Assembly (NCBI GenBank): GCA_013374835.1
Contig: CP055307.1
Location: forward strand, 74,447-138,446
DNA: 64,000 bases
Direction of reading: 5' to 3'
Source: Candidatus Woesebacteria bacterium
GTDB taxonomy: Bacteria > Patescibacteriota > Microgenomatia > UBA8517
Shown here: piece by piece, positions 1 to 64,000 of the stretch
How positions within the stretch are numbered: the stretch's first letter is position 1
Layout of the letters: the number at the start of each line of letters is the position of its first letter
Translations under genes and position numbers: made by a program
Notes under the pieces: generated by a model
The model's database searches: none
The model's input: the letters and a program-made list of their open reading frames with translations, nothing else
Told to the model about the DNA's origin: nothing

Positions 1-233
1 AAGGAGGGGGTAAAAATGAGGAAGGAAAATATCTTGTCCATCCGGACTCATCTATTATAAAAGAGAAAATTTCTTACCCGGGATTTTATACCTCTATCCG
101 ACTAGCGTCGAATTCGAAAAAAACCCTAACAGAATTAACCAGTGCTTTTGGTGTTTTTGCCAGAAGCGACGGAAATTCGTTTGTTACACGAGGCAAAAGC
201 ATTCTTTCTTCCCCAAAAAAGGAGCTGTCTAAT

Positions 234-1634
234 TTGCTTCAGCGCAGCTTAAGCGAGCGGCAAATACTAAACACAGAAGAGCTTGCGACGATTTGGCACC
301 TTCCTAGCGAAAAGATAAAAGTGCCCTCGATACTCTGGGGAACTTCCGTACTATCCGAGGCACCTGAGAATCTTCCTGTAGCACAAAATGCAAGCGATCA
401 AGAGAAATTAAAAATTAATTTTTTTGCAAAAACAATGTATAAAAACTCCGAGCAAATATTCGGAATACGCGAGACGGATAGAAGAAGGCATGTTTGGGTG
501 GTCGGTAAAACGGGTACCGGCAAATCTACTCTTATTCAGAATATGGCGATAGATGACTTTAAAAAGAGCCGCGGCATAGGAATAATTGACCCGCATGGAG
601 ATACCTGTGAAATGATACTTGACTATATACCTTCGCACAGGATAAATGATACCGTTTATTTTAACCCTGCGGACCGGGATTATCCTATTTCCATTAACCC
701 CCTTGAGGTAACAAACCGTGAAGAGGCGGAGCTTGTCGTATCTGGATTAATGTCGATTTTTACAAAGGTGTGGGCGAATGTCTGGTCTGCACGTATGGAG
801 TATATTTTGAGAAACTCGTTTCTTACACTGTCTCATGTCGAAAATACAACTTTGGCAGATGTATTAAAGCTTCTTTCCGACAAAGGATACAGAGACAAAA
901 TTCTTGAAAAGGTAAATGACGCCAGTTTGATACATTTTTGGAAAATGGAATTTGACAGAATGCCCGAAAACCTTCAAAAAGAAGCTATTGCGCCAATTCA
1001 AAACAAAGTCGGACAATTTGTTACCTCTCCCCTGATTAGAAGAATTATCGGCAATCCAAAAAGCACGATACAGATTGATGAAATCATAAATTCCGGCAAG
1101 ATATTTATGGCAAATCTCTCCCAAGGAAGACTTGGAGAGGACAATTCTTCCCTTCTTGGGGCAATGCTTATTACCAAATTCCAGCTTGCTTCGATGAGGC
1201 GCGTTGATACACCTGAAGAAAAGCGGCGCGATTTTTATCTTTATGTTGACGAGTTTCAAAATTTTGCTACAGACTCTTTTATCAAAATACTTTCCGAAGC
1301 GAGAAAATATAGGCTTAACCTGATGCTTGCAAATCAATATATGGCACAGATACCCGAAAGCGTGCAAAAGGCCATTCTCGGAAACGTGGGTACGATTATT
1401 TCCTTTTCCGTAGGCGCTGAAGATGCGGGTATAATCCACAAGGAATTTGCGGAGGTTTTTAGTGAAAATGATTTGGTTAATTTATCCAACTTTCAGATTG
1501 CCATTAAGCTAATGGTTAACGGCGAATCTGCAATGCCTTTTTTGGCAAACACGCTTCCACTTCCTATATCAAGGAATAATAACCGCGAAAAGGTGCTTCG
1601 TGTTTCAAGAGAGCGTTGGGGTAAAAAATCTTAA
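234..1634 (+). CDS. AAA+ ATPase, type IV secretion coupling-protein-like (VirD4/TraD/TraG family); TTG start
   Basis: Walker A GKTGTGKST and Walker B YLYVDEFQNF. DPHGD motif after the P-loop, as in TrwB/VirD4-like ATPases. SD AAAAAAGGAG lies 9 nt upstream of TTG. No N-terminal TM segment. Confidence 0.55.
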   Translation: MLQRSLSERQILNTEELATIWHLPSEKIKVPSILWGTSVLSEAPENLPVAQNASDQEKLKINFFAKTMYKNSEQIFGIRETDRRRHVWVVGKTGTGKSTLIQNMAIDDFKKSRGIGIIDPHGDTCEMILDYIPSHRINDTVYFNPADRDYPISINPLEVTNREEAELVVSGLMSIFTKVWANVWSARMEYILRNSFLTLSHVENTTLADVLKLLSDKGYRDKILEKVNDASLIHFWKMEFDRMPENLQKEAIAPIQNKVGQFVTSPLIRRIIGNPKSTIQIDEIINSGKIFMANLSQGRLGEDNSSLLGAMLITKFQLASMRRVDTPEEKRRDFYLYVDEFQNFATDSFIKILSEARKYRLNLMLANQYMAQIPESVQKAILGNVGTIISFSVGAEDAGIIHKEFAEVFSENDLVNLSNFQIAIKLMVNGESAMPFLANTLPLPISRNNNREKVLRVSRERWGKKS

Positions 1635-2720
1635 TGAATTAAGGACAGATTCGAATATTTGTTCATTCTCCCGAGATAAATCATCATACCAGAGGATTTG
1701 AATGATTTTATTTTTGTACCAGATTACTACAAAACTATGCCAGTATCCATTGAATTGACCTTTAAGAATATATGCCGTGCCTCCGCCAAAATTTCTTAAA
1801 TCTACGCTCGGGGTAATTTTCCATCCGGCCAAGCTTCTTGTTGAAGAAATAAATTCTTGAGCTGTGAGGCTTGCTTGGTTTACCTCTTGGGATTCTATTG
1901 TAAGAGTTTGGAACTTTTCTTCATTGATATCTTTTTTTACTACCAATTTAACATCGCTCTTGCTTGCGATTTGCCAATTTTCCGGATATTTAAATGAGAA
2001 TCCGAATCTTTTGTTTGTATATTCTTCCCAGTTTTTAGTAATATCTTTATTAAATTTTAAAGTCTCAAGGAGAGCATCAATAAGGGATTTACCTTGAGAC
2101 TCCTTTGTTTCGATTAAAAAGTATTTTTTGTCTTTTGAAAAGGTGACTGAAATTTGGGGCGGATCATTCTTTAGGGCCTGAATTACAGCTTCTTCGTCGT
2201 CTATTTTTGTAATAGTTTCATCGGGATTTTTTTCAAAATCTATCCTTGGATAAAAATTAAAGCTTGAGTATTTTAGTGTAACTAAATAGGAGCCGGGTTT
2301 ATTGCAGGTTGCTTCTTCGTTTCTTGGTCTATAAAAAAATATTTCTTCTTCACATTCAAGCAAAGAGACGTCTTCTGGATACTCAAAGCTTATCTCAAAG
2401 GAATTGCTTAAAAAGAGTTTGTTTTTGAGTACCGGCCTGAGCGTAGGAATAGGGGTTGCCGGAGAAAGTGCCGGTGGCAGCGAATAAGACATAGGTACTT
2501 GTGTTTTTTGCCTATTAAAAAGCCTGCTTGAGATAAATCCCACTAAAAAAATTGTAAGAAGTATTAATAGCGCCGGGATCAAAAAAAAATATCTTGAGAA
2601 TTTGGGGTTTGGTCTTATATTTTTTTGGAAATTTGTCTCTTGCCTTAGCTCTGTTTGAGGTGAAGGATAGTTGTCAGGCGGCAATTCTTCAGTGGTGATT
2701 CTGGGTCGAGTAGGATCCAT
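1605..2720 (-). CDS. hypothetical membrane-anchored protein (single N-terminal TM after a Pro-rich leader)
   Basis: 371-aa ORF with hydrophobic segment FFLIPALLILLTIFLVGFI. No recognisable catalytic motifs. Confidence 0.45.
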   Translation of the reverse strand: MDPTRPRITTEELPPDNYPSPQTELRQETNFQKNIRPNPKFSRYFFLIPALLILLTIFLVGFISSRLFNRQKTQVPMSYSLPPALSPATPIPTLRPVLKNKLFLSNSFEISFEYPEDVSLLECEEEIFFYRPRNEEATCNKPGSYLVTLKYSSFNFYPRIDFEKNPDETITKIDDEEAVIQALKNDPPQISVTFSKDKKYFLIETKESQGKSLIDALLETLKFNKDITKNWEEYTNKRFGFSFKYPENWQIASKSDVKLVVKKDINEEKFQTLTIESQEVNQASLTAQEFISSTRSLAGWKITPSVDLRNFGGGTAYILKGQFNGYWHSFVVIWYKNKIIQILWYDDLSRENEQIFESVLNSLRFFTPTLS

Positions 2721-2750
2721 TATTATTTAATGATAGCAAATACAAAACAA

Positions 2751-2790
2751 AAATCCCAAGTATTAGTACTTGGGATTTTAATGCTTTTTG
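2751..2790 (-). terminator. rho-independent terminator downstream of 16S rRNA (minus strand)
   Basis: Perfect hairpin aaaatcccaagta/tacttgggatttt, followed on the minus strand by TTTTTGTTTTG. Confidence 0.55.
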
Positions 2791-2852
2791 AAGATACTTG
2801 ACCTCCAACTAGCGTCTGAAAGCTAAGCCCTGTATCGCCAGGTACTCAATGC

Positions 2853-2881
2853 GGATGGTGGTTTTAACCCAAAACCACCAT
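2853..2881 (-). other. perfect 12-bp inverted repeat hairpin immediately 3' of 16S (possible processing stem)
   Basis: gatggtggtttt aaccc aaaaccaccatc, within ~35 nt of the 16S 3' end. Confidence 0.4.
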
Positions 2882-2913
2882 CTAAAAGGGGGTGTTTATC
2901 AACACTCCTTAGA

Positions 2914-4438
<1,525 letters not shown>

Positions 4439-4672
4439 AAAGTGACGAATCTTGCTTAAAAACAAGAAGCGCCCAAAGATGCTTTCAGACGTTAGTTGAT
4501 TGTCAAGGTTCAGTTTTCTACCTGGAGTTGTTACCCCCTTCTTTTTCCAAAAAAGAGGGAAGTTAACTTTGTAGTGGAGGTATTATATCAGAGTGTGCAA
4601 TATGTTTTCAAGAGTGATTAAAACATCATTTAGATTAAGTTTGGTATACTATATAGGTTAAGTATCAAACAC

Positions 4673-4745
4673 GGCCCCATCGTCTAGGGGACTAGGACAG
4701 CGGGCTTTCATCCCGCAAACCCGGGTTCGAATCCCGGTGGGGTCA
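4673..4745 (+). tRNA. tRNA-Glu (anticodon TTC)
   Basis: Cloverleaf ggccccatcgtctagg...gggttcgaatcccggtggggtca. Anticodon stem GCGGG/CCCGC with loop CTTTCAT. Confidence 0.8.
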
Positions 4746-4759
4746 CTTAGCTAGACCGA

Positions 4760-5266
4760 TTAAATATCTCGTGATAAATCTCTAAGAGCCGGGTTGATGA
4801 TTTTATCCAACATAAACTGAATCAAAGATTTTTCTGATAGATCGTATCCCAAGTCAGAATCGAAAAAATTCTTGTCGTATTTTGAATTAAAATTTTGATG
4901 AAGCCTTCTGTGGCACCCCATGCAAAGGACGACTCCATTTGCCTGTGAATTTATTCTTTTTTTTACGGCTCTTCTAAAATCACCAAGTATGCCACTAGGA
5001 ATAATGGGCAAAATTTTTTCTTTATACACCTCTTGAAAAAATTTTACATAAGGATCGATTGAATTTTTAGGGCTTTGGTTATCTTTACCGTTTTCCAGGC
5101 TGTCGGGTACGATGTGGTGTACAGTAAGGCTTTTTTGATTACCACACATGGCGCACGAACCCTCTTTTTTTAATATTTCATTCCTAACCGATTGCTCAAA
5201 ACCTGCAGAGCCTATTAGAGCTAGTGCTGTTAATGAAAATGCTTTAATAACGTGCTCACGACTCAC
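4760..5266 (-). CDS. HNH endonuclease domain protein
   Basis: Motifs CAMCG...HHIVP...N...LCMGCHRRLH, i.e. HNH with zinc-binding Cys pairs. Sits between tRNA genes beside the 16S gene. Confidence 0.65.
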   Translation of the reverse strand: MSREHVIKAFSLTALALIGSAGFEQSVRNEILKKEGSCAMCGNQKSLTVHHIVPDSLENGKDNQSPKNSIDPYVKFFQEVYKEKILPIIPSGILGDFRRAVKKRINSQANGVVLCMGCHRRLHQNFNSKYDKNFFDSDLGYDLSEKSLIQFMLDKIINPALRDLSRDI

Positions 5267-5378
5267 ATTTCATTATTTAGGTGTTATGGGATAAAAACAA
5301 GAGTTTTTTTATTGCCGATAATGAATTAGAATATAATTTTGCGTTAGCTGTAGGCAGCATAGAGCATGTTGCTTATTG

Positions 5379-5451
5379 TGAGTCGCCTGGGACTCGAACC
5401 CAGAACCCTCAGCTTAAAAGGCTGGTGCTCTGCCAATTGAGCTAGCGACCC
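5379..5451 (-). tRNA. tRNA-Lys (anticodon TTT)
   Basis: Revcomp is GGGTCGCTAGCTCAATTGGCAGAGCACCAGCCTTTTAAGCTGAGGGTTCTGGGTTCGAGTCCCAGGCGACTCA. Anticodon loop CTTTTAA. Confidence 0.8.
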
Positions 5452-5521
5452 ATTTAAAGAACAAGCCTATTTTACCTTAGCAGGGGTGGCTTAATCAACT
5501 TTGATGGATTAACATAAAAAC

Positions 5522-6994
5522 ATGCTTAAGCTAATTCGACAAAATTATATATTATTTGTAATAATTTTACTGGGTTTGTTTTTCAGAATTTTTCGGTTTA
5601 AGGAGCTTTACGGATACGGACATGAGCAGGATCTTCAAGCCTTTATTGCAAAGGATATTTTAGTTGACAAGCATTTCAGACTGATCGGACAGGAAACAAG
5701 TATTACAGGACTTTTTATAGGTCCAATTTATTATTACATAATGGCTTTTTTCTTTTGGATTTTTGGCATGAATCCTTTGTCCTTTGCCATACCAATTACC
5801 TTTATTTCCACGGCTACTTTGGTGAGTGTTTTTTGGATTACTAAAAAGCTTTATGGAAAGGATACTGCTATTCCGGCAAGCATTATTTATGCAGCAAGCT
5901 CGAATATTGCCTTTCTTGACAGATGGATTGTTCCCACTCAGCCCACACTTCTCTGGACTGTATGGTTTTTTTATTGTCTGATGATTATTTTACGAAAAGA
6001 TTACACGGCAATACCCATATTAATAGTGCTTTTCGGCTTAATCTGGCATATTCATATTGCATTTATTCCTTATTTTTTGATTCTTAGTCCACTAGCGTTT
6101 TTTCTTTCCCGGGGATCTTTAAAAAACCTTTTTTCGCATAAACGAGCGGTTTATTTTTCTTTTGGCACATTTATTCTATTTATCACCCCTTTTATCGCTT
6201 TTGAGATAAGGCATGGGTTTGGACAAATAAATGCACTTGCTACGGCTTTTTCTTCCGGAGGAGAATACGCTGAGATTAGAAGCGGGTATTATAAGCTCTA
6301 TGTGATAATTGAGCATATAGACCGCGTGCTTCGGGAGCCTTTTAGCAATATCCGCATATTCCCCTACTCTTTCGCAGGATTTTTCCTACTTGTTTTTGGG
6401 CTTTGGGGTTTAAAAAAAATAACACGGGAGGAGGCGGCAATTTTTATCGCCTGGGTTGTTTTAACAATTGCTGTTCATTTTTTTTCAAAACGTGCAATGA
6501 GTGAATACTATTTTAATAATTTGATAATTTTATCCGTTACTCTTTTTGGGCTTTTTTATTCGTTTGTAATAAAAATCAAAGGACTCCTTTTCCCAGCAGT
6601 TTTTCTTTTGGGATTTTTTGTCCTAATAAACTTTTCGGCGTTAAACCAAAAACAAATACACGGTGAATACAAAGATAAACTTGATGCTGTTACTTTTATT
6701 AAAGAAAGTGTTGAGGAAAACAACTACCCATGCGTCGGGATCAATTATATCGGCGAACTTGGCGTTTCTTATGGATATCGCTATCTTTTTTGGTGGAAGA
6801 AAGTTATCCAAATAGCTCCCGGAAACGATGTTCCTACATACAGCATTGTTCGGCCTTGGACAATTTCGGAAAATGAGGTAAATAAGGTTTTTGGTGATAT
6901 TGGAGTTATTATTCCAAAAAAAATGCAAGTTGATCCTTCTATCTGCATACAAGAGAATAGGCAGCTTCTGCCTTTAAATGGATTTGTGAACTAG
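5522..6994 (+). CDS. GT-C fold membrane glycosyltransferase (ArnT/PMT/GT39-like), ~12 TM
   Basis: Polytopic N-terminal half with a conserved acidic loop (YGYGHEQD), followed by a soluble C-terminal domain. Same architecture as 40153..41601. Confidence 0.45.
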   Translation: MLKLIRQNYILFVIILLGLFFRIFRFKELYGYGHEQDLQAFIAKDILVDKHFRLIGQETSITGLFIGPIYYYIMAFFFWIFGMNPLSFAIPITFISTATLVSVFWITKKLYGKDTAIPASIIYAASSNIAFLDRWIVPTQPTLLWTVWFFYCLMIILRKDYTAIPILIVLFGLIWHIHIAFIPYFLILSPLAFFLSRGSLKNLFSHKRAVYFSFGTFILFITPFIAFEIRHGFGQINALATAFSSGGEYAEIRSGYYKLYVIIEHIDRVLREPFSNIRIFPYSFAGFFLLVFGLWGLKKITREEAAIFIAWVVLTIAVHFFSKRAMSEYYFNNLIILSVTLFGLFYSFVIKIKGLLFPAVFLLGFFVLINFSALNQKQIHGEYKDKLDAVTFIKESVEENNYPCVGINYIGELGVSYGYRYLFWWKKVIQIAPGNDVPTYSIVRPWTISENEVNKVFGDIGVIIPKKMQVDPSICIQENRQLLPLNGFVN

Positions 6995-7031
6995 ATTAGA
7001 AAAGTACTCGATGGTAAAATAGCGTAAACAT

Positions 7032-7105
7032 TGCCCGGTCGTCTAATGGTAGGACAGCGGCCTTTGGAGCCGTTAATCGGGGTTCGAATCCCTGCCGGGC
7101 AGCCA
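7032..7105 (+). tRNA. tRNA-Gln (anticodon TTG), CCA encoded
   Basis: U1:A72 first pair and G73 discriminator, which is typical of tRNA-Gln. Anticodon stem GCGGC/GCCGT with loop CTTTGGA. 3' end GCCA. Confidence 0.75.
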
Positions 7106-7298
7106 AGTGATGCACCAATAGGGACAGGTACTCATTAAAATGTACACAGTTCTATGATATTAAGTCACAAGCTTGGCTTATATAATTGAGTGTCAATTTA
7201 AGGGGTACTGTCAGAGTTTATTATCTAAATAACATCTAAACTGTTGATAGGATGAGTTCCTGGTTCTCCAAAAAATAAAAGTCTTCTATACTAATTTT

Positions 7299-9833
7299 AT
7301 GCTTGGGAAAGATAAAACTGACATTAAATTCGCTAAATTGTCATTTGATGAATTGTATCGAGAATTAAACACTTCATACGACGGCTTATCTATAAAAGAA
7401 GCAAATCACCGCTTGAATTTACAAGGAGAAAATATTGTTGATAAGGGCAAGAAAAAATCCGCTTGGCTAGTGTTGATATCTCAATTTAAAAACTGGTTAA
7501 TGGTTGCCCTATTAATAGCTGCGGTTATCGCGTATGCATTGGGCCAACACCTTGAAGTTGGTGTCATCTTCAGCTTGGTGATGCTAAGCGTCATTTTAGG
7601 CTTTTTCCAGGAATATCGAGCAGAAATGGCTTTAGAAAAACTAGCTGAATATATATCCAGAAAATCTAGAGTTAAGAGAGATGGTAAATGGATAGAGGTC
7701 GACAGTGAAAAGCTAGTTGTTGGTGATTTAGTTGAGATTAGAATTGGTGATATAGTGCCTGCTGATCTTCGCCTCATTGAGCTTGATGGACTTTCGGTAA
7801 ATGAATCGACATTAACAGGCGAATCGATGCCTGTATCAAAAACTGTAGACAAAATAAGGGGAGCCGAACCACAACACCCAAAAAACATGGCCTTTATGGG
7901 TACATCAGTTGCTGAGGGTATTGGTAAGGGAATCGTTGTTTCTACTGGATCAGCAACATTATTGGGTAAAACAGCGTCAATTTTGGCCAGACAACCTCAA
8001 GAAACTGAATTTCAGAAACAAACTAAAAAATTTAGCAAGTTTTTATTCAAAGTAATCGTATTGATGACAGCATTTGTATTTATAGTAAACACTGCTCTTG
8101 ACAAGGGTGTTTTAGATTCGTTTCTGTTTGCTTTAGCCCTAGCTGTAGGTATTACTCCAGAACTTCTTCCTGCAATTATGACAATCACGTTATCTCAAGG
8201 GTCTTTGAAAATCGCTAAGAAAAAAGTAATTGTAAAAAGACTCATGTCGGTTGAAGATTTGGGAAACATCGACACGCTTTGTACAGACAAAACAGGCACA
8301 TTGACAAAAGGAGAATTTAGTTTGGTAGGTTATGAGTCACTTGACGGCGGCCAAGATCAAATTTTGGTACTGAAAGCATTATTGTGCACGAGCGGTGAAT
8401 TGGTAGGAGAACAAATTTTAACTACCAACCCAATAGATAAGGCTTTGTGGATGAGTAAGGAAGCGAAATCAATAAAGCATCAACTTAAATCCTTTCAATT
8501 AATTGATGAAAATGAATTTGACTTTTCAAGACGCAGGATGAGTGTTTTAGTTAAAGCAGACAACATAACAACATTAATCGTCAAAGGATCAGTTGAATCG
8601 ATGGTATCTATAGCCAAGGCCAGCGAAGATCAAAAAGAAATGATATTGAGCAAAACAAAAAATCTTGAAAATCAGGGCTATAGAGTAATCGGTATAGGTG
8701 AAAAACTATTAGAAAAGACAACTTCAGAGGTTAACGATGAAGAAAACATTACTTTTTTAGGTTTTTTGCTTTTTAGTGATCCGATAAAGACTACCGCTCT
8801 AAAATCTTTAGAGAAATTGAGGAGATTAGGGGTAAACATAAAGATATTAAGCGGTGATAGTGAAACAGTAACCGCTTATATAGCACGACAGGCTGGATTT
8901 GATGGAGAAAATGAGAAGATTGTTAGTGGTGAAGAATTGTTGGGACTGAGTATTGAAGAATTCGAAAAACGAGTAGCAAATACTACCCTTTTTGCTAGAG
9001 TCACCCCAGAGCAAAAATATAAAATAGTTGAATCTCTTAATAAAGAAGGTCACGTCGTGGGTTTCTTGGGCGACGGTGTTAATGATGCGCCCGCCTTAAG
9101 AGCTGCTGATGTGGGTATTGCGGTAGATAGCGGAGCGATGGTGGCAAAAGAGGCGGCAGATATTATTCTGCTAAGAAAAGATTTGATGGTTTTAGCAGAT
9201 GGTATTGAAGCAGGAAGAAAGACATTTGGTAATATCATGAAATATATCCTAAACACCATCAGCGCCAACTATGGCAATATGTTTACTGTTTCCCTATCCT
9301 CTCTTTTTTTGAAGTTTATTCCGCTACTTCCATCTCAAATATTGCTCAACAACTTTATTAGCGATATTCCACTGTTTGCGGTGGCAACTGATAATGTCGA
9401 CGCAGACTTTGTAAAAAAGCCGAAGAAATGGAATATAGGCACAATTAGCCGTTTTATGCTTTACTTCGGACTGATTAGTTCAATTTTTGACTTTTTGATG
9501 ATTCTGCCGATGGTTTTTATTTGGCATGTTTCAACTGATGTTTTTCGTACTGCGTGGTTTATTGAATCTTCTTTGTCAGAAATACTTGTCACCTTTGCTA
9601 TACGAACAAAACTGCCATTTTACAAGAGCATTCCGAGCTTTTTATTAATAGGATTTAGTTTGTTTTCCAGTCTTGTTGTTATAGGTATGCCACTCACAGT
9701 TTTAGGAGAAACACTGTTCGAATTTTCCATTATGCCATTATCTTTATGGATATGGGTAGGTATTGTAGTTGTCGGTTACTTTGTAGCAGTTGAATTGTCA
9801 AAACGTCGATTTTTTAAAAGATTTGAATTGTAA
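7299..9833 (+). CDS. cation-transporting P-type ATPase (P2/P3 type, Mg2+/Ca2+/H+-like)
   Basis: DKTGTLT phosphorylation motif, TGES actuator motif and GDGVNDAPAL hinge. Ten predicted TM segments. 844 aa. Confidence 0.9.
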   Translation: MLGKDKTDIKFAKLSFDELYRELNTSYDGLSIKEANHRLNLQGENIVDKGKKKSAWLVLISQFKNWLMVALLIAAVIAYALGQHLEVGVIFSLVMLSVILGFFQEYRAEMALEKLAEYISRKSRVKRDGKWIEVDSEKLVVGDLVEIRIGDIVPADLRLIELDGLSVNESTLTGESMPVSKTVDKIRGAEPQHPKNMAFMGTSVAEGIGKGIVVSTGSATLLGKTASILARQPQETEFQKQTKKFSKFLFKVIVLMTAFVFIVNTALDKGVLDSFLFALALAVGITPELLPAIMTITLSQGSLKIAKKKVIVKRLMSVEDLGNIDTLCTDKTGTLTKGEFSLVGYESLDGGQDQILVLKALLCTSGELVGEQILTTNPIDKALWMSKEAKSIKHQLKSFQLIDENEFDFSRRRMSVLVKADNITTLIVKGSVESMVSIAKASEDQKEMILSKTKNLENQGYRVIGIGEKLLEKTTSEVNDEENITFLGFLLFSDPIKTTALKSLEKLRRLGVNIKILSGDSETVTAYIARQAGFDGENEKIVSGEELLGLSIEEFEKRVANTTLFARVTPEQKYKIVESLNKEGHVVGFLGDGVNDAPALRAADVGIAVDSGAMVAKEAADIILLRKDLMVLADGIEAGRKTFGNIMKYILNTISANYGNMFTVSLSSLFLKFIPLLPSQILLNNFISDIPLFAVATDNVDADFVKKPKKWNIGTISRFMLYFGLISSIFDFLMILPMVFIWHVSTDVFRTAWFIESSLSEILVTFAIRTKLPFYKSIPSFLLIGFSLFSSLVVIGMPLTVLGETLFEFSIMPLSLWIWVGIVVVGYFVAVELSKRRFFKRFEL

Positions 9834-10226
9834 ACGCGCGTCGGTTAACAATAGCCATTACCGGCTGTATCTTGTCCGTCCTTCCCATAGCTGGCTAATA
9901 AATCTAAACACGTATAATGACCGTGACAAAAATCAAAACAAAGGCAATACTCACTTGTCCGAAATGCCGTGAGAAACAAAAATGTTAAAACGCCTACAAA
10001 TGCATACCAGTATTTTTACAAAAGGGTGATTGTTGCAAGATTTGTGAACCATAAAATCTATTTTGACTCAACGAAAAGGTTGTTACAGGAAATGTAGTTA
10101 CAGAATTTTTTTAATATTACTCGTTCCTACAACAGAGATGCTAATATATTTCTAACCCCGCGCTTTTGGAACAAAATCTTCAAAATTGCAAATTACATCT
10201 TTTCTGTTCTACACTAAATTTAAACA

Positions 10227-10706
10227 ATGACCAAAAATGGATTTTCTGTTTTAATAATTTTTTTTGTGATTTCACTAGCTATTGTGATAGCGGGCGCTAC
10301 TGCACTGGCTTTGTATAAAACTCCAGAAACTCCAAAAGTGACACAAAAAACTCCAACACCCACAACAGCTACAACCAACTCAGACCAAGATATTCCACTA
10401 CTTTACAATGGTATAGACTGGAACCAACCAGAAGAAGGGGAAGTTGTTTTCACAAATAAAAACAATGATAGCATCAAAACAAATGCTATTTATGTTCAAT
10501 CACTACCAATCAAAAATTACGACAAGTTTATTGATTACTACACAAACGAACTTGTTAAAAAAGGTTGGCAAGAAACAAGCTATGCTAGTGGGCCAAATGG
10601 TGAATCGTACGACTATGAAAAAGGAGGGAAATACTTCTCTCTCGGAATTTTAGTAGCTTCAAGCGAGCCACTTACATATAAAGCTTTTGTTGCTTACAGT
10701 AAGTAG
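10227..10706 (+). CDS. hypothetical membrane-anchored/secreted protein
   Basis: N-terminal TM or signal VLIIFFVISLAIVIAGATALA, then a Thr/Pro-rich linker. Confidence 0.4.
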   Translation: MTKNGFSVLIIFFVISLAIVIAGATALALYKTPETPKVTQKTPTPTTATTNSDQDIPLLYNGIDWNQPEEGEVVFTNKNNDSIKTNAIYVQSLPIKNYDKFIDYYTNELVKKGWQETSYASGPNGESYDYEKGGKYFSLGILVASSEPLTYKAFVAYSK

Positions 10707-12833
10707 CTAGTAAACTATCACCGAATCCCTACCTTCAATAGCAACACCATCATCAGTCTCCCCTGTTAAAATCCCAACAGTATTACCTTTCTCAAACCCC
10801 ATTTTTCTTGGGTCAAACAAGCAACTTAAATCTTTTAGTCCATCTCTATTCACATCAAAGTAAAACGGTGAACACCAAACTAAACTGTCTTCATTGCCGA
10901 GCTTTCCAAATTTTAGAGTCGCTTTATCTACAACCTCGGCATTAAAAGTTGGATTTGACAAAACACTCACAAGAATCGACAAAAAGGATTTTCTAAAAAT
11001 AATATTTTTTTCAATAAAAGGCCTAACATCAATAGAGATTTCTTGGAAAAACTTTGTCTCAGACCCCGGTTCAGGATTATAACCAAAAACATATTCATGC
11101 TCTTTAGCACCTTCTTCAATGTTTTCAAAAATACCAAGATTAATACCCGCATCTCTATCAGAGGCGTGCACGCTAAAGCTATAAAGCTCGCCCTTAGGCG
11201 CTATAACTTCAACTTTATAATTATCCTGCTCGGGTGTAAGTATCAAAACAGTATAAATCCCCTTATTAGGATCGGGTGCCGGGTTTTCCTCCGTAGCATC
11301 GGCATAAGCCTCCTCAAAGTAATAAAAAGAGTTGGGAATTTCTTGTAAAACACTTGAGTTTAACGAGTCAAAACCCGTCCTTCTTCCTTGACTATCTGTC
11401 ACTAAAAGTTGAGTCGGCGCCAAAGAAGTCACATCAAAGCTGCTGAAATCGCTTGCTGTCTTTTCGTACTTTCTCGTCGTCAAAGCTACATTGCCATACG
11501 CAGGATCATCAAGTTTATACCTGTTGTACCCAGGATCATTAATTGTAAAAGTGTCACCATCAATCCCCGTAGCCACAACCCAGTGTTGTCTACGCGGAAC
11601 TCTCATAACTAGAGGTCTTTGTTCTTCAATTTCAGAAGCTACAAAAGAGGGACTAAAATCGTAAGATCCCTTAAACACCACCTTCTGTGTATCAAAAATC
11701 CTGTTAGATTCAGCAGAATATTCACCAGCAACATGCCACTTTATATTCCCATACTTATAGCCCCTACTTGTACAACCCAACGCTCCGCAGACTTCATCCT
11801 GCTTAAAATAATTATTAACCACCATCGGTGTAGTTGGATTCCCATACGGGTCTCTGTCCACCCCATAATACTTAAGTATCATCGCAACAGAAGTTGTTGC
11901 ACAACCACACCGAGCCATTGTCTTCCCGCAATCAAGCCGTTGTTTATTCCCACTATCATACTCTTGAGACCCCCACTGGCTATCAGTCTGCTTAAAAAGT
12001 GGCACATCTAACAAAGTTCCAGTCCTTTGTTTACAAGCCATCGCAACCAAATTTTTAAAATACTTCATATTATCTTCATCATCCTCAGCAAAATACAACG
12101 GACCTCCCGAAACCGCCAAATAGCCCTGCCCAATTGCTCTCTCATGCAACACAAAGTTCTCGCTAAAACCCAAAGTTTGAATCGGAAGCGCAAATGTAAT
12201 AATCCCACCACCCAAGACATCAAATCCTTTTGCAACAGCAGTAAACGAGACATTGTTAAATATCCGAAATTCTCCATGATTTAATGGTCCCACATGCCCA
12301 AAAGGACCATTTGTAATAGGTGTAGAAACCGGATCGCTGCTTTCTCCATTAAAATCTGTTTGATCAATATCAGAACTAAAACGGTCGGGTACTCCCAACT
12401 TCTCAAAAAGTTTATTATAAGTAGGCAGAGAATCGGAATATGCGTTGTCAGTAACGTAAACAATCCCTCCAGCATTAATAAAATTTGTCAGTTCCTGTGC
12501 TTCCTCAGAAGTAAGATCATCTTCCATTTCCAATTGTCCACCAACAAATACGTCTGCGCTTCTTACACCACCATTAACCAGTGTTCCCGGCCCAATTGTA
12601 TTAACAAAGGGTAAAACAGTAACACTACAAGGAACCACCCCTCCCTCACCAAAATTTGATGAATTTGTTAAAGCATTCATTAAGGAGGCTACATCCAAAA
12701 GGGGGTAAGCTATCCTTGGATAATCAAATCCAGTAACCCGAATTTGATCAGCAGCAAAAACTTCGTTCTTCAAAGAGAAAAAAAATAGAAAAGAAACAAG
12801 CAAGGGAAGTAAAGATAGCTTTACCTTACACAT
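10707..12833 (-). CDS. secreted protein with peptidase C39-like (papain-fold) domain
   Basis: Signal peptide. Motif CGCATTSVAMILKYYG resembles the C39-like catalytic-Cys block (CGpaSlAMvLnYYG). 708 aa. Confidence 0.5.
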   Translation of the reverse strand: MCKVKLSLLPLLVSFLFFFSLKNEVFAADQIRVTGFDYPRIAYPLLDVASLMNALTNSSNFGEGGVVPCSVTVLPFVNTIGPGTLVNGGVRSADVFVGGQLEMEDDLTSEEAQELTNFINAGGIVYVTDNAYSDSLPTYNKLFEKLGVPDRFSSDIDQTDFNGESSDPVSTPITNGPFGHVGPLNHGEFRIFNNVSFTAVAKGFDVLGGGIITFALPIQTLGFSENFVLHERAIGQGYLAVSGGPLYFAEDDEDNMKYFKNLVAMACKQRTGTLLDVPLFKQTDSQWGSQEYDSGNKQRLDCGKTMARCGCATTSVAMILKYYGVDRDPYGNPTTPMVVNNYFKQDEVCGALGCTSRGYKYGNIKWHVAGEYSAESNRIFDTQKVVFKGSYDFSPSFVASEIEEQRPLVMRVPRRQHWVVATGIDGDTFTINDPGYNRYKLDDPAYGNVALTTRKYEKTASDFSSFDVTSLAPTQLLVTDSQGRRTGFDSLNSSVLQEIPNSFYYFEEAYADATEENPAPDPNKGIYTVLILTPEQDNYKVEVIAPKGELYSFSVHASDRDAGINLGIFENIEEGAKEHEYVFGYNPEPGSETKFFQEISIDVRPFIEKNIIFRKSFLSILVSVLSNPTFNAEVVDKATLKFGKLGNEDSLVWCSPFYFDVNRDGLKDLSCLFDPRKMGFEKGNTVGILTGETDDGVAIEGRDSVIVY

Positions 12834-12887
12834 TCAGCATTCCTCTAAAAAAATATTCTAAGGAAATTAAAAAGAAAAAGTCAACTC

Positions 12888-13121
12888 ATGATTAACCGCT
12901 TCTTCAAACGCCAAAATTCACATCCACAAAAGCAAATCGGACAATTCGAAAACCAGATAGACGAGCTTGAAGCCCAACGCCAGATTGACGTTGACATCAT
13001 TGATGAAGTTCTGGCGTTAAGCAGGAATATTTACCAAACCTATATGGAAGCACCTAAGTTTCTTAAGCTTCACTATATCCGCTTTTTCTTTGAGAAAAAG
13101 TTAAGCCTTATCTTGCTGTAA
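12888..13121 (+). CDS. small hypothetical ORF (77 aa), possibly a gene remnant
   Basis: ORF only. No motifs. Confidence 0.2.
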   Translation: MINRFFKRQNSHPQKQIGQFENQIDELEAQRQIDVDIIDEVLALSRNIYQTYMEAPKFLKLHYIRFFFEKKLSLILL

Positions 13122-13250
13122 CAGTAAAACAAACACTTACGGCAGTGTTGTCCATTGGTCATTTAAACCAAAACCTGGTGTACCAATCTTGCTGTACAAT
13201 CCATTTAATCCTCCTGCTGGGTCGTTCCATACTTCTTGAATGATAGTATA

Positions 13251-13730
13251 TTATCCCCAAAGAGGGCTATCCGGACCGGTCCAAACTATTTTTACAAAAT
13301 CTGTATAGTTTTGGACATTTCCATCTAAGGTATAGTCTCCTACAACATGATTTGTTAACCAACCTTTGCTTATTCCACTTGGAACACCATCGACTAATCC
13401 TCTATCCAGCTTTCCGTCTCCATTACAGTCGACATTGGCCAACCAAGCATCGCTCCACTTCATCACGAGCTTATCATCAACATAATCACCAGTATCTCCC
13501 CAGTAAGTTCCGTCTATGTTTCTATCTACACTATCATAAGTTCCATTAAACATGTGTGCTTGATAGTTATAACCAAACTGGTCATAACCAAGAACGATTG
13601 GATTTCCAGCTGAATCGGTAATAGTGCCATCTTGAATAGTGGCACATGCACTTGGTTTAGCTGCTATAACAGGAGAAGAAATTAATGCAAATACTGTCGT
13701 AATGGCAACTAAGAAAAAGAGCTTCTTCAT
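13251..13730 (-). CDS. hypothetical secreted protein (signal peptide)
   Basis: MKKLFFLVAITTVFALISSPVIA signal. Gly/Asp/Trp-rich. The in-frame TAA is followed by 37 protein-like sense codons (see findings). Confidence 0.45.
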   Translation of the reverse strand: MKKLFFLVAITTVFALISSPVIAAKPSACATIQDGTITDSAGNPIVLGYDQFGYNYQAHMFNGTYDSVDRNIDGTYWGDTGDYVDDKLVMKWSDAWLANVDCNGDGKLDRGLVDGVPSGISKGWLTNHVVGDYTLDGNVQNYTDFVKIVWTGPDSPLWG

Positions 13731-13794
13731 TTATTTTTCACCTCCTTTCTACCTTTAATACTAAATAGGTATAAATTTTCTTTCAAGGAAAAAC

Positions 13795-14217
13795 TTACTT
13801 TGCGTAGGCGATAAGAAGAGAGCCAGCTGTCATAAGAAGCGCACCAATGACTATTTGTAAATTTATCTTCTCTTTAAGAATGAGGGCGGCAAAAACAATA
13901 GTCAAAACGAGGCTTAACTTGTCAATAGGCACCACCTTACTAGCTTCGCCCACTTTTAAGGCATAAAAATAAAAAAGCCAAGAAGCTCCAGTGGCAATAG
14001 CAGAAAGAACCAAAAAAATCCAGCTTGTTTTCGGGATAGTGTTAATAGTAGACAAGTTCCCTTGAAATGCAACTATTCCCCAAGTAATAAACAGAATAAC
14101 GGTTGTGCGTATGGCAGTAGCCAAGTTGCTGTCAACTGCTTTAATGCCTATTTTGGCAAAAATAGAAGTAAGTGCCGCAAAAACTGCAGATAAAAATGCT
14201 GCTAAATACCAAGCCAT
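13795..14217 (-). CDS. EamA/DMT-family small transporter (4 TM)
   Basis: 140 aa with four hydrophobic helices. EamA-like N-terminus (AAFLSAVFAALTSIFAKIGIK). Confidence 0.55.
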   Translation of the reverse strand: MAWYLAAFLSAVFAALTSIFAKIGIKAVDSNLATAIRTTVILFITWGIVAFQGNLSTINTIPKTSWIFLVLSAIATGASWLFYFYALKVGEASKVVPIDKLSLVLTIVFAALILKEKINLQIVIGALLMTAGSLLIAYAK

Positions 14218-14262
14218 ATATTATATTATTTCAGTTGAAAAACTCCATCAAGCATTTAAGTT

Positions 14263-14637
14263 TTAAGCATGAGGGTCTTCGTATTCATCTGCCTCGGCTT
14301 TGGTTTGATGAATGGTTCCATCAGGATGATTTGGCGGAGAGTAGATGGTGTAAAATTTCAAATTCTCCTCGCCGACATTTATAATTTTGTGCTTTGCCCC
14401 CGCGGGAACAATAATAGTAAAATCATTTCAACTTCATGTTCTTCGCTTGATTATCACCTTTGCTTTGCCCTGCTCAATCCAAAAACTGATCTAATCTTTC
14501 ATGAACTTCTTCGCCAATTTCTTCACCCGGATTTAGACTCATCACTACAAGCTGGCTATATTTCCCCGTAAACAAAACTTTTCGAAAATAACTGTTTTCC
14601 TTGGTTATTTTTCAATGTAGTCCACAAATTCTGTCAT
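14263..14637 (-). pseudogene. cupin-domain protein pseudogene (at least 4 frameshifts)
   Basis: Minus-strand translation gives MTEFVDYIEK / (I)TKENSYFRKVLFTGKYSQLVVMSLNPGEEIGEEVHERLDQF / WIEQGKAKVII / SEEHEVE / NDFTIIVPAGAKHKIINVGEENLKFYTIYSPPNHPDGTIHQTKAEADEYEDPHA. The segments lie in four different frames. Confidence 0.6.
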
Positions 14638-14651
14638 GATTTTCGCCTCCT

Positions 14652-15278
14652 TTAATCCTCGATCCCTAAAAGTGAACTTAACTTTCCTTTATCAAAACCA
14701 ACCACAAACTCAGGTTCAGCATCTTCATAAATTATTTCAGTGACAGGTACCCCCATCTGCCCTGTTTTGGCAACCATTGCTTCAGCCTCTTTGGGATTAA
14801 GATCAACATAGACCACATCGTGTTTGACATTTTTGCTCTCAAACCAGCCCTTTTCCATTTTACAATAGGGGCAAGAAAGGGTTGCGTAAAGTTTGACATT
14901 GATTGGCTTTAGTGGCCCAACCCCAGCCACATCATCAACAAGCTTTTTAAGAGTTACTTCTGCCTGTTGGGAGATTTTATGAACCGCCGGATCATGGGTA
15001 ACACCTCCCAAAAGAGCAGGACTGGAAACACCGATAATTACTTGCGAATCATTTCTTAACACAACGATCGAACAAGGAAGAAGGCCAAAAAGATTTTTGT
15101 CTGTTGTTAGTAAAGCTCCAAGCCAATTCTCATTACATATGTTTAGAAGTTTTCCCTTTTGGTTTGGCAAATCCACCTCACCCAAAATTTTGAGCTTTTC
15201 TTTCTCAGCCAGACTTTTAGCCCTTTTAACAGTTTCTTCAAATGATAATTTGCTTTTCCTAAAATAAGCCAGATTCAT
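14652..15278 (-). CDS. DUF302 domain - glutaredoxin (CPYC) fusion protein
   Basis: N-terminal DUF302-like region. C-terminal thioredoxin-fold with CPYC active site and the GVPVT cis-Pro region. Confidence 0.55.
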   Translation of the reverse strand: MNLAYFRKSKLSFEETVKRAKSLAEKEKLKILGEVDLPNQKGKLLNICNENWLGALLTTDKNLFGLLPCSIVVLRNDSQVIIGVSSPALLGGVTHDPAVHKISQQAEVTLKKLVDDVAGVGPLKPINVKLYATLSCPYCKMEKGWFESKNVKHDVVYVDLNPKEAEAMVAKTGQMGVPVTEIIYEDAEPEFVVGFDKGKLSSLLGIED

Positions 15279-15541
15279 ATTTTATCCGTTTGTGAAATTT
15301 TAAGTAATTCTTTACTCAACTTTGCCAATTTTGGCTGGACAAGTGAGTAGTAAATAAATCTACCATCTCTTCTTTCTTTGAGAAGCTCTAAACTTTTTAA
15401 CTTCATAAGATGCTGTGAAACCGCCGACTGAGAAAGACCGCAGGTTTTAATAAGCTCGCTGACGGTTTTTTCTTTTTTGTCCAAACAAGCCAAAATTTTA
15501 AGGCGAGTCTCGTTGGCAAATGCAGAAAATATCTGACTCAC
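15275..15541 (-). CDS. ArsR/SmtB family transcriptional regulator
   Basis: ANETRLKILACL...LSQSAVSQHLMKLK winged-HTH signature. Confidence 0.8.
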   Translation of the reverse strand: MSQIFSAFANETRLKILACLDKKEKTVSELIKTCGLSQSAVSQHLMKLKSLELLKERRDGRFIYYSLVQPKLAKLSKELLKISQTDKI

Positions 15542-15706
15542 AACTATATATTAGCAATTACTAATACATTTTCAAGAGCCAATTTATAATCTTGTTAGAC
15601 CTAGATCCTCTAAATTTGAGGTTTTACATAAATATATCTTTTTGATAACAAAGACTTTCTTGCGTATAACGCAGACGAAAGACATTAATAAAATTTGTCT
15701 GTCTAA

Positions 15707-16267
15707 TCACTCCTTGCAACAGTCAATTGCCTTCTGCACCACTTCTCCTAGTTTGGCGAAAATGCTGGTTGAACCTTTCTTTTTTGGTTTAGGATCGTCG
15801 TTGATTAAGGTAATTTTTTGGCTGTTTGACCGTCTTACATCTTTTGTCCTCACTAATCCTAGATTAAGACCCCAGAACAAGCTGTACAGTTGATAGGACT
15901 TCTGGAACATGTCCTTTGCGCCTTTCTTATCTCCTTTGGTCAGCGACTTAGTGCCAACTTCCATAAATCTCATAGATGCAGCCAATAAATGCTTACTGAT
16001 ACACCAAACTTCACCCTCATAATCTTTAATAATTCGCTTGAGAGCGCTTTTGCGTATCTCTCTAACCTCGTTCAATAGGTCCAGATACTTGGCATCTTTA
16101 GTTTTGTTGTAAGTAAAAAAGAAATGCTCCTCCATAGAAATTAAGTTCATAATTCCAATAGAAAGGTCTTCATCGGAAGAAAGATCAAGTTTCTCACCCT
16201 TCTCCATCTTTTTAACTTTGTCCATAAACTCGTTAATATCAGGTTGAATAGTTTTATTTTTCTTCAT
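15707..16267 (-). CDS. hypothetical protein (intact paralog of the pseudogene at 21007..21540)
   Basis: Start chosen at the MKKNKTIQ Met because of a strong SD AAGGAGGTG 6 nt upstream. The ORF track extends to 16315. Confidence 0.5.
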   Translation of the reverse strand: MKKNKTIQPDINEFMDKVKKMEKGEKLDLSSDEDLSIGIMNLISMEEHFFFTYNKTKDAKYLDLLNEVREIRKSALKRIIKDYEGEVWCISKHLLAASMRFMEVGTKSLTKGDKKGAKDMFQKSYQLYSLFWGLNLGLVRTKDVRRSNSQKITLINDDPKPKKKGSTSIFAKLGEVVQKAIDCCKE

Positions 16268-16333
16268 AGTTTCACCTCCTTTAAGCGGTTGCGAGATATG
16301 CCAAAAAACTAACAAATATGCCTAAAAAATATT

Positions 16334-16810
16334 TCATTGTTCAAACTTTTCTGTACCGATCGACTCAGCATTACCAGACAGCCCAGCCTTATCGCTTAAA
16401 TAACCAACAATATCAGGTGTCCCAATCAAACACTTGCCTTCAGGTGTATAAAGAAAAGGCACGCCGATACTATTAGTCGAAAGCCCACAGCTCTCTGCTA
16501 CTTTTACAAGTTCAAGAGAGTTGGCTCGATTGTCATACACTTCTTTTTTGACCAGCCCAATCTTCTCTTCAATCTTGTTCTCTTTCATCCACTCTTCAAC
16601 ATCGGCACAATGAGGGCAAGTATTACCATAAAAGAAAATAGGAACCTCTGTATTAAGAGAGGATGAACTTACAGAAGAAAGACTTTCGGCTGGCTTTTGC
16701 ACTACCTCTGTATCAACTTTTTTGTTTTTACTACCCAAAATTACAAGGGATATTAAGCCAATAATTATCAAAATAATTGCACTGGTTAGAATTGCTTGTT
16801 TCTTTTTCAT
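16334..16810 (-). CDS. thioredoxin/glutaredoxin-like protein, membrane-anchored (CPHC)
   Basis: N-terminal TM anchor. CPHC redox motif. Paralog of 20117..20482. Confidence 0.55.
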   Translation of the reverse strand: MKKKQAILTSAIILIIIGLISLVILGSKNKKVDTEVVQKPAESLSSVSSSSLNTEVPIFFYGNTCPHCADVEEWMKENKIEEKIGLVKKEVYDNRANSLELVKVAESCGLSTNSIGVPFLYTPEGKCLIGTPDIVGYLSDKAGLSGNAESIGTEKFEQ

Positions 16811-16816
16811 TATTCC

Positions 16817-17980
16817 TTACGCAACAAATATACCATAAACATACCCCGCCAATGTTGTTAAAACCACAATTGAGCCGGCATAAACCAGCATTTTCTTGGT
16901 ACCAATGAGTTTTCTAATAACCAAAAGCCCTTGTAGCGATAAAACCGGGTCAGCCAAAAGATATGCCATTAAAGGACCCTTATTCATGCCCAGTTTCATA
17001 AAGTTCTCGGCAATCGGAACTTCTACTAGAGCAGGGAAATAGGCTAAGGTACCGAACAGCACCGCAGCAAAATTTGTAAACAAGTTATTTTGGCTGGCCA
17101 AAGCTTGAAATTGCTCTTTGGGAATAAGTTGAGCAACAGCCGCCGCTAAAAACACACCCACCAGAAGCAGGGGAACAATCTGGCTGACAAATTTTATAGT
17201 TTCATCCCACCAAGCAGTCCTTCTCTCTTTCGAAAGCCAAACAAAGGTCATGATCAGCTGAATTAATACCAATGGAGCAATCAGGGTGTATCTTAAATTA
17301 TTGCTAATTGGAGCCGTTCCGACAATTAATATGGCAATCATCGTTCCCCAGAACCACAAAGTTTTTTTACCCTGAAGTTTATCCAAGTCTTGGGCAACAA
17401 CTTGCACATCTTCATCTTCTTTTCTATTGCCAAAAACCACCTCCATTATCAAACCGATCAAAACGGCAAAAAAAATTGAAAGTACCAATCTGAAAAAGGC
17501 AAACTCCCAGCCGATCCTTTGTCCTGTCAAAATAAGAGCCACAACATTAAAAGCTGGACCCGCATATAATAAGGTTACGGCAATTCCGAGTCCTGCACCC
17601 TTTTTCCAGATACCAGCAAATAAAGGTAAAATAGTGCAAGAACAAACCTCAATTAAAAATCCTGCAGTAACGGCAATCAAATAAGCCAGCCATTTTTTTG
17701 TTTTGCCGGATAAGTATTTGAGGATTGATTGGGAATCAATAAGACTATTAATGGCACCGGCTATAAAAAATGCGGGAACTAAACAAAAAAGTACGTGAGC
17801 CGATAAATAATCCACAAGTCCTAACCACCCTTGATACACCGCACTGCCGATTAGGTTTTGAACCTGCTCGTTAGCTAAAAAAACTCCAATTTGATTTTGC
17901 CAAAAATAGATAATAAGATAGACTCCGCCCAAAAGACCAATAACCCAATTTTTCTTAAGAACAGATAATATTTTATTCAT
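16817..17980 (-). CDS. permease (DUF318/UPF0718-type) of the ArsR-linked redox operon
   Basis: Polytopic 387 aa. Classic neighbourhood with ArsR and redox-active disulfide protein 2. Confidence 0.6.
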   Translation of the reverse strand: MNKILSVLKKNWVIGLLGGVYLIIYFWQNQIGVFLANEQVQNLIGSAVYQGWLGLVDYLSAHVLFCLVPAFFIAGAINSLIDSQSILKYLSGKTKKWLAYLIAVTAGFLIEVCSCTILPLFAGIWKKGAGLGIAVTLLYAGPAFNVVALILTGQRIGWEFAFFRLVLSIFFAVLIGLIMEVVFGNRKEDEDVQVVAQDLDKLQGKKTLWFWGTMIAILIVGTAPISNNLRYTLIAPLVLIQLIMTFVWLSKERRTAWWDETIKFVSQIVPLLLVGVFLAAAVAQLIPKEQFQALASQNNLFTNFAAVLFGTLAYFPALVEVPIAENFMKLGMNKGPLMAYLLADPVLSLQGLLVIRKLIGTKKMLVYAGSIVVLTTLAGYVYGIFVA

Positions 17981-17982
17981 AT

Positions 17983-18237
17983 CTATTTCACTCCACTTTC
18001 TTTAAGAAGGGTTTTAATCTTTTCAATATCAGGAGTAAAACCAACCATAATTGGTTTCCCATCAACAGCTAAAACCGGGCTGCTCACAACCCCCATCTCA
18101 ATGATCTTTTGAATCCCTTCTTGTCCAGTTAGATATTCCACTTCATTATCTAACCCCAATTCCAAAATTGCCTTTTTGGTAATTTCATATAAGTTTTTAC
18201 AAACAGAACACCCGCTACCTAAAACTTGAATTTTCAT
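17983..18237 (-). CDS. redox-active disulfide protein 2 (small thioredoxin-fold, CxxC)
   Basis: 84 aa starting MKIQVLGSGCSVCKNLYE. Family is typically co-operonic with the DUF318 permease. Confidence 0.7.
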   Translation of the reverse strand: MKIQVLGSGCSVCKNLYEITKKAILELGLDNEVEYLTGQEGIQKIIEMGVVSSPVLAVDGKPIMVGFTPDIEKIKTLLKESGVK

Positions 18238-18560
18238 ATCTCCACCTCCTTTGGAATTTGGAATAGCAGATTAGTAATTTTTCTACCTCTGTCAGTCAGT
18301 GAGTAATAAACCTTTAATCCTCGCTTTTCATTCATGACCATACCTTCATTTCTAAGATCTGCCAGATGGTGGGAAATTAGACTTTGGGACATTTGCAAAT
18401 GTTCCATTAGCTCGCAGACACAGTGTTCACCGTTACGAAGGATACAAAGAAGTTTAAGGCGGTTTTTCTCTGATACCAACTTAAGAAGGGAATATAACGG
18501 CTCGACCTGTTTTGACTCCTTGTTTGATGGTGAACAACAACTATATGAACGCATATTCAT
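18234..18560 (-). CDS. ArsR family metalloregulator (CVC metal site)
   Basis: LKLLCILRNGEHCVCELMEHL...LISHHLADL. Confidence 0.75.
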   Translation of the reverse strand: MNMRSYSCCSPSNKESKQVEPLYSLLKLVSEKNRLKLLCILRNGEHCVCELMEHLQMSQSLISHHLADLRNEGMVMNEKRGLKVYYSLTDRGRKITNLLFQIPKEVEI

Positions 18561-18788
18561 GCATAATAGGAAACTTGATCACAATTGTCAACTAGAGAAT
18601 TGGAAAGATTGCCTGATGAGCTGGTAAGGGTTGCCATGAAAAAAACTAAAGGAGCATCAAGCAAAAGTTCAAGAAAAACGGCTACTTCTGAAGATGACAC
18701 TTCAGAACTTAGAGCTAAAAGGCAAAAAGTCCGATTTGACTGGATAAAACCGTTTGACAAGATAGCGTTTTACGCCTCTCGTCAAAGT

Positions 18789-18863
18789 TGGCTCCCCGGG
18801 TAGGATTCGAACCTACGACCTTGAAGTTAACAGCTTCCCGCTCTACCGCTGAGCTACCGGGGA
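18789..18863 (-). tRNA. tRNA-Asn (anticodon GTT), CCA encoded
   Basis: Revcomp is TCCCCGGTAGCTCAGCGGTAGAGCGGGAAGCTGTTAACTTCAAGG...GGTTCGAATCCTACCCGGGGAGCCA. Confidence 0.8.
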
Positions 18864-18914
18864 TCATTTACTTTTAAAAATTCGGTAAGTACAAGAATTA
18901 TACCAAAAAAGAGC

Positions 18915-20075
18915 TCACCTTTGCATCTCTTCTAAAATAAATCTTTTTACAATACTCCACTCTCCAACCCCGTCTTTTGAAACAAGAGAATACCCTCCGC
19001 CCCCACTCCATTCAGTAAGAACATTGTCAGTAGAAAGAATTATTGAATTTACATCATAATTAGCAATATCCGGATATTTCGCCAGCATTTCAACCAAATC
19101 AGCAGCCTTCAAGTCCGTCCTGACCGATCCAATAAACCTTTCAAAAAAAGAAGCAACATCATCAAGAGCACCTAGATCCAAAGCTTTCTTGGCAATAGCC
19201 TGAAGAACAGCCATCTGCCTCTCTGCTCTTGAAAAATCTCCCCCATAAGTATCCGAATGCCTGCTTCTTACAAATTTCAAAGCAGTCTCCCCATCCATTT
19301 GCGCAAGCCCCTTGTCAAAATGTAGGTGCTCATACCGGCAAACAAAGCGCTTCTCAAGCTCAAAGCCCGAATACTTCTCATGCCACAAGGCTATCTCATC
19401 GGCACTTGCCCCACAAGTTTCATTCTCAAGACCTTTTACAGGATAAAAATAATCATCAAAAGAAGTAGCTACATTAACCCCGATCCCTCCAAGCTCATCA
19501 ATCGCCATCGAAAATCCGGAAAAATCAACTGAGACAACCCAGTTAGCCTCAATGCCGGTAACATCCGCAATCACCTTCTTGCTCAAATTAAAATGTCCCA
19601 AAGGTTCTTTATAAGGAGGCTCTTTAAGAGGGTAATTCCTGTCATCAAGGCCTATAGCATAAGCTGCATTAATTTTGAAATACTCGCTTTTATCGCTTCT
19701 TACGGGAATCGCTACCCACAAATCCCTTGGAATTGAAATTAAATTAATTCGCTTTAAAGACGAATCAACAACTAAAAGCTTAATTACATCGGTCAAATTC
19801 CCGCCGCTATGCCCAGCCCCCCCATAACCCAAAAGTAAAAAACTAATATATTTTCCCTTCTCAAATTTTTCCTCGAATTGAGCCGCTGTGCGATCAATCG
19901 GAGAATTTCTCCTCCCAGCTTCACGAAAACCAAATACGCTGTCTCCAAAAACATAAATCAAAATGTCAAAAATAAGCACAAACAAAAACAACACATATAC
20001 ATAAATTAACCAAGGATTTTCTTTAAATGCCCTAAAAACACTCCTTATCATAAAAACAATTATCCCACAATACAC
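18915..20075 (-). CDS. LytR-CpsA-Psr (LCP) family cell-envelope phosphotransferase
   Basis: N-terminal TM. LCP core LLLGYGGAGHSGGNLTDVIKLLVVD...INLISIPRDLWV. Confidence 0.7.
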   Translation of the reverse strand: MYCGIIVFMIRSVFRAFKENPWLIYVYVLFLFVLIFDILIYVFGDSVFGFREAGRRNSPIDRTAAQFEEKFEKGKYISFLLLGYGGAGHSGGNLTDVIKLLVVDSSLKRINLISIPRDLWVAIPVRSDKSEYFKINAAYAIGLDDRNYPLKEPPYKEPLGHFNLSKKVIADVTGIEANWVVSVDFSGFSMAIDELGGIGVNVATSFDDYFYPVKGLENETCGASADEIALWHEKYSGFELEKRFVCRYEHLHFDKGLAQMDGETALKFVRSRHSDTYGGDFSRAERQMAVLQAIAKKALDLGALDDVASFFERFIGSVRTDLKAADLVEMLAKYPDIANYDVNSIILSTDNVLTEWSGGGGYSLVSKDGVGEWSIVKRFILEEMQR

Positions 20076-20116
20076 TTGTCTATTTAAAGGTAAAACTGTA
20101 CTATTTTAGGGTAGAC

Positions 20117-20482
20117 ATGAAAAACGCTTGGTTCTACGCGGCAGTAATCATCATAATCATTTTCGGCGGAGCATTTATCCTTTCCGATAAAAAAGAGAGT
20201 CTTCCGCTTCCACCAAATATAGAATACTACTGGGGAGAAACTTGCCCCCACTGTAAAAACGTAGAAGAATTCTTAAACTCCTGGGATAAAAAAGACAAAA
20301 TAACCATTAATAAATTCGAAACCTACAAAAACCGCAAAAACGCCGAAAGGCTCACACAAAGAGCCCGCTCCTGCAATATACCGCCGAGCGAGATAGGCGT
20401 ACCGCTAATATTTACACCCGAAGGAAAATGCATAATAGGCGACGATCCGGCCATCAACTACTTTAAAACCTTAAATCTATGA
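20117..20482 (+). CDS. thioredoxin/glutaredoxin-like protein, membrane-anchored (CPHC)
   Basis: TM anchor. WGETCPHCKNVEEFL. 4-nt overlap with the next gene. Confidence 0.55.
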   Translation: MKNAWFYAAVIIIIIFGGAFILSDKKESLPLPPNIEYYWGETCPHCKNVEEFLNSWDKKDKITINKFETYKNRKNAERLTQRARSCNIPPSEIGVPLIFTPEGKCIIGDDPAINYFKTLNL

Positions 20483-20997
20483 ACAAATTCAAAAAAATAT
20501 CTATAACAATCTTAATATTATTCATTAGCTACCATTCATCAATACACGAAATTTTTGCCGTATGTCCCGTATGCACTGTCGCCGTCGGCGCCGGACTAGG
20601 CCTAAGTCGCTTTATTGGCATTGACGACAGCGTTACAGGAATTTGGATTGGTGGAATGCTTGTAAGTCTTTCATTTTGGACCGCAGATTTTTTAAAAAAA
20701 AGGGGGGTTAAATTACCTCAAAAACTATTTTTCAGCTTTGTTTTTTGGGCTTTATTGACATTCATACCCCTTCAAATTTCCGACATTATCGGCCACCCGT
20801 TTAATACGATCTTTGGTATTGACAAATTAATTTTTGGCAGCTGTGTGGGCATAGTCGCATTTTTAACAGCCGTATTTGCAGACAAAAAAGTAAGAAGTGT
20901 TAAAGAAAAACAACTCTTTAATTTTCAAAAAGTAATCTTCCCACTTATATCATTAATTATGGCATCGATTATAATGTTTCTCATCACATCTGTTTAA
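20479..20997 (+). CDS. polytopic membrane protein with CPVC motif (candidate redox partner)
   Basis: CPVCTVAVGAGLG at the start of TM1. 4-5 TM. Translationally coupled to the Trx-like gene. Confidence 0.4.
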   Translation: MNKFKKISITILILFISYHSSIHEIFAVCPVCTVAVGAGLGLSRFIGIDDSVTGIWIGGMLVSLSFWTADFLKKRGVKLPQKLFFSFVFWALLTFIPLQISDIIGHPFNTIFGIDKLIFGSCVGIVAFLTAVFADKKVRSVKEKQLFNFQKVIFPLISLIMASIIMFLITSV

Positions 20998-21006
20998 ATT
21001 ACCTTT

Positions 21007-21540
21007 ATCTAAATGACCAATAAGAAAAAAATAAAAAATTTGCTTGACAAAAAAGATCTTGACCTCAGTAGCGGTGAGGATCTTTCAGTTGGCATTATGA
21101 ATTTAATATCAATTGAAGAACATCTCTTTTTTACAGCCCAAAAAACCGGCAAAAAAATATCTTGATCTTTTAAACGAAGTGTGCCTTGTGCGAACCGATC
21201 TCCTGAAAGAAATAATTAAAGATTATGAGGGTGAACTTTGGTGTATCTCAAAACATCTTCTGGCTGCCAGCATGAGAATAATGGAAGTGGGAACAAAAGA
21301 ACTGAAAAAAGGAGATAAAGAAAAAGCATGAAATTTATTTGAAAAATCCTATAAACTCTACTCACTTTTTTGGGCCATAAACTTAGATGTAGTTAACCTC
21401 AAAGACGCAGCCAAAATTAAAGCAAATACCGAAACAGTCAGCTTAATAGATGAAAAAACAAATAAAAAGTCTAGCGCCTCAGTCTTCGATAAAATCGGAA
21501 ATCTTGTCCAAAAAGCAATAGACTGCTGCAGGGAATAATT
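21007..21540 (+). pseudogene. decayed paralog of 15707..16267 (one frameshift plus in-frame TGA)
   Basis: MTNKKKIKNLLDKKDLDLSSGEDLSVGIMNLISIEEHLFF, then a shift at ~21150-21160 into YLDLLNEV...ELKKGDKEKA. An in-frame TGA at 21329-21331 is followed by NLFEKSYKLYSLFW...QKAIDCC. Collinear with the intact copy. Confidence 0.6.
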
Positions 21541-21621
21541 AATCCATAAAACATTTTTCGTCGGTATTTTAAAAACTAAAATTTAGAATTCGTTTAAAAA
21601 TTAAAAAATGTGAATTGAAAA

Positions 21622-22704
21622 TTATTCTAAATAATCCTGAAGCTTTTTTCGGCGGGAGGGGTGTTTAAGTTTTCTCAAAGCCTTTGCCTCAATCTGCCTG
21701 ATCCTCTCACGAGTCACCCCAAAAACACGCCCAACCTCCTCCAAAGTGTTCGGCTGACCTCCATCAAGACCAAACCGAAGCGTTAAAACCTTTGCTTCAC
21801 GCTCTGTCAAAGTAGATAAGACCTCATCAAGATGATCCTTAAGAAGCTGTCGGCTTGCGGTATCAACAGGCGTCGGTCTTACCTCATCCGCCACAAAGTC
21901 CCCCAAAGTGCTATCCTCATCCTCGCCGACTTTAGTATCCAAAGAAGTAACCTCCTGACTAATTTTAAAAATTTCACGAACCTTATCCGGTGTAATTCCA
22001 AGCTCCTCGGCAATCTCCTCATAAGTAGGCTCCCGCCCCAAATCCTGCATAAGACGCTGTGAAGTTCTATAAAGCTTATTTATAGTCTCAACCATATGGA
22101 CAGGAATCCTAATGGTTCTTGCCTGATCGGCAATCGCACGCGTAATAGCCTGCCTTATCCACCACGTAGCATATGTCGAAAACTTAAATCCACGCCTCCA
22201 GTCATATTTTTCAACAGCACGTATAAGCCCTTGGTTTCCCTCTTGAATTAAGTCAAGCAAAGACAGTCCCCGGCCGATATATTTCTTGGCAATAGAAACA
22301 ACAAGCCTCAAATTCGACTCAATCAATTTATCCTTAGCCTTCTTAACCCCCTTTTCAAATTGCTTAGCAAGATCTACTTCCTCCTCAGCAGTAAGAAGCG
22401 GATATTTCCCAATTTCCCTCAAATACTGTCTCACTGGATCAGTTGAATCTAGTCCCTCAAGCTTAGAAAGAAGAGCTATCTCTTGATCAATAGTAAGAAC
22501 TCTCTCCTCGGATTCCTCAGTAGAAACGGTTTCAAAAACATCTACCCCCTCATCCAAAAGCTTACCATACAAACTATCAAGCTCGGTAATTCTATTCTCG
22601 GCATCAGGAAAAACTTCCAAAATATCCTCTTGAGTAAGAAACCCCTGCTTTTTGCCCTTTTTTATTAATTCTTCTGTTACTTTTCTAAACATAGTCAGCC
22701 TCAA
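21622..22704 (-). CDS. rpoD: RNA polymerase sigma-70 factor RpoD
   Basis: Region 2 through 4.2 motifs: [72 protein letters not shown]. Confidence 0.9.
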
Positions 22705-24457
22705 GTTCAGCTCTTTCTTTTAATAGGGTTGACAGCCTCTGATTAACTTCATCAAGTTTATCATTTTTTCCCTTTTCTTCAAGCTCTGCCAAAACTTTTT
22801 TAAGTTTCTCAATTTCTTCCTTCACATCCTCAAGTTTTATCCTTTGAATCAGTTTTTTTATTTCCTTCTCAAGGTTCTGAATCTCCAAATCCTCATCTGC
22901 CAAAAAAAGCCTAGAAAATCCCTCTTTATATTCATCTTCAAGTTCATTCAAAAAATCTCCCGGCTTAAACTTTTTACCCGCTTTCATGTAACTCTCAATC
23001 TTTTCATAAAGCTTTTTTAAAAGCCTTGAGCTAAACAAATCCTTATATTCCTCTCGCGCGAAAACATCAGGCTTATATTTTACAAAAAGAGACATAAGCC
23101 GCTCCTCCCACAAATCTCTCGCCACCTGCTTCTTCTCCAAACCTTCTTTAAAAAAAGCATCATGGAAAAACTGATCCTTAGAAAACTCATTTACCTGAGA
23201 AACAACCGCACTCTCATCAACCCCAAGTTTTTTGGAAACCTTTTTTATATAATGGGCTTGAACTATTTTATCAGGTATAGACGATATTACAGGAATAATC
23301 TCTCTGCTTATTTTAAGCTTTGCAGAGCCTTCGTCCAAGGATTTGTATCGCGAAAATATTACACCGATCAAAAAATCCCATATATTTATTGATTTTTTCA
23401 AAAACTTGCGGTATCCAGAAGGATCATTTCTAGCAAACTCATCAGGATCTTTATATTTTAAAAGCTTCGCAACTCTCACATCCACTCCCATTTCCTGTGC
23501 CTGAGAAATGCTTCTTATAGCAGCATTATTCCCCGCAAAATCACTATCAAGCGCTAAAACAACGCTGTTGGCAAACCGCGACAAAATTCTCGTATGTTCA
23601 TAAGTCAACGCCGTGCCTTGAATAGCAACAACGTTTCTAACCCCAGCCTGCCAAGAAGAAACAACATCCAAAGGGCCCTCCACAATAACAACAACACCAC
23701 TTCTTTTTATATAACCCTTGGCAGAGTCAAGCCCGTATAAAGAATTGCTTTTGCTGTAAACCAAAGACTCGGGTGAATTAATATATTTTGCATACCCCTT
23801 TTCAGCAAAACTAGGATGTATCCTGCCAGAAAAGCCGATCGTTCTGCCTCGATGATCTCTAATAGGAAAAATTATCCTTCCTCGAAACCTATCAAAACTG
23901 CCCCGCGGCGTGGAAACCACAAGCCCACAAGAAACCAAATCTCGCTCCGCATACTTTCTCTTCTTCGTAAAATAATTAAGCAACAAATTTGGCCTATCGG
24001 GCGCAGCTCCTATCCGAAACTCTTTTATGGTATCCTCTTTAAGTCCCCGCTCGTTTAATAAATAATCAAGATAAATTTTCCCAAGCTCGTGCTTCAAAAG
24101 AATATAATGATAAAACCTACTGGCTTCATCATTTATTTCAAAAAAGATTTCTTTCTCTCCCCTTTGTACACCCGAAATAGGCTTTAAACTCACCCCAACC
24201 CTTTCGGCCAAATACTTTAGCGCCTCATAAAACTCCATTCCCTCATACTTCTGCAAAAAAGAAATAACATCTCCGCCCTCACCGCAACCGAAACACTTGA
24301 ATATCTGAAGCTCGGGGCTAACCATAAAAGAAGGGGTTTTCTCGCTATGAAACGGACAAAGCCCCTTATAATTCCTGCCCGCTCTTTTAAGTTCTACATG
24401 CTCACGAATTATTTCAACTATGTCAACCTTACTCTTTACCTCATCAACCTGCTCCAT
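22685..24457 (-). CDS. dnaG: DNA primase DnaG
   Basis: Zinc ribbon [11 protein letters not shown]...CFGCG. TOPRIM EGPLD.VSS. 20-nt overlap with rpoD, as in the classic dnaG-rpoD operon. Confidence 0.9.
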
Positions 24458-24651
24458 TTACCTTAAAATTATACCACCCTAGTTATAAACTCGCCCTACA
24501 ACCAAAAAAACCAAACCATGCTTTCAAAAAAAATTAAAACCAACCTTGAAAAACAAGCGAAAATCCACGTACCAGACGCCCTCCAAAAAATAACAAACCT
24601 ATTTTTATTTTATGATAATTTCAAACTTTCTTTGAGACAGCAAAACCCTTT

Positions 24652-25155
24652 TTATATTTTCCTACTATCATAAGCCCAATGAAAAAGAGCTTGCCTTTGT
24701 CTTTTTCTACAATTTAAATCACCTAATCCACAGCACTTCTTAATTTGAGCAACATGCCTTTTCATTGCCTTCCAACGCCTAATTTGTCTTTTATCATCCG
24801 GGTGTCTTCTACCCATATAATACCGGCAATACCACTGAAACCAACCTCTTGGATCATCAGGATGAATCCAGCCTTTTTTGCGCCAAACAGACAAAGGTTG
24901 ACTGGCATTCACCCCAAAGAAATTTAACTTCGCATCATGTTTTCTTGAGCATAACTTGGCTTTCTTAAACCAACTTTTAGGAAATTCTTTCTTACAATCA
25001 GTCATATACTTCCCGCCAAATACGCCAAGTTCTAACATTTCTTTTGGTGTTAATTCTGGCTTGAAGTCTTTATCAAAATTTTCCCCCAACTTTTCTGAAA
25101 GCTCATAGACATAGTTTTTCTGCATTTTATCGTTGACTACGATTATCTTTTTCAT
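24652..25155 (-). CDS. conserved hypothetical protein (C-terminal WFQWYCRYYMGRR motif)
   Basis: Start placed at the internal MKKIIVV Met to avoid overlap with the upstream gene. The ORF track extends to 25365. Confidence 0.4.
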   Translation of the reverse strand: MKKIIVVNDKMQKNYVYELSEKLGENFDKDFKPELTPKEMLELGVFGGKYMTDCKKEFPKSWFKKAKLCSRKHDAKLNFFGVNASQPLSVWRKKGWIHPDDPRGWFQWYCRYYMGRRHPDDKRQIRRWKAMKRHVAQIKKCCGLGDLNCRKRQRQALFHWAYDSRKI

Positions 25156-25921
25156 ACTTTTTTGTTGGTAATGGAAAGAAGACACTCGTTCTTTTTTTAT
25201 ATTCTTCAAATTCAGGATTTCCCTCATATTTCTTTTCCAACATGGGAATTCCTGAAACAAAAAGAATAAGTATTGTGATAGTAAGCGGACTAACGATTGT
25301 ATAAAAAAATGGAGAACTCCCAAGTGAAATAATAAAAATACCCCACCAAAGTGTAACTTCTCCAAAATAATTTGGGTGCCTTGTATATGCCCATAATCCG
25401 CTCTGCATAATCTTTCCTTTATTTCTCGGGTTCTTTACAAACCGCCTAAGTTGCGCATCACCCACAGCTTCGAAATAAAAACCAATGATCCAGATAAATA
25501 CCCCAATAAAATCAAGCACGCCCAAAGATAAACCGTTTTTTTTATTAATTATCATAATCGGTACAGCTATGAAAAAAAGCAAAATTCCTTGTAGTATATA
25601 TATTTGTAAATATGAACGAAGGTAAAATAATCTACCCCATTTCTTTCGCCAAACCAAATAACGATAATCCTCAGTCTTGCCTTTATTACGCGAGAAAATG
25701 TGCCACGCGAGGCGAAAACCCCAAATACTTACCAAAACACCGACAAGCAATCCACGCGGACCCGAATCTTTGGAAAACAAAAATGAAGCCCAAACTATAA
25801 GAATAAACCCCAATCCCCACGCTATATCAGCTACATCATTTCTTTTTTTAATCAAAGAAACCACAAACCATAGGTTCATGTAAACAAACAATATTAAAGC
25901 AAGGTTAAAAAAGTAATTCAT
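25127..25921 (-). CDS. DUF1295 / steroid-5-alpha-reductase-like membrane protein
   Basis: LWAYTRHPNYFGEVTLWWG signature. 6-7 TM. Confidence 0.6.
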   Translation of the reverse strand: MNYFFNLALILFVYMNLWFVVSLIKKRNDVADIAWGLGFILIVWASFLFSKDSGPRGLLVGVLVSIWGFRLAWHIFSRNKGKTEDYRYLVWRKKWGRLFYLRSYLQIYILQGILLFFIAVPIMIINKKNGLSLGVLDFIGVFIWIIGFYFEAVGDAQLRRFVKNPRNKGKIMQSGLWAYTRHPNYFGEVTLWWGIFIISLGSSPFFYTIVSPLTITILILFVSGIPMLEKKYEGNPEFEEYKKRTSVFFPLPTKKYEKDNRSQR

Positions 25922-26316
25922 AACCCAATTCTTTTAATGATCAAAAATGTGATCGTAGAAACCAAAGTCGCCAAGACCGCACCCCAGACCAAATCAACAA
26001 TTGTTACTAAAAGCGGCCAATCTTTGGCAACAGCCAAATTGGTTAGATCATAAGTAGCATAACAAACCAACCCAAAAAGGGCGCCAAAAAGAATAGCCTG
26101 TGTCCAAGAACCTCTTTCTAAGGCGGGAGAAATAACAAATACCACCAAACCAGCTATAAAAATCAAATAAAAGATAATGGCCGCAATCCAATTAACATCC
26201 GACTTCATAAGATGACCGATTTGATTTGCGTAAAATTTTTTAGCCACAAACCCAAGCCAGACCATGTCAATGGCAAAAAAAACTGGTAGGGCTATAAAAT
26301 AAAGTTTAATAAACAT
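25918..26316 (-). CDS. small polytopic membrane protein (DUF2177-like)
   Basis: 132 aa, 4 TM. Overlaps the neighbouring gene by 4 nt. Confidence 0.35.
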   Translation of the reverse strand: MFIKLYFIALPVFFAIDMVWLGFVAKKFYANQIGHLMKSDVNWIAAIIFYLIFIAGLVVFVISPALERGSWTQAILFGALFGLVCYATYDLTNLAVAKDWPLLVTIVDLVWGAVLATLVSTITFLIIKRIGL

Positions 26317-26318
26317 AA

Positions 26319-27083
26319 TTATTTATCCCCTTTCTTAATAATACTTATAAACGCTATTGTTCCTAAAAATACCAAAAGACACAAAACTACCGTCCAAATT
26401 ACGATCGGGTATTGACCACTAAAGCCGCTTGTCGAAAGGTGCTTAACTAAAATAGCACCATATGCCCAAATCAACACAAGCCCGTAAGGAATAAAGCGGT
26501 CGTAAAGTATGCGCCATGAACCAATCAGCGCTCCGATTAAAAGGACAACAACTGTCCAAAAAACTTCAGGCAAACCAAATCCATTCCAGCCAAGGTAAAC
26601 AAGAAAAACGGCCACGTTGGCAATTGTGGCAACCGTAATCCAGCCAAAATATACACTGAAGGGTAGCCTTACCAGCCAAGTTTGTTTTGGCGTAAGAGCA
26701 CGACCGCGAAACATATCGACAATCTTGATAAGAGTAACTAATAAACCACCCATGATAATGACTGATAACCAGATCAAATCGTAGTGCCAAGCAAATATCC
26801 ACGAAATATTAAAAAGCGCATTTACAATAAAGATTTTGTTAACTTTTTTCACTAATTCATCTTTTTCTTGCCAAAGTTGATATACAGCATACATCCCCAA
26901 AAGAATATAAATCAGTCCCCAAATGGAAAAAGCATAGCCAGCCGGCGCAAATAAATTTTGGTAATTATCTGATATTTGCCCAGTGCTTCGGCCTCCAAGC
27001 GGAAGCAATACTGCCAGATAATTTACTCCAACCATAGCAACATACGCTACTAATATTGATGTTTTTAAAATTTTTCTGCTCAC
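26319..27083 (-). CDS. TspO/MBR-related tryptophan-rich membrane protein (long form)
   Basis: NYLAVLLPLGGRSTGQISDNYQNLFAPAGYAFSIWGLIY resembles the TspO-family N-terminal block. Trp-rich. 7 TM. Confidence 0.4.
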   Translation of the reverse strand: MSRKILKTSILVAYVAMVGVNYLAVLLPLGGRSTGQISDNYQNLFAPAGYAFSIWGLIYILLGMYAVYQLWQEKDELVKKVNKIFIVNALFNISWIFAWHYDLIWLSVIIMGGLLVTLIKIVDMFRGRALTPKQTWLVRLPFSVYFGWITVATIANVAVFLVYLGWNGFGLPEVFWTVVVLLIGALIGSWRILYDRFIPYGLVLIWAYGAILVKHLSTSGFSGQYPIVIWTVVLCLLVFLGTIAFISIIKKGDK

Positions 27084-27200
27084 GGCTTACCTCATTTCTA
27101 AATTCATTTTATGCAAAATCTAAACAGAGATCAAAAAGCTCAGGTGCGGCAGTATACAGATATCTCCCGATGTTGTGTGAAGCGAAAAAAGTCACTTAAC

Positions 27201-27686
27201 TCAACGCTCAACTTTTCTATAAGTCTCGCGGAAGGCGTGACCATCGATAATATATGGCTTCCCTTCGCGATTGCCGTCTGGGTCACAGGTGTCAGCAATG
27301 AAACAGTTCTCATCTCCCCTCTGGGGCGAACCCCAAGGAGCCATAATTTCGATCGGCTTCTTGAACGGATTCGGAATCGCACGACAATATCCCTTCGCCG
27401 CGTAGACGCCTTTATTACCGGTGGCTTCATAACGCGCAAAAAATTTCTCCCCTGAAACGACGTAGCTTTCTTCATCTGGATTGGTGACGACCCAGTCTCC
27501 TTCACGGGCTACATTCACAGTTTCTTCACTTCCGTCTTTAAGTATGGTTCTAATTTCCTCACCGGGCATTGCACGACGGGCTTTTACACGAACATTCTTT
27601 TTATAGACAGGAGCTCTATCAAGCTTCTCCATAATTTCGGGTGAATTAATGTCTACAAACTGGAAATTACCCTCTCGGTTCTCCAT
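27201..27686 (-). CDS. hypothetical soluble protein
   Basis: 161-aa ORF. No motifs recognised. Confidence 0.4.
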   Translation of the reverse strand: MENREGNFQFVDINSPEIMEKLDRAPVYKKNVRVKARRAMPGEEIRTILKDGSEETVNVAREGDWVVTNPDEESYVVSGEKFFARYEATGNKGVYAAKGYCRAIPNPFKKPIEIMAPWGSPQRGDENCFIADTCDPDGNREGKPYIIDGHAFRETYRKVER

Positions 27687-28003
27687 TCTCGGTTATCCTT
27701 ATTTCATAAGGTTTATGATTGAATACGAACTAATTGTTATCCTAATATATCATAAAGAAGTCTCAAAAGCAAATAAAAAGACTAATCAGGCTAAGAAAAA
27801 TATTAACTTCAAACAAAAAAACCAGATCACTAAAATGAATTAATAGAATTATTTGCCCAATATCTATGAATACAACTACAGCCGTTGTTTAGCCCGCGAT
27901 TATTTTAATAAATTTGAGATTCTAATGATTATAAAATTTTTATAAAAGATATTCTTTACGCAAGAAAAATCTACCGATAGCAAAGAAAGATTGCTTGCGC
28001 GAG

Positions 28004-28089
28004 CGGAGGAGGTGGGATTCGAACCCACGCATCCTTTATCAGGATCAGGTTCTCCAAACCTGTGCAATTGGCCGCTATGCGACTCCTCC
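28004..28089 (-). tRNA. tRNA-Ser (anticodon GGA)
   Basis: Revcomp is GGAGGAGTCGCATAGCGGCC...CAGGTTTGGAGAACCTG...long variable arm...GGTTCGAATCCCACCTCCTCCG. Confidence 0.75.
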
Positions 28090-28148
28090 AAACATATTTT
28101 ATAGACCGTCTCGCACAAGCTTTGAATAAAGCTTGTGCAACTCCTCCC

Positions 28149-28598
28149 TCAAACTAACTTTTTCTTAAAATTAAGCCTTTTTTCCTCAATCTCCTTGGCA
28201 ATTTTCAAAGCCTCTTTTAACATCTGTCTGTCTCTTTTTGTTTTAAGTTTTTTAACAGCGCTTTGGTATTCAAACCAATCACCATTCAAAAAACCAAGCA
28301 TTTCTCCGCTGTCTTTTGTTGACATCAAATAATAAATAAATCTTTGTGCAACAAGCTTATTATTAACGCGCGTAGCACCGCCACTTCTTCCCACTTCGTC
28401 AAGCACCCTTGCCTTTATTCCTCCCTGCTCTGCCATTACCCTAATAGCAGCCCGGACCGAAGATTCGGCCTTTCGAACAGTCGTTTTTGGAAACTCCCAA
28501 TCACCATCCTTCTCATGAACAACAAGAAACCATTCTTTCTTACCCTTCTCTTTCTTAAACACCACAGGCACGGATACCAATAAAAGTTTGTCTTTCAT
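28149..28598 (-). CDS. hypothetical protein (weak, degenerate Nudix-box resemblance)
   Basis: GDWEFPKTTVRKAESSVRAAIRVMAEQGG matches GX5EX7REUXEEXGU only partially. Confidence 0.3.
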   Translation of the reverse strand: MKDKLLLVSVPVVFKKEKGKKEWFLVVHEKDGDWEFPKTTVRKAESSVRAAIRVMAEQGGIKARVLDEVGRSGGATRVNNKLVAQRFIYYLMSTKDSGEMLGFLNGDWFEYQSAVKKLKTKRDRQMLKEALKIAKEIEEKRLNFKKKLV

Positions 28599-28832
28599 GG
28601 CTGTATTTTACACCAAATCAACACTTTTTTCTTCACAAATAATATTTTTATCAACAAAAACAGTTAAACAAAAACTCTGGGTTAAACCGTCTTAAAAATT
28701 TTAATAAATAATTGTTAGCACCGTGGCGAAACCAACCCAAAACAAATAAACAACGCTCCATACAAGAGCAAAAAACCAAAAAAAAGACGTCCAAGAGACT
28801 CAACAAACTTTTGACATCAACCACGATCCACG

Positions 28833-28919
28833 CGGAAGGGGTGGGATTCGAACCCACGAGTCCCGTTATCGAGACATGGTTTTCGAGACCATTCCGTTAG
28901 ACCGCTCCGGCACCCTTCC
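28833..28919 (-). tRNA. tRNA-Ser (anticodon CGA)
   Basis: Revcomp is GGAAGGGTGCCGGAGCGGTC...ATGGTCTCGAAAACCAT...long variable arm...GGTTCGAATCCCACCCCTTCCG. Confidence 0.75.
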
Positions 28920-28921
28920 TC

Positions 28922-28998
28922 TGGTATCCCCAAGAGGACTCGAACCTCCAACCTCCAGATCCGCAATCTGGCGCTCTATCCAATTAAGCTATGGGGAC
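28922..28998 (-). tRNA. tRNA-Arg (anticodon GCG), CCA encoded
   Basis: Revcomp is GTCCCCATAGCTTAATTGGATAGAGCGCCAGATTGCGGATCTGG...GGTTCGAGTCCTCTTGGGGATACCA. 2-nt spacer from tRNA-Ser(CGA). Confidence 0.6.
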
Positions 28999-29034
28999 TC
29001 TACCTATATTTTACCAAAATCATGAAGAAAATAT

Positions 29035-29535
29035 TTATTCGGGAAAAAACCTAGAAATTCTGTCTATACTTTTATCAACTAACGACGGAGAAACAGTCTC
29101 TTCGTGAATATGCTTTTTAAATTCTTCAGCTATTTTCTGCCTTTCACTAGAAGGAAAAAGTATCTCAAGTCTTCCGGGAAATTTATTAATCTCAACTACC
29201 AATATTTCGCTCCCAAATCGGTTAATAAACCAAAACCGTTTTGCTTCATCCCAATGAACTTTCTTGCCCAAAACATCAATACCTTTATTGGTAATTTTAT
29301 ACTCTATGTTCTCAGGCTCAACCGTGGACATAACATAAAAAAGAAAAACTAAAGAAAAAAGTATAAACACAGGAATAATACCCTCAATAAAAAAAAGTAT
29401 TATTCCCAAAAGAACAGCCACTGATACAATAGTTACGTAAAAATCTCGACTTCGTCTTTTAAAAGGCCTCGAAGGAGCTATCCAGCTTAAAACAACAACC
29501 TCTTTTTTATCACCCCCATCCATTCCTAAAATCAT
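29035..29535 (-). CDS. hypothetical membrane protein (2 TM, PH-like C-terminus?)
   Basis: 166-aa ORF with hydrophobic segment AVLLGIILFFIEGIIPVFILFSLVFLFYV. Confidence 0.35.
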   Translation of the reverse strand: MILGMDGGDKKEVVVLSWIAPSRPFKRRSRDFYVTIVSVAVLLGIILFFIEGIIPVFILFSLVFLFYVMSTVEPENIEYKITNKGIDVLGKKVHWDEAKRFWFINRFGSEILVVEINKFPGRLEILFPSSERQKIAEEFKKHIHEETVSPSLVDKSIDRISRFFPE

Positions 29536-29607
29536 TATATATTAAAACAATCCAATTATGCTAGAAGAAGAAGATGCCTACTGGTATAATAGCCTAAGCA
29601 CATTTTT

Positions 29608-29695
29608 GGTAGGGTGGCCGAGTGGCCTAAGGCGACGGTTTGCTAAACCGTTGAGGGGTAAAACTCTCGCGCAGGTTCGAATCCTGTCCCTACCG
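29608..29695 (+). tRNA. tRNA-Ser (anticodon GCT)
   Basis: GGTAGGGTGGCCGAGTGGCC...ACGGTTTGCTAAACCGT...long variable arm...GGTTCGAATCCTGTCCCTACCG. Confidence 0.75.
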
Positions 29696-29701
29696 CAAGC
29701 T

Positions 29702-29791
29702 GGTGAGGTCGCATAGTGGACTAGTGCAGCGGTCTTGAAAACCGCCGTGGTCGTTTTTCGGCCACCGTGGGTTCGAATCCCACCCTCACCG
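29702..29791 (+). tRNA. tRNA-Ser (anticodon TGA)
   Basis: GGTGAGGTCGCATAGTGGAC...GCGGTCTTGAAAACCGC...long variable arm...GGTTCGAATCCCACCCTCACCG. Confidence 0.75.
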
Positions 29792-29800
29792 CAGCAATCT

Positions 29801-30490
29801 TCACGAAGCAATAGTTATTCCCCAGACTACCTTTGCACCCGCTTTTTTCAGGACTTCACCGCACTCACGAATTGTGCTTCCGGTGGTAAGCACATCATCA
29901 AAAACAACCAAACTATCATATTCCTTAAAATTTTTTTTGTACTTATTATTAATTTCAAAAGCACCCCGAAGATTTTTAATCCGTTCTCGTCTCACCAAAC
30001 CAGCTTGTGAACGAGTGTTTTTTGTCTTTATCAAAATATCATCGTCAAATTTCCAACCCATCTCGTAAGCCACCTTCACCCCAATCAACGACGCCTGATT
30101 AAACCCCCTCCACCTTTCCTTCCCAGATTTCATTGGCACAGAAGTAGAAAGCACACTGCCTAAATTAAAAGGATAATTTTTTATATCATTTATACTCCTT
30201 TTTACCAATTCATCAACAATATCATAAGAAAAACTATACTTAAATTTAAGCAGCGCTTTACGAACCACCCCCTCATATCTCCATATAGCAAAAGCTCCGT
30301 CAATTCTTCCCCTCCTATTGCAACTCTTATGGGTCCTCCCCCAATACGAATAATTACCACAATAAATACATTTACAAAAAGCTCTGTCAACTAAACCCAA
30401 GCAAGAATTACAAATATAAAATCCTGAAACGCCGCAATTCAAACATCTTTTGGGGAAAACAAAATCAATTATTCCCATCTTAAGGTACAA
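29801..30490 (-). CDS. comF: ComF family protein (competence; phosphoribosyltransferase fold with N-terminal zinc finger)
   Basis: N-terminal CxxC...CxxC cluster. C-terminal PRTase motif SLVVFDDVLTTGSTI. Confidence 0.7.
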   Translation of the reverse strand: MYLKMGIIDFVFPKRCLNCGVSGFYICNSCLGLVDRAFCKCIYCGNYSYWGRTHKSCNRRGRIDGAFAIWRYEGVVRKALLKFKYSFSYDIVDELVKRSINDIKNYPFNLGSVLSTSVPMKSGKERWRGFNQASLIGVKVAYEMGWKFDDDILIKTKNTRSQAGLVRRERIKNLRGAFEINNKYKKNFKEYDSLVVFDDVLTTGSTIRECGEVLKKAGAKVVWGITIAS

Positions 30491-30529
30491 TATAAAATAT
30501 AAATAAATCTAATTTTACTCTAACACAAA

Positions 30530-30964
30530 ATGCATATTTTCAATAAGCGCGCAAAAAGAAACTATAAAATTCTTGAAACCATAACAGCAGGCATCGTACT
30601 TACCGGAGAAGAAGTAAAATCAGCGCGTACAAACAAAGTAAATCTTGATCAATCCTTTGCAAAAATCATAAACAACGAAGTATTTCTAATTAACGCAGTA
30701 ATCACCACCAAAAATCAGCAATCAAAATCAAAAAAACTGCTCCTTAATAAAAAGGAGATAATTTCCCTCAAAACAAAAATTAAGTCTCACAATTTGACTT
30801 TAATACCCCTAAAAATGTATACTAGGGGACCCTTAATCAAGCTGGAAATAGGCTTAGGAAAAACAAAAAGGAAATTCGAGAAACGCGAATCTCTTAAAAA
30901 AAGAGATATTCAAAGGGATATCGAAAGGGAACTAAAAATTAAAGGGGACGATACAAGGATTTGA
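30530..30964 (+). CDS. smpB: SsrA-binding protein SmpB
   Basis: NKRAKRNYKILETITAGIVLTGEEVKS signature N-terminus. Basic C-terminal tail. Confidence 0.85.
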   Translation: MHIFNKRAKRNYKILETITAGIVLTGEEVKSARTNKVNLDQSFAKIINNEVFLINAVITTKNQQSKSKKLLLNKKEIISLKTKIKSHNLTLIPLKMYTRGPLIKLEIGLGKTKRKFEKRESLKKRDIQRDIERELKIKGDDTRI

Positions 30965-40152: not shown

Positions 40153-41601
40153 ATGGTTTATTTTATTCTAATTCTTGGCTACTCGCTTAATCTTATTTTT
40201 ATAAGTATTTTTAAATACAACTATTCGTATGACGAAATCATAGTTACCGAAATAAGCAAACAGCCAATAAGCACTCTATTAAATACAATCAAAGCAGAGC
40301 CACACCCTCCCGGGTTTTATTTTTTATTAAAATTTCTCCCGGTAGATAATCCGACCGCGACAAAATTAATAATCACGTCAGCAAGCTTCATCCTTTCCAC
40401 AGCTACCATTTTCTTTCTACACAAAAAGGAATTAATCAATAAATTCAAGCTCAAACACGGGCTTACGCTTTTTTTCTCGTCTTTTACCTTTCTCTCCACA
40501 AGCACAGAGGTAAAACAAACAAGCCTTTCAGCACCCATACTTCTGCTTTTTCTCTCCACTTTGTTTTATACGGCTAATAAAAACAAAATAAGCCAGATAA
40601 ACATAATAACTATTAATATTAGTGTTCTACTTCTTCTGTCACTGGGCTACATCAACTATTTAATAGGACTCTTTACCCTAATTGCCATCTGTTTAATCAA
40701 AAAAAATAAATTATTAATTTACTCATCAATCTTTCAACTAATTATATTGCTTTTTTTTCTAAAACTATTTGCGCTGGATCAAATCATAATTAATACCCAT
40801 AGGTTCTCTTGGATAAACGAATTTTATTCAAACCCAATAAATTTATTAAGCACCCACATTTCAGGCTTCTATTCTCAACATCCCGCCCTGGATATTCCTC
40901 TAATCTTTTTTCTCCTGCTAATTTTTTTGGGAATCTACAAAAACAACACAAAAACACCCAAAGCATTCTACTATGCCCAAATTGTTGCTCTAATACTATT
41001 TCTTATTACAATAATTACAAAAACCTCTGTAAGAGTAAGGTATTCAACTCCCCTGCTTTTTACGCTTAGCACCCTGGCAGGCTGGGGACTAATAGCTCTA
41101 AACAACGCTTTCAAAACAAACTCGCTTTATAAACCGACAATTTCCCTTTTCTTTTGTCTGGGATTTTTAGGACATATCTACAACCAAACAACCATCCAAA
41201 AAAATAACCAAATAATAGTCAACGCTGTCAATTCCTTTCCCGAGAACAAAAAGGTAGCTCTCGCAATCGACAGAGAAATTTATCCCCTCGCTTTCAAATT
41301 AAAATTCTTCAAAAACAAAAAGAATTTAATTCCGGTAAATTTTTTTAACCCCGGTCTAATTGAAAACTCTCAAACAATTACCCAAAAGCATTTAACAAAT
41401 TATTCCTTACCCGGTCTCCCACTCAAAATTAAATATGAAAACTATCTATTTGTAGATATTCAAAGGCCGATTAAATCAAATAGCGAAAAGGATAAAATCA
41501 ATTTAATCCTCACCCTTAACAAATCCTGTAAACAATCAAACATTATTAATATCAATAATTCATTTACACTCTATTCTTTTGAAGACTGTCTTTCAAAATA
41601 A
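40153..41601 (+). CDS. GT-C fold glycosyltransferase (ArnT/PMT-like) embedded in the pilin array
   Basis: YDEIIVTEISKQP...AEPHPPGFYFLL matches the DE-x-Y...hPPL first-loop signature of GT39/GT83 enzymes. ~12 TM plus a C-terminal soluble domain. Confidence 0.5.
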   Translation: MVYFILILGYSLNLIFISIFKYNYSYDEIIVTEISKQPISTLLNTIKAEPHPPGFYFLLKFLPVDNPTATKLIITSASFILSTATIFFLHKKELINKFKLKHGLTLFFSSFTFLSTSTEVKQTSLSAPILLLFLSTLFYTANKNKISQINIITINISVLLLLSLGYINYLIGLFTLIAICLIKKNKLLIYSSIFQLIILLFFLKLFALDQIIINTHRFSWINEFYSNPINLLSTHISGFYSQHPALDIPLIFFLLLIFLGIYKNNTKTPKAFYYAQIVALILFLITIITKTSVRVRYSTPLLFTLSTLAGWGLIALNNAFKTNSLYKPTISLFFCLGFLGHIYNQTTIQKNNQIIVNAVNSFPENKKVALAIDREIYPLAFKLKFFKNKKNLIPVNFFNPGLIENSQTITQKHLTNYSLPGLPLKIKYENYLFVDIQRPIKSNSEKDKINLILTLNKSCKQSNIININNSFTLYSFEDCLSK

Positions 41602-41643
41602 CGAAAGCCTTGCCGAGATGTTTTCTCCAATATAAAATGAGTT

Positions 41644-41976
41644 ATGAACATGCTTACCCCATTTGTTTATGCAATAGATCCAAGCAACATCCAAGACGGA
41701 GATGTGCCAATACTAAGAGGCCTCGAAGACGTATTTGAATCTGTAATAAGCCTTGCTATTCCGCTTGCCGCCATTGTCCTTTTTGTTCTTCTTATCATAG
41801 GTGGATTCAAATACCTCACAGCCGGCTCAAACGCGGGCAAAGTCGAGGCAGCTCAAAAAACCATAACTTACGCAATTTTAGGCATGGTCCTTATTGCCCT
41901 AGCCTATTTGATATTAGAATTTATCGCCGCATTCACAGGAGCTACTTATCTACGCCAATTCAGAATAAGAATATAA
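41644..41976 (+). CDS. pilin-like protein, subfamily B
   Basis: LLIIGGFKYLTAGSNAGKVEAAQKTITYAILGMVLI. Confidence 0.5.
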   Translation: MNMLTPFVYAIDPSNIQDGDVPILRGLEDVFESVISLAIPLAAIVLFVLLIIGGFKYLTAGSNAGKVEAAQKTITYAILGMVLIALAYLILEFIAAFTGATYLRQFRIRI

Positions 41977-41994
41977 AAATCTTTTCAAAAAACA

Positions 41995-44900
41995 ATGAAA
42001 AAAAAGGCAATAAAATTTACCCTCATACAAGCCAGCGTATTCACTTTTTTAATTTTTCTCAGCAAATCTATATATGCACAAACCCCGGTGGACCTAAGAG
42101 ATTTCATTGCAGGACCCGACTTTGTTCCCCATTCTTTAAGCTCTGGAGAACAAATCAGCTTTTCTTCAGAAGGAGATTGTCACGCAATGGGCCAAGCCGT
42201 AAGGCAATACAAAAACGCAAACTACGAACAGTTCTGCATAGGAGCAGATGGTGTTTATAGACAAGAGGATACAAGCTGGGCAATTTCAATTGGAAACAGG
42301 CTCCAAAATGCACACTGTAAGGGCACTCTTGACAAAGCAATTATTACCTCAGACCCAGGATGCACCACCTATACCCCAGGCTCTCAAGTAACAACAGACG
42401 GAGCCTGGTGGGCCCCAGCCGGAATCGGCTCAATGACCACAGGACAATCCTATTCCTACATCACCCACAATCCATGGCAAATAGTAACAATAAACAACAA
42501 TATCCTCCAATCCGGAGGAGGTAAAATCTACTGTGAAATCGAAGAAAGCCCGTATTCAGATAGATATAAATCCCCAAACACCTGTGGATCCACCATCTCC
42601 GTCTCTCTTACCTACTACGACGCCGGTGAATACGAATTCTGCACCGGACTAAAAAACAACGAGCCAGTAATCGCCATGGGCGCAACCTCAGGCCCCGGCT
42701 CAGACGAAAAAATAATCTACATGAAAGGCTGGGGAATAGTGGGTTTCGAATCTCCATTTATGACAGTTGGGCTAATGGGAACGGACAACTATGGAAACAC
42801 AGCCGACCCCTCAGGCTGCACTACACCAGGAGCTTTTGGCCCTGGAGCCTCGGGTGTGCAGTGCGAAGATGAATTTTTCCCTGAATTTCACTCCCTGCGC
42901 CCATACCCTGCGTGTCCAATCCCCCCCGACATTATGGACACAAGCTTTCTCCTCTGCGGAAACGACCTTATAACCCAGGAAACCCTTGAAATAAGATACG
43001 GCGAAGATCTGCCCGATGGAATTTCACTAATTAACTGCACGGAAGAAGAAGAAAATTTAATTTGCAATTACAAAATTACAAATAGAACCATACCAATAAG
43101 AGTAGATCTCTCAGAAGCAGACCTCCCCATCATGGGACTTACCGAAGACCCCTTCTCAACCGAAGGTGATGAACCCTGGCCACACAAAAGAATCCCGGAC
43201 TCAGTTACCCCAGCCCAAAGAATGAACGAATACGTCAGCTGGTACTTAAACGGCACAATAGCAAGAGCCGAAGATCCGTTGCTTGCAGTAACCAACGATT
43301 ATCCCGAAAAACCAGACAATATAAGCGATCCTAAATTCGAAAAAATATTCCGCGACACGAGATTATTAATAAACTTCTCAGGCCCCCTAAGAAAACTTTT
43401 ACCCTGGAGAATCCAAGTAAGAGAAAGAGAGAAACAAATTTTTGAAGCATCCGGCTTTGGAGGCCCCGACGTCGCCGGAAACATCCGCCACAACCAAATT
43501 GTCGGCTGCACGTATGGGTTATCTATACCTAACTTTTGGGACATATTCAACATAGACGAAATCGGAGGAATACCTGGTCCATGCTATGAACCCAAAAAAG
43601 AAAACGACTTTATAATTCCTGATTTATTCCAAAGACAAATACACCGACTTTCCGACTGGCTCGAGGGAGGAGTAAACGAGGAGCTGGACAAATGGAACCG
43701 CCTTCCTCCGTACGACGAAGACATCGGCACCAAATACGAAAATTTTCAAGAATACTGGAAAGAATACAGGCGTTGGCGCGGACAAAGCTGCACACCAAGT
43801 TTGGATCTTGGTGATATACCACTCGATCAAATCCCTGGCATAGGATCAATTTTAGGATCTCTCTTAGACATCGTACCCAACCTTTATCTTTGCTACGACA
43901 ATCCATTAAAATTCAATTATTGGTCAAGCCTCTTTAGCTATATCCCCTTCTCATCAACTGAAGATAGAACCGGATATGCAGAAGGCCACCTGGACACTGC
44001 TCTTACGCAACAACCGCCAAGCGACGCAAATATCACAGACATTAATTTTACACCAAATCCGGGCACAATCCTGCCGGACGACGGAAAAATGAGGTTTCTC
44101 TATTTCCCCCACATGCAGGAAAGCGCAGAACTAGGATATCTGCTTCAGCAAACCTTCCTTACAAAAGGAGAAGGTGGCTTCTCAAATATCAACGAACAAG
44201 GTTACTACAATACAGAGCGCTGTGAATACCTAGACACCAGAAAAAACCCGGGTGACGATCTATACGGCGGCGATTTCGATCAAGAAGGTCTTCCATGGAA
44301 CCAGCCCGTAAACGACGAACGGACAATAGACGGAAACATAACATATTCAGGCACCTTCCAGTGCTCTTTCTATCTTGCAGAGCCGGTTTGCGATGGCATC
44401 GGCTACCCCGGCCAAGTCCACTGTAACACGGACGAGTGTAGACCATATGTTTGTACAGAATCCGGAAACTGGGAACCAGCTTGGGACACGATAACAGGAG
44501 GAGTAGGACAATACCCCTGTAGTGGAACAGCAGGAAATTGCACCTCCTCAAGCACATTCTCGCCACCGGATCCGGGTGTTTGTACAATAAACATAAGCAC
44601 TGCAACATCAATCTATATAGGCACACCAAAGGCAGAAGAAGTCTGGGATAGACTAGTAAACGGAAGCCAGTCGGTCTTCAGAAGAATTTACCCAAAAGTA
44701 GGAGCGGAAAAGCCTGTCGAAGAAATAAAAGACATCCCGGCAGAAGCCAAGGCAAGCTACTCCTCAGAAGATGGAAACGTCCAAGTCTTTGCAGGAAATC
44801 CAGCTGCAGCAAGGCCAGGCTCAAACGCAAAAATATTCTTCCCCCATATCGGCTCAATCTACGACTACTTTCTAAAAGGCATTCAAAAAGCCCTCAGACC

Positions 44901-45543
44901 AAAAGACATTCAAACCATCCAATCAGGCCCGTCATCCACCCCGCCTCCGCCTCAAAACACAGACTGCCCCATAAACTGCAACCAAGACGTACCAGATTCA
45001 GAAATTCCAACAGCCTATTTAGGAACATTCAAACAAAACATAATTAGGCTTGCAAACGACTTGTACGCAGGCACTGGTAGAAACTTCGCAAAAGAATGCT
45101 ACAACGACGTAGTAAAAAGATCGCTAAACGCGGGCTATAACCCAGCGTTTGTTATCACAATATGGCTTGCAGAAAGCGGGGCAAGCAACTACAACCAAGC
45201 TTGTACTACCCAAGACTTTGGGATAAACAGGCCAGAAATGGCGGCAGATTTTAACGAACAAATAAGATGGTTCTTTAATCTTACAAACATCTGGAACACC
45301 ACATATCCGGAATGCATAGACTGTAATATCTCAACAGGAGAATGTACCAATGGCTATACATATATGGAAAACTGGACACACCTTTTCAAATCTGAAGACC
45401 CAATAAACGCCACAGGAGAATGCGTTCCAGATCCGCCCTCACAAAGCAGGCTTGCAGACTACCAAAACATTTGGAATTGGGTTGCGCCCGCATGCCCATT
45501 TCCTCAAACGCCGTTTCACAACACATGTCCAAATATAAATTAA
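41995..45543 (+). CDS. large secreted Cys-rich protein (1182 aa) with C-terminal lysozyme-like / lytic transglycosylase-like region
   Basis: Signal peptide. ~45 Cys across the length. C-terminal block AGYNPAFVITIWLAESGASNYNQACTTQDFGINR resembles the SLT E-S-G catalytic motif. Confidence 0.45.
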   Translation: MKKKAIKFTLIQASVFTFLIFLSKSIYAQTPVDLRDFIAGPDFVPHSLSSGEQISFSSEGDCHAMGQAVRQYKNANYEQFCIGADGVYRQEDTSWAISIGNRLQNAHCKGTLDKAIITSDPGCTTYTPGSQVTTDGAWWAPAGIGSMTTGQSYSYITHNPWQIVTINNNILQSGGGKIYCEIEESPYSDRYKSPNTCGSTISVSLTYYDAGEYEFCTGLKNNEPVIAMGATSGPGSDEKIIYMKGWGIVGFESPFMTVGLMGTDNYGNTADPSGCTTPGAFGPGASGVQCEDEFFPEFHSLRPYPACPIPPDIMDTSFLLCGNDLITQETLEIRYGEDLPDGISLINCTEEEENLICNYKITNRTIPIRVDLSEADLPIMGLTEDPFSTEGDEPWPHKRIPDSVTPAQRMNEYVSWYLNGTIARAEDPLLAVTNDYPEKPDNISDPKFEKIFRDTRLLINFSGPLRKLLPWRIQVREREKQIFEASGFGGPDVAGNIRHNQIVGCTYGLSIPNFWDIFNIDEIGGIPGPCYEPKKENDFIIPDLFQRQIHRLSDWLEGGVNEELDKWNRLPPYDEDIGTKYENFQEYWKEYRRWRGQSCTPSLDLGDIPLDQIPGIGSILGSLLDIVPNLYLCYDNPLKFNYWSSLFSYIPFSSTEDRTGYAEGHLDTALTQQPPSDANITDINFTPNPGTILPDDGKMRFLYFPHMQESAELGYLLQQTFLTKGEGGFSNINEQGYYNTERCEYLDTRKNPGDDLYGGDFDQEGLPWNQPVNDERTIDGNITYSGTFQCSFYLAEPVCDGIGYPGQVHCNTDECRPYVCTESGNWEPAWDTITGGVGQYPCSGTAGNCTSSSTFSPPDPGVCTINISTATSIYIGTPKAEEVWDRLVNGSQSVFRRIYPKVGAEKPVEEIKDIPAEAKASYSSEDGNVQVFAGNPAAARPGSNAKIFFPHIGSIYDYFLKGIQKALRPKDIQTIQSGPSSTPPPPQNTDCPINCNQDVPDSEIPTAYLGTFKQNIIRLANDLYAGTGRNFAKECYNDVVKRSLNAGYNPAFVITIWLAESGASNYNQACTTQDFGINRPEMAADFNEQIRWFFNLTNIWNTTYPECIDCNISTGECTNGYTYMENWTHLFKSEDPINATGECVPDPPSQSRLADYQNIWNWVAPACPFPQTPFHNTCPNIN

Positions 45544-45574
45544 GCATTAGCCTCTTTTCTTTTCTCAAAAATAA

Positions 45575-47188
45575 ATGATATTATTAAAAATGATAAAAAT
45601 TAAAAAGAAAAACATGATCAAACGCCTGCTCATATTGTTTCTTTTAGTCAATTTACTATTCTTGTCTATTTTTGCCGCTCCTGCCAAGGCTCAATGGTAC
45701 AATCAATCCTTTGGCCAATGGTATGTACAAGTTTATGATAGCGAAAACCCGGCAGAAATATTCGGAGAGCGCTACACCGCCGCCCAGGTTCAATGGGTAA
45801 CATACGGATTTATAGCTCTTTTAATACACACAATTACAGAAAGACTTCCCATTAATCCGGAAAATATAGTAAATTTCATTACAACAGGAGACATTTCAGA
45901 ACTTTCTTCAAATAGCACTGCTCCACAACCAATCGCCCAAAACAAGGAGCAAAACGGCAAAAATCTTCTGCAGGAAATATTTAGAGACAAACCCCTTTCG
46001 GGAATAACTTATACCAAAGAAGCTATAAAAAACATCAAACTCATTCCTGAAGCTAAAGCCCAAACTACAGGTTTTGGATTTCAAACACTCGGACCAATAA
46101 GAGGATTGTGGAGAATCTCAAGAAACATTGCCTACACGCTTTTTGTCCTTGTAACAATTGTCTTGTCGTTTATGATAATGTTTCGCGTAAAAATCTCACC
46201 ACAAGCGGTAATTACGGTCCAATCAGCACTCCCAAGAATATTTCTTGCACTCATATTAGTCACATTTTCATATCCTATCGCTGGCTTTTTAATCGATATT
46301 ATGTACGTAACAATAGGTCTTATAAGCTTGCTTGTTGGCGGAACAAGCAATGCTCTTGATCTCTTCAATTTATTAACCAAAGGCCTTGATCCTCTAAAAA
46401 TTGGTTATGGCGCAGGTATATTGGGCATATTTTTTTACCTTCTTTATATATATATTATCTCTGCCCTCGGATTTTTTGCATACGGCATCGCTGATCTTAA
46501 TTCAGAACAAATCGGCGGTGGCGCAGGAGGTATCGGACTTGGACTTTTAATGCTTGTTTTTATATTTATATTTGTATTTGCAGCACTTTTTACATTTTTC
46601 AAAATAGTAATTCTTCTTTTCAAAACATTTACCACTATCTTAATTCTTACCATTATCGCCCCAATTCAATTAACGCTCGGGGTAGTAATGCCTGAACTTG
46701 GATTTGGTAATTGGCTTAAAAACTTCGTTAAAAACCTTGCCGTTTTCCCTACTTTGGGGTTGTTGTTACTACTGGCACTAATCTTTGCCTCATCAGCAGC
46801 AATTGCATTTATCAACCTCGACATTCCTGAAATAGGAATCCCAGAATTAAAAGCTCTGTCTTTCAACCCGGCAAGCTACAATCAATTCGAGGGTCAAGGA
46901 TGGCCGCCTTTCCTCGATCTAAACGGAGCCGCTCTCAACTTCGCCTTTGTAATAGTAAGTGTAGTAATTCTTGCAATGGCAGCAAAAGTAGATCAACTAA
47001 TAAACGCCCTCATGACAGGCCGGGTCTTTGGCTACGGCACAGCTCTATCCGAATTTACAGGAATAGCACCTCCAGAAGCAGGCCAAGCCGGGTGGATTAA
47101 TAAACAAATTAGTCAATTAAGACAAGCTAGAAAAGCTTCAGGACAAAGAGGTAGCGGGCTCGCAGGCAGCGCACAAGGCGGTGGATAA
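45575..47188 (+). CDS. VirB6/TrbL-like polytopic membrane protein
   Basis: Signal-like N-terminus and a ~150-aa periplasmic region, then at least 6 TM helices, then a Gly/Ser-rich tail (GSGLAGSAQGGG). Alternative start at 45614. Confidence 0.5.
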   Translation: MILLKMIKIKKKNMIKRLLILFLLVNLLFLSIFAAPAKAQWYNQSFGQWYVQVYDSENPAEIFGERYTAAQVQWVTYGFIALLIHTITERLPINPENIVNFITTGDISELSSNSTAPQPIAQNKEQNGKNLLQEIFRDKPLSGITYTKEAIKNIKLIPEAKAQTTGFGFQTLGPIRGLWRISRNIAYTLFVLVTIVLSFMIMFRVKISPQAVITVQSALPRIFLALILVTFSYPIAGFLIDIMYVTIGLISLLVGGTSNALDLFNLLTKGLDPLKIGYGAGILGIFFYLLYIYIISALGFFAYGIADLNSEQIGGGAGGIGLGLLMLVFIFIFVFAALFTFFKIVILLFKTFTTILILTIIAPIQLTLGVVMPELGFGNWLKNFVKNLAVFPTLGLLLLLALIFASSAAIAFINLDIPEIGIPELKALSFNPASYNQFEGQGWPPFLDLNGAALNFAFVIVSVVILAMAAKVDQLINALMTGRVFGYGTALSEFTGIAPPEAGQAGWINKQISQLRQARKASGQRGSGLAGSAQGGG

Positions 47189-47199
47189 AATTTAAAAAA

Positions 47200-49302
47200 T
47201 CAAATAGGTAAATTGTCTATAACCATAACAACCTTATCCATCAAATAAGCAGCTACTCTTTGATAAGGGTTCCTCTTCAACTTTCTGGCCCCTATTTCAT
47301 TAGCCTCATCTACGAACTTCCTAAAATGCGCCGCATTCTCACCAGACGGATATTTAACCCTTAATCTATAAGAACTCTTAAACGCAGTCCTTGCAGCTAC
47401 AACATAAACCCCTTTTACAATATTTTCTCGATATTTTCTATCTACTTCCAATTCACTAAAAGCGTCCGCCAACCCCCTCCAAGTTTTTATTCGACCTCTC
47501 ACTATAGCCTCATTAATCGTTTTTGCTCTGTCAATAGCGCCAAAAATATATTTAGAAAACGGCGTTTCGGAAACCTCATTAAAATCTAAAGTCTCAAGTT
47601 TCATATTCGGCCTAATATGTAAAATTTTTCTACCGTTTCCTAATAAAACATCTCGAAAAGTTATCTCCTTTTTTCCTTCCTTTTTGGCTCCCATATACGA
47701 AAACGCATCCTTGTATAATTCTTTTGGCAAAACATTTGACTTTTCACCCCTAAAAAGACGACCAGAAATCACATGCCGCTTTTTCTTTCTTAGTACGCTT
47801 GCCGACCAAGAACCAAATGGCACACTCCATTCTGACTCCCCATCTTTGGCTTTTTGCTCTAACCTCTCTTGGGGGTGCATCGAAATCCTTATTGGCAAAG
47901 ACATTAACCTAAAATCCATAGGAGGAATGCGGCTATTATTGTTTCGTTTATACCTCGAATCTTCATATTCAACTACATTGCCCTGTGTAAAGAAATTCCA
48001 AGCAGCTCGAGCTACATCGTCAGCATTTATTTCAACATCATCTCCGTTTTCGATTTTCTCCCGAACAACCCCATGTCTTGATAGCCACAAAGCCACATTG
48101 GAAACTAAAGTATCAAGGTCACTAAGTTCTTTAAAATCAAAAACCGTCCCACCGTTCTTAAACTTGCCATAAACAGCATCGTTCCTTTGAGTTTCAGTTG
48201 AGTTCAAATCCCTATCAAAAAATTCATTCAAATCAACCCCATCAACAACAATGGCTGTATATAAAGAAACGGCGTGCATAAAACCCGGAACTCTCCACAC
48301 CTGCCTACCCTGTACTTCATCGCATCCAAACAAAAATGAAATTTCATCTTTTGTTAATTCACCAATTGGATTGCTTGGATATAAATCATCAAAACTAAAT
48401 GTATTTACCTTGTGATAAAGAGCACGTGCTAATTTATATCTTATTTCCCACCATTTCTTTGTATCACCCTCAAGATCCTTCACCATAATATTTGGATTTA
48501 CACCTTCTACTGGAACTTTGGCGTCTTTTTCCAATCTCCTAAAAGAATTTCTAAAATCCTCCGGGGTTTCAAGAGTTTCTTTTCTTTCTTCCCACTGTCT
48601 GCGCTCCTGTCGCACTCTTTCCTCTTCTATCATTCTCACCCTCCTCTGTTCAGCAGCAATCTCTTGCAACAGCGCCGCCTCCACACCTCTCACATCCCGA
48701 CTAGAAGGTCTTGCAACTTCAGCGGACATATCACCAGTTAAACTATTAATGTTATATCTCTCTTCAAACCAACCTGTTGGAACAAAATTAAAATCCTCAA
48801 ATCTGTCAAGCGCATTAGCTTTCATTATTGGACCAAATTCTTTACTTACCCGCTTTCGCTCCATATCCAGTTTATTCACCAAACTCTGAACAGCAGCATC
48901 AAAAATCCCCACATATTTCTCTCCTTTTTCTTTGTCTAAAGCTTCTTCAAACTCTTGAGCAACAGAGATTATTTCCCGAAAATATTCGCCCCAATCAACC
49001 TTTCCACTATTATTAAAAATTTCTGTTTTTTCTACAATCTTAGATGCAAAGTCTTCAAAACCAGGAGCTGATTCTAAATACTTTCCCAACAATTCTTGAC
49101 CTTTTTTAATCCAACTGTTTAATTCACTCAATTTATGTGGGTCTAGAGAACGATTTTCTTTAATTTCTTTCTTGTAAGTTTCAATGTCTCGAATTATTTC
49201 CTTAGCAGTTACCTCATGCGCACCCTCTCCCCGCTCAGGAGCTCCACCCATACTCAAATCGTCTGGTCTGAAATGAATTTCAGGACTCATAGTATCATCC
49301 AT
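47200..49302 (-). CDS. large hypothetical cytoplasmic protein (700 aa) encoded antisense to the surrounding locus
   Basis: No TM and no signal peptide. Charged and coiled-coil-rich N-terminal half. No motif recognised. Confidence 0.45.
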   Translation of the reverse strand: MDDTMSPEIHFRPDDLSMGGAPERGEGAHEVTAKEIIRDIETYKKEIKENRSLDPHKLSELNSWIKKGQELLGKYLESAPGFEDFASKIVEKTEIFNNSGKVDWGEYFREIISVAQEFEEALDKEKGEKYVGIFDAAVQSLVNKLDMERKRVSKEFGPIMKANALDRFEDFNFVPTGWFEERYNINSLTGDMSAEVARPSSRDVRGVEAALLQEIAAEQRRVRMIEEERVRQERRQWEERKETLETPEDFRNSFRRLEKDAKVPVEGVNPNIMVKDLEGDTKKWWEIRYKLARALYHKVNTFSFDDLYPSNPIGELTKDEISFLFGCDEVQGRQVWRVPGFMHAVSLYTAIVVDGVDLNEFFDRDLNSTETQRNDAVYGKFKNGGTVFDFKELSDLDTLVSNVALWLSRHGVVREKIENGDDVEINADDVARAAWNFFTQGNVVEYEDSRYKRNNNSRIPPMDFRLMSLPIRISMHPQERLEQKAKDGESEWSVPFGSWSASVLRKKKRHVISGRLFRGEKSNVLPKELYKDAFSYMGAKKEGKKEITFRDVLLGNGRKILHIRPNMKLETLDFNEVSETPFSKYIFGAIDRAKTINEAIVRGRIKTWRGLADAFSELEVDRKYRENIVKGVYVVAARTAFKSSYRLRVKYPSGENAAHFRKFVDEANEIGARKLKRNPYQRVAAYLMDKVVMVIDNLPI

Positions 49303-49378
49303 GGCAGATTTATATATAGGCTGATTATACCATTTTGACTCCTTTTATATCAAAATATTGCGTGAAAATCCCCACTTC

Positions 49379-49406
49379 TTGAAAGATAAGCTACATGCAC
49401 TACAAT
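49379..49406 (+). promoter_or_regulatory. near-consensus sigma-70 promoter upstream of the VirB3-like/VirB4 genes
   Basis: TTGAAA, 16-nt spacer, then TACAAT. Lies 33 nt before ATG 49439. Confidence 0.4.
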
Positions 49407-49438
49407 TAATGTATATAAATATATTGCTTTAATAAACC

Positions 49439-50416
49439 ATGCACGATCAATTTTCAACATTCGAACAGCATCCGGTGCCACAAAACATCAGTTCATACCA
49501 GTTTAGGCTCATAGGAGACATGACCATCAAGCAATTCTTTCAGCTTGCAGGCGGGGCTTTAATTGCGCTTCTTTTTTACGCCTCCCCTTTCCCGGGTTTT
49601 ATCAAATGGCCGCTTATCATCTTTTTTGCACTGGCAGGAGCAGCCTTTGCCTTCCTTCCTCTTGAAGAACGTCCACTAGAAGAATGGGTAAAAGCATTTT
49701 TCCGATCCGTTTATTCACCTACAATCTATGTCTGGCAAAAAACACAAACCCCCCCCATTATTTTCGCCCAACAAGTAGCTCCAGTAGCAACCGAAGAAAA
49801 CGCACAAGAATCGGGTCAGCCACAAGACCCCGCCCAATCAAACCTTGATAAAGCAGAAAAAAAATTCTTTGACAAATTCACAAATCTTTTTTCAATATCC
49901 CCAGCAAGCCCACCCAAACAAACGGTCTCAATCCCACCCCAGCCAGTCAGCAACCCACCACAGCCAGAAACAACAACCGTTTCCATTAATGCACACCAAG
50001 GGTCAAAACCCAGCTTTAATATAAGCGTAAACGAAAACGAAAAAATAGCGACAAAAAACGCACCACAAACACTCATTGCACAACAAATCCAAAAAGCCCA
50101 AGCCGCACAATTTAGCCCGGAGTCAGCACCGCCCACCCCCCCAACACAGCCCAATATAGTTGTTGGCCAAACAATAAGCACCGAAGGAAAAATTATAGAA
50201 GGTGTAATACTCGAAATAAAAGACGCTCAAGGCCGTCCAGTACGCGCCCTCAAAAGCAACAAAGCAGGACACTTCCTAATAGTCACACCACTAAATAACG
50301 GCAAATATCAAATTACAGCCGAAAAGGAAGGCTTTGCATTCGACCCGATTGAAATAGAGGCAAACGGACAAATCATTCAACCTATCGCCATAAAAGCAAG
50401 GTCTCAACCAAACTAA
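49439..50416 (+). CDS. VirB3/PrgI-like small membrane module fused to a Pro/Gln-rich linker and a carboxypeptidase-regulatory-like beta-sandwich domain
   Basis: N-terminal ~100 aa with two TM helices directly upstream of VirB4. C-terminal GKIIEGVILEIKDAQGRPVRALKSNKAGHFLI...YQITAEKEGF, a transthyretin-like fold. Confidence 0.4.
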   Translation: MHDQFSTFEQHPVPQNISSYQFRLIGDMTIKQFFQLAGGALIALLFYASPFPGFIKWPLIIFFALAGAAFAFLPLEERPLEEWVKAFFRSVYSPTIYVWQKTQTPPIIFAQQVAPVATEENAQESGQPQDPAQSNLDKAEKKFFDKFTNLFSISPASPPKQTVSIPPQPVSNPPQPETTTVSINAHQGSKPSFNISVNENEKIATKNAPQTLIAQQIQKAQAAQFSPESAPPTPPTQPNIVVGQTISTEGKIIEGVILEIKDAQGRPVRALKSNKAGHFLIVTPLNNGKYQITAEKEGFAFDPIEIEANGQIIQPIAIKARSQPN

Positions 50417-50417
50417 A

Positions 50418-51119
50418 ATGCAAAATCCCATCAAAAAAATACCGCTCCTAAACATTCCGGACAAGCCCCTTGTCGGCACAACTCAAGATCACATTCCCGT
50501 TGCTGAAATTGAAAACGACATGGTTCTTCTCAAAGACGGTGGTGCGGCAATAATTCTAGAAACCACATCCCTTAACTTCGGACTTCTGTCTGAACGCGAA
50601 CAAGAAGCAGTAGTTGCAGCTTTTGCGGCACTCATCAATAGCCTTAGTTTTCCAATCCAGATTTTGGTAAGAACCGAAAAAAAAGACGTATCAAAATATC
50701 TTAAATCAATAGAAGAACATCTTCCAAATGTAAAAAGCGAAAAACTAAAAGGATTAATGATCGGCTATAAAAATTTCATCTCAGAAACCATAAAGAAAAA
50801 AAATGTGCTTGGAAAAAGGTTTTTTATAGTAATTCCCTTCTCTCCATTTGAATTAGGCGTTAATGCCAAATCGCTGTTGGATTTCAAAAAAAAGAAAAGG
50901 ACAATACCATACTCCAAGGAATACGTTATCAAAAAAATCCAAACCTCTCTCTACCCCAAAAGAGATCATTTAATCAGACAGGGCACCCGCCTAGGTTTAA
51001 AAATGCGACAACTAAACAACGAAGAAATAATTAAACTTTACTACAATATCTATAATCCCGATTTCGAAGCCATACAAGTAAAAGAAAAGGAGGAGGAAAT
51101 CAAAAATGAATCTATTTAA
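50418..51119 (+). CDS. VirB4/TraE-type ATPase, N-terminal domain encoded as a separate ORF
   Basis: IPVAEIENDMVLLKDGGAAIILETTSLNFGLLSEREQEAVVAAFAALINSLSFPIQILVRT matches the N-terminus of Gram-positive VirB4 homologs. 14-nt overlap with the next ORF. Confidence 0.55.
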   Translation: MQNPIKKIPLLNIPDKPLVGTTQDHIPVAEIENDMVLLKDGGAAIILETTSLNFGLLSEREQEAVVAAFAALINSLSFPIQILVRTEKKDVSKYLKSIEEHLPNVKSEKLKGLMIGYKNFISETIKKKNVLGKRFFIVIPFSPFELGVNAKSLLDFKKKKRTIPYSKEYVIKKIQTSLYPKRDHLIRQGTRLGLKMRQLNNEEIIKLYYNIYNPDFEAIQVKEKEEEIKNESI

Positions 51120-53016
51120 AGCCAGAGACAACATAAATCAAAAACACACAAATACCCAAATGCTAAATCCCAAAATTCCCGCCCCAACAAATCAAGGTCA
51201 AGAGGTTCGAAAGCAAAAATTTGCCGATCCCATAGCAGCGCTCAAAGAAATGCCGCTTCTTGACGTCCTTGCTCCAAACAAAATAGAGCTTGATTTCGAT
51301 TATATAGAAATAGACGGAGTATATTTCAGAACACTTTTTGTTGCAGGATACCCGCGCTTTGTCGTCCCCGGATGGATGGAGCCGATCATAAATTTCGACC
51401 ACAGCCTTGATATTTCATTCTTTATTTATCCTGTCGAGGGAAGAACAATCCTCGATGAATTAAGAAGAAAAATCACAGAAATGGAGGCTGAAATTGCAAC
51501 AGACATCCAAAGAGGAAAAATAATAAACCCAGCAACCGAAGCAAAACTGGAAGACGCCAAAATGCTTCAAGAACAGCTCGTTAGAGGAGCCGAGCGCTTC
51601 TTCGAATATTCTTTCTATATTACAATCCCGGCAACTTCTCTCGAAGCCTTAAATAGCATCACAAAAAGAGTAGAATCCACCTTATCCTCTCTTTTAATCG
51701 TTGCAAAACACGCTGCCCTTGATCACGAAAGAGGTTTTCTCTCAACAGCGCCCTTTGGCCGCGATATGCTTTCAATAACAAGAAACATGGACACAACATC
51801 TCTTGCCACCACCTTTCCGTTTACAACAGCCGAGCTAAGTAGCGACGAAGGAATTTTATACGGAATAAACTCTCAAAACGAGTCGTTTATTATATTCGAC
51901 CGATTCACTCTTGAAAATTCAAACATGACCGTTTTTGCTACTTCAGGCGCAGGAAAAAGCTTTTTCGTAAAACTAGAATCTCTTCGCTCTTTGATGTTCG
52001 GCACAGAAATAATAGTAATAGATCCGGAAAACGAATATCAAACACTCTGTGAAGCCGTAGGAGGAGAGTATATTAAATTCTCATACTCAAGCCCCTCAAA
52101 AATAAATCCGTTTGATCTCGCTCAAATATACGAAAAAGGCGAAAACCAGCTAAATCTCAAGCTTCTGTCTCTTCATTCATTGTTCAAAATAATAATGGGT
52201 GAATTAAACGCATCCCAAGAAGCCCTTCTTGATAGAGCTCTTATAAACGCCTACCGCGCAAAAGGCATTACTCCCGATCCCGAAACACAAACCAAAGAAC
52301 CGCCTCTTATTGAAGACCTCTATAAAGCTCTTATTGGAATGGAAACCTCTGAAGCCCTAGACCTCGCCGCACGCATTGAAAAATTTGTAAGAGGAAGCTA
52401 CGCGGGCGTCTTTGACAAACACACAAACATAGATATAAAAAATCCCTTCACCGTCTTTTCAATTAGAGATATTGAAGACAGCATCCGCCCAATATCAATG
52501 TTTATAATTCTTGACTTCATCTGGACAAAAATAAGACGCAACATAAAAAAACGCATCCTTGTTGTTGACGAGGCTTGGCACATGATGCGCTATCCTGATA
52601 CTGCTCAATTTCTCTGGTCTATTGTCAAAAGAGCCCGTAAATACTATCTTGGCCTGACAACAATCACCCAAGATGTTGAAGATTTTCTAGCCCAAGACAT
52701 TGGCAAAGCAGTAGTCACAAACTCAGCTCTAAGGCTCCTTCTCAAACAAAGCCCGGCTGCAATAGACAAGGTTTCGGAAACATTCTACTTATCACAGGGC
52801 GAAAAACAGCTCCTTCTCGGTGCAAATATAGGCGAAGGTATCCTCTTCGCAGGCCCCCACCATGCACCAATAAGAATTGTCGCATCAAACGAAGAGTATC
52901 GATTAATAACAACTAATCCAAAAGACCTTGAGAAAAATCCAGCCTCACCCGAGCTTACACCGGTCGAGTCTGCAAAAATCATAGGCTATTCAAAAGAAGA
53001 AGGAAATATTGTCTAA
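51106..53016 (+). CDS. VirB4/TraE/CagE-type T4SS ATPase (core and ATPase domains)
   Basis: Walker A FATSGAGKSFF. VIDPENEY. Walker B ILVVDEAWHMM. Perfect SD AAGGAGGAGG 8 nt upstream, inside the preceding ORF. Confidence 0.75.
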   Translation: MNLFKARDNINQKHTNTQMLNPKIPAPTNQGQEVRKQKFADPIAALKEMPLLDVLAPNKIELDFDYIEIDGVYFRTLFVAGYPRFVVPGWMEPIINFDHSLDISFFIYPVEGRTILDELRRKITEMEAEIATDIQRGKIINPATEAKLEDAKMLQEQLVRGAERFFEYSFYITIPATSLEALNSITKRVESTLSSLLIVAKHAALDHERGFLSTAPFGRDMLSITRNMDTTSLATTFPFTTAELSSDEGILYGINSQNESFIIFDRFTLENSNMTVFATSGAGKSFFVKLESLRSLMFGTEIIVIDPENEYQTLCEAVGGEYIKFSYSSPSKINPFDLAQIYEKGENQLNLKLLSLHSLFKIIMGELNASQEALLDRALINAYRAKGITPDPETQTKEPPLIEDLYKALIGMETSEALDLAARIEKFVRGSYAGVFDKHTNIDIKNPFTVFSIRDIEDSIRPISMFIILDFIWTKIRRNIKKRILVVDEAWHMMRYPDTAQFLWSIVKRARKYYLGLTTITQDVEDFLAQDIGKAVVTNSALRLLLKQSPAAIDKVSETFYLSQGEKQLLLGANIGEGILFAGPHHAPIRIVASNEEYRLITTNPKDLEKNPASPELTPVESAKIIGYSKEEGNIV

Positions 53017-53017
53017 C

Positions 53018-55381
53018 ATGGCATTTAAAATTCCAGAAAGAAAAGAAGGATTAATAAGGCTTAGGAACCAACTGCTCAAGGCAGCAGAATCCGCATCGAA
53101 AAGCAGCGCTCTTCCTATAGAACTGACAGAGCTTTTAAACAAAGCTTGGCTTATCACCAACAGCATAGATATCAATCCTGAAATTTTAAACAAACTTCCT
53201 CAATCTGCTCAAGTCGACCTTGCTATAAAGATGTCTAAAATAGCTGCCTCTCAACTTAACATTATGATAACAACCCCCTCGCTCTTTGAAATGCTGTTAG
53301 ACGAAAATAGAAAAAAAACAACATCCCCGGACCTCCAATCAGATCTAAAAGAAGCTTTAAAAAATCTCGAAAAAATCATTAAAGACCCTCAAAAATATGG
53401 TATTGACCCAAAAGAAGCACTAACCATTGCTAGCAAACTTCTTAATAACCCGGATCTTGACCCAAAAGATAAAGAAAATCTTGACGAGTTAATAAACGAG
53501 GTTCTGGAGGCAACAAAAACAGTTCAAAATATCGAAGATATCAGTTTTATTCTTTCCCCCGAGCAAAAACAAATAGAAGAAAAAATAAATATTTTTACTA
53601 ACGCCACCGATCAAGGAAAAAACGTACAAAACGAAAAACTGGAACTCGCACAAGTAGCTGGTTTAAGCTCAATACTGCTAAGCCAAAAACAAAATCTCAT
53701 TTCAAAAGCCAAAGTCTTCATAAAAACAACCTATAACTTAATGTACCAAAGACTGATTTCAAAAGGAGGTGCTGCTGCAGCCATCGCTTTTCTCGCCGAT
53801 AAAGCAATCAAAACTGTTGCAAGAGTTGCAAGCATGGCAAAAAGAGCCACTCAAGGAAATATTGGAGACTTAGCGCTACTTAGTGTTTTTTTTGCCGGTT
53901 TTTTAATAGGCGGTCCAATCGGCGCAGCACTCATGCTTTTTGCAATAAGTCCAAGGTTCAGAAAAATAGTAATAACAGGCCTTTTTATATCTCTCACACT
54001 TATCCTAACAGAAATGCTTATTGCTCTTTTGGTTATCATTATTTCTATCTCAATAATTCTTTTTATAATCAATTCAGGAGCCTATATAGTTCCCCAAGGA
54101 TCACCGCTTCAAGGAGAAGAATTAACCCAAGGTATAGTAGCATCGGGAACCTGTCCCCTAGTTTCCAGTTGTCCTAAAATCGACTCAGGCTCCTATAATC
54201 CGGAAAACGAAACGGGTCACGGAAGCAACTCTTATTGGGGTTCTGCAACAAATGCCTGTACTTATTCCATCCCCATTGACCCAATGGGGGGTTGTCTTGG
54301 CCCCGATCCTACAAACGGAAGAAATTTCTGCTCTTCTGCTCCAACAAGATGCTCTGTTTACGGATACGCTGCAGACGTGGTTGATTGCAATGGGGTTTAT
54401 GCAGACGTAGCTCTCCCCTATCTTTGTGATCCTGGAAGCGAAACGTGTAGCCCCTTAACTTGGCGCTTTATTGACGGATGGTACAACTGCCAAGGAGCAA
54501 GCGTCCCAAATAAAGCATCCTGCACAAGAGAAGGGTGGGGATATGGTGCAATCTTTGAGGCAATAGGAAACGGACACATTTGGCGCATCTACCTTAACCA
54601 CATTAGCCAACTTCCCTCGGGCAAAACTTATCAATCAGGCTCTGTAATCGCCCAGCTCACCAACGAACTCATTCCAGGACATCTCCATGTCGAGCTTAAC
54701 ATCGATGGTTTTGCAGTTAAACCGGACTTTCTCTGCTCGGGAGAAGGCTCTGGAATAACACCTCCCGTAAATACAGACCTTGAAGGTTGGTACGTCACAG
54801 TAAATCCGGAAAATCTTATAGCATCAAACCCGCTTTCAGAAAACGAGGTTGGTATTAATTCCTGTACTTGGATGAGCTCAAAAGGTCTATCTGCTGCCAT
54901 TAATGCCAATTTTTACTTAAACGCAAACACTCCAATAGGCCACGCAGGTTATAATGGCAATTTTACAAATTACCCACCAGATGAGGGTTTTTCAGCCTAC
55001 AACTTTAAAACTCTCGTTGTGACAGAGAGCAACCAAGCTCAAATTGTAAAACACTCAAACTTGCCGGACAATCTTACAGGCCAAGGTTATAAACTTGCTG
55101 TTACAGGAGTTGCATATAATAACATTACAGGTTCAGGCCCCAAAACAGTCGTTGGAATCAAAAATAATCGCGTCTATTTAATAATATTAAGAAGCGCAAC
55201 GGCAGTTCAAGTACAACAGTTTATGGAATCTGTATTGGGAGTAGACGACGGATTCTTTCTTGATAGCGGCGCATCAACAACTCTATGTAACTCAAACGGC
55301 ATAGTCTTTTCCGGCCAGAATCCACCAAGAAATATTCCCTCGCACATAGGAATTACAAGCGGTAGTTTTATCAGGTTATAA
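53018..55381 (+). CDS. membrane-anchored cell-wall hydrolase: M23 peptidase-like plus phosphodiester-glycosidase (NAGPA/DUF2233)-like domains
   Basis: Long Lys/Glu-rich cytoplasmic N-terminus, TM helices (~300-360), GHIWRIYLNH...GHLHVELN (M23 HxH), then C-terminal ...FFLDSGASTTL, like the LDGGGSS block of phosphodiester glycosidases. Start taken at ATG 53018; the track uses TTG 53009. Confidence 0.5.
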   Translation: MAFKIPERKEGLIRLRNQLLKAAESASKSSALPIELTELLNKAWLITNSIDINPEILNKLPQSAQVDLAIKMSKIAASQLNIMITTPSLFEMLLDENRKKTTSPDLQSDLKEALKNLEKIIKDPQKYGIDPKEALTIASKLLNNPDLDPKDKENLDELINEVLEATKTVQNIEDISFILSPEQKQIEEKINIFTNATDQGKNVQNEKLELAQVAGLSSILLSQKQNLISKAKVFIKTTYNLMYQRLISKGGAAAAIAFLADKAIKTVARVASMAKRATQGNIGDLALLSVFFAGFLIGGPIGAALMLFAISPRFRKIVITGLFISLTLILTEMLIALLVIIISISIILFIINSGAYIVPQGSPLQGEELTQGIVASGTCPLVSSCPKIDSGSYNPENETGHGSNSYWGSATNACTYSIPIDPMGGCLGPDPTNGRNFCSSAPTRCSVYGYAADVVDCNGVYADVALPYLCDPGSETCSPLTWRFIDGWYNCQGASVPNKASCTREGWGYGAIFEAIGNGHIWRIYLNHISQLPSGKTYQSGSVIAQLTNELIPGHLHVELNIDGFAVKPDFLCSGEGSGITPPVNTDLEGWYVTVNPENLIASNPLSENEVGINSCTWMSSKGLSAAINANFYLNANTPIGHAGYNGNFTNYPPDEGFSAYNFKTLVVTESNQAQIVKHSNLPDNLTGQGYKLAVTGVAYNNITGSGPKTVVGIKNNRVYLIILRSATAVQVQQFMESVLGVDDGFFLDSGASTTLCNSNGIVFSGQNPPRNIPSHIGITSGSFIRL

Positions 55382-55389
55382 TAAAAGAG

Positions 55390-55896
55390 ATGAAAAATTT
55401 TATTTTACAGATAATTCAAAAGCGCGCTAAACTGCTTGTATTCCTAATATTTCTAATTTCTTTGGTTTTACTAATTACCCTACTATCAAATCGTCCAAAA
55501 GAATCTCCTACAACAAGCGCTCCCCCCACTTCAGCGTCTATTTCAATTGAATACGGCGACCTCCCAATGCCTCAAATATTTCCTAAATCCGGCAAATTAA
55601 ACTGGGGAGAAACAAAAAACGCAATAACACTTAAATTCGATAAAACAATCAACAAATCAAGCGTTCAAATAAGCTCTCAGCCTCCAAAAAATTTCAAAAT
55701 ATCCACGCTTCCTGATGATCTCGGAAGGATTATTATCACTCCCCTAACACCATGGGAAACTGGAAAAACTTATAAAATTACGATTTTTAAAGGCATAAAA
55801 ACCGCCTTGCAAGAACCTTTAATGCTTAAAGAGGATATAAATCTCGAGTATGAAATACTTTCTCCAACAAGGCCAAACTACGACAGACCAGCCTAA
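55390..55896 (+). CDS. small bitopic membrane protein with an Ig-like extracytoplasmic domain
   Basis: N-terminal TM LLVFLIFLISLVLLITLL, then a Ser/Thr/Pro linker. Last gene of the locus. Confidence 0.35.
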   Translation: MKNFILQIIQKRAKLLVFLIFLISLVLLITLLSNRPKESPTTSAPPTSASISIEYGDLPMPQIFPKSGKLNWGETKNAITLKFDKTINKSSVQISSQPPKNFKISTLPDDLGRIIITPLTPWETGKTYKITIFKGIKTALQEPLMLKEDINLEYEILSPTRPNYDRPA

Positions 55897-55904
55897 CCCA
55901 AATA

Positions 55905-57008
55905 TTACTCTTGAGTCTTTACAGGCATAATAATATGATAAAAATTGTTGCTTTGCCCATCCCTAAAAACCCCGGGAGAAATAGAATCAGTAAATTCCAT
56001 AATAACCTCATCCCCATCAACCACATTCAAAAAATCCTCAATAAAACGATAATTATAAGTAATTTCAACTTCCCCACCCTCAACTTTCGCATCTATTTTA
56101 ATATTTTGGCTTCCCGACCGTGAACTCTCGGAAGAAAGCCCAATTCCCTCATCTAAAACTTTCAATTTAACAGTATTAGCACTATCACGAGCAAAAACAG
56201 AAGCAAGCTTAATAGCTCTTAACAAATCTTCTTTTGAAACAATTGCTTTTACGTTGTAACTTTTAGGGACTATTTTTTCAAAATCAGGGAAATCGCCTTC
56301 AATCAACCTACTGGAAAAGATATTTCCATCAAAACCAAACAACACCTGGTTATCACCACTTCTGTACTCAAAATCAAGCATTTCTTCAACGTCTCTAAAA
56401 CGGGAAATTTCAGCCAAAATGTTCCTAGGAACTATAAATTTACATGGCTTTACTTTTTCTCCCAATAAAAACTTGACAGATGACAACCTAAATCCATCAG
56501 ATGAAACAAGAAGAAGACTATCTCCTTGAAAAACAAACAAAACCCCCGTTAAAATAGGTCTGGTTTCGTCTCGAGACACACTAAAAAGCACTTTACCCAA
56601 CATATCTGAAAATTTCTCAAAATTAATTTTTTTAACGTCCCTGCCGATTTTTTCTGGAATACTAGGAAAATCTGAAGTGTTCATTCCTGCTAAATTTGCA
56701 TAAAAAGCATTCGAGGTTACTAAAAGCGTTTCATTCCTAGATTCCAAGGCTACCGTCTCATAAGCTAAATTTAAAAGTATTTCAGAAAAATTTCTGGCAG
56801 GTACTGCAATATCCCCTTCTTTACTTATTTTTGCAGCAATAGATCCGCAAAAAGAATTTTCAAGATTAGTTGCCATAACATAAATTTTATTTTTGGATGT
56901 TTTAATAACGCTATTTTCAAGTATCGGAAGCTGCGACCTTGTTGAGGTAAATCTAGTAGCAATACTCAAAATTTTTGAAAGTTCATTTCTTAAAACAATC
57001 GCCTTCAT
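55905..57008 (-). CDS. dnaN: DNA polymerase III beta sliding clamp DnaN
   Basis: 367 aa. Three-domain clamp pattern. Position immediately downstream of dnaA. Confidence 0.85.
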   Translation of the reverse strand: MKAIVLRNELSKILSIATRFTSTRSQLPILENSVIKTSKNKIYVMATNLENSFCGSIAAKISKEGDIAVPARNFSEILLNLAYETVALESRNETLLVTSNAFYANLAGMNTSDFPSIPEKIGRDVKKINFEKFSDMLGKVLFSVSRDETRPILTGVLFVFQGDSLLLVSSDGFRLSSVKFLLGEKVKPCKFIVPRNILAEISRFRDVEEMLDFEYRSGDNQVLFGFDGNIFSSRLIEGDFPDFEKIVPKSYNVKAIVSKEDLLRAIKLASVFARDSANTVKLKVLDEGIGLSSESSRSGSQNIKIDAKVEGGEVEITYNYRFIEDFLNVVDGDEVIMEFTDSISPGVFRDGQSNNFYHIIMPVKTQE

Positions 57009-57224
57009 TACTAAAAATTATATTTAAGTTTTATTTTTTTTCAATTCTTAATATTAATTAGTAATAGTAGTAGTAGTTATTGTTGATATGTTAATTTATC
57101 TTGCCTATTTAAGTTAAAAATCCATTGTTAATATTAAGTATGAAAAAATGTAAATAAAAATGTGAATAAAATTATTATTTTTGTGGATAAGTTGATAAAT
57201 AAATATTTTATCAATAACTTATCC
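57009..57224. promoter_or_regulatory. candidate oriC / DNA-unwinding element (dnaA-dnaN intergenic)
   Basis: Very AT-rich. (TAG)x4 repeat at 57065-57076. Perfect DnaA box TTATCCACA (revcomp at 57182-57190). One-mismatch boxes TTATCCTCA at 57219-57227 and 57250-57258. Confidence 0.6.
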
Positions 57225-58592
57225 TCAAAAAATATTTTTTATCTGCAAAATATCCTCACGAATTTGTTTATCAATCGAGGCTAAATTAGTTATTTTATCC
57301 ACAGCATGTATTACCGTTGAATGATCCCTTCCTCCAAGAATTCTTCCGATTTCTTCCAAAGGAAGCCCAAGCTCAGTTCTTAGAATATACATTAGAACTT
57401 GTCTCGGTCTGGCTATCATTCTGGCCCGTGCTTTACCCGTCATCGCTCTTTTGCTAATCGAAAAATGGTTACATACAGCCTCAATTACTTCATCCGGAGA
57501 CTTAATTTTTGTGTCTATTCCACTATCTTTCTTTCCAAGAAGATTTTTTACAAAATCCTCTGTTAGCTCAGCGTGTTTTAGATTGACTTCGGACGAAAGT
57601 CTGATTAAAAAGCCCTCTATTTTTCTAGCAGTATCTATGTTTCCGGCAATAAGATGAATTATCTCGGTAGGCAAAGAAATTCCCTTTTCCGAAGCTTTAA
57701 TCTGGGTAATTGCACACCTTAATTCAAAATCGGGTTGTCCAATATCAACAATAAGCCCTGCTTCAAAGCGGCTTTTTAGACGCTCTTCAAGTCTTGGGAT
57801 ATCGCTTGGTGGCTTATCGGAGGTGAGAATAATCTGACCTCCGGCTCCGGTTACGGCGTTAAAAGTATGGAAAAATTCATCCTGTACGGCGTCTTTTCCT
57901 GCAATAAATTGAATATCATCAATAAATAAAGCATCAAGCCTTCTATATTTATTTCTGAACGATTGTGTTGTTTTGTTTCTAATACCCTCTACAATGTCGT
58001 TTGTAAAATCTTCTCCAGTACAAACAACTATTTTTGTATTAATGTTTTTCTCAATCAGTTTATGTCCAACAGCGTGCATCAAGTGTGTTTTTCCAACTCC
58101 CACACCTCCCCAAATAAAAAGCGGATTATAAGCACTTCCCGGCCTAGAAGCTACGGCCTCGGCAGCGGCATGTGCCATCTGGTTTGATCCTGAAACTGCA
58201 AAATTAGAAAAAGTAAACCCGGCACGGATATTAAGCGAAGCGGCTTTTTCAATGCGTCTCTGGTTTATATCATTTTTTTCAAAAAGAGGTGTAGCAAAAG
58301 AATCTTCTTTACTCGACAGCTTGGACTGTTGTTTAACCACAAAATTGATATTAACCGGTGCATCGAGGCTTTCGGAAAGAGAATCTTGAATTAAGCCGAA
58401 ATACCTGGTTTCAAGCGTAGTCTTAATAAAAGAAGATGCGCACCCAATTTTTGCATTAAACCTGCCGTTTGTTTTTTTTATATCTATCAAGCTTGTTTGC
58501 GATAACCAAGTTGAATATATTGCCGGCGAAACAGAAAGTCTCAAACTGCCAAGCATTTCTCTCCACAATTTATTCTTGTCAAGATTCGTCAT
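57225..58592 (-). CDS. dnaA: chromosomal replication initiator DnaA
   Basis: AAA+ Walker A GGVGVGKTHL. Domain IV HTH ...GGRDHSTVIHA. Confidence 0.9.
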   Translation of the reverse strand: MTNLDKNKLWREMLGSLRLSVSPAIYSTWLSQTSLIDIKKTNGRFNAKIGCASSFIKTTLETRYFGLIQDSLSESLDAPVNINFVVKQQSKLSSKEDSFATPLFEKNDINQRRIEKAASLNIRAGFTFSNFAVSGSNQMAHAAAEAVASRPGSAYNPLFIWGGVGVGKTHLMHAVGHKLIEKNINTKIVVCTGEDFTNDIVEGIRNKTTQSFRNKYRRLDALFIDDIQFIAGKDAVQDEFFHTFNAVTGAGGQIILTSDKPPSDIPRLEERLKSRFEAGLIVDIGQPDFELRCAITQIKASEKGISLPTEIIHLIAGNIDTARKIEGFLIRLSSEVNLKHAELTEDFVKNLLGKKDSGIDTKIKSPDEVIEAVCNHFSISKRAMTGKARARMIARPRQVLMYILRTELGLPLEEIGRILGGRDHSTVIHAVDKITNLASIDKQIREDILQIKNIF

Positions 58593-58613
58593 TGATAGCC
58601 TTAAACTAATAAG

Positions 58614-58622
58614 TTATCCACA
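58614..58622 (+). promoter_or_regulatory. perfect DnaA box (TTATCCACA) in the dnaA upstream region
   Basis: Exact 9-mer 22 nt upstream of the dnaA start codon. Confidence 0.55.
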
Positions 58623-58706
58623 TTTCGTCAACCCTTAAAAAACACGAAACGTAAAAATTAATCCGTTGTAAAAACAAAAAACTTTTGTGTTATAATCTCA
58701 TTTGAT

Positions 58707-58844
58707 ATGCCAAAAAGAACCTATCAGCCAAGTAAAATTAAAAAAGCTAGAAAATTCGGTTATCGCGCAAGAACTAAAACAAAAAAGGGAGTTAAAATCC
58801 TCCAAAGAAGAAAACTTAAAGGAAGAAAAAGACTTACCCATTAA
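58707..58844 (+). CDS. rpmH: 50S ribosomal protein L34
   Basis: [45 protein letters not shown]. Missed by the ORF track because it is under 60 aa. Confidence 0.9.
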
Positions 58845-58847
58845 ACC

Positions 58848-64000: not shown

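Follow-up and report, generated by a model that had tools for sequence, protein, structure and literature searches.

The gene that interrupts the pilin array of a type IV secretion system (T4SS) in a Candidatus Woesebacteria bacterium was identified as a conserved GT-C glycosyltransferase of a so far unmodelled family, which occurs in Woesebacteria and their relatives. In our opinion, there is roughly an even chance (about 0.5) that its product (GT below) is an active inverting GT-C enzyme serving as an accessory of the T4SS locus, and that its acceptor would most likely be an exposed part of the apparatus, with pilin tails as the leading candidates. The window is the whole stretch of 64,000 nucleotides that was analysed, and all coordinates refer to it. 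The gene and the parts of its product considered here are as follows.

40153-41601, plus strand: GT-C glycosyltransferase gene of a PMT_2/ArnT-like uncharacterised family (open reading frame, AlphaFold2, Foldseek, hhalign and HMM evidence)
40222-40236, plus strand: Y24-S-Y-D27-E28, acidic DE motif opening loop 1, putative catalytic or acceptor-binding site (conservation, alignment)
40297-40320, plus strand: E49-P-H51-P-P-G-F-Y56, the EPHPPGFY motif in loop 1, putative lipid-phosphate or metal site (at least 90% conserved)
41038-41043, plus strand: R296-Y297, basic/aromatic pair at the outer end of TM10 (at least 90% conserved; aligned with RY of the PMT_2 tier described below)
41233-41598, plus strand: C-terminal extracytoplasmic alpha/beta domain, residues 361-482 (AlphaFold2 model of the domain alone, pLDDT 86.6)

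The open reading frame begins with ATG, three codons only behind an upstream in-frame stop, and encodes 482 amino acids. Public assemblies contain a 98% identical protein, and matches to the product at E ≤ 1e-10 were obtained for about 109 cluster representatives. Together with an AlphaFold2 model (pLDDT 84.6, pTM 0.86) comprising approximately 11 transmembrane helices and the C-terminal alpha/beta domain, these data bear out the polytopic protein expected at this place by the original prediction. An N-in/C-out topology was predicted in silico, with short loops bearing K/R on the cytoplasmic side; the conserved polar residues D27, E28, E49, H51, K121, Q210, R217, W220, R296 and Y297 are all located on the predicted outer side, and so is the cysteine pair C459/C479. 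Nine matches were obtained with Foldseek in the PDB at E < 0.01, and all of them are GT-C proteins (ArnT, ALG12, AftA, ALG9, PglB and AftB), headed by ArnT 5ezm (E 3e-5, TM 0.51); DPY19, AftD and Pmt follow lower in the list with weaker scores. Across 74 full-length relatives C459 is invariant and C479 is at least 90% conserved. When modelled alone, the C-terminal domain matched no structure significantly (the best hits, at E 0.065, were generic Rossmann-like folds); it yields no clue to the acceptor.

As a single query, GT matched nothing in Pfam, in NCBIfam or among PDB sequences, and neither of the family profiles A1 and A2 matched a PDB sequence. Its connection with known families emerged only from a profile search of 1.8 billion proteins and profile-profile alignment. 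In that search the family profile reached a tier of proteins at E 1e-10 to 1e-9, and 7 of the 10 tested proteins of this tier passed the gathering score of PMT_2; a further word-indexed search for homologs with the profile provided only one protein more. The GT family and this PMT_2 tier were aligned by hhalign with a probability of 99.9% (E 2.9e-31, 385 columns), the DE, HPP and RY motifs being in register, and the HMM of the tier matches the 40153 open reading frame directly at E 1.4e-29. Compared with the PDB, the tier finds TMEM260 at 6e-10 and ArnT at 0.008. The 40153 protein itself stays below the gathering thresholds of PMT_2 (PF13231) and CAZy GT39-GT83 and has no Pfam match at E ≤ 1, and weak PMT_2 matches were detected in 2 of 11 close relatives, the best at 7.9e-4. 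Because the PMT_2 threshold is not reached, yet the profile-profile homology is so high, the family is, by profile comparison, a sister to PMT_2 within the same clan and not a PMT_2 member. It was previously uncharacterised and has been found so far almost only in Patescibacteria; one of its members bears the automatic UniRef name 'RgtA/B/C/D-like'. The GT-C assignment made earlier from the letters alone is thus upheld by both fold and profile results, with no unrelated family among the significant fold matches and with the Asp/Glu loop conserved and aligned.

A second GT-C paralog had also been proposed in the window:

5522-6994, plus strand: distant GT-C superfamily relative, PMT_2-like (PMT_2 E 6.3e-5, 23.7 bits, below the cut-off of 26.1)

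As a superfamily relative it stands (hhalign with PMT_2-type profiles, 96.6% over 108 columns), but BLASTP gave no significant similarity between it and the 40153 protein, and the relationship is a distant one. A 528-aa gene adjoining GT in the locus L007 was considered as another paralog and rejected, with an hhalign probability of only 3%.

The YDE...HPP signature noticed at first reading proved to be a family trait. Right behind TM1 the protein has Y24-S-Y-D27-E28 followed by E49-P-H51-P-P-G-F-Y56, and over the 74 relatives (YxYDE...EPHPP) D27 is invariant, whereas E28, E49, P50, H51, P52 and Y56 are each conserved in at least 90%. Such conservation, judged from the alignment, is far beyond chance. 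The DE pair aligns in hhalign with WxDE of PMT_2-type proteins, and its equivalents, D55/E56 in ArnT and D77/E78 in Pmt1, represent the active site of these enzymes (PMC7801869). EPHPPGFY has its counterpart in HPPLYY of the PMT_2 tier, which in turn aligns with KPP (K85) of ArnT 5ezm; in the same way, Tyr of the RY pair of the tier aligns with ArnT Y345. In ArnT, the carrier phosphate is bound by K85, R270 and Y345 (PMC7801869). Correspondence of H51 to K85 and of Y297 to Y345 was, however, mapped via two alignments, the first strong and the second weak (E 0.008), and a counterpart of ArnT R270, possibly R217, could not be placed.

We infer the donor type, the enzymatic activity and the acceptor along the following lines. 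A sugar bound to polyprenyl (undecaprenyl) phosphate would be synthesised in the cytoplasm and flipped over the membrane; H51 together with R296/Y297 may hold the carrier phosphate, and D27/E28 at the start of loop 1 would position and activate the acceptor hydroxyl at the outer membrane face. Neither a polyprenyl-phosphate sugar synthase (GT2) nor a GtrA-type flippase was found among the scanned open reading frames of the window.

The surroundings of the gene include the following features.

34199-35884, minus strand: SpoIID-domain protein, left border of the pilin array (Pfam SpoIID E 1.9e-14)
35942-40068, plus strand: nine VirB2-like T4SS pilin paralogs 5' of GT (PF18895, pilin HMM, two-TM hairpin topology, positional orthology)
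39697-40068, plus strand: pil8, the pilin immediately 5' of GT, whose C-terminal tail is rich in Gly and ends in Thr-Ile-Ser (T4SS_pilin E 6e-11)
41644-41976, plus strand: pil9, the last pilin of the array (T4SS_pilin E 2e-9)
41995-45543, plus strand: giant secreted protein of 1182 aa with a VirB1-like C-terminus and an S/T/P-rich linker (SGPSSTPPPPQ) (open reading frame)
45575-47188, plus strand: polytopic membrane protein of 537 aa in the VirB6 position, assigned from position only (open reading frame, conserved synteny)
49439-50416, plus strand: PrgI/VirB3-like protein (Pfam PrgI E 5.8e-8)
50418-51119, plus strand: TraC-like protein (TraC-like match in the L009 ortholog)
51106-53016, plus strand: VirB4-like ATPase (P-loop_TraG E 7.7e-33, AAA_10)

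The claim that GT interrupts a pilin array was confirmed as to the arrangement and corrected as to the kind of pilin. Nine open reading frames upstream and one downstream of GT match the pilin model at E 1e-13 to 1e-41, several of these ten exceed the gathering score of Pfam T4SS_pilin (PF18895), and weak similarity to TrbC/VirB2 was found; by these matches, the array consists of VirB2/TrbC-like T4SS pilins and not of type IV pilins. A signal peptide and an ectodomain rich in Cys occur in the first three upstream pilins. The SpoIID border is syntenic across all array-bearing loci, and pil9 is always paired with the giant protein and keeps its position in L001, L007, L008, L026, L028 and L031. 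The giant protein is syntenic in L001, L007, L008 and L026 by tblastn, its L001 ortholog gives a weak SLT_3 match, and the 1160-aa gene of L031 was assigned as its counterpart from position only. No Pfam match was obtained for the 537-aa protein at 45575-47188.

MPF-FATA-like T4SS with arrays of VirB2-like pilins, located on the chromosome near dnaA/dnaN, have been described in Patescibacteria (Quinonero-Coronel et al. 2025, PMC12102498), in a work that covers 441 VirB2 arrays. The present locus agrees with that description in its VirB4, PrgI/VirB3 and ten pilins and in the proximity of dnaN and dnaA (55905-58592), and, judging by gene content, it is a chromosomal Patescibacteria T4SS, here of Ca. 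Woesebacteria, near dnaA. A non-pilin gene interrupting the arrays was left unidentified in that paper (PMC12102498), and a glycosyltransferase is mentioned neither there nor in a T4SS review (PMC12857230) nor by Wang et al. 2023.

The position of GT in the T4SS pilin array makes an exposed part of the apparatus its most likely acceptor, and it is from gene position that we regard pilins as candidates. GT would then be a lineage-conserved accessory of the chromosomal T4SS, its gene lying either inside the array of VirB2-like pilins or at its head. The foremost acceptor candidates would be the N- or C-terminal tails of the membrane-embedded pilins, which are short and rich in Gly/Ser/Thr, above all those of pil8; the giant VirB1-like protein with its S/T/P-rich linker would rank second. 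In pil8 orthologs from all seven loci compared, the tail is Gly-rich and carries Ser/Thr at the C-terminus or at most two residues from it. In favour of this view, too, is an Acyl_transf_3 gene in the same slot as GT in three loci, since genes of this kind act typically on glycans. TfpO modifies the C-terminal Ser of the pilin of P. aeruginosa 1244, and the conserved tail of pil8 resembles this target. An N-x-S/T sequon (NFT) in the pil8 tail was rejected as a modification site, since its orthologs have NLN or NLD and the enzyme is not STT3-like.

GT is transcribed from the strand of the pilins and is separated from its two neighbours by 84 and 42 bp. A hairpin and a TATAAT box immediately 5' of the gene (40087-40144) hint at partly independent transcription; a terminator/promoter scan across the array revealed no plus-strand terminator flanking the gene, and promoter counts were near the shuffled expectation. 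The GC content of the gene is 0.325, and a foreign origin was rejected as its explanation, because GC3 (0.35) equals that of the neighbours (0.33-0.44) and the deficit lies in codon positions 1 and 2, which points to amino-acid composition. The A8 and T8 runs within the gene are ordinary for 32% GC, and phase variation was rejected too. In comparison with UBA1430, GT is 98% identical and the flanking genes 86-95%. This identity was rejected as a mark of special constraint, for the entire block 38240-41976 is of low divergence (dS 0-0.04 versus 0.15-0.4 in the flanks) and was probably recombined; dN/dS of GT in the same comparison is 0.39, which is unremarkable.

Conservation of GT with pilin arrays in relatives, which the original prediction had named as a check, was found in the majority of cases. 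Of the 17 lineages that were informative, 12 carry the gene inside their T4SS pilin locus, at GT identities of about 22-45%. Nine lineages have it in the slot between the orthologous pilins 8 and 9, inverted once (L031), and three others have it at the head of the array beside SpoIID, in lineages with SpoIID proteins only 33-45% identical. The head arrangement of L003 and L014 comes from MAGs that are labelled Saccharibacteria. The pil8/pil9 slot is retained at GT identities of 26-41%, with 62% for the decayed L027 copy. In the remaining five lineages GT is away from any pilin, beside ribosomal protein S1 or other GT-C genes, such as PMT_2 (L025) or PIG-V-like (L005) ones. On this comparative evidence, the link between GT and the array is real.

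Another explanation of the same data, quite possible though not the one we prefer, is that GT is an enzyme of the same GT-C kind, comparable with YfhO, GtrC, ArnT and RgtA-D, but acting on a glycopolymer or a lipid of the cell envelope, such as a polymer like teichoic acid, a glycan linked to peptidoglycan or a glycolipid; that it is found in the T4SS locus would in this case be due to local remodelling of the wall around the machine or to mere co-inheritance. Enzymes of wall glycans are indeed abundant in the locus: besides SpoIID, there is a phosphodiester glycosidase (NAGPA) fused into the operon, and the giant protein has an SLT_3-like end; the window also contains the gene of an LCP wall-polymer ligase (18915-20075). 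Acyl_transf_3 genes, which typically modify glycans, for example by O-acetylation, are neighbours of GT in relatives. The family members that adjoin GT-C genes outside pilin loci, the RgtA/B/C/D-like name of one member and the lipid acceptor of ArnT, the nearest solved fold, point in the same direction. Against this, the slot between pil8 and pil9 is kept through deep divergence of GT, even when the gene is inverted, which is more specific than clustering of wall enzymes, and TMEM260, which among solved proteins is closest in sequence to the bridging PMT_2 tier, is a protein O-mannosyltransferase. The sugar may thus be placed on a pilin tail, on the giant wall protein or on a glycan of the wall.

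It seems improbable to us that a functional link is absent altogether, GT being either a passenger carried along in a slot that tolerates insertions or a membrane protein that has degenerated and no longer catalyses a reaction. The cargo of the slot does vary: an Acyl_transf_3 gene shares it in three loci, AbiEii is present in L008 and other polytopic genes elsewhere, so the slot may simply tolerate insertions. Four copies of GT (L021, L025, L026 and L027) are truncated or decayed, which indicates that the gene is dispensable for the apparatus, and its possible own promoter with the upstream hairpin would also suit a passenger. However, the catalytic-type residues are invariant or nearly so over the 74 sequences, GT is intact in most loci, its GC3 gives no sign of recent foreign origin, and the linkage persists in two configurations over deep divergence. 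Finally, a PglL/TfpO-type oligosaccharyltransferase transferring a glycan en bloc from undecaprenyl pyrophosphate to a pilin, the analogy drawn in the original prediction and supported only by adjacency of pilin genes, is very improbable, as PglL/TfpO, although they glycosylate pilins, are Wzy_C enzymes using Und-PP-oligosaccharide, whereas GT has no Wzy_C (PF04932) signal at E ≤ 1, no O-antigen-ligase-type structure among its top 50 fold matches and the DE...HPP loop characteristic of ArnT/PMT, and the genuine Wzy_C gene of the window is elsewhere (60718-61947).

A more apt comparison for pilins as acceptors is TfpW of Pseudomonas aeruginosa Pa5196, a GT-C enzyme that adds D-arabinofuranose to the type IV pilin encoded next door and has loop 1 and a large C-terminal domain in the periplasm (bioRxiv 10.1101/2020.04.19.049825). 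By its description and gene position, TfpW may be considered the best functional analogue of GT, as in both cases a GT-C gene is adjacent to a pilin gene, and the 40153 gene is flanked by pilins on both sides, an arrangement conserved in relatives. The two differ in that TfpW acts on a type IVa pilin (PilA) and not on a VirB2-like T4SS pilin, and in that it needs donor genes of the DprE1/DprE2 type, while no DprE-type match was seen among the scanned open reading frames of the window.

With ArnT (GT83) and PMT_2 (PF13231) proteins, including RgtA-D of Rhizobium, GT shares the GT-C fold, DE after TM1, a small C-terminal outer domain and a donor presumed to be a polyprenyl-phosphate monosaccharide, and probably also HPP/KPP later in loop 1 and a conserved Tyr at the position of ArnT Y345. 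It differs from them in having approximately 11 helices instead of 13, in its monoderm host without lipid A, in its location in a T4SS locus and in a C-terminal domain of its own, for which no structural match was obtained and in which a pair of Cys is conserved. The protein O-mannosyltransferases PMT/GT39, TMEM260 and TMTC, which transfer sugar onto Ser/Thr in flexible segments, also have the DE motif in loop 1 (D77/E78 in Pmt1); GT has no MIR or TPR domain, and its family profile has no direct match to PDB sequences.

In the single species for which this has been tested, epibiotic growth requires the Patescibacteria T4SS together with its pilin cluster (PMC10633639, PMC12857230), and no glycosylation of bacterial conjugative-type pili has been described (PMC9905601). 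A bolder and rather speculative view, to which we give limited credence, is that GT is the first dedicated glycosyltransferase for VirB2-type pilins and that these bacteria have a sugar-decorated T4SS pilus, whose glycan variation tunes host recognition or evasion. A lipid-carried sugar would be placed, before assembly, onto the Gly/Ser/Thr tails of at least one of the ten pilin paralogs; variation of the glycan would come from gain, loss or decay of GT and from O-acetylation by Acyl_transf_3 proteins in relatives, and it would tune the recognition or evasion of host cells in the epibiotic lifestyle.

The occurrence of GT in this place raises the idea that a surface structure of the T4SS, or the wall surrounding it, is glycosylated. 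If the acceptor were a wall polymer, GT would be a more ordinary enzyme of surface glycans with an unusual address. If glycosylation of pilins proves to be true, it would represent a new kind of pilin modification for conjugative-type pili and would open a way to study host specificity in a very large group of uncultured bacteria.

The open reading frame at 40153-41601 (+) is intact and encodes 482 amino acids from an ATG start, which is fixed by an upstream stop just three in-frame codons away. It is not a chance reading frame: several public assemblies hold a protein 98% identical to it, and 109 relatives with E<=1e-10 turned up when 1.84 billion representatives were searched with a profile. 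Searched as a single sequence, the protein had no match in Pfam (E<=1), in NCBIfam or among the PDB sequences; one relative is automatically named 'Glycosyltransferase RgtA/B/C/D-like domain-containing protein' in UniRef, and the others are 'hypothetical' or unnamed. The low GC of the gene is a matter of amino-acid composition and was rejected as a sign of foreign origin. The gene contains an A8 run at 40699 and a T8 run at 40751, with no sign of phase variation.

Three independent lines of evidence, from the model and from sequence profiles, put the protein beside ArnT/PMT_2 within the GT-C superfamily. The AlphaFold2 model, obtained with an 11-sequence alignment, is confident (pLDDT 84.6, pTM 0.86). 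Its transmembrane helices number about 11 and its first loop is helical, and it has an alpha/beta domain at the C-terminus (residues 361-482), for which structure comparison gave no informative neighbour. Since the short loops bearing Lys/Arg alternate on one side, the predicted topology is N-in, C-out. Among solved structures, Foldseek gave nine matches at E<0.01, all of them GT-C enzymes, including ArnT 5ezm (E 3e-5, TM 0.51), ALG12, AftA, ALG9, PglB and AftB, with DPY19, AftD and Pmt as weaker matches; transporters appeared only at E>0.05 and TM of about 0.1.

The YDE...HPP first-loop signature named in the original prediction was found exactly, right after TM1, as Y24-S-Y-D27-E28 ... E49-P-H51-P-P-G-F-Y56. 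It is conserved over an alignment of 74 full-length relatives (18-41% identity to the query), where D27 and C459 are invariant and E28, E49, P50, H51, P52, Y56, K121, Q210, R217, W220, R296, Y297 and the second cysteine of the pair, C479, are at least 90% conserved. All these residues lie on the predicted outer side.

Under the family proper, the profile search showed a clear gap and then a second tier of proteins (E 1e-10 to 1e-6), 7 of the 10 tested passing the curated PMT_2 threshold. Profile-profile alignment of the 74-member family with 37 second-tier proteins gave 99.9% probability (E 2.9e-31, 385 columns) and put YxYDE on WxDE, EPHPPGFY on DvHPPLYY and R296-Y297 on RY; the second-tier HMM also recognised the window ORF directly (E 1.4e-29). 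Against the PDB, the second tier matched TMEM260, a protein O-mannosyltransferase (6e-10), AglB (0.012) and ArnT. In the last match, which is weak (E 0.008), HPP falls on KPP and the Tyr of RY on a Tyr; after a three-residue construct offset, the ArnT residues are K85 and Y345, which touch the phosphate of the lipid carrier, and the loop-1 active site is D55/E56 in ArnT and D77/E78 in Pmt1 (PMC7801869). Thus, the original prediction withstands its own refuting test: the best matches are GT-C enzymes rather than some unrelated polytopic family, and alignment retains the Asp/Glu loop. The protein scores below the PMT_2 gathering threshold and is therefore filed as a sister family of the same clan, not as a member. 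Judged from model and sequence, it is a genuine GT-C glycosyltransferase whose family lacks an existing model, and by analogy it would share the way of working of ArnT/PMT-type enzymes.

The gene does interrupt a pilin array, as originally proposed, the pilins being those of a T4SS and not of type IV: the small ORFs on either side match Pfam PF18895 and show weak similarity to TrbC/VirB2. Ten paralogs are recognised by a pilin model built from eight small ORFs flanking the gene; nine lie at 35942-40068 and the tenth at 41644-41976. Each has the predicted form of a two-helix hairpin, whose loop is short and basic and whose short termini are exposed, and in the first three there are also a signal peptide and an ectodomain rich in Cys. 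The locus is that of the chromosomal T4SS which Quinonero-Coronel et al. 2025 (PMC12102498) described close to the origin in Patescibacteria, the nearest genome being Ca. Woesebacteria bacterium UBA1430 (Microgenomates group, Patescibacteria).

Other features of the window:
234-1634 (+), VirD4/TrwB-like coupling-protein homolog (TrwB_AAD_bind, TraG-D_C), ~50 kb from the VirB4 cluster
Upstream of the pilin array, other strand: SpoIID, bPH_2 and DUF5657 proteins
41995-45543 (+), 3' of the array: 1182-aa secreted giant protein, whose ortholog in locus L001 has a weak SLT_3 match
3' of the giant protein: 537-aa polytopic protein, VirB6 by position
Downstream of the array: PrgI/VirB3, TraC-like protein, VirB4-like ATPase
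53009-55381 (+), 790-aa protein with a C-terminal NAGPA phosphodiester-glycosidase domain (E 1.9e-10), directly after the VirB4-like ATPase gene and overlapping it
55390-55896, small Big_5 protein, after the NAGPA-domain gene
55.9-58.6 kb, dnaN and dnaA, downstream of the T4SS genes
60718-61947 (+), 409-aa Wzy_C/O-antigen-ligase-family protein (PF04932, E 1.2e-15)

The spacer 40069-40152 holds two hairpins, ctggttttggtttaaaccag and ccctcgtttagttaaacggggg, and a perfect TATAAT at 40139-40144, 8 nt 5' of the ATG; no Shine-Dalgarno sequence is present there. This arrangement suggests a possible promoter of the gene's own and a leaderless transcript.

The glycosyltransferase in the pilin array stands, and two of the earlier comparisons do not. 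PglL and TfpO are Wzy_C enzymes, and a mechanism of their type is contradicted by the ArnT/PMT_2-like assignment; by sequence, the PglL/TfpO/WaaL family member in the window is the gene at 60718-61947, which adjoins YidC (59426-60241) and a KhpB/Jag-like protein (60248-60721). The supposed second paralog at 5522-6994 is only a distant PMT_2-like GT-C (hhalign 96.6%, 108 columns), with a sub-threshold Pfam match and no BLASTP similarity to the array gene. An HNH endonuclease gene (4760-5266, -) lies just upstream of it.

Contexts of family members were gathered from genomes and metagenomes and scored in two ways, with the pilin model and through tblastn searches with proteins of the window locus. 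Conservation with pilin arrays was confirmed in 12 of the 17 distinct lineages whose flanks were informative: there the gene lies in a T4SS pilin locus, at identities of mostly 22-41%. Nine of them (window/UBA1430, L001, L007, L008, L021, L026, L027, L028, L031) carry it within the array, mostly exactly between orthologs of pilins 8 (39697-40068) and 9 (41644-41976), inverted in L031; the giant protein always follows pilin 9. In L003, L023 and L033 it heads the array, adjoining SpoIID, which is only 33-45% identical to that of the window. Five lineages have no pilins in the available flanks: P0009/L005 and L012, with copies near ribosomal protein S1; L015 and L020, each with a single flank; and L025, a pseudogene adjoining a PMT_2 gene.

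The ten pilins (35942-41976) are positionally orthologous to those of L001, L007, L008, L026 and L028 (window pilin n to pilin n or n+1), so the array is an old, ordered set without recent amplification. Four relatives of the glycosyltransferase are truncated or decayed, and the gene has thus been lost repeatedly; within the T4SS locus it is an accessory, conserved yet dispensable, and no core component. The pilin 8/9 slot also holds Acyl_transf_3 (O-acyltransferase-type) genes in three loci, mutually 55-82% identical, and in L021 another 483-aa polytopic gene.

Slot contents, a second polytopic family and decayed copies in related loci:
Acyl_transf_3, pilin 8/9 slot: L001:11612-12616 (-), L007:14543-15580 (-), L026:5035-6078 (-)
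AbiEii toxin-like gene, pilin 8/9 slot: L008:7853-8572 (-)
Second polytopic family: L007:11544-13130 and L026:3384-4991 (pilin slot), L023:4956-6308 (-) and L003:6586-8052 (-) (beside SpoIID)
Decayed glycosyltransferase relatives: L025:9938-11446; L026:2875-3378 (167-aa remnant); L027:6728-8334; L021:1428-2826 (frameshift)

The second polytopic family (450-535 aa, N-terminal motif WIDPDFGWHYRLG...DHEW, members 27-32% identical) is unannotated, has no Pfam match and no homolog in the window, and recurs beside the GT-C gene or SpoIID in these four T4SS loci; it was rejected as a paralog of the glycosyltransferase (hhalign 3%).

Compared with UBA1430 (L009/L011), the 3.7-kb block 38240-41976, with six pilin genes and the glycosyltransferase, has dS of 0-0.04, and its flanks have 0.15-0.4, a pattern suggestive of strains having recombined recently. 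The 98% identity belongs to this block and was rejected as a sign of special constraint on the glycosyltransferase. Hypervariable against UBA1430 are a pilin at 37092-37847 (59% amino-acid identity) and a 700-aa protein at 47200-49302 (-) (45-57%).

Fold, superfamily homology, conserved outer-face catalytic-type residues and gene position are established; the remaining steps are drawn from established GT-C biochemistry. A flipped polyprenyl-phosphate carrier would donate the sugar, its phosphate being held by H51 with R296/Y297, the acceptor hydroxyl would be positioned by D27/E28, and transfer would take place on the membrane's outer face. Among the window ORFs scanned, none was a GT2 or GtrA partner. 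The gene at 13795-14217 (-) encodes a membrane protein of the EamA family, of half size (140 aa); that it is a lipid-linked sugar flippase of ArnE/F type is speculation.

In our opinion, the acceptor is a T4SS surface component with a probability of about 0.5, all candidates taken together. Pilin tails lead among them, tentatively: the membrane-resident pilins have predicted short outside termini rich in Gly/Ser/Thr/Asn/Pro, and the C-terminal tail of pilin 8 (about 40018-40065) ends in NFTIPGLGSGGGGGTIS. Its orthologs in 7/7 loci have Gly-rich tails with Ser or Thr <=2 residues from the C-terminus (GGGGGTIS, PGIS, IGGS, GGTN, GGGS, GGGS, GGGGGS); N-x-S/T is not conserved in them. The SGPSSTPPPPQ linker of the giant protein is an alternative. 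Somewhat less probable than a T4SS acceptor, and a serious competitor, is a wall glycopolymer or lipid, in favour of which are the many wall-glycan enzymes of the locus (SpoIID, NAGPA, SLT_3-like), a LytR_cpsA_psr (LCP) wall-polymer ligase at 18915-20075 (-) and the family members outside pilin loci. That the gene and the array have no functional link is improbable.

The apt precedent for a GT-C encoded next to the pilin that it modifies is TfpW of P. aeruginosa Pa5196 (bioRxiv 10.1101/2020.04.19.049825), an enzyme that serves type IV pili. As for pili of the VirB2 type, glycosylation has not been described in bacteria according to a structural survey, which saw no more than diffuse density in two homologues from archaea (PMC9905601). 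A glycosyltransferase in Patescibacteria T4SS loci is not mentioned in the PMC12102498 survey, a 2025 T4SS review (PMC12857230) or the Southlakia genetics paper. It may be concluded that, within the Patescibacteria T4SS, the GT-C gene is a conserved accessory of the VirB2-like pilin array, and it could possibly, though this is doubtful, encode a dedicated glycosyltransferase for T4SS pilins.

What the first reader, a model, noticed from the sequence alone, without database searches (positions are those of the whole stretch)
41995..45543. 1182-aa secreted Cys-rich protein with SLT-like C-terminus: candidate pilus-associated adhesin or wall-lytic VirB1 analog
It has a signal peptide and ~45 cysteines spread through the length, with no TM. 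The C-terminal block ...IWLAESGASNYNQACTTQDFGINR resembles the E-S-G...GLMQ catalytic region of family-1 lytic transglycosylases. It sits between the pilin array and the VirB6-like gene.
Basis: partly seen in the sequence, partly recalled or inferred. Interest (0 to 1): 0.55.

Follow-up and report, generated by a model that had tools for sequence, protein, structure and literature searches.

The report
Secreted wall-cutting protein of Woesebacteria T4SS
This gene encodes a large exported, cysteine-rich protein that is a fixed part of the type IV secretion/pilus gene cluster of Woesebacteria (ultra-small, probably host-dependent bacteria). It combines a 700-residue core with no recognisable relative and a divergent lysozyme-like end that most likely cuts cell-wall sugar chains, which could be the wall-opening enzyme reported as missing from these systems.

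Summary
The ORF is real: 41995-45543 (+), 1182 aa, with a signal peptide and no other hydrophobic segment. It has 36 cysteines, not about 45, and no repeated Cys modules. It has four parts:
- a rare, optional N-terminal head (residues 29-287);
- a conserved core (about 288-975), modelled confidently (pTM 0.81), with no Pfam, PDB-sequence or Foldseek-PDB neighbour;
- a proline-rich linker;
- a C-terminal domain (991-1182).

The domain model (pLDDT 88) finds lysozyme-like enzymes first in two structure libraries: a GH73 glucosaminidase (prob 0.97) and a phage SLT protein (prob 0.94). No hit reaches E<1e-3, and no SLT or GH73 sequence model matches. In relatives the same position holds Pfam SLT_3 or SLT-like domains.

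The gene sits between the VirB2-like pilin array and a polytopic membrane protein in 53 of 55 related loci, all labelled Woesebacteria, Microgenomates or Patescibacteria, or carrying placeholder titles.

Best reading: a T4SS-associated muralytic protein that works like VirB1 or PrgK. It is a lysozyme-superfamily fold, not a demonstrable family-1 lytic transglycosylase. An adhesin role is untested.

The parts
41995..42078 (+). Signal peptide (residues 1-28: MKKK, hydrophobic core, ..SIYA|Q)
   Evidence: This is the only hydrophobic segment in the protein. Relatives that share the head domain begin their mature part with a similar A-Q.. junction. Cleavage is inferred from the sequence and was not tested.
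42079..42855 (+). Optional N-terminal 'head' domain (residues 29-287). Conserved motifs NANYEQF and R.EDTSWA, plus 6 conserved Cys.
   Evidence: Only 10-11 of the 120 closest relatives share it. An exhaustive HMM search of 1.84 billion representatives finds only 94 proteins. It occurs with and without the core, and next to Peptidase_M23 or VanY domains. It has no Pfam or PDB-sequence match.
42856..44919 (+). Family-defining conserved core (residues about 288-975). Motifs: PEFHSLRPY, MGNTE, NEYVSWYLNG, SGPL.KLLP, RHDQIV.C, PFSSTEDR.G, FAHMEE, RTNPGDD, FPHIGG..EYFLKGIQ.ALRPKG.
   Evidence: All 120 relatives cover it. Conservation map. AlphaFold2 model: pLDDT 81.2, pTM 0.81, mixed alpha/beta with 15-18-residue strands. 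There is no Pfam, NCBIfam or PHROG hit and no PDB sequence hit with the profile. Foldseek against PDB gives a best E of 2.1 and TM below 0.1.
44920..44964 (+). Pro/Ser-rich linker (residues 976-990, QSGPSSTPPPPQNTD)
   Evidence: Low pLDDT at the end of the core model and the start of the C-terminal model. This stretch is variable in the alignments.
44965..45540 (+). C-terminal all-alpha, disulfide-rich lysozyme-like domain (residues 991-1182)
   Evidence: 91 of 120 relatives share it. Model: pLDDT 87.7, pTM 0.88. The top Foldseek PDB hit is the GH73 domain 8yxk_A (E 0.1, prob 0.97), and 13 of 32 listed hits are GH73 enzymes or lytic transglycosylases. The top BFVD hit is a phage SLT-domain protein (E 0.088, prob 0.94), and that list is dominated by transglycosylases, glucosaminidases and tail lysozymes. 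In relatives the position is taken by SLT_3 or SLT-like domains.
45160..45231 (+). Putative active-site block IWLAESGASNYNQACTTQDFGINR (residues 1056-1079). The proposed catalytic Glu is E1060, nt 45172-45174.
   Evidence: W1057, E1060, S1064, N1065, D1074 and G1076 are invariant in 29 sequences. The motif is present in 79 of 91 relatives. E1060 (domain residue 76) sits at the C-terminal end of model helix 66-77, in a block with pLDDT 92.
35942..41976 (+). Context: array of about 10 VirB2-like T4SS_pilin (PF18895) genes directly upstream, interrupted by a 482-aa 6-TM protein
   Evidence: Pfam hits. Pilin genes lie upstream of the family gene in 53 of 55 related loci of at least 15 kb.
45575..47188 (+). 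Context: 537-aa polytopic membrane protein directly downstream (candidate VirB6 analogue)
   Evidence: About 10 hydrophobic segments and no Pfam hit. It is present on the same strand immediately downstream in 53 of 55 loci.
49439..53016 (+). Context: PrgI/VirB3-like gene (49439-50416), TrsD/TraC-like gene (50418-51119) and VirB4-type ATPase gene (51106-53016)
   Evidence: Pfam and NCBIfam hits. They co-occur with the family gene in 49, 48 and 44 of 55 loci respectively.

Best explanation
The gene encodes a Sec-exported, disulfide-rich, modular component of the chromosomal monoderm-type T4SS/pilus system of Woesebacteria (Patescibacteria). Its enzymatic part is a divergent lysozyme-superfamily domain at the C-terminus.

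Proposed mechanism:
1. The protein is exported and its signal peptide is removed. This is inferred from the sequence.
2. The conserved 700-aa core folds outside the membrane and holds the protein at the secretion/pilus apparatus. This is inferred only from strict co-conservation with the pilin array and the downstream polytopic protein.
3. The C-terminal domain uses the invariant E1060 as general acid to cleave peptidoglycan glycan strands. That would open the wall for pilus or channel passage, either in the producer's own wall or in the wall of the host cell it attaches to. The fold and the conservation are shown; the activity, the bond cleaved and the target wall are inferred.
4. The optional N-terminal head is a rare module that elsewhere accompanies M23 and VanY wall peptidases. 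It probably binds or processes a cell-envelope ligand (inferred).

Functionally the protein works like VirB1, PrgK, TraG or TcpG, the wall hydrolases of T4SSs.
For: ORF, signal peptide and absence of other TM segments.

Family and synteny:
- 339 relatives were found; all that carry names are from Patescibacteria or Woesebacteria.
- 93 relatives were found in GTDB species genomes. The closest is Ca. Woesebacteria UBA1430, at 94% identity.
- Gene order is conserved in 5 annotated loci.
- Across 55 loci of at least 15 kb: pilins in 53, downstream polytopic protein in 53, SpoIID in 51, PrgI in 49, TrsD in 48, VirB4 in 44.

C-terminal domain:
- Invariant W/E/S/N/D/G block.
- Confident model with E1060 at a helix end.
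- The best matches in two independent structure libraries are lysozyme-like enzymes, with prob 0.97 and 0.94.

Domain swapping at the same position:
- SLT_3 above Pfam's cut-off in 6 relatives.
- SLT at E 4e-4 in P0072.
- ES/EG...G(L/P)(M/F)Q-type tails visible by eye.
- hhalign puts ..IWL.ES.. in register with the ..aI...E(G/S).. of those tails, E 0.045.

Domain association outside the family:
- The same C-terminal domain type sits next to Peptidase_M23 (P0131) or VanY (P0142, P0146).
- P0131 is itself encoded just upstream of PrgI, TraC-like and VirB4 genes.

Literature:
- A 2025 survey found VirB1 homologues rarely linked to virB4 in Patescibacteria, and suggested that other glycosidases may take that role (PMC12102498).
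- PrgK shows that a Gram-positive T4SS relies on a multi-domain muramidase (PMC11323569).
Against: - No structural match is individually significant: the best E is 0.09-0.1 and TM is 0.43-0.55.
- No sequence model of SLT, SLT_3, GH73 or C-type lysozyme matches the domain.
- Neither the profile search against PDB sequences nor the ranking of pCF10 ORFs links it to known lysozyme-like enzymes.
- hhalign against the family's own SLT_3 tails gives nothing in the catalytic region.
- The role of the core, which is 58% of the protein, is pure inference.
- The locus already encodes other wall-active proteins, a SpoIID-domain protein and an NAGPA protein, so this protein need not be the VirB1 equivalent.
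- Signal-peptide cleavage, enzymatic activity and physical association with the T4SS are all untested.
Confidence: 0.6

Rival explanations
1. It is primarily a host-binding adhesin or pilus-tip protein. The core and head bind the host surface. The lysozyme-like domain is accessory, for local penetration, or is a non-catalytic glycan-binding module.
For: - The gene is the first non-pilin gene after the pilin array, on the same strand with an 18-nt gap.
- The protein is large, exported and disulfide-rich.
- The N-terminal heads are interchangeable: at least 9 unrelated types, including NAGPA- and GH5-like ones. That pattern is expected for host-range determinants.
- No PrgB-like adhesins were found in Patescibacteria T4SS loci (PMC12102498), so the role is vacant.
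Against: - There is no adhesin, lectin or Ig-like domain hit, no LPXTG motif, and no structural neighbour for the core. The hits to the P110 adhesin are at noise level, E 5-8.
- 61 of 121 family members have no head at all.
- The invariant Glu block argues that the C-terminal domain is catalytic.
- Two Cys-rich pilin fusions in the array (35942-36673, 37092-37847) are equally good tip candidates.
Confidence: 0.2
2. It is a released bacteriolytic effector that attacks the host cell wall to free nutrients. It is encoded beside the T4SS but is not a structural or assembly part of it.
For: - It has a Sec signal and no anchor.
- The wall-hydrolase tails are swappable and the heads are variable, as in polymorphic lysins and phage tail lysins.
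- The lineage is probably epibiotic, and T4SS genes are essential for epibiotic growth in a cultivated relative (PMC10633639).
Against: - The 700-aa core is strongly conserved and the gene position inside the T4SS operon is fixed in 53 of 55 loci. A diffusible effector would not be expected to show this.
- No adjacent immunity-like gene was noted. The immediate downstream gene is the conserved polytopic membrane protein.
Confidence: 0.12
3. The C-terminal domain is not an enzyme. It is a Cys-stabilised helical interaction domain whose 'ES' block is structural, and the resemblance to lysozymes is convergent or a model artefact.
For: - All structural E-values are at least 0.09, with TM about 0.45.
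- Every sequence-based link failed.
- PrgK shows that predicted hydrolase domains in T4SS proteins can be degenerate (PMC11323569).
Against: - Two independent libraries put lysozyme-like enzymes on top and throughout the lists.
- An acidic residue is invariant exactly where the fold has its catalytic Glu.
- The position is replaced by bona fide SLT_3 domains in relatives.
- The domain is fused to M23 and VanY wall peptidases elsewhere.
Confidence: 0.12
4. It is a housekeeping autolysin for growth or division that merely lies next to the T4SS genes.
For: The locus is chromosomal and next to dnaN and dnaA. A SpoIID-type wall enzyme is also nearby.
Against: The gene is embedded between the pilin array and the T4SS membrane components on the same strand, with tiny gaps, in nearly all relatives. 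The family appears confined to genomes with this locus.
Confidence: 0.04

Closest known systems
PrgK (pCF10), TraG (pIP501) and TcpG (pCW3): multi-domain wall hydrolases of Gram-positive conjugative T4SSs (VirB1 functional class)
   Same: - Encoded inside a monoderm-type T4SS cluster that has PrgI/VirB3, TrsD and VirB4 genes.
- Large and extracytoplasmic.
- Carries a lysozyme-superfamily glycosidase module, combined in relatives with other wall-hydrolase modules.
- PrgK's 'SLT' domain is the active muramidase of that system (PMC11323569).
   Different: - There is no detectable sequence similarity.
- It has no CHAP, LytM or NlpC/P60 domain.
- It is exported with a probably cleavable signal rather than an N-terminal anchor.
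- The bulk of the protein is a 700-aa core that has no counterpart in these proteins.
- It sits directly after a VirB2-like pilin array, which Gram-positive systems lack.
GH73 N-acetylglucosaminidases (for example C. difficile endolysin Ecd09610 8yxk, Listeria Auto 3fi7, T. maritima 4qdn, LytB 7pj4)
   Same: These give the best structural match (prob 0.97, TMt 0.55). From my own knowledge of the family, GH73 enzymes have a Glu-Ser-Gly context for the acid and a downstream ..FG(I/V).. motif, which resembles ES-G...DFGI here.
   Different: There is no PF01832 match, identity is 9-16%, and I saw no YATD-type Tyr motif in the alignment. The domain has extra disulfides and a conserved C-terminal P.PTD..CP tail.
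Family-1 lytic transglycosylases and goose-type lysozymes (GH23; Pfam SLT, SLT_3; phage SLT and LT_GEWL proteins)
   Same: - Lysozyme-like fold, with the Glu followed by Ser at a helix end.
- These are the top BFVD hits.
- Relatives carry SLT_3 or SLT-like domains at the same position.
   Different: There is no SLT or SLT_3 HMM match, the sequence reads DFGI(N) where GLMQ would be, and there is no AYN.G-type third motif. hhalign to the family's own SLT_3 tails finds nothing in the catalytic region.
Phage tail-associated lysins and tape-measure proteins with terminal lysozyme-like domains
   Same: A large structural body carries a small, exchangeable wall-cutting domain. Such proteins appear among the BFVD hits.
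   Different: The bodies show no similarity, and this gene is chromosomal and lies in a T4SS operon rather than a prophage.

Membership tests
Family-1 lytic transglycosylase (Pfam SLT PF01464 / SLT_3 PF18896; GH23) | Match to the family HMM at or above the curated cut-off | tested here: not met
   The whole protein gives no Pfam family at E<=10. None of the 29 C-terminal domains matches SLT or SLT_3 at E<=1.
Family-1 lytic transglycosylase (Pfam SLT PF01464 / SLT_3 PF18896; GH23) | Catalytic Glu followed by Ser at the C-terminal end of a helix | tested here: met
   E1060-S1061. The Glu is invariant and lies at the end of model helix 66-77.
Family-1 lytic transglycosylase (Pfam SLT PF01464 / SLT_3 PF18896; GH23) | G-L-M-Q second motif and A-Y-N-x-G third motif downstream of the Glu (motifs recalled from my own knowledge) | tested here: not met
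   The consensus downstream is SNY...QDFGIN...Q. No GLMQ or AYN.G is present.
Family-1 lytic transglycosylase (Pfam SLT PF01464 / SLT_3 PF18896; GH23) | Non-hydrolytic cleavage that yields 1,6-anhydroMurNAc | not testable with these tools
   This needs muropeptide LC-MS of digests.
Lysozyme-like superfamily (fold level) | Lysozyme-like alpha-rich fold recovered by structure comparison | tested here: met
GH73 N-acetylglucosaminidase (Pfam PF01832) | Match to the family HMM | tested here: not met
   No match. The profile search against PDB sequences finds no GH73 chain.
GH73 N-acetylglucosaminidase (Pfam PF01832) | Closest structural neighbours are GH73 domains | tested here: inconclusive
   Ranks 1-3 in PDB are GH73, but only rank 1 has a high probability. 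In BFVD an SLT protein ranks first and a GH73 enzyme second.
VirB1-class T4SS wall hydrolase (functional class) | Encoded within a T4SS gene cluster | tested here: met
   The gene lies between the pilin array and the VirB6-like, PrgI, TrsD and VirB4 genes. The order is conserved in 44-53 of 55 loci.
VirB1-class T4SS wall hydrolase (functional class) | Extracytoplasmic muralytic domain | tested here: inconclusive
   It has a signal peptide and a lysozyme-like model with an invariant Glu. Activity was not measured.
VirB1-class T4SS wall hydrolase (functional class) | Contributes to T4SS or pilus assembly or function | not testable with these tools
   This needs genetics in a cultivable relative.
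Gram-positive T4SS surface adhesin (PrgB/PrgC type) | LPXTG sortase anchor and adhesin domains | tested here: not met
   No LPXTG-like motif and no adhesin domains in Pfam or NCBIfam.

The most novel reading that the evidence does not exclude
The conserved 700-aa core is a new fold that forms the distal or wall-spanning part of the Patescibacteria T4SS pilus apparatus. It would carry exchangeable wall-degrading 'warheads' (this GH73/SLT-like domain, SLT_3 or SLT at the C-terminus; NAGPA, GH5-like or other heads at the N-terminus) to breach the cell envelope of the host bacterium. That would be a secretion-system analogue of a phage tail-tip lysin, and a host-range determinant of epibiotic ultra-small bacteria.
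Probability: 0.25. Interest if true: 0.8.

Novelty: new variant of a known kind. Interest (0 to 1): 0.55.

Why it matters
T4SS genes, including the pilin array, are essential for epibiotic growth of the one genetically tractable patescibacterium (Wang et al. 2023, PMC10633639). What the system does, and how it crosses cell walls, is unknown. The 2025 survey of these systems found VirB1 homologues rarely linked to virB4. It concluded that pilus biogenesis may not need one, or that other glycosidases take the role, and it found no adhesins (PMC12102498).

This family is a concrete candidate for that missing wall-opening function in Woesebacteria and Microgenomatia. It is strictly syntenic with the pilins and has an invariant putative catalytic Glu that can be mutated. 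It also adds two uncatalogued domains: a 700-aa core with no Foldseek-PDB neighbour, and a divergent lysozyme-like domain. Its interchangeable heads and tails suggest adaptation to different envelopes. That makes the question of whether the target is the producer's own wall or the host's wall directly testable.

Tried and rejected
- Pfam, NCBIfam and PHROGs scans of the whole protein and its neighbours gave nothing for the target.
- phmmer and profile searches of PDB sequences with the whole protein, the head, the core plus tail, and the C-terminal domain gave only noise. A single-sequence hit of residues 143-228 to GH11 xylanases (E 0.4) disappeared with the head-domain profile, so I dropped it.
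- Foldseek of the core against PDB gave nothing. The weak NTF2-like and Mycoplasma P110 hits (E 5-8, 19-61 aligned columns) are noise.
- hhalign of the C-terminal profile against the family's SLT_3 tails found no link. Against the SLT-like tails it gave only a 34-column match at E 0.045, though the Glu was in register.
- I ranked all pCF10 ORFs with the C-terminal profile, using hmmsearch --max and hhalign. PrgK and Tn916 Orf14 were not picked out.
- My by-eye guess that P0106 ends in an M23 peptidase was not confirmed by Pfam, so I dropped it.
- There are no repeated Cys modules or internal repeats, and no paralogue of any part elsewhere in the window.
- A search with the C-terminal domain of P0131 found one weak hit only.
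- The promoter and terminator scan gave no convincing + strand terminator flanking the gene. That fits an operon, but counts were near shuffle expectation for promoters.


Full report
**1. The observation**

The ORF at 41995-45543 (+) is real: ATG to stop, 1182 aa. Hydropathy shows one hydrophobic stretch only, at residues about 5-23. It follows MKKK and is followed by SKSIYA|QTP, which is a Sec-type signal peptide. There is no other TM segment and no LPXTG-like anchor.

The cysteine count is 36, not about 45. That is still 3.05% against a median of 0.54% for 41 ORFs in the window. The family median is 2.86%, and 96 of 120 relatives have an even number of Cys, which fits an extracytoplasmic disulfide-bonded protein. 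A self-comparison finds no internal repeats, so the suggested repeated Cys-spacing modules do not exist.

The block IWLAESGASNYNQACTTQDFGINR is at residues 1056-1079.

- About ten T4SS_pilin (PF18895) genes lie at 35942-41976.
- The target starts 18 nt after the last of them.
- A roughly 10-TM, 537-aa protein follows 31 nt downstream.
- Further downstream are a PrgI/VirB3-like gene, a TrsD/TraC-like gene and a VirB4-type ATPase gene.

**2. Anatomy from homologues**

A database search found 339 relatives. Every one that carries a name is from Patescibacteria or Woesebacteria, all are annotated as hypothetical, and the closest is 94% identical. Mapping the hits onto the query shows four parts:
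- (a) A head, residues 29-287, is shared by only 10-11 of the 120 closest relatives.
- (b) A core, about 288-975, is shared by all. Its strongly conserved motifs are PEFHSLRPY, MGNTE, NEYVSWYLNG, SGPL.KLLP, RHDQIV.C, PFSSTEDR.G, FAHMEE, RTNPGDD and FPHIGG..EYFLKGIQ.ALRPKG.
- (c) A Pro-rich linker.
- (d) A C-terminal domain, 991-1182, is shared by 91 of 120.

Of 121 family sequences, 61 are just signal peptide plus core plus tail. The 43 with N-terminal extensions longer than 120 aa fall into at least 9 unrelated types. These include NAGPA (P0087, P0097, P0120) and a GH5-like domain (P0070).

**3. The C-terminal domain**

*Conservation.* In a 29-sequence alignment at about 35% mean identity, the invariant non-Cys residues are W1057, E1060, S1064, N1065, D1074, G1076 and Q1089. 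WxxE[ST]xxSN...D[FM]G is found in 79 of 91 relatives.

*Sequence methods find nothing.* There is no Pfam hit for the protein or for any of the 29 domains, even at E<=1. The profile search against PDB sequences gives nothing relevant.

*Structure.* The AlphaFold2 model from this alignment is confident: pLDDT 87.7, pTM 0.88, six helices. E1060 sits at the C-terminal end of helix 66-77 in domain numbering.
- Foldseek against PDB puts the GH73 glucosaminidase domain of C. difficile endolysin Ecd09610 first (E 0.1, prob 0.97, TMt 0.55). Next come Listeria Auto and the T. maritima glucosaminidase. Slt, MltE, MltF, Slt35, SltB1-3 and LytB appear further down. In all, 13 of the 32 listed hits are lysozyme-like wall glycosidases.
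- Foldseek against predicted viral structures puts a phage SLT-domain protein first (E 0.088, prob 0.94). It is followed by a GH73 enzyme, LT_GEWL proteins, tail lysozymes, tape-measure and minor tail proteins, and the PRD1 transglycosylase.
- No single hit is significant (none has E<1e-3), but the enrichment in two independent libraries is clear.

*Independent context evidence.*
- In the 29 relatives that lack this tail, the same position after the ..LRPKG motif is mostly taken by other lysozyme-like tails. Ten look SLT_3-type, six of them confirmed above Pfam's cut-off, and about 15 look SLT-like by eye. Of the latter, P0072 scores SLT at E 4e-4.
- hhalign aligns ..ECYNDVV..GVNP.F.L.IWL.ES.. 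with the ..aA..y.vP..lL.aI...E(G/S).. of the SLT-like tails, with the Glu in register, at a weak E of 0.045.
- Outside the core family, the same domain type sits beside Peptidase_M23 (P0131) and VanY (P0142, P0146).
- P0131 is itself encoded just upstream of PrgI, TraC-like, VirB4, dnaN and dnaA genes in another genome.

*Negative controls of my own.*
- The domain profile does not pick PrgK or Tn916 Orf14 out of the pCF10 ORFs.
- It does not align with the family's own SLT_3 tails in the catalytic region.

*Conclusion.* This is a divergent lysozyme-superfamily domain, probably a peptidoglycan glycosidase. It cannot be assigned to GH23 rather than GH73, and it is not a demonstrable member of the SLT family.

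**4. The core and the head**

The core model is confident as a single unit (703 residues, pLDDT 81.2, pTM 0.81). It is mixed alpha/beta with unusually long strands. Foldseek against PDB finds nothing: the best E is 2.1 and TM is below 0.1. The profile search against PDB sequences finds nothing either. More sensitive or larger libraries were unavailable. So 'no known fold' means no Foldseek-PDB neighbour, not proof of a new fold.

The many conserved polar residues (H299, R302, H499, Q501, E656, D657, H706, E709, R749, D754 and others) would fit either a second active site or tight interaction surfaces. I cannot tell which.

The head is a rare domain. An exhaustive HMM search of 1.84 billion representatives gives only 94 proteins, 46 of them below E 1e-30. 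They occur with or without the core, and several have M23 or VanY wall peptidase domains. That association suggests an envelope-directed module. It has no Pfam or PDB match.

**5. Genomic context and distribution**

A scan of one genome per GTDB species found 93 relatives, of which 77 loci were kept. Their titles say Woesebacteria, Microgenomates or Patescibacteria, or carry the label 'uncultured Gammaproteobacteria' on MAGs. I take that label to be a placeholder, because those loci share the same gene order and one such record is an 811-kb chromosome. The best match is Ca. Woesebacteria UBA1430.

In 55 loci of at least 15 kb:
- pilin genes are present in 53;
- the polytopic protein lies immediately downstream on the same strand in 53;
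- a divergently oriented SpoIID-domain gene lies upstream in 51;
- PrgI is present in 49, TrsD in 48 and VirB4 in 44.

Gene calls with precomputed Pfam hits in four loci show the same order. In the window the cluster abuts dnaN, dnaA, rnpA, yidC and jag. This matches the published observation that Patescibacteria T4SS loci often lie near the origin of replication (PMC12102498).

**6. What is known**

The 2025 survey of Patescibacteria T4SSs detected VirB1 homologues only rarely near virB4, outside Paceibacteria. [quoted passage not shown] It does not mention this family.

T4SS genes and the pilin array are essential for epibiotic growth of Southlakia epibionticum (PMC10633639; PMC12857230). 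In Gram-positive conjugation systems the wall hydrolase is a multi-domain protein. In PrgK only the 'SLT' domain is active, and it acts as a muramidase (PMC11323569).

**7. Interpretation**

The best-supported reading (confidence about 0.6) is a Sec-exported T4SS component. Its conserved core ties it to the pilus/secretion apparatus, and its C-terminal lysozyme-like domain cuts peptidoglycan glycan strands using E1060. That makes it a functional analogue of VirB1, PrgK or TcpG.

What is shown:
- the ORF and its export signal;
- the domain structure;
- the invariant acidic site;
- the lysozyme-like model;
- the tail swapping;
- the strict synteny.

What is inferred:
- catalysis and the bond cleaved;
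- docking by the core;
- whether the substrate is the producer's own wall or the host's.

The exchangeable tails and heads lean towards an envelope that varies between lineages, such as the host's. Modular hydrolases are also typical of self-directed T4SS enzymes, so this is not decisive.

The rivals are a tip adhesin, a released lytic effector, a non-catalytic helical domain, and a housekeeping autolysin. They are listed with their tests.

**8. Verdict**

I rate the novelty as a new variant of a known kind. It is a T4SS wall hydrolase built on an uncatalogued 700-aa core with a divergent lysozyme-like domain, and it fills a gap noted in the recent literature. Interest is 0.55.

Noticed in passing
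window 35942-36673 and 37092-37847 (+): Two genes of the pilin array encode 243- and 251-aa proteins with about 170-aa Cys-rich N-terminal extensions (14 and 20 Cys; 5.8% and 8%) ahead of a C-terminal T4SS_pilin domain. They are possible minor or tip pilins, and therefore alternative adhesin candidates.
   Followed up: partly
window 45575-47188 (+): A 537-aa protein with a signal-like N-terminus and about 10 hydrophobic segments has no Pfam, NCBIfam or PHROG hit. It lies immediately downstream of the family gene in 53 of 55 loci. It is a likely divergent VirB6 analogue, a component reported as scarce in Microgenomatia (PMC12102498).
   Followed up: partly
window 40153-41601 (+): A 482-aa, 6-TM membrane protein interrupts the pilin array. 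tblastn finds it only in the two loci from the closest relative (the same UBA1430 contig), and it has no family hit.
   Followed up: no
window 53009-55381 (+): A 790-aa protein with a TTG start overlapping the end of virB4 has 2 TM segments, 14 Cys and a C-terminal NAGPA (phosphodiester glycosidase) domain. The same NAGPA domain occurs as the N-terminal head fused to the core family in P0087, P0097 and P0120, so these envelope-active modules appear to be shuffled within the locus.
   Followed up: partly
window 34199-35884 (-): A secreted 561-aa protein has an N-terminal coiled-coil region and a SpoIID domain. It is transcribed divergently from the pilin array and is conserved in 51 of 55 loci. 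It is a second wall-remodelling enzyme tied to the T4SS.
   Followed up: partly
window 47200-49302 (-): A 700-aa protein with no TM segment and no family hit lies on the opposite strand inside the T4SS cluster. A gene of similar size and orientation is present in other loci, but sequence similarity is detectable in only 5 of 55, so it is evolving fast.
   Followed up: no
window 55905-60721: dnaN (-), dnaA (-), rnpA, yidC and a jag-like KH/R3H gene show that the T4SS cluster lies next to the chromosomal replication origin, as reported for many Patescibacteria (PMC12102498).
   Followed up: yes
loci L007-L009, L011, L017-L020, L040 and others: Many species-representative MAGs that carry this Patescibacteria-type locus are titled 'uncultured Gammaproteobacteria bacterium'; one (L040, OZ246419.1) is an 811-kb chromosome. 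The titles look like placeholders or mislabels.
   Followed up: no
L085 1268-3607 (protein P0131): A 779-aa protein without the core combines the same head domain, a Peptidase_M23 domain and the same C-terminal lysozyme-like domain type. It is encoded just upstream of PrgI, TraC-like, VirB4, dnaN and dnaA genes in another genome.
   Followed up: partly
window 42001-46000: The target gene is richer in G+C (0.44-0.45) and has a stronger AT skew (0.20-0.23) than most of its surroundings, where G+C is mostly 0.35-0.41. This is probably a result of its G/P/T/S/D/N-rich composition, but I did not examine it further.
   Followed up: no

Follow-up and report, generated by a model that had tools for sequence, protein, structure and literature searches.

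Gene organization of the locus

As outlined in Table 1, the forward strand of the window (the whole analysed stretch of 64,000 nt) carries two overlapping open reading frames, ORF1 and ORF2, which had already been recognized in the initial annotation and whose lengths and mutual overlap were reproduced in the present analysis. A Shine-Dalgarno sequence had been placed 8 nt in front of the second ATG. The element AAGGAGGAGG is indeed present, and its spacer to the ATG of ORF2, AAATCAAAA, comprises 9 nt, a trivial discrepancy. Relative to ORF1, ORF2 is read in frame +1, which is open only from position 51082 onwards, behind a TAA at 51079. Folding of the junction RNA revealed no significant secondary structure (z-score 0.47) and, consequently, sequestration of the Shine-Dalgarno element is unsupported as a coupling mechanism.

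Both genes belong to a tightly packed chromosomal operon adjoining dnaN/dnaA, in the order PrgI(VirB3)-TrsD-VirB4-790 aa and with spacings of +1, −14, −8 and +8 nt. Its first gene encodes the PrgI protein, which carries a C-terminal beta-sandwich extension (CarboxypepD_reg/NOMO1-like) and whose stop codon lies 1 nt ahead of the ATG of ORF1. One promoter-like site was found in the operon, upstream of the PrgI gene, and from the operon start no terminator-like site was observed on the forward strand before 54270. The 790-aa protein encoded behind ORF2 exhibits hydrophobic segments in its middle part, and its position in the operon suggests a candidate role in a type IV secretion system (T4SS), either at the cell wall or in the channel. 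Six genes for VirB2-like pilins (Pfam T4SS_pilin) were located at 35942-40068, the operon lying downstream of this array.

Table 1 Features of the TrsD-VirB4 locus; positions refer to the window.
Feature	Position	Strand	Remarks
Promoter-like site	49379-49406	+	10/12 matches; upstream of PrgI gene
PrgI (VirB3-like) membrane protein	49439-50416	+	Pfam PrgI, E 5.8e-8, 33.6 bits (cut-off 27 bits)
ORF1	50418-51119	+	233 aa, ATG start; TrsD/TraD-like, equivalent of the N-terminal subdomain of VirB4
Shine-Dalgarno-like element AAGGAGGAGG	51087-51096	+	Within the 3' end of ORF1
ORF1/ORF2 overlap	51106-51119	+	14 nt, from ORF2 ATG (51106) to ORF1 TAA (51117-51119)
ORF2	51106-53016	+	636 aa, ATG start; VirB4 ATPase minus first N-terminal subdomain (MPF_FATA/CD1110-type)
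Walker A, ATSGAGKS	51937-51960	+	ORF2 residues 278-285
Walker B, ILVVDE	52555-52572	+	ORF2 residues 484-489
790-aa gene	53009-55381	+	8-nt overlap with ORF2; C-terminal NAGPA (phosphodiester glycosidase) domain, Pfam E 1.9e-10

Assignment of the two proteins

ORF2 matches the curated family conju_CD1110 (NF045971) over model positions 183-752 of 752 with an E-value of 1.2e-113 and 381 bits, thereby passing the cut-off of 325 bits. It furthermore contains the Pfam domain P-loop_TraG (E 7.7e-33, 114 bits) and matches the C-terminal domain of VirB4 in PDB 4AG5 (E 3.8e-46), residues 429-739 of TrwK aligning with residues 254-573 of ORF2. The protein is thus laid out as a variable N-terminal tail (approximately residues 1-45), followed by what remains of the N-terminal domain and by the P-loop ATPase domain. 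With respect to the curated score, the P-loop domain with both Walker motifs and the T4SS neighbours (PrgI, pilins), ORF2 qualifies as a VirB4, and its previous description as the remainder of VirB4, bearing the Walker A and B motifs, proved accurate. A complete N-terminal domain is not found in this one polypeptide: the CD1110 model begins with ~180 positions that ORF2 lacks and ORF1 provides.

For ORF1, two NCBIfam models are informative. VirB4_plasma (NF045975) is matched at positions 104-290 of 894 (E 6.8e-9; 34 bits against a cut-off of 590 bits), and ORF2 occupies positions 292-888 of the same model. Since the two matches abut colinearly in one VirB4 model, we regard ORF1 and ORF2 as parts of one VirB4. 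The TrsD/TraD model (NF041427) is covered end to end, at positions 14-200 of 201 (E 1.4e-7), and the score of 31.6 bits lies below the cut-off of 200 bits. Judged from these profile matches, ORF1 is a remote homologue of TrsD/TraD and not a member of the family at NCBIfam stringency. Its setting agrees with that of a TrsD, i.e. a protein of ~200-230 aa directly upstream of an N-terminally short VirB4, as here a 233-aa protein precedes one of 636 aa. The earlier assignment of the 233-aa protein to the VirB4 N-terminal domain is therefore borne out by both models. Pfam models gave no match for ORF1 itself, and precomputed annotations place PF26593 on almost all of its homologues.

Profile-profile comparisons (hhalign) of ORF1 yielded a modest match to TrsD of pSK41 (E 6.9e-5, probability 63%, 177 columns, 21% identity), a further one to the upstream protein of a Pontibacillus plasmid (E 3.7e-25) and, for the full-length VirB4 of Clostridium botulinum, an E-value of only 0.013, at the expected N-terminal residues 26-146. 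At the sequence level, ORF1 and single-chain VirB4 are accordingly only remotely homologous. ORF1 is organized as a globular core (approximately residues 22-215), to which a short charged tail is attached at the C-terminus. When its AF2 model (pLDDT 72) was compared with the PDB by Foldseek, the top 13 matches were all TrwK/VirB4 chains of R388, the best with an E-value of 2e-3 and a probability of 1.0; the TM-score was modest (0.39), and the match is given per chain, without a TrwK residue range. Neither ORF1 alone nor its profile gave a meaningful match in sequence searches of the PDB, so that ORF1 is tied to the VirB4 structures there by the fold search only.

Conservation of the split among relatives

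Homologues of ORF1 numbered 1970 at E ≤ 1e-3, and the best 120 of these were all stand-alone proteins of 219-285 aa. For ORF2 at least 8000 homologues were obtained, all scored candidates passing E ≤ 1e-3, and 119 of the best 120 measured 572-681 aa. These numbers identify ORF1 and ORF2 as real genes and not chance reading frames. The closest relatives are MAGs of Woesebacteria/Microgenomates. Identity to the homologues amounts to 55-93% for ORF1 and 72-96% for ORF2, and the latter values, obtained with Patescibacteria proteins, would place ORF2 in the Patescibacteria VirB4 clade.

The comparison with VirB4 orthologs that the initial annotation had proposed was carried out on 81 loci, comprising 80 species-level relatives and the present window. 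The split is conserved: 79 of the 81 loci have the two genes separate, and in two they are fused. Among the split loci 47 overlaps of 1-74 nt were counted, 29 of which were ATGA junctions, along with 31 gaps of 0-60 nt; across all junctions, gaps reached up to 72 nt. As the start of ORF2 in the relatives was heuristically taken as the first ATG in the open frame, overlap lengths, especially those of −56 and −74, may be overestimated. Relative to ORF1, ORF2 lies in frame 2 in 43 loci, in frame 1 in 27 and in frame 0 in 9, and in 9 loci an in-frame stop separates the two genes. An SD-like motif at the chosen ORF2 start was detected in only 25 of 79 relatives. The closest relative, L001 (93-96% amino acid identity), exhibits the identical 14-nt overlap and retains the Shine-Dalgarno element as AAGGAGGAG.

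Natural fusions with the halves in the expected order were identified in four relatives, P0150 (829 aa), L021 (865 aa), L062 (915 aa) and P0271 (787 aa). For the first three, which were examined in this respect, the nearest neighbours of each are split. Many ORF1 homologues from other Patescibacteria carry C-terminal tails of 100-500 aa rich in Q, P, S and T, unlike VirB4. Inteins were present in some relatives.

Discussion

Alternative explanations

The initial annotation had favoured a genuine split over a random frameshift and had left open both a recent +1/−1 mutation and a programmed frameshift. The first of these possibilities, in which a recent mutation or an indel from sequencing or assembly broke a single VirB4 gene into a pseudogene or an artefact, would fit the displacement of ORF1 and ORF2 by one frame, and the four single-chain versions in relatives prove that a one-ORF form is viable. 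The two-gene form in nearly all of the independent species-level loci, together with stand-alone homologues of matching sizes for both halves (one fused protein excepted among the best 120 per half), nevertheless rules out a recent mutation and establishes the split as genuine. Moreover, the nearest relative shares the very same overlap, both halves are strongly conserved, ORF2 possesses its own ATG and Shine-Dalgarno element, and pSK41 as well as the Pontibacillus plasmid are broken at the same point; we thus assign this explanation a practically negligible probability. The second possibility, a fused VirB4 produced besides or in place of the two proteins by transcriptional slippage or programmed +1 ribosomal frameshifting within the overlap, appears very improbable. 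The +1 frame of ORF2 provides a window of 38 nt, and within it the sequence C AAA AAT G would permit tRNA-Lys to re-pair in +1; an SD-like element is located upstream, as it is in prfB. However, this element is 5 nt away from the AAA codon versus 3 nt in prfB, no stimulatory RNA structure was found at the junction, and the A-run measures only 5 nt, which is too short for efficient transcriptional slippage. Neither a slippery sequence nor a frame relation is conserved among the 79 split loci: all three frames and highly varied junctions occur, from long overlaps through simple ATGA to gaps and in-frame stops, and a conserved programmed frameshift is therefore excluded.

A further view regards ORF1 as an accessory T4SS protein in its own right (TrsD), without descent from VirB4, so that its adjacency would merely reflect operon organisation and the term split VirB4 would be misleading. 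The weak sequence similarity to the N-termini of single-chain VirB4 and the long Q/P/S/T-rich tails on many homologues speak for it, and no TrsD has an experimentally assigned function (PMC12102498). Against this view, ORF2 misses precisely the segment of the CD1110 model that precedes its match, the ORF1 match directly precedes that of ORF2 in VirB4_plasma, the best structural matches are exclusively VirB4, and natural fusions recur in the expected order. On balance we consider an independent origin of ORF1 improbable, if less so than a frameshift of either kind.

Interpretation of the two-gene VirB4

The gene pair is very probably the standard two-gene VirB4 of a Patescibacteria T4SS, consisting of a TrsD-like protein and the ATPase. 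This arrangement is ordinary and has already been published for Patescibacteria and for some Gram-positive plasmids. The split is ancient, under selection and common to Gram-positive conjugation systems of the pGO1/pSK41 class, and the break in VirB4 falls into a variable, probably disordered linker. Both polypeptides would be produced from one mRNA. Initiation of ORF2 at its own Shine-Dalgarno element while ribosomes finish ORF1 would favour similar amounts of the two proteins; such translational coupling by reinitiation is plausible and consistent with the overlaps. The TrsD-like protein may then dock non-covalently on the VirB4 hexamer and supply the surface that in single-chain VirB4 binds the membrane anchor VirB3/PrgI. 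The fusions and the TrwK fold match support the hypothesis that TrsD may constitute the VirB3-binding part of VirB4.

A more far-reaching and rather unlikely idea is that the break point of Patescibacteria VirB4 is an evolutionarily labile disordered hinge with at least three independent re-fusions, where the separate TrsD half may set the stoichiometry or link PrgI/VirB3 to the ATPase hexamer as an exchangeable adaptor. In that case the T4SS, which is essential and non-conjugative, would use the break for regulation, and the fission of the gene would not be neutral. With respect to annotation, TrsD-like VirB4 N-terminal subdomain protein is the appropriate name for the 233-aa product now called a 'hypothetical protein', and labelling the 636-aa gene as truncated or frameshifted would be wrong.

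Comparison with known systems

In single-chain VirB4 proteins (TrwK of R388, the CD1110/Tn916 type, the Mycoplasma ICE) one polypeptide performs what is encoded here by two, and ORF1 and ORF2 jointly cover the single-chain model in a colinear manner. The ATPase domain of these proteins is homologous to that of ORF2 (PDB 4AG5, TrwK), and TrwK also matches the fold of ORF1. The break described here is situated inside the N-terminal domain and not at the boundary between N-terminal and ATPase domain of single-chain VirB4, since ORF2 keeps ~250 residues N-terminal to its ATPase domain.

The same break point is found in the Gram-positive plasmid systems of the MPF_FATA subclass, TrsD+TrsE (TraD+TraE) of pGO1/pSK41, and TraD/TraE of pIP501 are organised likewise. 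In the staphylococcal plasmid pSK41, TrsD (25886-26569, 227 aa) is followed by VirB4 (26584-28602, 672 aa), and the gene order matches the present one: a small membrane protein, a protein of ~230 aa, a VirB4 of ~640-670 aa, a membrane protein and a cell-wall hydrolase. The small membrane protein of pSK41, annotated as a hypothetical protein, is a VirB3-like candidate and the counterpart of PrgI. ORF2 and the pSK41 VirB4 (TraE/TrsE) share 26% identity (E 1e-47; ORF2 residues 66-611 corresponding to 49-645), whereas the relation between ORF1 and TrsD of pSK41 is remote. A gap of 14 nt lies between the two pSK41 genes, while those studied here overlap; on the Pontibacillus plasmid a TrsD-like protein of 274 aa overlaps a CD1110-family VirB4 of 621 aa by 11 nt. 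As a conjugative system, that of pSK41 resides on a plasmid and includes a relaxase and a coupling protein, whereas the present locus is chromosomal, lies beside dnaA and is accompanied by a VirB2-like pilin array. Guglielmini et al. 2014 (PMC4027160) do not name TrsD in their main text.

The closest correspondence is to the T4SS of Patescibacteria. Quinonero-Coronel et al. 2025, using a TrsD HMM, reported that among the T4SS components of Patescibacteria TrsD is the most abundant, that it resembles the N-terminus of VirB4 and that virB4 accompanies 1664 of 2272 homologues, in clusters that are often close to dnaA/dnaN; in S. epibionticum ML1 the TrsD homologue proved essential (PMC12102498). 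In one system tested, the Patescibacteria T4SS was essential for epibiotic growth (Wang et al. 2023, PMC10633639). Junction structure, TrsD-VirB4 fusions and inteins, all of which were seen here in relatives, are not discussed in PMC12102498. The systems described in both studies consist of the same parts as the locus analysed here, namely TrsD adjoining VirB4, PrgI/VirB3 and tandem VirB2-like pilins on the chromosome, near dnaA/dnaN in Microgenomatia. There is no substantive difference, and the present locus is a member of this set.

Gene layout and identity of the two ORFs

As the initial annotation had described, ORF1 and ORF2 overlap by 14 nt, and the longer ORF carries Walker A and B motifs (see table). 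ORF1 is TrsD/TraD-like, and ORF2 is in frame +1 relative to it. The claimed Shine-Dalgarno (SD) sequence before the second ATG was present, with a spacer of 9 nt rather than 8 nt. A TAA at 51079 closes the ORF2 frame, leaving only 24 nt open upstream of the ORF2 ATG. No significant secondary structure was found in the junction RNA (z 0.47).

Features of the VirB4 region and of related loci
Feature	Position	Strand	Remark
T4SS_pilin (VirB2-like) array	35942-40068	+	six genes (Pfam), upstream of operon
PrgI/VirB3-like	49439-50416	+	325 aa
ORF1	50418-51119	+	233 aa (ORF list and sequence)
AAGGAGGAGG	51087-51096		upstream of ORF2 ATG
ORF2	51106-53016	+	636 aa, ATG at 51106 (ORF list and sequence)
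Walker A ATSGAGKS	ORF2 aa 278-285
Walker B ILVVDE	ORF2 aa 484-489
790-aa protein	53009-55381	+	TTG start; C-terminal NAGPA (phosphodiester glycosidase) domain
dnaN	55905-57008	-	downstream of operon
dnaA	57225-58592	-	downstream of operon
yidC	59426-60241	+	downstream of operon
Fused TrsD-VirB4	L021:2613-5210		865 aa
Fused TrsD-VirB4	L062:5974-8721		915 aa; long G/P/S-rich linker
Long VirB4 ORF, scanned	L005:6674-10186
Long VirB4 ORF, scanned	L048:6708-10313

ORF2 scored 381 bits against the NCBIfam model of CD1110-type VirB4 (curated cut-off 325), covering only positions 183-752 of 752; together with Pfam P-loop_TraG and a match to 4AG5, a structure of the VirB4 C-terminal domain (E 3.8e-46), this bears out its reading as the remainder of VirB4. 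ORF2 residues 254-573 align with TrwK residues 429-739, so that about 250 residues are kept ahead of the ATPase domain, which places the break inside the VirB4 N-terminal domain and not at its boundary with the ATPase domain.

ORF1 had no match in the local Pfam copy. It was matched by the NCBIfam models of Mycoplasma-ICE VirB4 (positions 104-290 of 894, E 6.8e-9) and TrsD/TraD (positions 14-200 of 201, E 1.4e-7). As ORF2 occupies positions 292-888 of the former model, the two ORFs are colinear with a single-chain VirB4 and directly adjoin each other on it. In a Foldseek search of the PDB with an AlphaFold2 model of ORF1 (33 homologues in the alignment; pLDDT 72, pTM 0.61) each of the 13 top-ranking matches was a TrwK/VirB4 chain from the T4SS of R388 (best match E 2e-3, probability 1.0, TMq 0.39), in line with the proposed likeness of ORF1 to the VirB4 N-terminal domain. 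The ORF1-homologue profile aligned weakly with residues 26-146 of a full-length 797-aa Clostridium botulinum VirB4 (E 0.013), the N-terminal position expected for an ORF1 equivalent.

Conservation of the split

Among 1970 ORF1 homologues (E<=1e-3) the best 120 were all 219-285 aa long (55-93% identity), and 119 of the best 120 ORF2 homologues (72-96% identity) measured 572-681 aa, the sole exception being P0150, an 829-aa fusion of both parts. The comparison with VirB4 orthologues in related genomes suggested by the initial annotation returned 80 loci, one genome per species; the window included, the split was conserved in 79 of 81 loci and two (L021, L062) were fused. Loci with a lineage in the record belong to Woesebacteria, Microgenomates or unclassified Patescibacteria, and many remaining ones are titled 'uncultured Gammaproteobacteria' or plain 'bacterium'. 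Many of the related genomes (L002, L006, L015, L016 and others) come from binchicken co-assemblies and are named 'uncultured Gammaproteobacteria bacterium', yet carry TrsD/VirB4 genes of a typical Woesebacteria/Patescibacteria kind; these titles are probably mislabelled.

In the 79 split loci the genes lie close together and the detail varies. Overlaps were found at 47 junctions (29 of them classical ATGA) and gaps of 0-60 nt at 31; four loci, counting the window and the 93%-identical L001, show the 14-nt overlap. Relative to ORF1, the reading frame of ORF2 is 2 at 43 loci, 1 at 27 and 0 at nine, and an SD-like motif precedes the chosen ORF2 start in only 25 of 79. A recent indel or assembly error is excluded by the recurrence of the split and this junction pattern across loci, and a conserved site of programmed frameshifting or slippage by the variation of junctions and frames. 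The initial preference for a genuine split over a random frameshift is therefore supported: two conserved genes are together colinear with VirB4.

Fusions, tails and inteins

An exhaustive profile search gave 2786 cluster representatives (E<=1e-3), many of 300-700 aa; among the 150 listed the TrsD-like domain is nearly always N-terminal (about residues 2-214). The four non-fused representatives inspected (P0247, P0262, P0279 and P0301), from other Patescibacteria lineages, all extend beyond this domain in a long C-terminal tail of 100-500 aa, rich in Q/P/S/T/N, of low complexity and presumably disordered; ORF1 has no such tail.

Single-chain fusions of 787-915 aa, including a further representative, P0271 (787 aa), recur sporadically among split relatives. 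The nearest neighbours of L021, L062 and P0150 (three tested) are split proteins and their linkers differ from one another, which suggests several independent re-fusions. Conservation is lowest in the last ~20 residues of ORF1 and the first ~45 of ORF2, which fits a break in a flexible linker.

In five Woesebacteria relatives (L005, L048, L006, L050, L055) the VirB4 ORF is longer, at 1171-1229 aa. Scans of two of them (L005, L048) showed the extra ~550 aa to be an intein that contains a LAGLIDADG homing endonuclease (Pfam Intein_splicing, LAGLIDADG_3). It interrupts VirB4 immediately ahead of the P-loop region, near ORF2 residues 267-276. Inteins are absent from the text of PMC12102498. The re-fusions, the tails of the TrsD half and these P-loop inteins are the remaining points of interest.

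Operon context and proposed mechanism

Judged by spacing, the genes for PrgI, ORF1 (+1 nt), ORF2 (-14 nt), the 790-aa protein (-8 nt) and a 168-aa Big_5 protein (+8 nt) form a tightly packed operon, with a promoter-like site upstream of the PrgI gene. The PrgI/VirB3-like protein is unusually long; a linker rich in P/Q leads to a beta-sandwich at the C-terminus, which resembles CarboxypepD_reg and NOMO1-like domains weakly, with scores below threshold. The 790-aa protein has hydrophobic segments (about aa 270-350) and a Cys-rich middle region. Among the ORFs scanned with Pfam, the pilin array comprises two proteins of ~245 aa with C-terminal pilin domain and four of 114-123 aa; further small ORFs lie between them. 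Four large ORFs between array and PrgI (40153-49302; 482, 1182 and 537 aa on the plus strand, 700 aa on the minus strand) had no Pfam match at E<=0.01 and may encode T4SS or surface components specific to the lineage. With dnaN, dnaA and yidC downstream, the operon lies in the origin region of the chromosome, directly beside the probable replication origin.

Operon packing and recurrent fusions are observed directly. Both ORFs would be co-translated from a single mRNA, with translation of ORF2 starting from a strong SD sequence of its own while ribosomes terminate ORF1. The TrsD-like subunit may then assemble non-covalently onto the VirB4 hexamer and supply the VirB3/PrgI-binding surface, which in the R388 structure belongs to single-chain VirB4.

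Comparison with known systems

The same break occurs outside Patescibacteria. In Staphylococcus aureus pSK41, TrsD (227 aa, 25886-26569) is followed by a 672-aa DUF87/VirB4 protein after a 14-nt gap, in contrast to the 14-nt overlap here. ORF2 residues 66-611 align with its residues 49-645 (26% identity, E 1e-47), indicating the same starting point in the VirB4 architecture, and the ORF1 profile aligns with TrsD over 177 columns (E 6.9e-5). The position of the pSK41 VirB6/VirB1-like genes is taken here by the 790-aa protein. The best plasmid match to ORF2 is a 621-aa CD1110-family VirB4 from a Pontibacillus plasmid. Its gene shares 11 nt with that of a 274-aa 'hypothetical protein', which is clearly homologous to ORF1 (hhalign probability 99.7%, E 3.7e-25).

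This locus type was described by Quinonero-Coronel et al. 2025 (PMC12102498), who counted 2272 TrsD homologues, 1664 of them associated with VirB4; TrsD is otherwise confined to the pGO1 subclass of MPF_FATA, its function is not assigned, and in S. epibionticum ML1 its homologue appears among the essential genes. That epibiotic growth requires this T4SS was shown by Wang et al. 2023 (PMC10633639). VirB2 arrays are abundant in Microgenomatia (PMC12102498), and the array here agrees with those reported for Microgenomatia and Saccharimonadia; dnaA/dnaN are frequent virB4 neighbours (PMC12102498), and Patescibacteria reports likewise place the T4SS near the replication origin. VirB3 homologues lie near virB4 in only 22.6% of Microgenomatia cases (PMC12102498), whereas the PrgI/VirB3-like gene is directly adjacent here. 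In the light of both papers, the split VirB4 was read correctly, and the arrangement is known, ordinary and already published.

Follow-up and report, generated by a model that had tools for sequence, protein, structure and literature searches.

A candidate wall hydrolase of a chromosomal type IV secretion system in Candidatus Woesebacteria, combining a divergent M23/LytM-fold domain with a NAGPA module

The window analysed here, a stretch of 64,000 nucleotides from contig CP055307.1 (assembly GCA_013374835.1) in the ultra-small genome of a member of Candidatus Woesebacteria (Patescibacteria, Microgenomatia), includes a cluster of type IV secretion system (T4SS) genes. The gene under study is preceded by operon partners spanning 49439..53016 and is followed by one further gene of the cluster:

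49439–50416, + strand: PrgI/VirB3-like protein (Pfam), upstream operon partner
50418–51119, + strand: TraC-like protein, upstream operon partner
51106–53016, + strand: VirB4-type ATPase (Pfam), upstream operon partner
53018–55381, + strand: whole coding sequence of the predicted membrane-anchored two-domain wall hydrolase, 787 aa from ATG
55390–55896, + strand: 168-aa protein with an N-terminal TM segment and a Big_5 Ig-like domain, with whose gene the cluster actually ends

One nucleotide separates the VirB4 stop codon, whose last base is 53016, from the hydrolase ATG, with a GAAGGA sequence ~13 nt 5' of it; a scan for promoters and terminators around the gene gave nothing informative. A first, sequence-only reading of this DNA had described an ORF of 790 amino acids, and the ORF is indeed real and on the + strand. 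That length holds for an upstream in-frame TTG at 53009 (53009..55381 in the ORF listing), an alternative start, whilst the ATG at 53018 gives 787 aa, and an 89% identical orthologue (P0001) is likewise annotated as 787 aa from the same Met. The gene had also been thought to close the locus. It is instead the next-to-last gene: after 8 nt the Big_5 gene starts on the same strand, and dnaN, in convergent orientation, comes after that.

The order PrgI–TraC-like–VirB4–hydrolase–Big_5–dnaN–dnaA is found across diverse Microgenomatia (loci L001/2/9, L003, L004, L007, L008, L011, L012 and L013), and most loci with the hydrolase gene also have the Big_5 gene. A member of the hydrolase family adjoins virB4 on the same strand in L001–L004, L006–L009 and L011–L013, overlapping it in L003 and L006, and one relative, P0041 (L005), is encoded without VirB4 nearby. 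The slot directly after VirB4, which dedicated hydrolases such as PrgK fill in Gram-positive-type T4SSs, is kept in at least eight independent lineages, in keeping with the earlier suggestion that the protein has the role of such a hydrolase. In every bacterial locus rnpA, yidC, jag and dnaN/dnaA lie beside the whole block. A mobile conjugative element was considered and rejected, as lineages share the same chromosomal, origin-proximal gene order and the locus yielded no relaxase; Pfam gave no match to a relaxase or coupling protein in this T4SS cluster. A neighbouring gene has a polymorphic, effector-like C-terminus.

The hydrolase itself is laid out as follows:

53018–53854, + strand: N-terminal region (residues 1–279), charged, all-helical and predicted to be cytoplasmic
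53855–54097, + strand: hydrophobic membrane region (residues 280–360), a glycine-zipper-like segment and, after it, a long hydrophobic helix
54140–54748, + strand: Cys-rich domain of predicted divergent M23/LytM fold (residues 375–577), from AlphaFold2, Foldseek and the family profile
54773–55378, + strand: predicted NAGPA/DUF2233 phosphodiester-glycosidase domain (residues 586–787), from Pfam, profile and Foldseek

The long charged N-terminus and the membrane anchoring proposed earlier are both borne out by the sequence, with 33 K+R and 34 D+E within residues 1–245 and hydrophobic helices at 280–360. AlphaFold2 models the N-terminal region as all-helical at low confidence (pLDDT about 50); Pfam and NCBIfam scans found no known domain in it, and it can be aligned among close relatives only. 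In four relatives a J-domain is fused to the same end of the protein, which makes a cytoplasmic N-terminus likely. The hydrophobic segments are residues 280–312 and 316–360, with predicted helices at 284–309 and 312–354, and the end of the region, ILFIINSGAYIVP, is kept across the family. Membrane topology is ambiguous, as the two long helices make no clean odd number of passes; we infer a cytoplasmic N-terminus and extracellular domains from Cys content, the kinds of domain present and the relatives that have a J-domain.

With the query alone, Pfam M23 (PF01551) gave no match even at E≤10, and the NCBIfam scan likewise found none. Domain-only sequences of 22 of the 39 family members do, however, match PF01551 at E≤0.1 (best E=1.8e-6); the homologous domain of P0106 exceeds the 28.7-bit cut-off with a score of 31.3, and the P0048 match, on the same domain, spans profile positions 16–96. 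Since these relatives match on the same domain, the query is linked to PF01551 transitively. M23/LytM proteins make up ten of the 12 top PDB matches of the family profile. The AlphaFold2 model of the domain has a pLDDT of 93.3 and a pTM of 0.91, and all of the top 46 Foldseek matches to it in the PDB are M23/LytM proteins (probability 0.5–1.0, and 1.0 for the top matches), with TM-scores normalised to the target of up to 0.53 over ~130 columns. Judged by this model and these profile matches, the middle domain has a divergent form of the M23/LytM fold; the M23-like character first read from its HxH block has thus held up at the level of the fold, although not as a direct Pfam match. The domain contains 12 Cys, and six core Cys (379, 414, 426, 438, 445 and 573) are conserved. 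A CHAP/NlpC-P60 cysteine peptidase using the His of GHIW (H520) was discarded, this residue being unconserved and all fold matches being M23, as was an M15/VanX-type LAS enzyme, for which there were no matches of that type.

The candidate active-site elements of this domain are:

54218–54220, + strand: His401, in the invariant GHGSNxYW motif (109/109), candidate substitute for the first zinc ligand
54362–54376, + strand: G449-Y-A-A-D453, proposed counterpart of the M23 HxxxD strand (G449 and D453 each 109/109)
54599–54601, + strand: His528, in YLNH, aligning with the M23 catalytic His (YaHl motif; LytM H260 equivalent)
54680–54694, + strand: H555-L-H557-V-E559, the M23 HxH block (109/109 each)

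Across 109 sequences sharing about 30–50% identity, H401, G449, D453, H528, H555, H557 and E559 are all invariant. H555-L-H557 aligns with pHLHyE of 6muk/3slu, with SpoIIQ and with HLH of lysostaphin, and H528 with lyaHl of M23 structures and YMH of lysostaphin. Two stretches had been singled out from the letters, GHLHVELN (residues 554–561 in 787-aa numbering) and GHIWRIYLNH (519–528). The latter stands as an active-site block through H528 in YLNH, which is conserved and aligns with the catalytic His, but not through H520. A check of the two zinc-binding motifs likewise gave a divided result: the HxH block is intact and the Asp of HxxxD is kept as Asp453, but the His position of HxxxD is Gly449 in 109/109 sequences. 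The correspondence of this segment to the HxxxD strand is drawn because two things agree, namely that residues 452–456 form a beta-strand in the AlphaFold2 model and that the residue order after D453 matches that after the HYGVD motif of lysostaphin; the formal alignment (hhalign with lysostaphin) covers residues 484–570, the C-terminal two-thirds only. His401, which lies 52 residues upstream, would probably supply the ligand normally given by the canonical HxxxD His.

The domain shares with known M23/LytM enzymes (LytM, lysostaphin, ShyA, Csd3 and StM23; PF01551) the predicted fold, the Asp strand, the His in its YxH context and HxHxE. It differs from them in having an invariant Gly at the first HxxxD ligand position, an invariant upstream His in the family-specific GHGSNxYW motif, and about 80 extra residues and three conserved putative disulfides.

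In the C-terminal domain, PF09992 matches residues 623–780 (E=1.9e-10, profile positions 2–169 of 169), its score of 41.7 bits lying above the cut-off of 25, and a NAGPA profile search finds PDB 3ohg, 5h3k and 6pku, in alignments that include the D-loop and the Arg. In Foldseek searches with the full-length model 5h3k came first at 5.8e-8, followed by 6u11 at 1.6e-7 and by 6pkg, 6pki and 6pku (5e-7 to 1e-5), each of these matches having a probability of 1.0; the AlphaFold2 pLDDT of the domain is mostly >90. By profile and predicted fold, this is a true NAGPA/DUF2233 domain, as had been proposed from its motif. HAD phosphatases and LRR kinases, returned by phmmer against the PDB for the whole protein and for the NAGPA region, were set aside as chance matches, the profile searches having found the true relatives. 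The elements of its active site are:

55262–55276, + strand: D749-S-G-A-S753, aligned with the DGGGS loop of NAGPA (D286–S290 in the human enzyme)
55328–55330, + strand: Arg771, likely equivalent of the phosphate-binding Arg (human R316), matched in the profile alignment by an Arg of 3ohg and 5h3k

The motif FFLDSGASTTL had been taken for the end of the C-terminal region; it is present at residues 745–755, but 32 more residues follow before the C-terminus. Within the loop the Asp, middle Gly and Ser are kept whilst the positions of human G287 and G289 are Ser and Ala, so that the Asp/Gly core is present in part, with Arg771, and DSGAS replaces DGGGS. The query and its 89% identical orthologue share DSGAS, DGGGS is found in six of the 11 other NAGPA modules of the family, and the Arg771 position is conserved in seven of 12. 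The DGGGS loop is reportedly strictly invariant in NAGPA; in the human enzyme G289A abolishes activity, G287A blocks ER exit and a D286A phenotype has also been reported (PMC13474241). The DSGAS loop may mean reduced or altered NAGPA activity. The domain resembles the human uncovering enzyme, Bacteroides 3OHG and Synechocystis Slr0280 (5H3K) in predicted fold, catalytic Asp, loop Ser and phosphate-binding Arg, but differs from them in this loop and in being fused to a membrane-anchored M23-like domain and encoded in a T4SS operon. Catalytic residues are thus not missing from both domains, with D453, H528, H555, H557, D749 and R771 all in place. The earlier description of the protein as bifunctional stands insofar as there are two domains of wall-hydrolase type; given DSGAS, it is plausible rather than established.

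The pairing of M23 with NAGPA, once thought unusual, recurs among relatives, and no other two-domain form is as common in the family (13/116 sequences). The second modules of relatives are all wall-active, comprising NAGPA (11–13), M14 (4), VanY (2) and SLT or SLT_3 (3–4; the carriers are P0041, P0106, P0050 and P0028), and in most members the M23-like domain is the sole recognisable enzymatic domain. As far as domain matches can tell, the M23-like core is constant and the second module is switched among NAGPA, M14, VanY, SLT or none.

In architecture the protein resembles PrgK of Enterococcus faecalis pCF10, sharing with it the PrgI–VirB4–hydrolase gene order, an N-terminal region of roughly 250–280 aa (here predicted to be intracellular), a putative membrane anchor, a LytM/M23-fold domain that is probably extracellular and then a second wall-active domain. 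TraG of pIP501, CwlT of ICEBs1 and TcpG of pCW3, VirB1-type hydrolases of Gram-positive T4SSs, are looser counterparts. PrgK, encoded after a VirB4 homologue, has an intracellular N-terminus and a TM helix (254–274) followed by LytM, SLT and CHAP domains; its LytM domain is degenerate and metal-free, lacks HxxxD and HxH, and is regulatory, down-regulating the SLT domain (PMC11323569). The query differs in several respects. In its LytM-fold domain the Asp, the catalytic His and HxH are all invariant, and there is a Cys-rich insertion with 12 Cys; Pfam found no SLT/lysozyme-like or CHAP/NlpC-P60 domain in it, the second module being NAGPA; and its gene is chromosomal and origin-proximal, without a recognisable relaxase or coupling protein in the T4SS cluster. 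A tblastn search with residues 370–580 against 72,556 plasmid records gave no match at E≤0.01.

Among Patescibacteria, the T4SS cluster of Ca. Southlakia epibionticum ML1 (SEML1_0006–0019) is likewise chromosomal, with a pilin array and no relaxase or coupling protein, although it belongs to Saccharimonadia rather than Microgenomatia and a NAGPA module was not reported there. Peptidase and lysozyme homologues encoded just downstream of virB4 in S. epibionticum are essential for epibiotic growth (PMC12102498), as is the Saccharibacteria T4SS, which lacks relaxase and coupling protein (PMC10633639; PMC12102498). Relaxase and coupling protein are absent from most Patescibacteria T4SS clusters, and in most classes other than Paceibacteria VirB1 homologues mostly do not lie near virB4, other enzymes having been suggested to take on their function (PMC12102498).

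These comparisons lead us to put at roughly 0.68 the probability that the gene encodes a dedicated wall hydrolase of a chromosomal Gram-positive-type (MPF-FATA-like) T4SS in Candidatus Woesebacteria, the counterpart of PrgK. The protein is most likely the wall-opening enzyme previously not found for this lineage's T4SS, and reads as a PrgK/VirB1-type T4SS wall hydrolase in architecture, with putative activity of both domains. The gap of 1 nt would favour co-expression with the VirB4 ATPase, for which translational coupling is a possible route. The helical N-terminal region would lie in the cytoplasm and the hydrophobic segment would anchor the protein beside the channel, whilst the 14 Cys and the fold types suggest a disulfide-stabilised extracellular part at the wall. 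There, the M23-fold domain would cut peptide cross-links; fold and residue conservation point to metal binding and activity, with a putative zinc site of Asp453 and His557, His528 and His555 as the predicted catalytic histidines and His401 probably replacing the HxxxD His ligand. The NAGPA module might cut a sugar-1-phosphate linkage, speculatively the GlcNAc-1-P bridge between MurNAc and secondary wall polymers. Jointly the two domains could open a local gap in the wall, the cell's own and/or its host's, for a pilus or channel.

The M23-like domain might instead leave peptides uncut and serve as a non-catalytic LytM scaffold, wall-binding module or regulator, positioning or tuning the second module or fastening the T4SS to peptidoglycan; precedents exist in PrgK (its LytM domain), EnvC/NlpD/DipM and SpoIIQ of B. 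subtilis. SpoIIQ, of the Bacillus SpoIIIA–SpoIIQ channel, is membrane-anchored and has an extracellular LytM fold without the HxxxD His at a trans-envelope, secretion-like channel; our family profile matches it (3tuf_B/3uz0_B) over the C-terminal half of the domain only. LytM domains of SpoIIQ and EnvC are both among the sequence or fold matches, the Gly449 substitution extends to 109/109 sequences, and the LytM domain in the analogous T4SS slot, that of PrgK, is degenerate and regulatory (PMC11323569). In most members, which have no second catalytic module to regulate, separate proteins could be the targets. Degenerate LytM domains, however, lose several active-site residues, PrgK lacking both HxxxD and HxH, whereas the invariance of D453, H528, H555, H557, E559 and H401 at about 30% identity is the pattern of a working metal site. 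SpoIIQ, moreover, is a scaffold with neither a second catalytic module nor a compensating invariant His, and in most members of the present family the M23-like domain is the only recognisable enzymatic domain. We consider a non-catalytic role unlikely.

A different question is whose wall is attacked. An enzyme directed mainly and offensively at the host, at the epibiont–host contact, would explain wall-active C-terminal domains shuffled on a constant core, the swapped modules fitting host wall chemistries and NAGPA stripping GlcNAc-1-P-linked polymers. The epibiotic role of the Saccharibacteria T4SS without relaxase and coupling protein (PMC10633639; PMC12102498) and the effector-like polymorphic C-terminus of the neighbouring gene also agree with this, as does sequence divergence: across loci the hydrolase has 28–50% identity, with an unalignable N-terminus, against 60–77% for VirB4. 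DnaN diverges about equally (29–49%), so that the rate is unexceptional. Furthermore, the protein would be anchored in the producer's membrane, leaving just some 430 residues outside the cell, no signal for cleavage or secretion that could release it was found, this Woesebacteria lineage is without a known host, and PrgK-type remodelling of the cell's own wall is a simpler account of the same data, all of which make a mainly offensive enzyme improbable. Lastly, M23/LytM factors are commonly division proteins, and the gene could encode a housekeeping autolysin or division hydrolase that merely sits beside T4SS genes near the replication origin, with no link to secretion. Synteny by itself cannot separate the two roles, because dnaN/dnaA always adjoin the T4SS genes too; the block lies beside dnaN/dnaA, rnpA, yidC and jag in every bacterial locus, and P0041 (L005) lies away from any VirB4. 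In all bacterial loci examined, however, the gene adjoins or overlaps virB4 on the same strand; another gene separates it from dnaN, to which it is convergent; its architecture copies that of PrgK; and a 2025 survey takes the origin-proximal block as a T4SS cluster (PMC12102498). A housekeeping role is in our view very unlikely.

The reading as a dedicated T4SS hydrolase can be taken further, although in this form it is doubtful. The family might represent an unrecognised, Patescibacteria-centred branch of M23 in which the first zinc ligand has moved from the HxxxD strand, where an invariant Gly now stands, to an invariant His of a disulfide-stapled N-terminal extension. It would then provide the missing VirB1 function of Microgenomatia T4SSs, bearing interchangeable 'warheads' (NAGPA, M14, VanY or SLT) matched to the host wall, and the NAGPA module would here remove secondary polymers linked through GlcNAc-1-phosphate, giving the pilus or channel access to peptidoglycan.

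Much of bacterial diversity belongs to the Patescibacteria, whose T4SS proved indispensable to epibiotic life in the single system tested; the family described here is a concrete, conserved candidate for the VirB1-type role in Woesebacteria, Gottesmanbacteria and their relatives. An invariant Gly at the position of a zinc-binding His, together with a remote invariant His, raises the question of how LAS-type metal sites are rebuilt, and the exchange of second modules among relatives may help to show which bonds of the wall are important where epibiont and host meet. Should the M23-like domain prove inactive, the family would extend the PrgK/EnvC theme of LytM domains as regulators. Standard M23 models miss the query family, and the choice of search also affected what was found: word-indexed searches gave five (single sequence) and two (profile) homologue matches, against 114 from an exhaustive search of representatives.

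The open reading frame containing the predicted hydrolase gene, at 53009..55381 (+), opens with TTG and encodes 790 amino acids; its first in-frame ATG, at 53018, gives a protein of 787 amino acids and corresponds to the methionine from which an orthologue in a public genome is called. The VirB4-like gene that precedes it runs to 53016, leaving the ATG 1 nt past its stop, and GAAGGA is found upstream of the ATG. The sequence-only reading had described a membrane-anchored wall hydrolase, and its observation holds as a whole, with the frame itself and the quoted motifs GHIWRIYLNH (residues 519-528), GHLHVELN (554-561) and FFLDSGASTTL (745-755) all present and a charged N-terminus (33 K+R and 34 D+E in residues 1-245). 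Of the protein's 14 cysteines, 12 lie within residues 379-573. The gene is located within a (+) cluster spanning about 35.9 to 55.9 kb of the window.

Gene order in the cluster and beyond it
35942-40068 and 41644-41976 (+), about ten paralogous VirB2-like T4SS pilins (PF18895) in an array, two TM segments each
next, two polytopic membrane proteins
41995-45543 (+), 1182-aa protein with 36 Cys and an N-terminal signal anchor
47200-49302 (-), 700-aa gene
next, PrgI/VirB3-like gene, then TraC-like gene, then VirB4-type ATPase
53018-55381 (+), the hydrolase gene
55390-55896 (+), small gene encoding a TM segment and Big_5
past the cluster, convergent dnaN and dnaA, then rnpA, yidC and jag

No match to the Pfam M23 family was found for the protein, even at E≤10. 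When residues 361-581 were used in an exhaustive HMMER search, 114 cluster representatives were recovered, 42 with E≤1e-10, which shows the middle domain to be a genuine and conserved module. Several lines of evidence bear out the claim that this module is M23-like. Peptidase_M23 matches in relatives fall exactly on its counterpart: that of family member P0106 scores 31.3 bits, over the cut-off of 28.7, that of P0048 spans profile positions 16-96, and P0071 and P0041 give weaker matches. Among 39 domain-only sequences, 22 match PF01551, the best at E=1.8e-6, and this is the only family that recurs. When a profile built from these 39 family sequences was compared with the PDB, nearly all matches were to M23 proteins (6muk/3slu at E=0.0011, then SpoIIQ, LysTt72, TagE and ShyA), with ...yltHl... 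aligned on ...lyaHl... and tHvHiE on pHLHyE. For residues 370-580, AlphaFold2 gives a model of very high confidence (pLDDT 93.3, pTM 0.91), and the model's top 46 Foldseek matches in the PDB are all M23/LytM folds, including StM23, lysostaphin, LytM, the LytM domain of EnvC, Csd1-3, ShyA, zoocin A, phi29 gp13 and LECT2, with around 130 columns aligned and TM-scores normalised to the target of up to 0.53. As support only, hhalign of the profile against the lysostaphin catalytic domain aligned residues 484-570, placing H528 on the His of YMH and H555/H557 on HLH. Taken together, these results show that the middle domain is a divergent M23/LytM domain.

Across an alignment of 109 sequences, H401, G402, Y406, G449, D453, W482, H528, H555, H557, E559 and C573 are 100% invariant, and C379, C414, C426, C438 and C445 nearly so. 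The predicted β-strand at 452-456 carries D453, and the order of the elements downstream matches that following HYGVD in lysostaphin; on this basis we take D453 to be the Asp of HxxxD. Four residues earlier, at the site of the first zinc-binding His of M23 enzymes, there is always a glycine, Gly449. The M23 residue check proposed from sequence thus comes out divided: HxH and the central catalytic His are in place but HxxxD is not, Gly449 occupying the position of its His. A further invariant histidine, H401, is found, within GHGSNxYW, in an N-terminal extension that the aligned portion of the M23 structures lacks, and is a candidate substitute for the missing ligand, for which the invariant glycine would make room.

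The alternative that the domain has lost its metal site has a precedent in PrgK, the hydrolase of pCF10, whose LytM domain is degenerate, with both motifs lost, and regulatory, the SLT domain alone being active in vitro (PMC11323569). In the present family, by contrast, HxH is invariant, whereas PrgK has lost HxH as well as HxxxD, and the strict invariance of five polar residues at only 30-50% identity is the pattern that a working metal site would be predicted to leave.

The second module varies. Most family members have none; those with a C-terminal extension carry NAGPA (11-13 members), Peptidase_M14 (four), SLT_3 or SLT (three to four) or VanY (two), all of which act on cell walls. The M23 plus NAGPA combination, initially considered unusual, is thus a recurrent form within the family rather than a singular fusion.

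The assignment of the C-terminus to NAGPA/DUF2233 was correct. Residues 623-780 match the full Pfam profile PF09992 (NAGPA) at E=1.9e-10 (41.7 bits against a cut-off of 25). Searched against the PDB as a single sequence, the region gave chance matches only; a profile of 12 NAGPA modules taken from relatives matched 3ohg (DUF2233) and 5h3k (Slr0280) as well as the vertebrate NAGPA structures 6pku, 6pky, 6pki and 6pkg, with the loop LDgGgsttl in register, as well as an Arg downstream of it. In the full-length AlphaFold2 model the region has pLDDT mostly >90, and the best Foldseek matches of that model in the PDB are these same NAGPA/DUF2233 structures (E=5.8e-8 to 1e-5, probability 1.0). Family membership is therefore sound. 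Whether this copy has full NAGPA activity is uncertain. A 2026 structural study found the DGGGS loop (residues 286-290 in human NAGPA) to be strictly invariant from bacteria to man, with D286 and R316 required for catalysis and activity abolished by G289A (PMC13474241). In place of DGGGS the target has D749-S-G-A-S753, together with R771, retaining the Asp, middle Gly, Ser and Arg but with two glycines replaced. An 89%-identical orthologue has the same two replacements, and DGGGS is present in about half of the sister NAGPA modules, that of P0006 among them.

Residues 1-360 match no Pfam or NCBIfam family. In the full-length model, residues 1 to ~280 are all-helical at low confidence, and helices are predicted at 284-309 and 312-354, where the protein has hydrophobic stretches (280-312 and 316-360), the last of which (…ILFIINSGAYIVP) is kept in distant relatives. 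A DnaJ J-domain is found at the hydrolase N-terminus in four of 30 relatives (P0017, P0038, P0091 and one more), suggesting that this end is cytoplasmic; a domain of Hsp70 co-chaperones joined to a wall enzyme anchored in the membrane would be an unusual pairing. An external location of the C-terminal part is favoured by its Cys-rich M23-like domain and by second modules that act on walls.

This architecture copies that of PrgK, in which an intracellular N-terminal domain and a TM helix (254-274) precede LytM, SLT and CHAP domains (PMC11323569): both have an N-terminal region, a membrane anchor, a LytM/M23-fold domain and then a second domain. The prgK gene likewise follows a VirB4 homologue, and PrgK binds the VirB8-like PrgL (PMC11323569). 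The slot of prgL after prgK is here taken by the Big_5 gene, which encodes a different domain type, and the hydrolase gene is consequently next-to-last rather than closing the locus, as had been proposed. A Big_5 protein with a TM anchor follows the hydrolase in most loci (the window, L003, L004, L007, L008 and L012), before convergent dnaN.

The closest public relative, Candidatus Woesebacteria UBA1430, has identical gene order at 89-95% identity. The order PrgI–TraC-like–VirB4–family member–(Big_5)–dnaN–dnaA also recurs in far more distant public loci (L003, L004, L007, L008, L011, from the complete Woesebacteria Ch104a genome, L012 and L013), and in L006 VirB4 at least abuts the family gene, which often overlaps virB4. 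Identity across the compared loci is 60-77% for VirB4; across the distant loci it is 28-50% for the M23-like hydrolase core, and the hydrolase N-terminus cannot be aligned.

Origin-proximal chromosomal T4SSs with pilin arrays and no relaxase are already known in Patescibacteria, where VirB1 homologues were mostly not detected near virB4 outside Paceibacteria, and the authors suggested substitution by other enzymes (PMC12102498). They point to S. epibionticum, in which homologues of peptidase and lysozyme encoded directly after virB4 are essential (PMC12102498, PMC10633639). The family would fit the VirB1 gap in Microgenomatia as a PrgK-like anchored hydrolase whose M23 core is missed by the standard model. 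The hydrolase interpretation is supported in part: it stands as to role and both domain assignments, and falls short as to a canonical site, an intact NAGPA loop, uniqueness and last position. With T4SS biology published in general and a hydrolase role the expected one, three points are noteworthy: the metal site is invariant and apparently rebuilt, second modules are swapped, and the VirB1 gap would be filled. That the family combines a relocated zinc ligand with warheads matched to the host is a tentative reading of these sequence patterns, to which we give a probability of roughly one in four.

Other features of the window deserve mention. Pilin arrays are already known from Microgenomatia (PMC12102498); two of the pilins here have Cys-rich N-terminal extensions (35942-36673, 14 Cys; 37092-37847, 20 Cys). 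The 1182-aa Cys-rich protein has no Pfam match and may be a surface or adhesin component. The 700-aa gene, also lacking a Pfam match, aligns with its UBA1430 orthologue (L001:4071-6278, -) over only the N-terminal ~240 aa at 58% identity; the last ~450 aa show no relationship, and the neighbouring genes are all 85-96% identical. Polymorphic effectors or toxins typically show such a conserved N-terminus with an exchanged C-terminus. Four tRNA-Ser genes, a tRNA-Arg gene and a tmRNA gene (30944-31331; tag ADKQSTPAYAGNYAFA) lie at 28003-31331, ordinary chromosomal content, which confirms that no mobile element makes up the window.

Two of the public loci, L012 (CAZOVJ010000002.1) and L013 (CAZCXU010000001.1), come from MAGs titled 'uncultured Gammaproteobacteria', yet show the order PrgI–TraC-like–VirB4–M23-like–dnaN–dnaA with VirB4 proteins 61-77% identical to that of the window; these labels are probably wrong. 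In L005 (GCA_964373575.1), P0041 (8001-10490) has its M23-like domain between SLT and Peptidase_M14. No VirB4 was found near it in the contig, where its neighbours are Alba, a GGR-type reductase, a LAGLIDADG gene and a prenyltransferase. This context looks archaeal, possibly DPANN, and if so would suggest module transfer between ultra-small symbionts.
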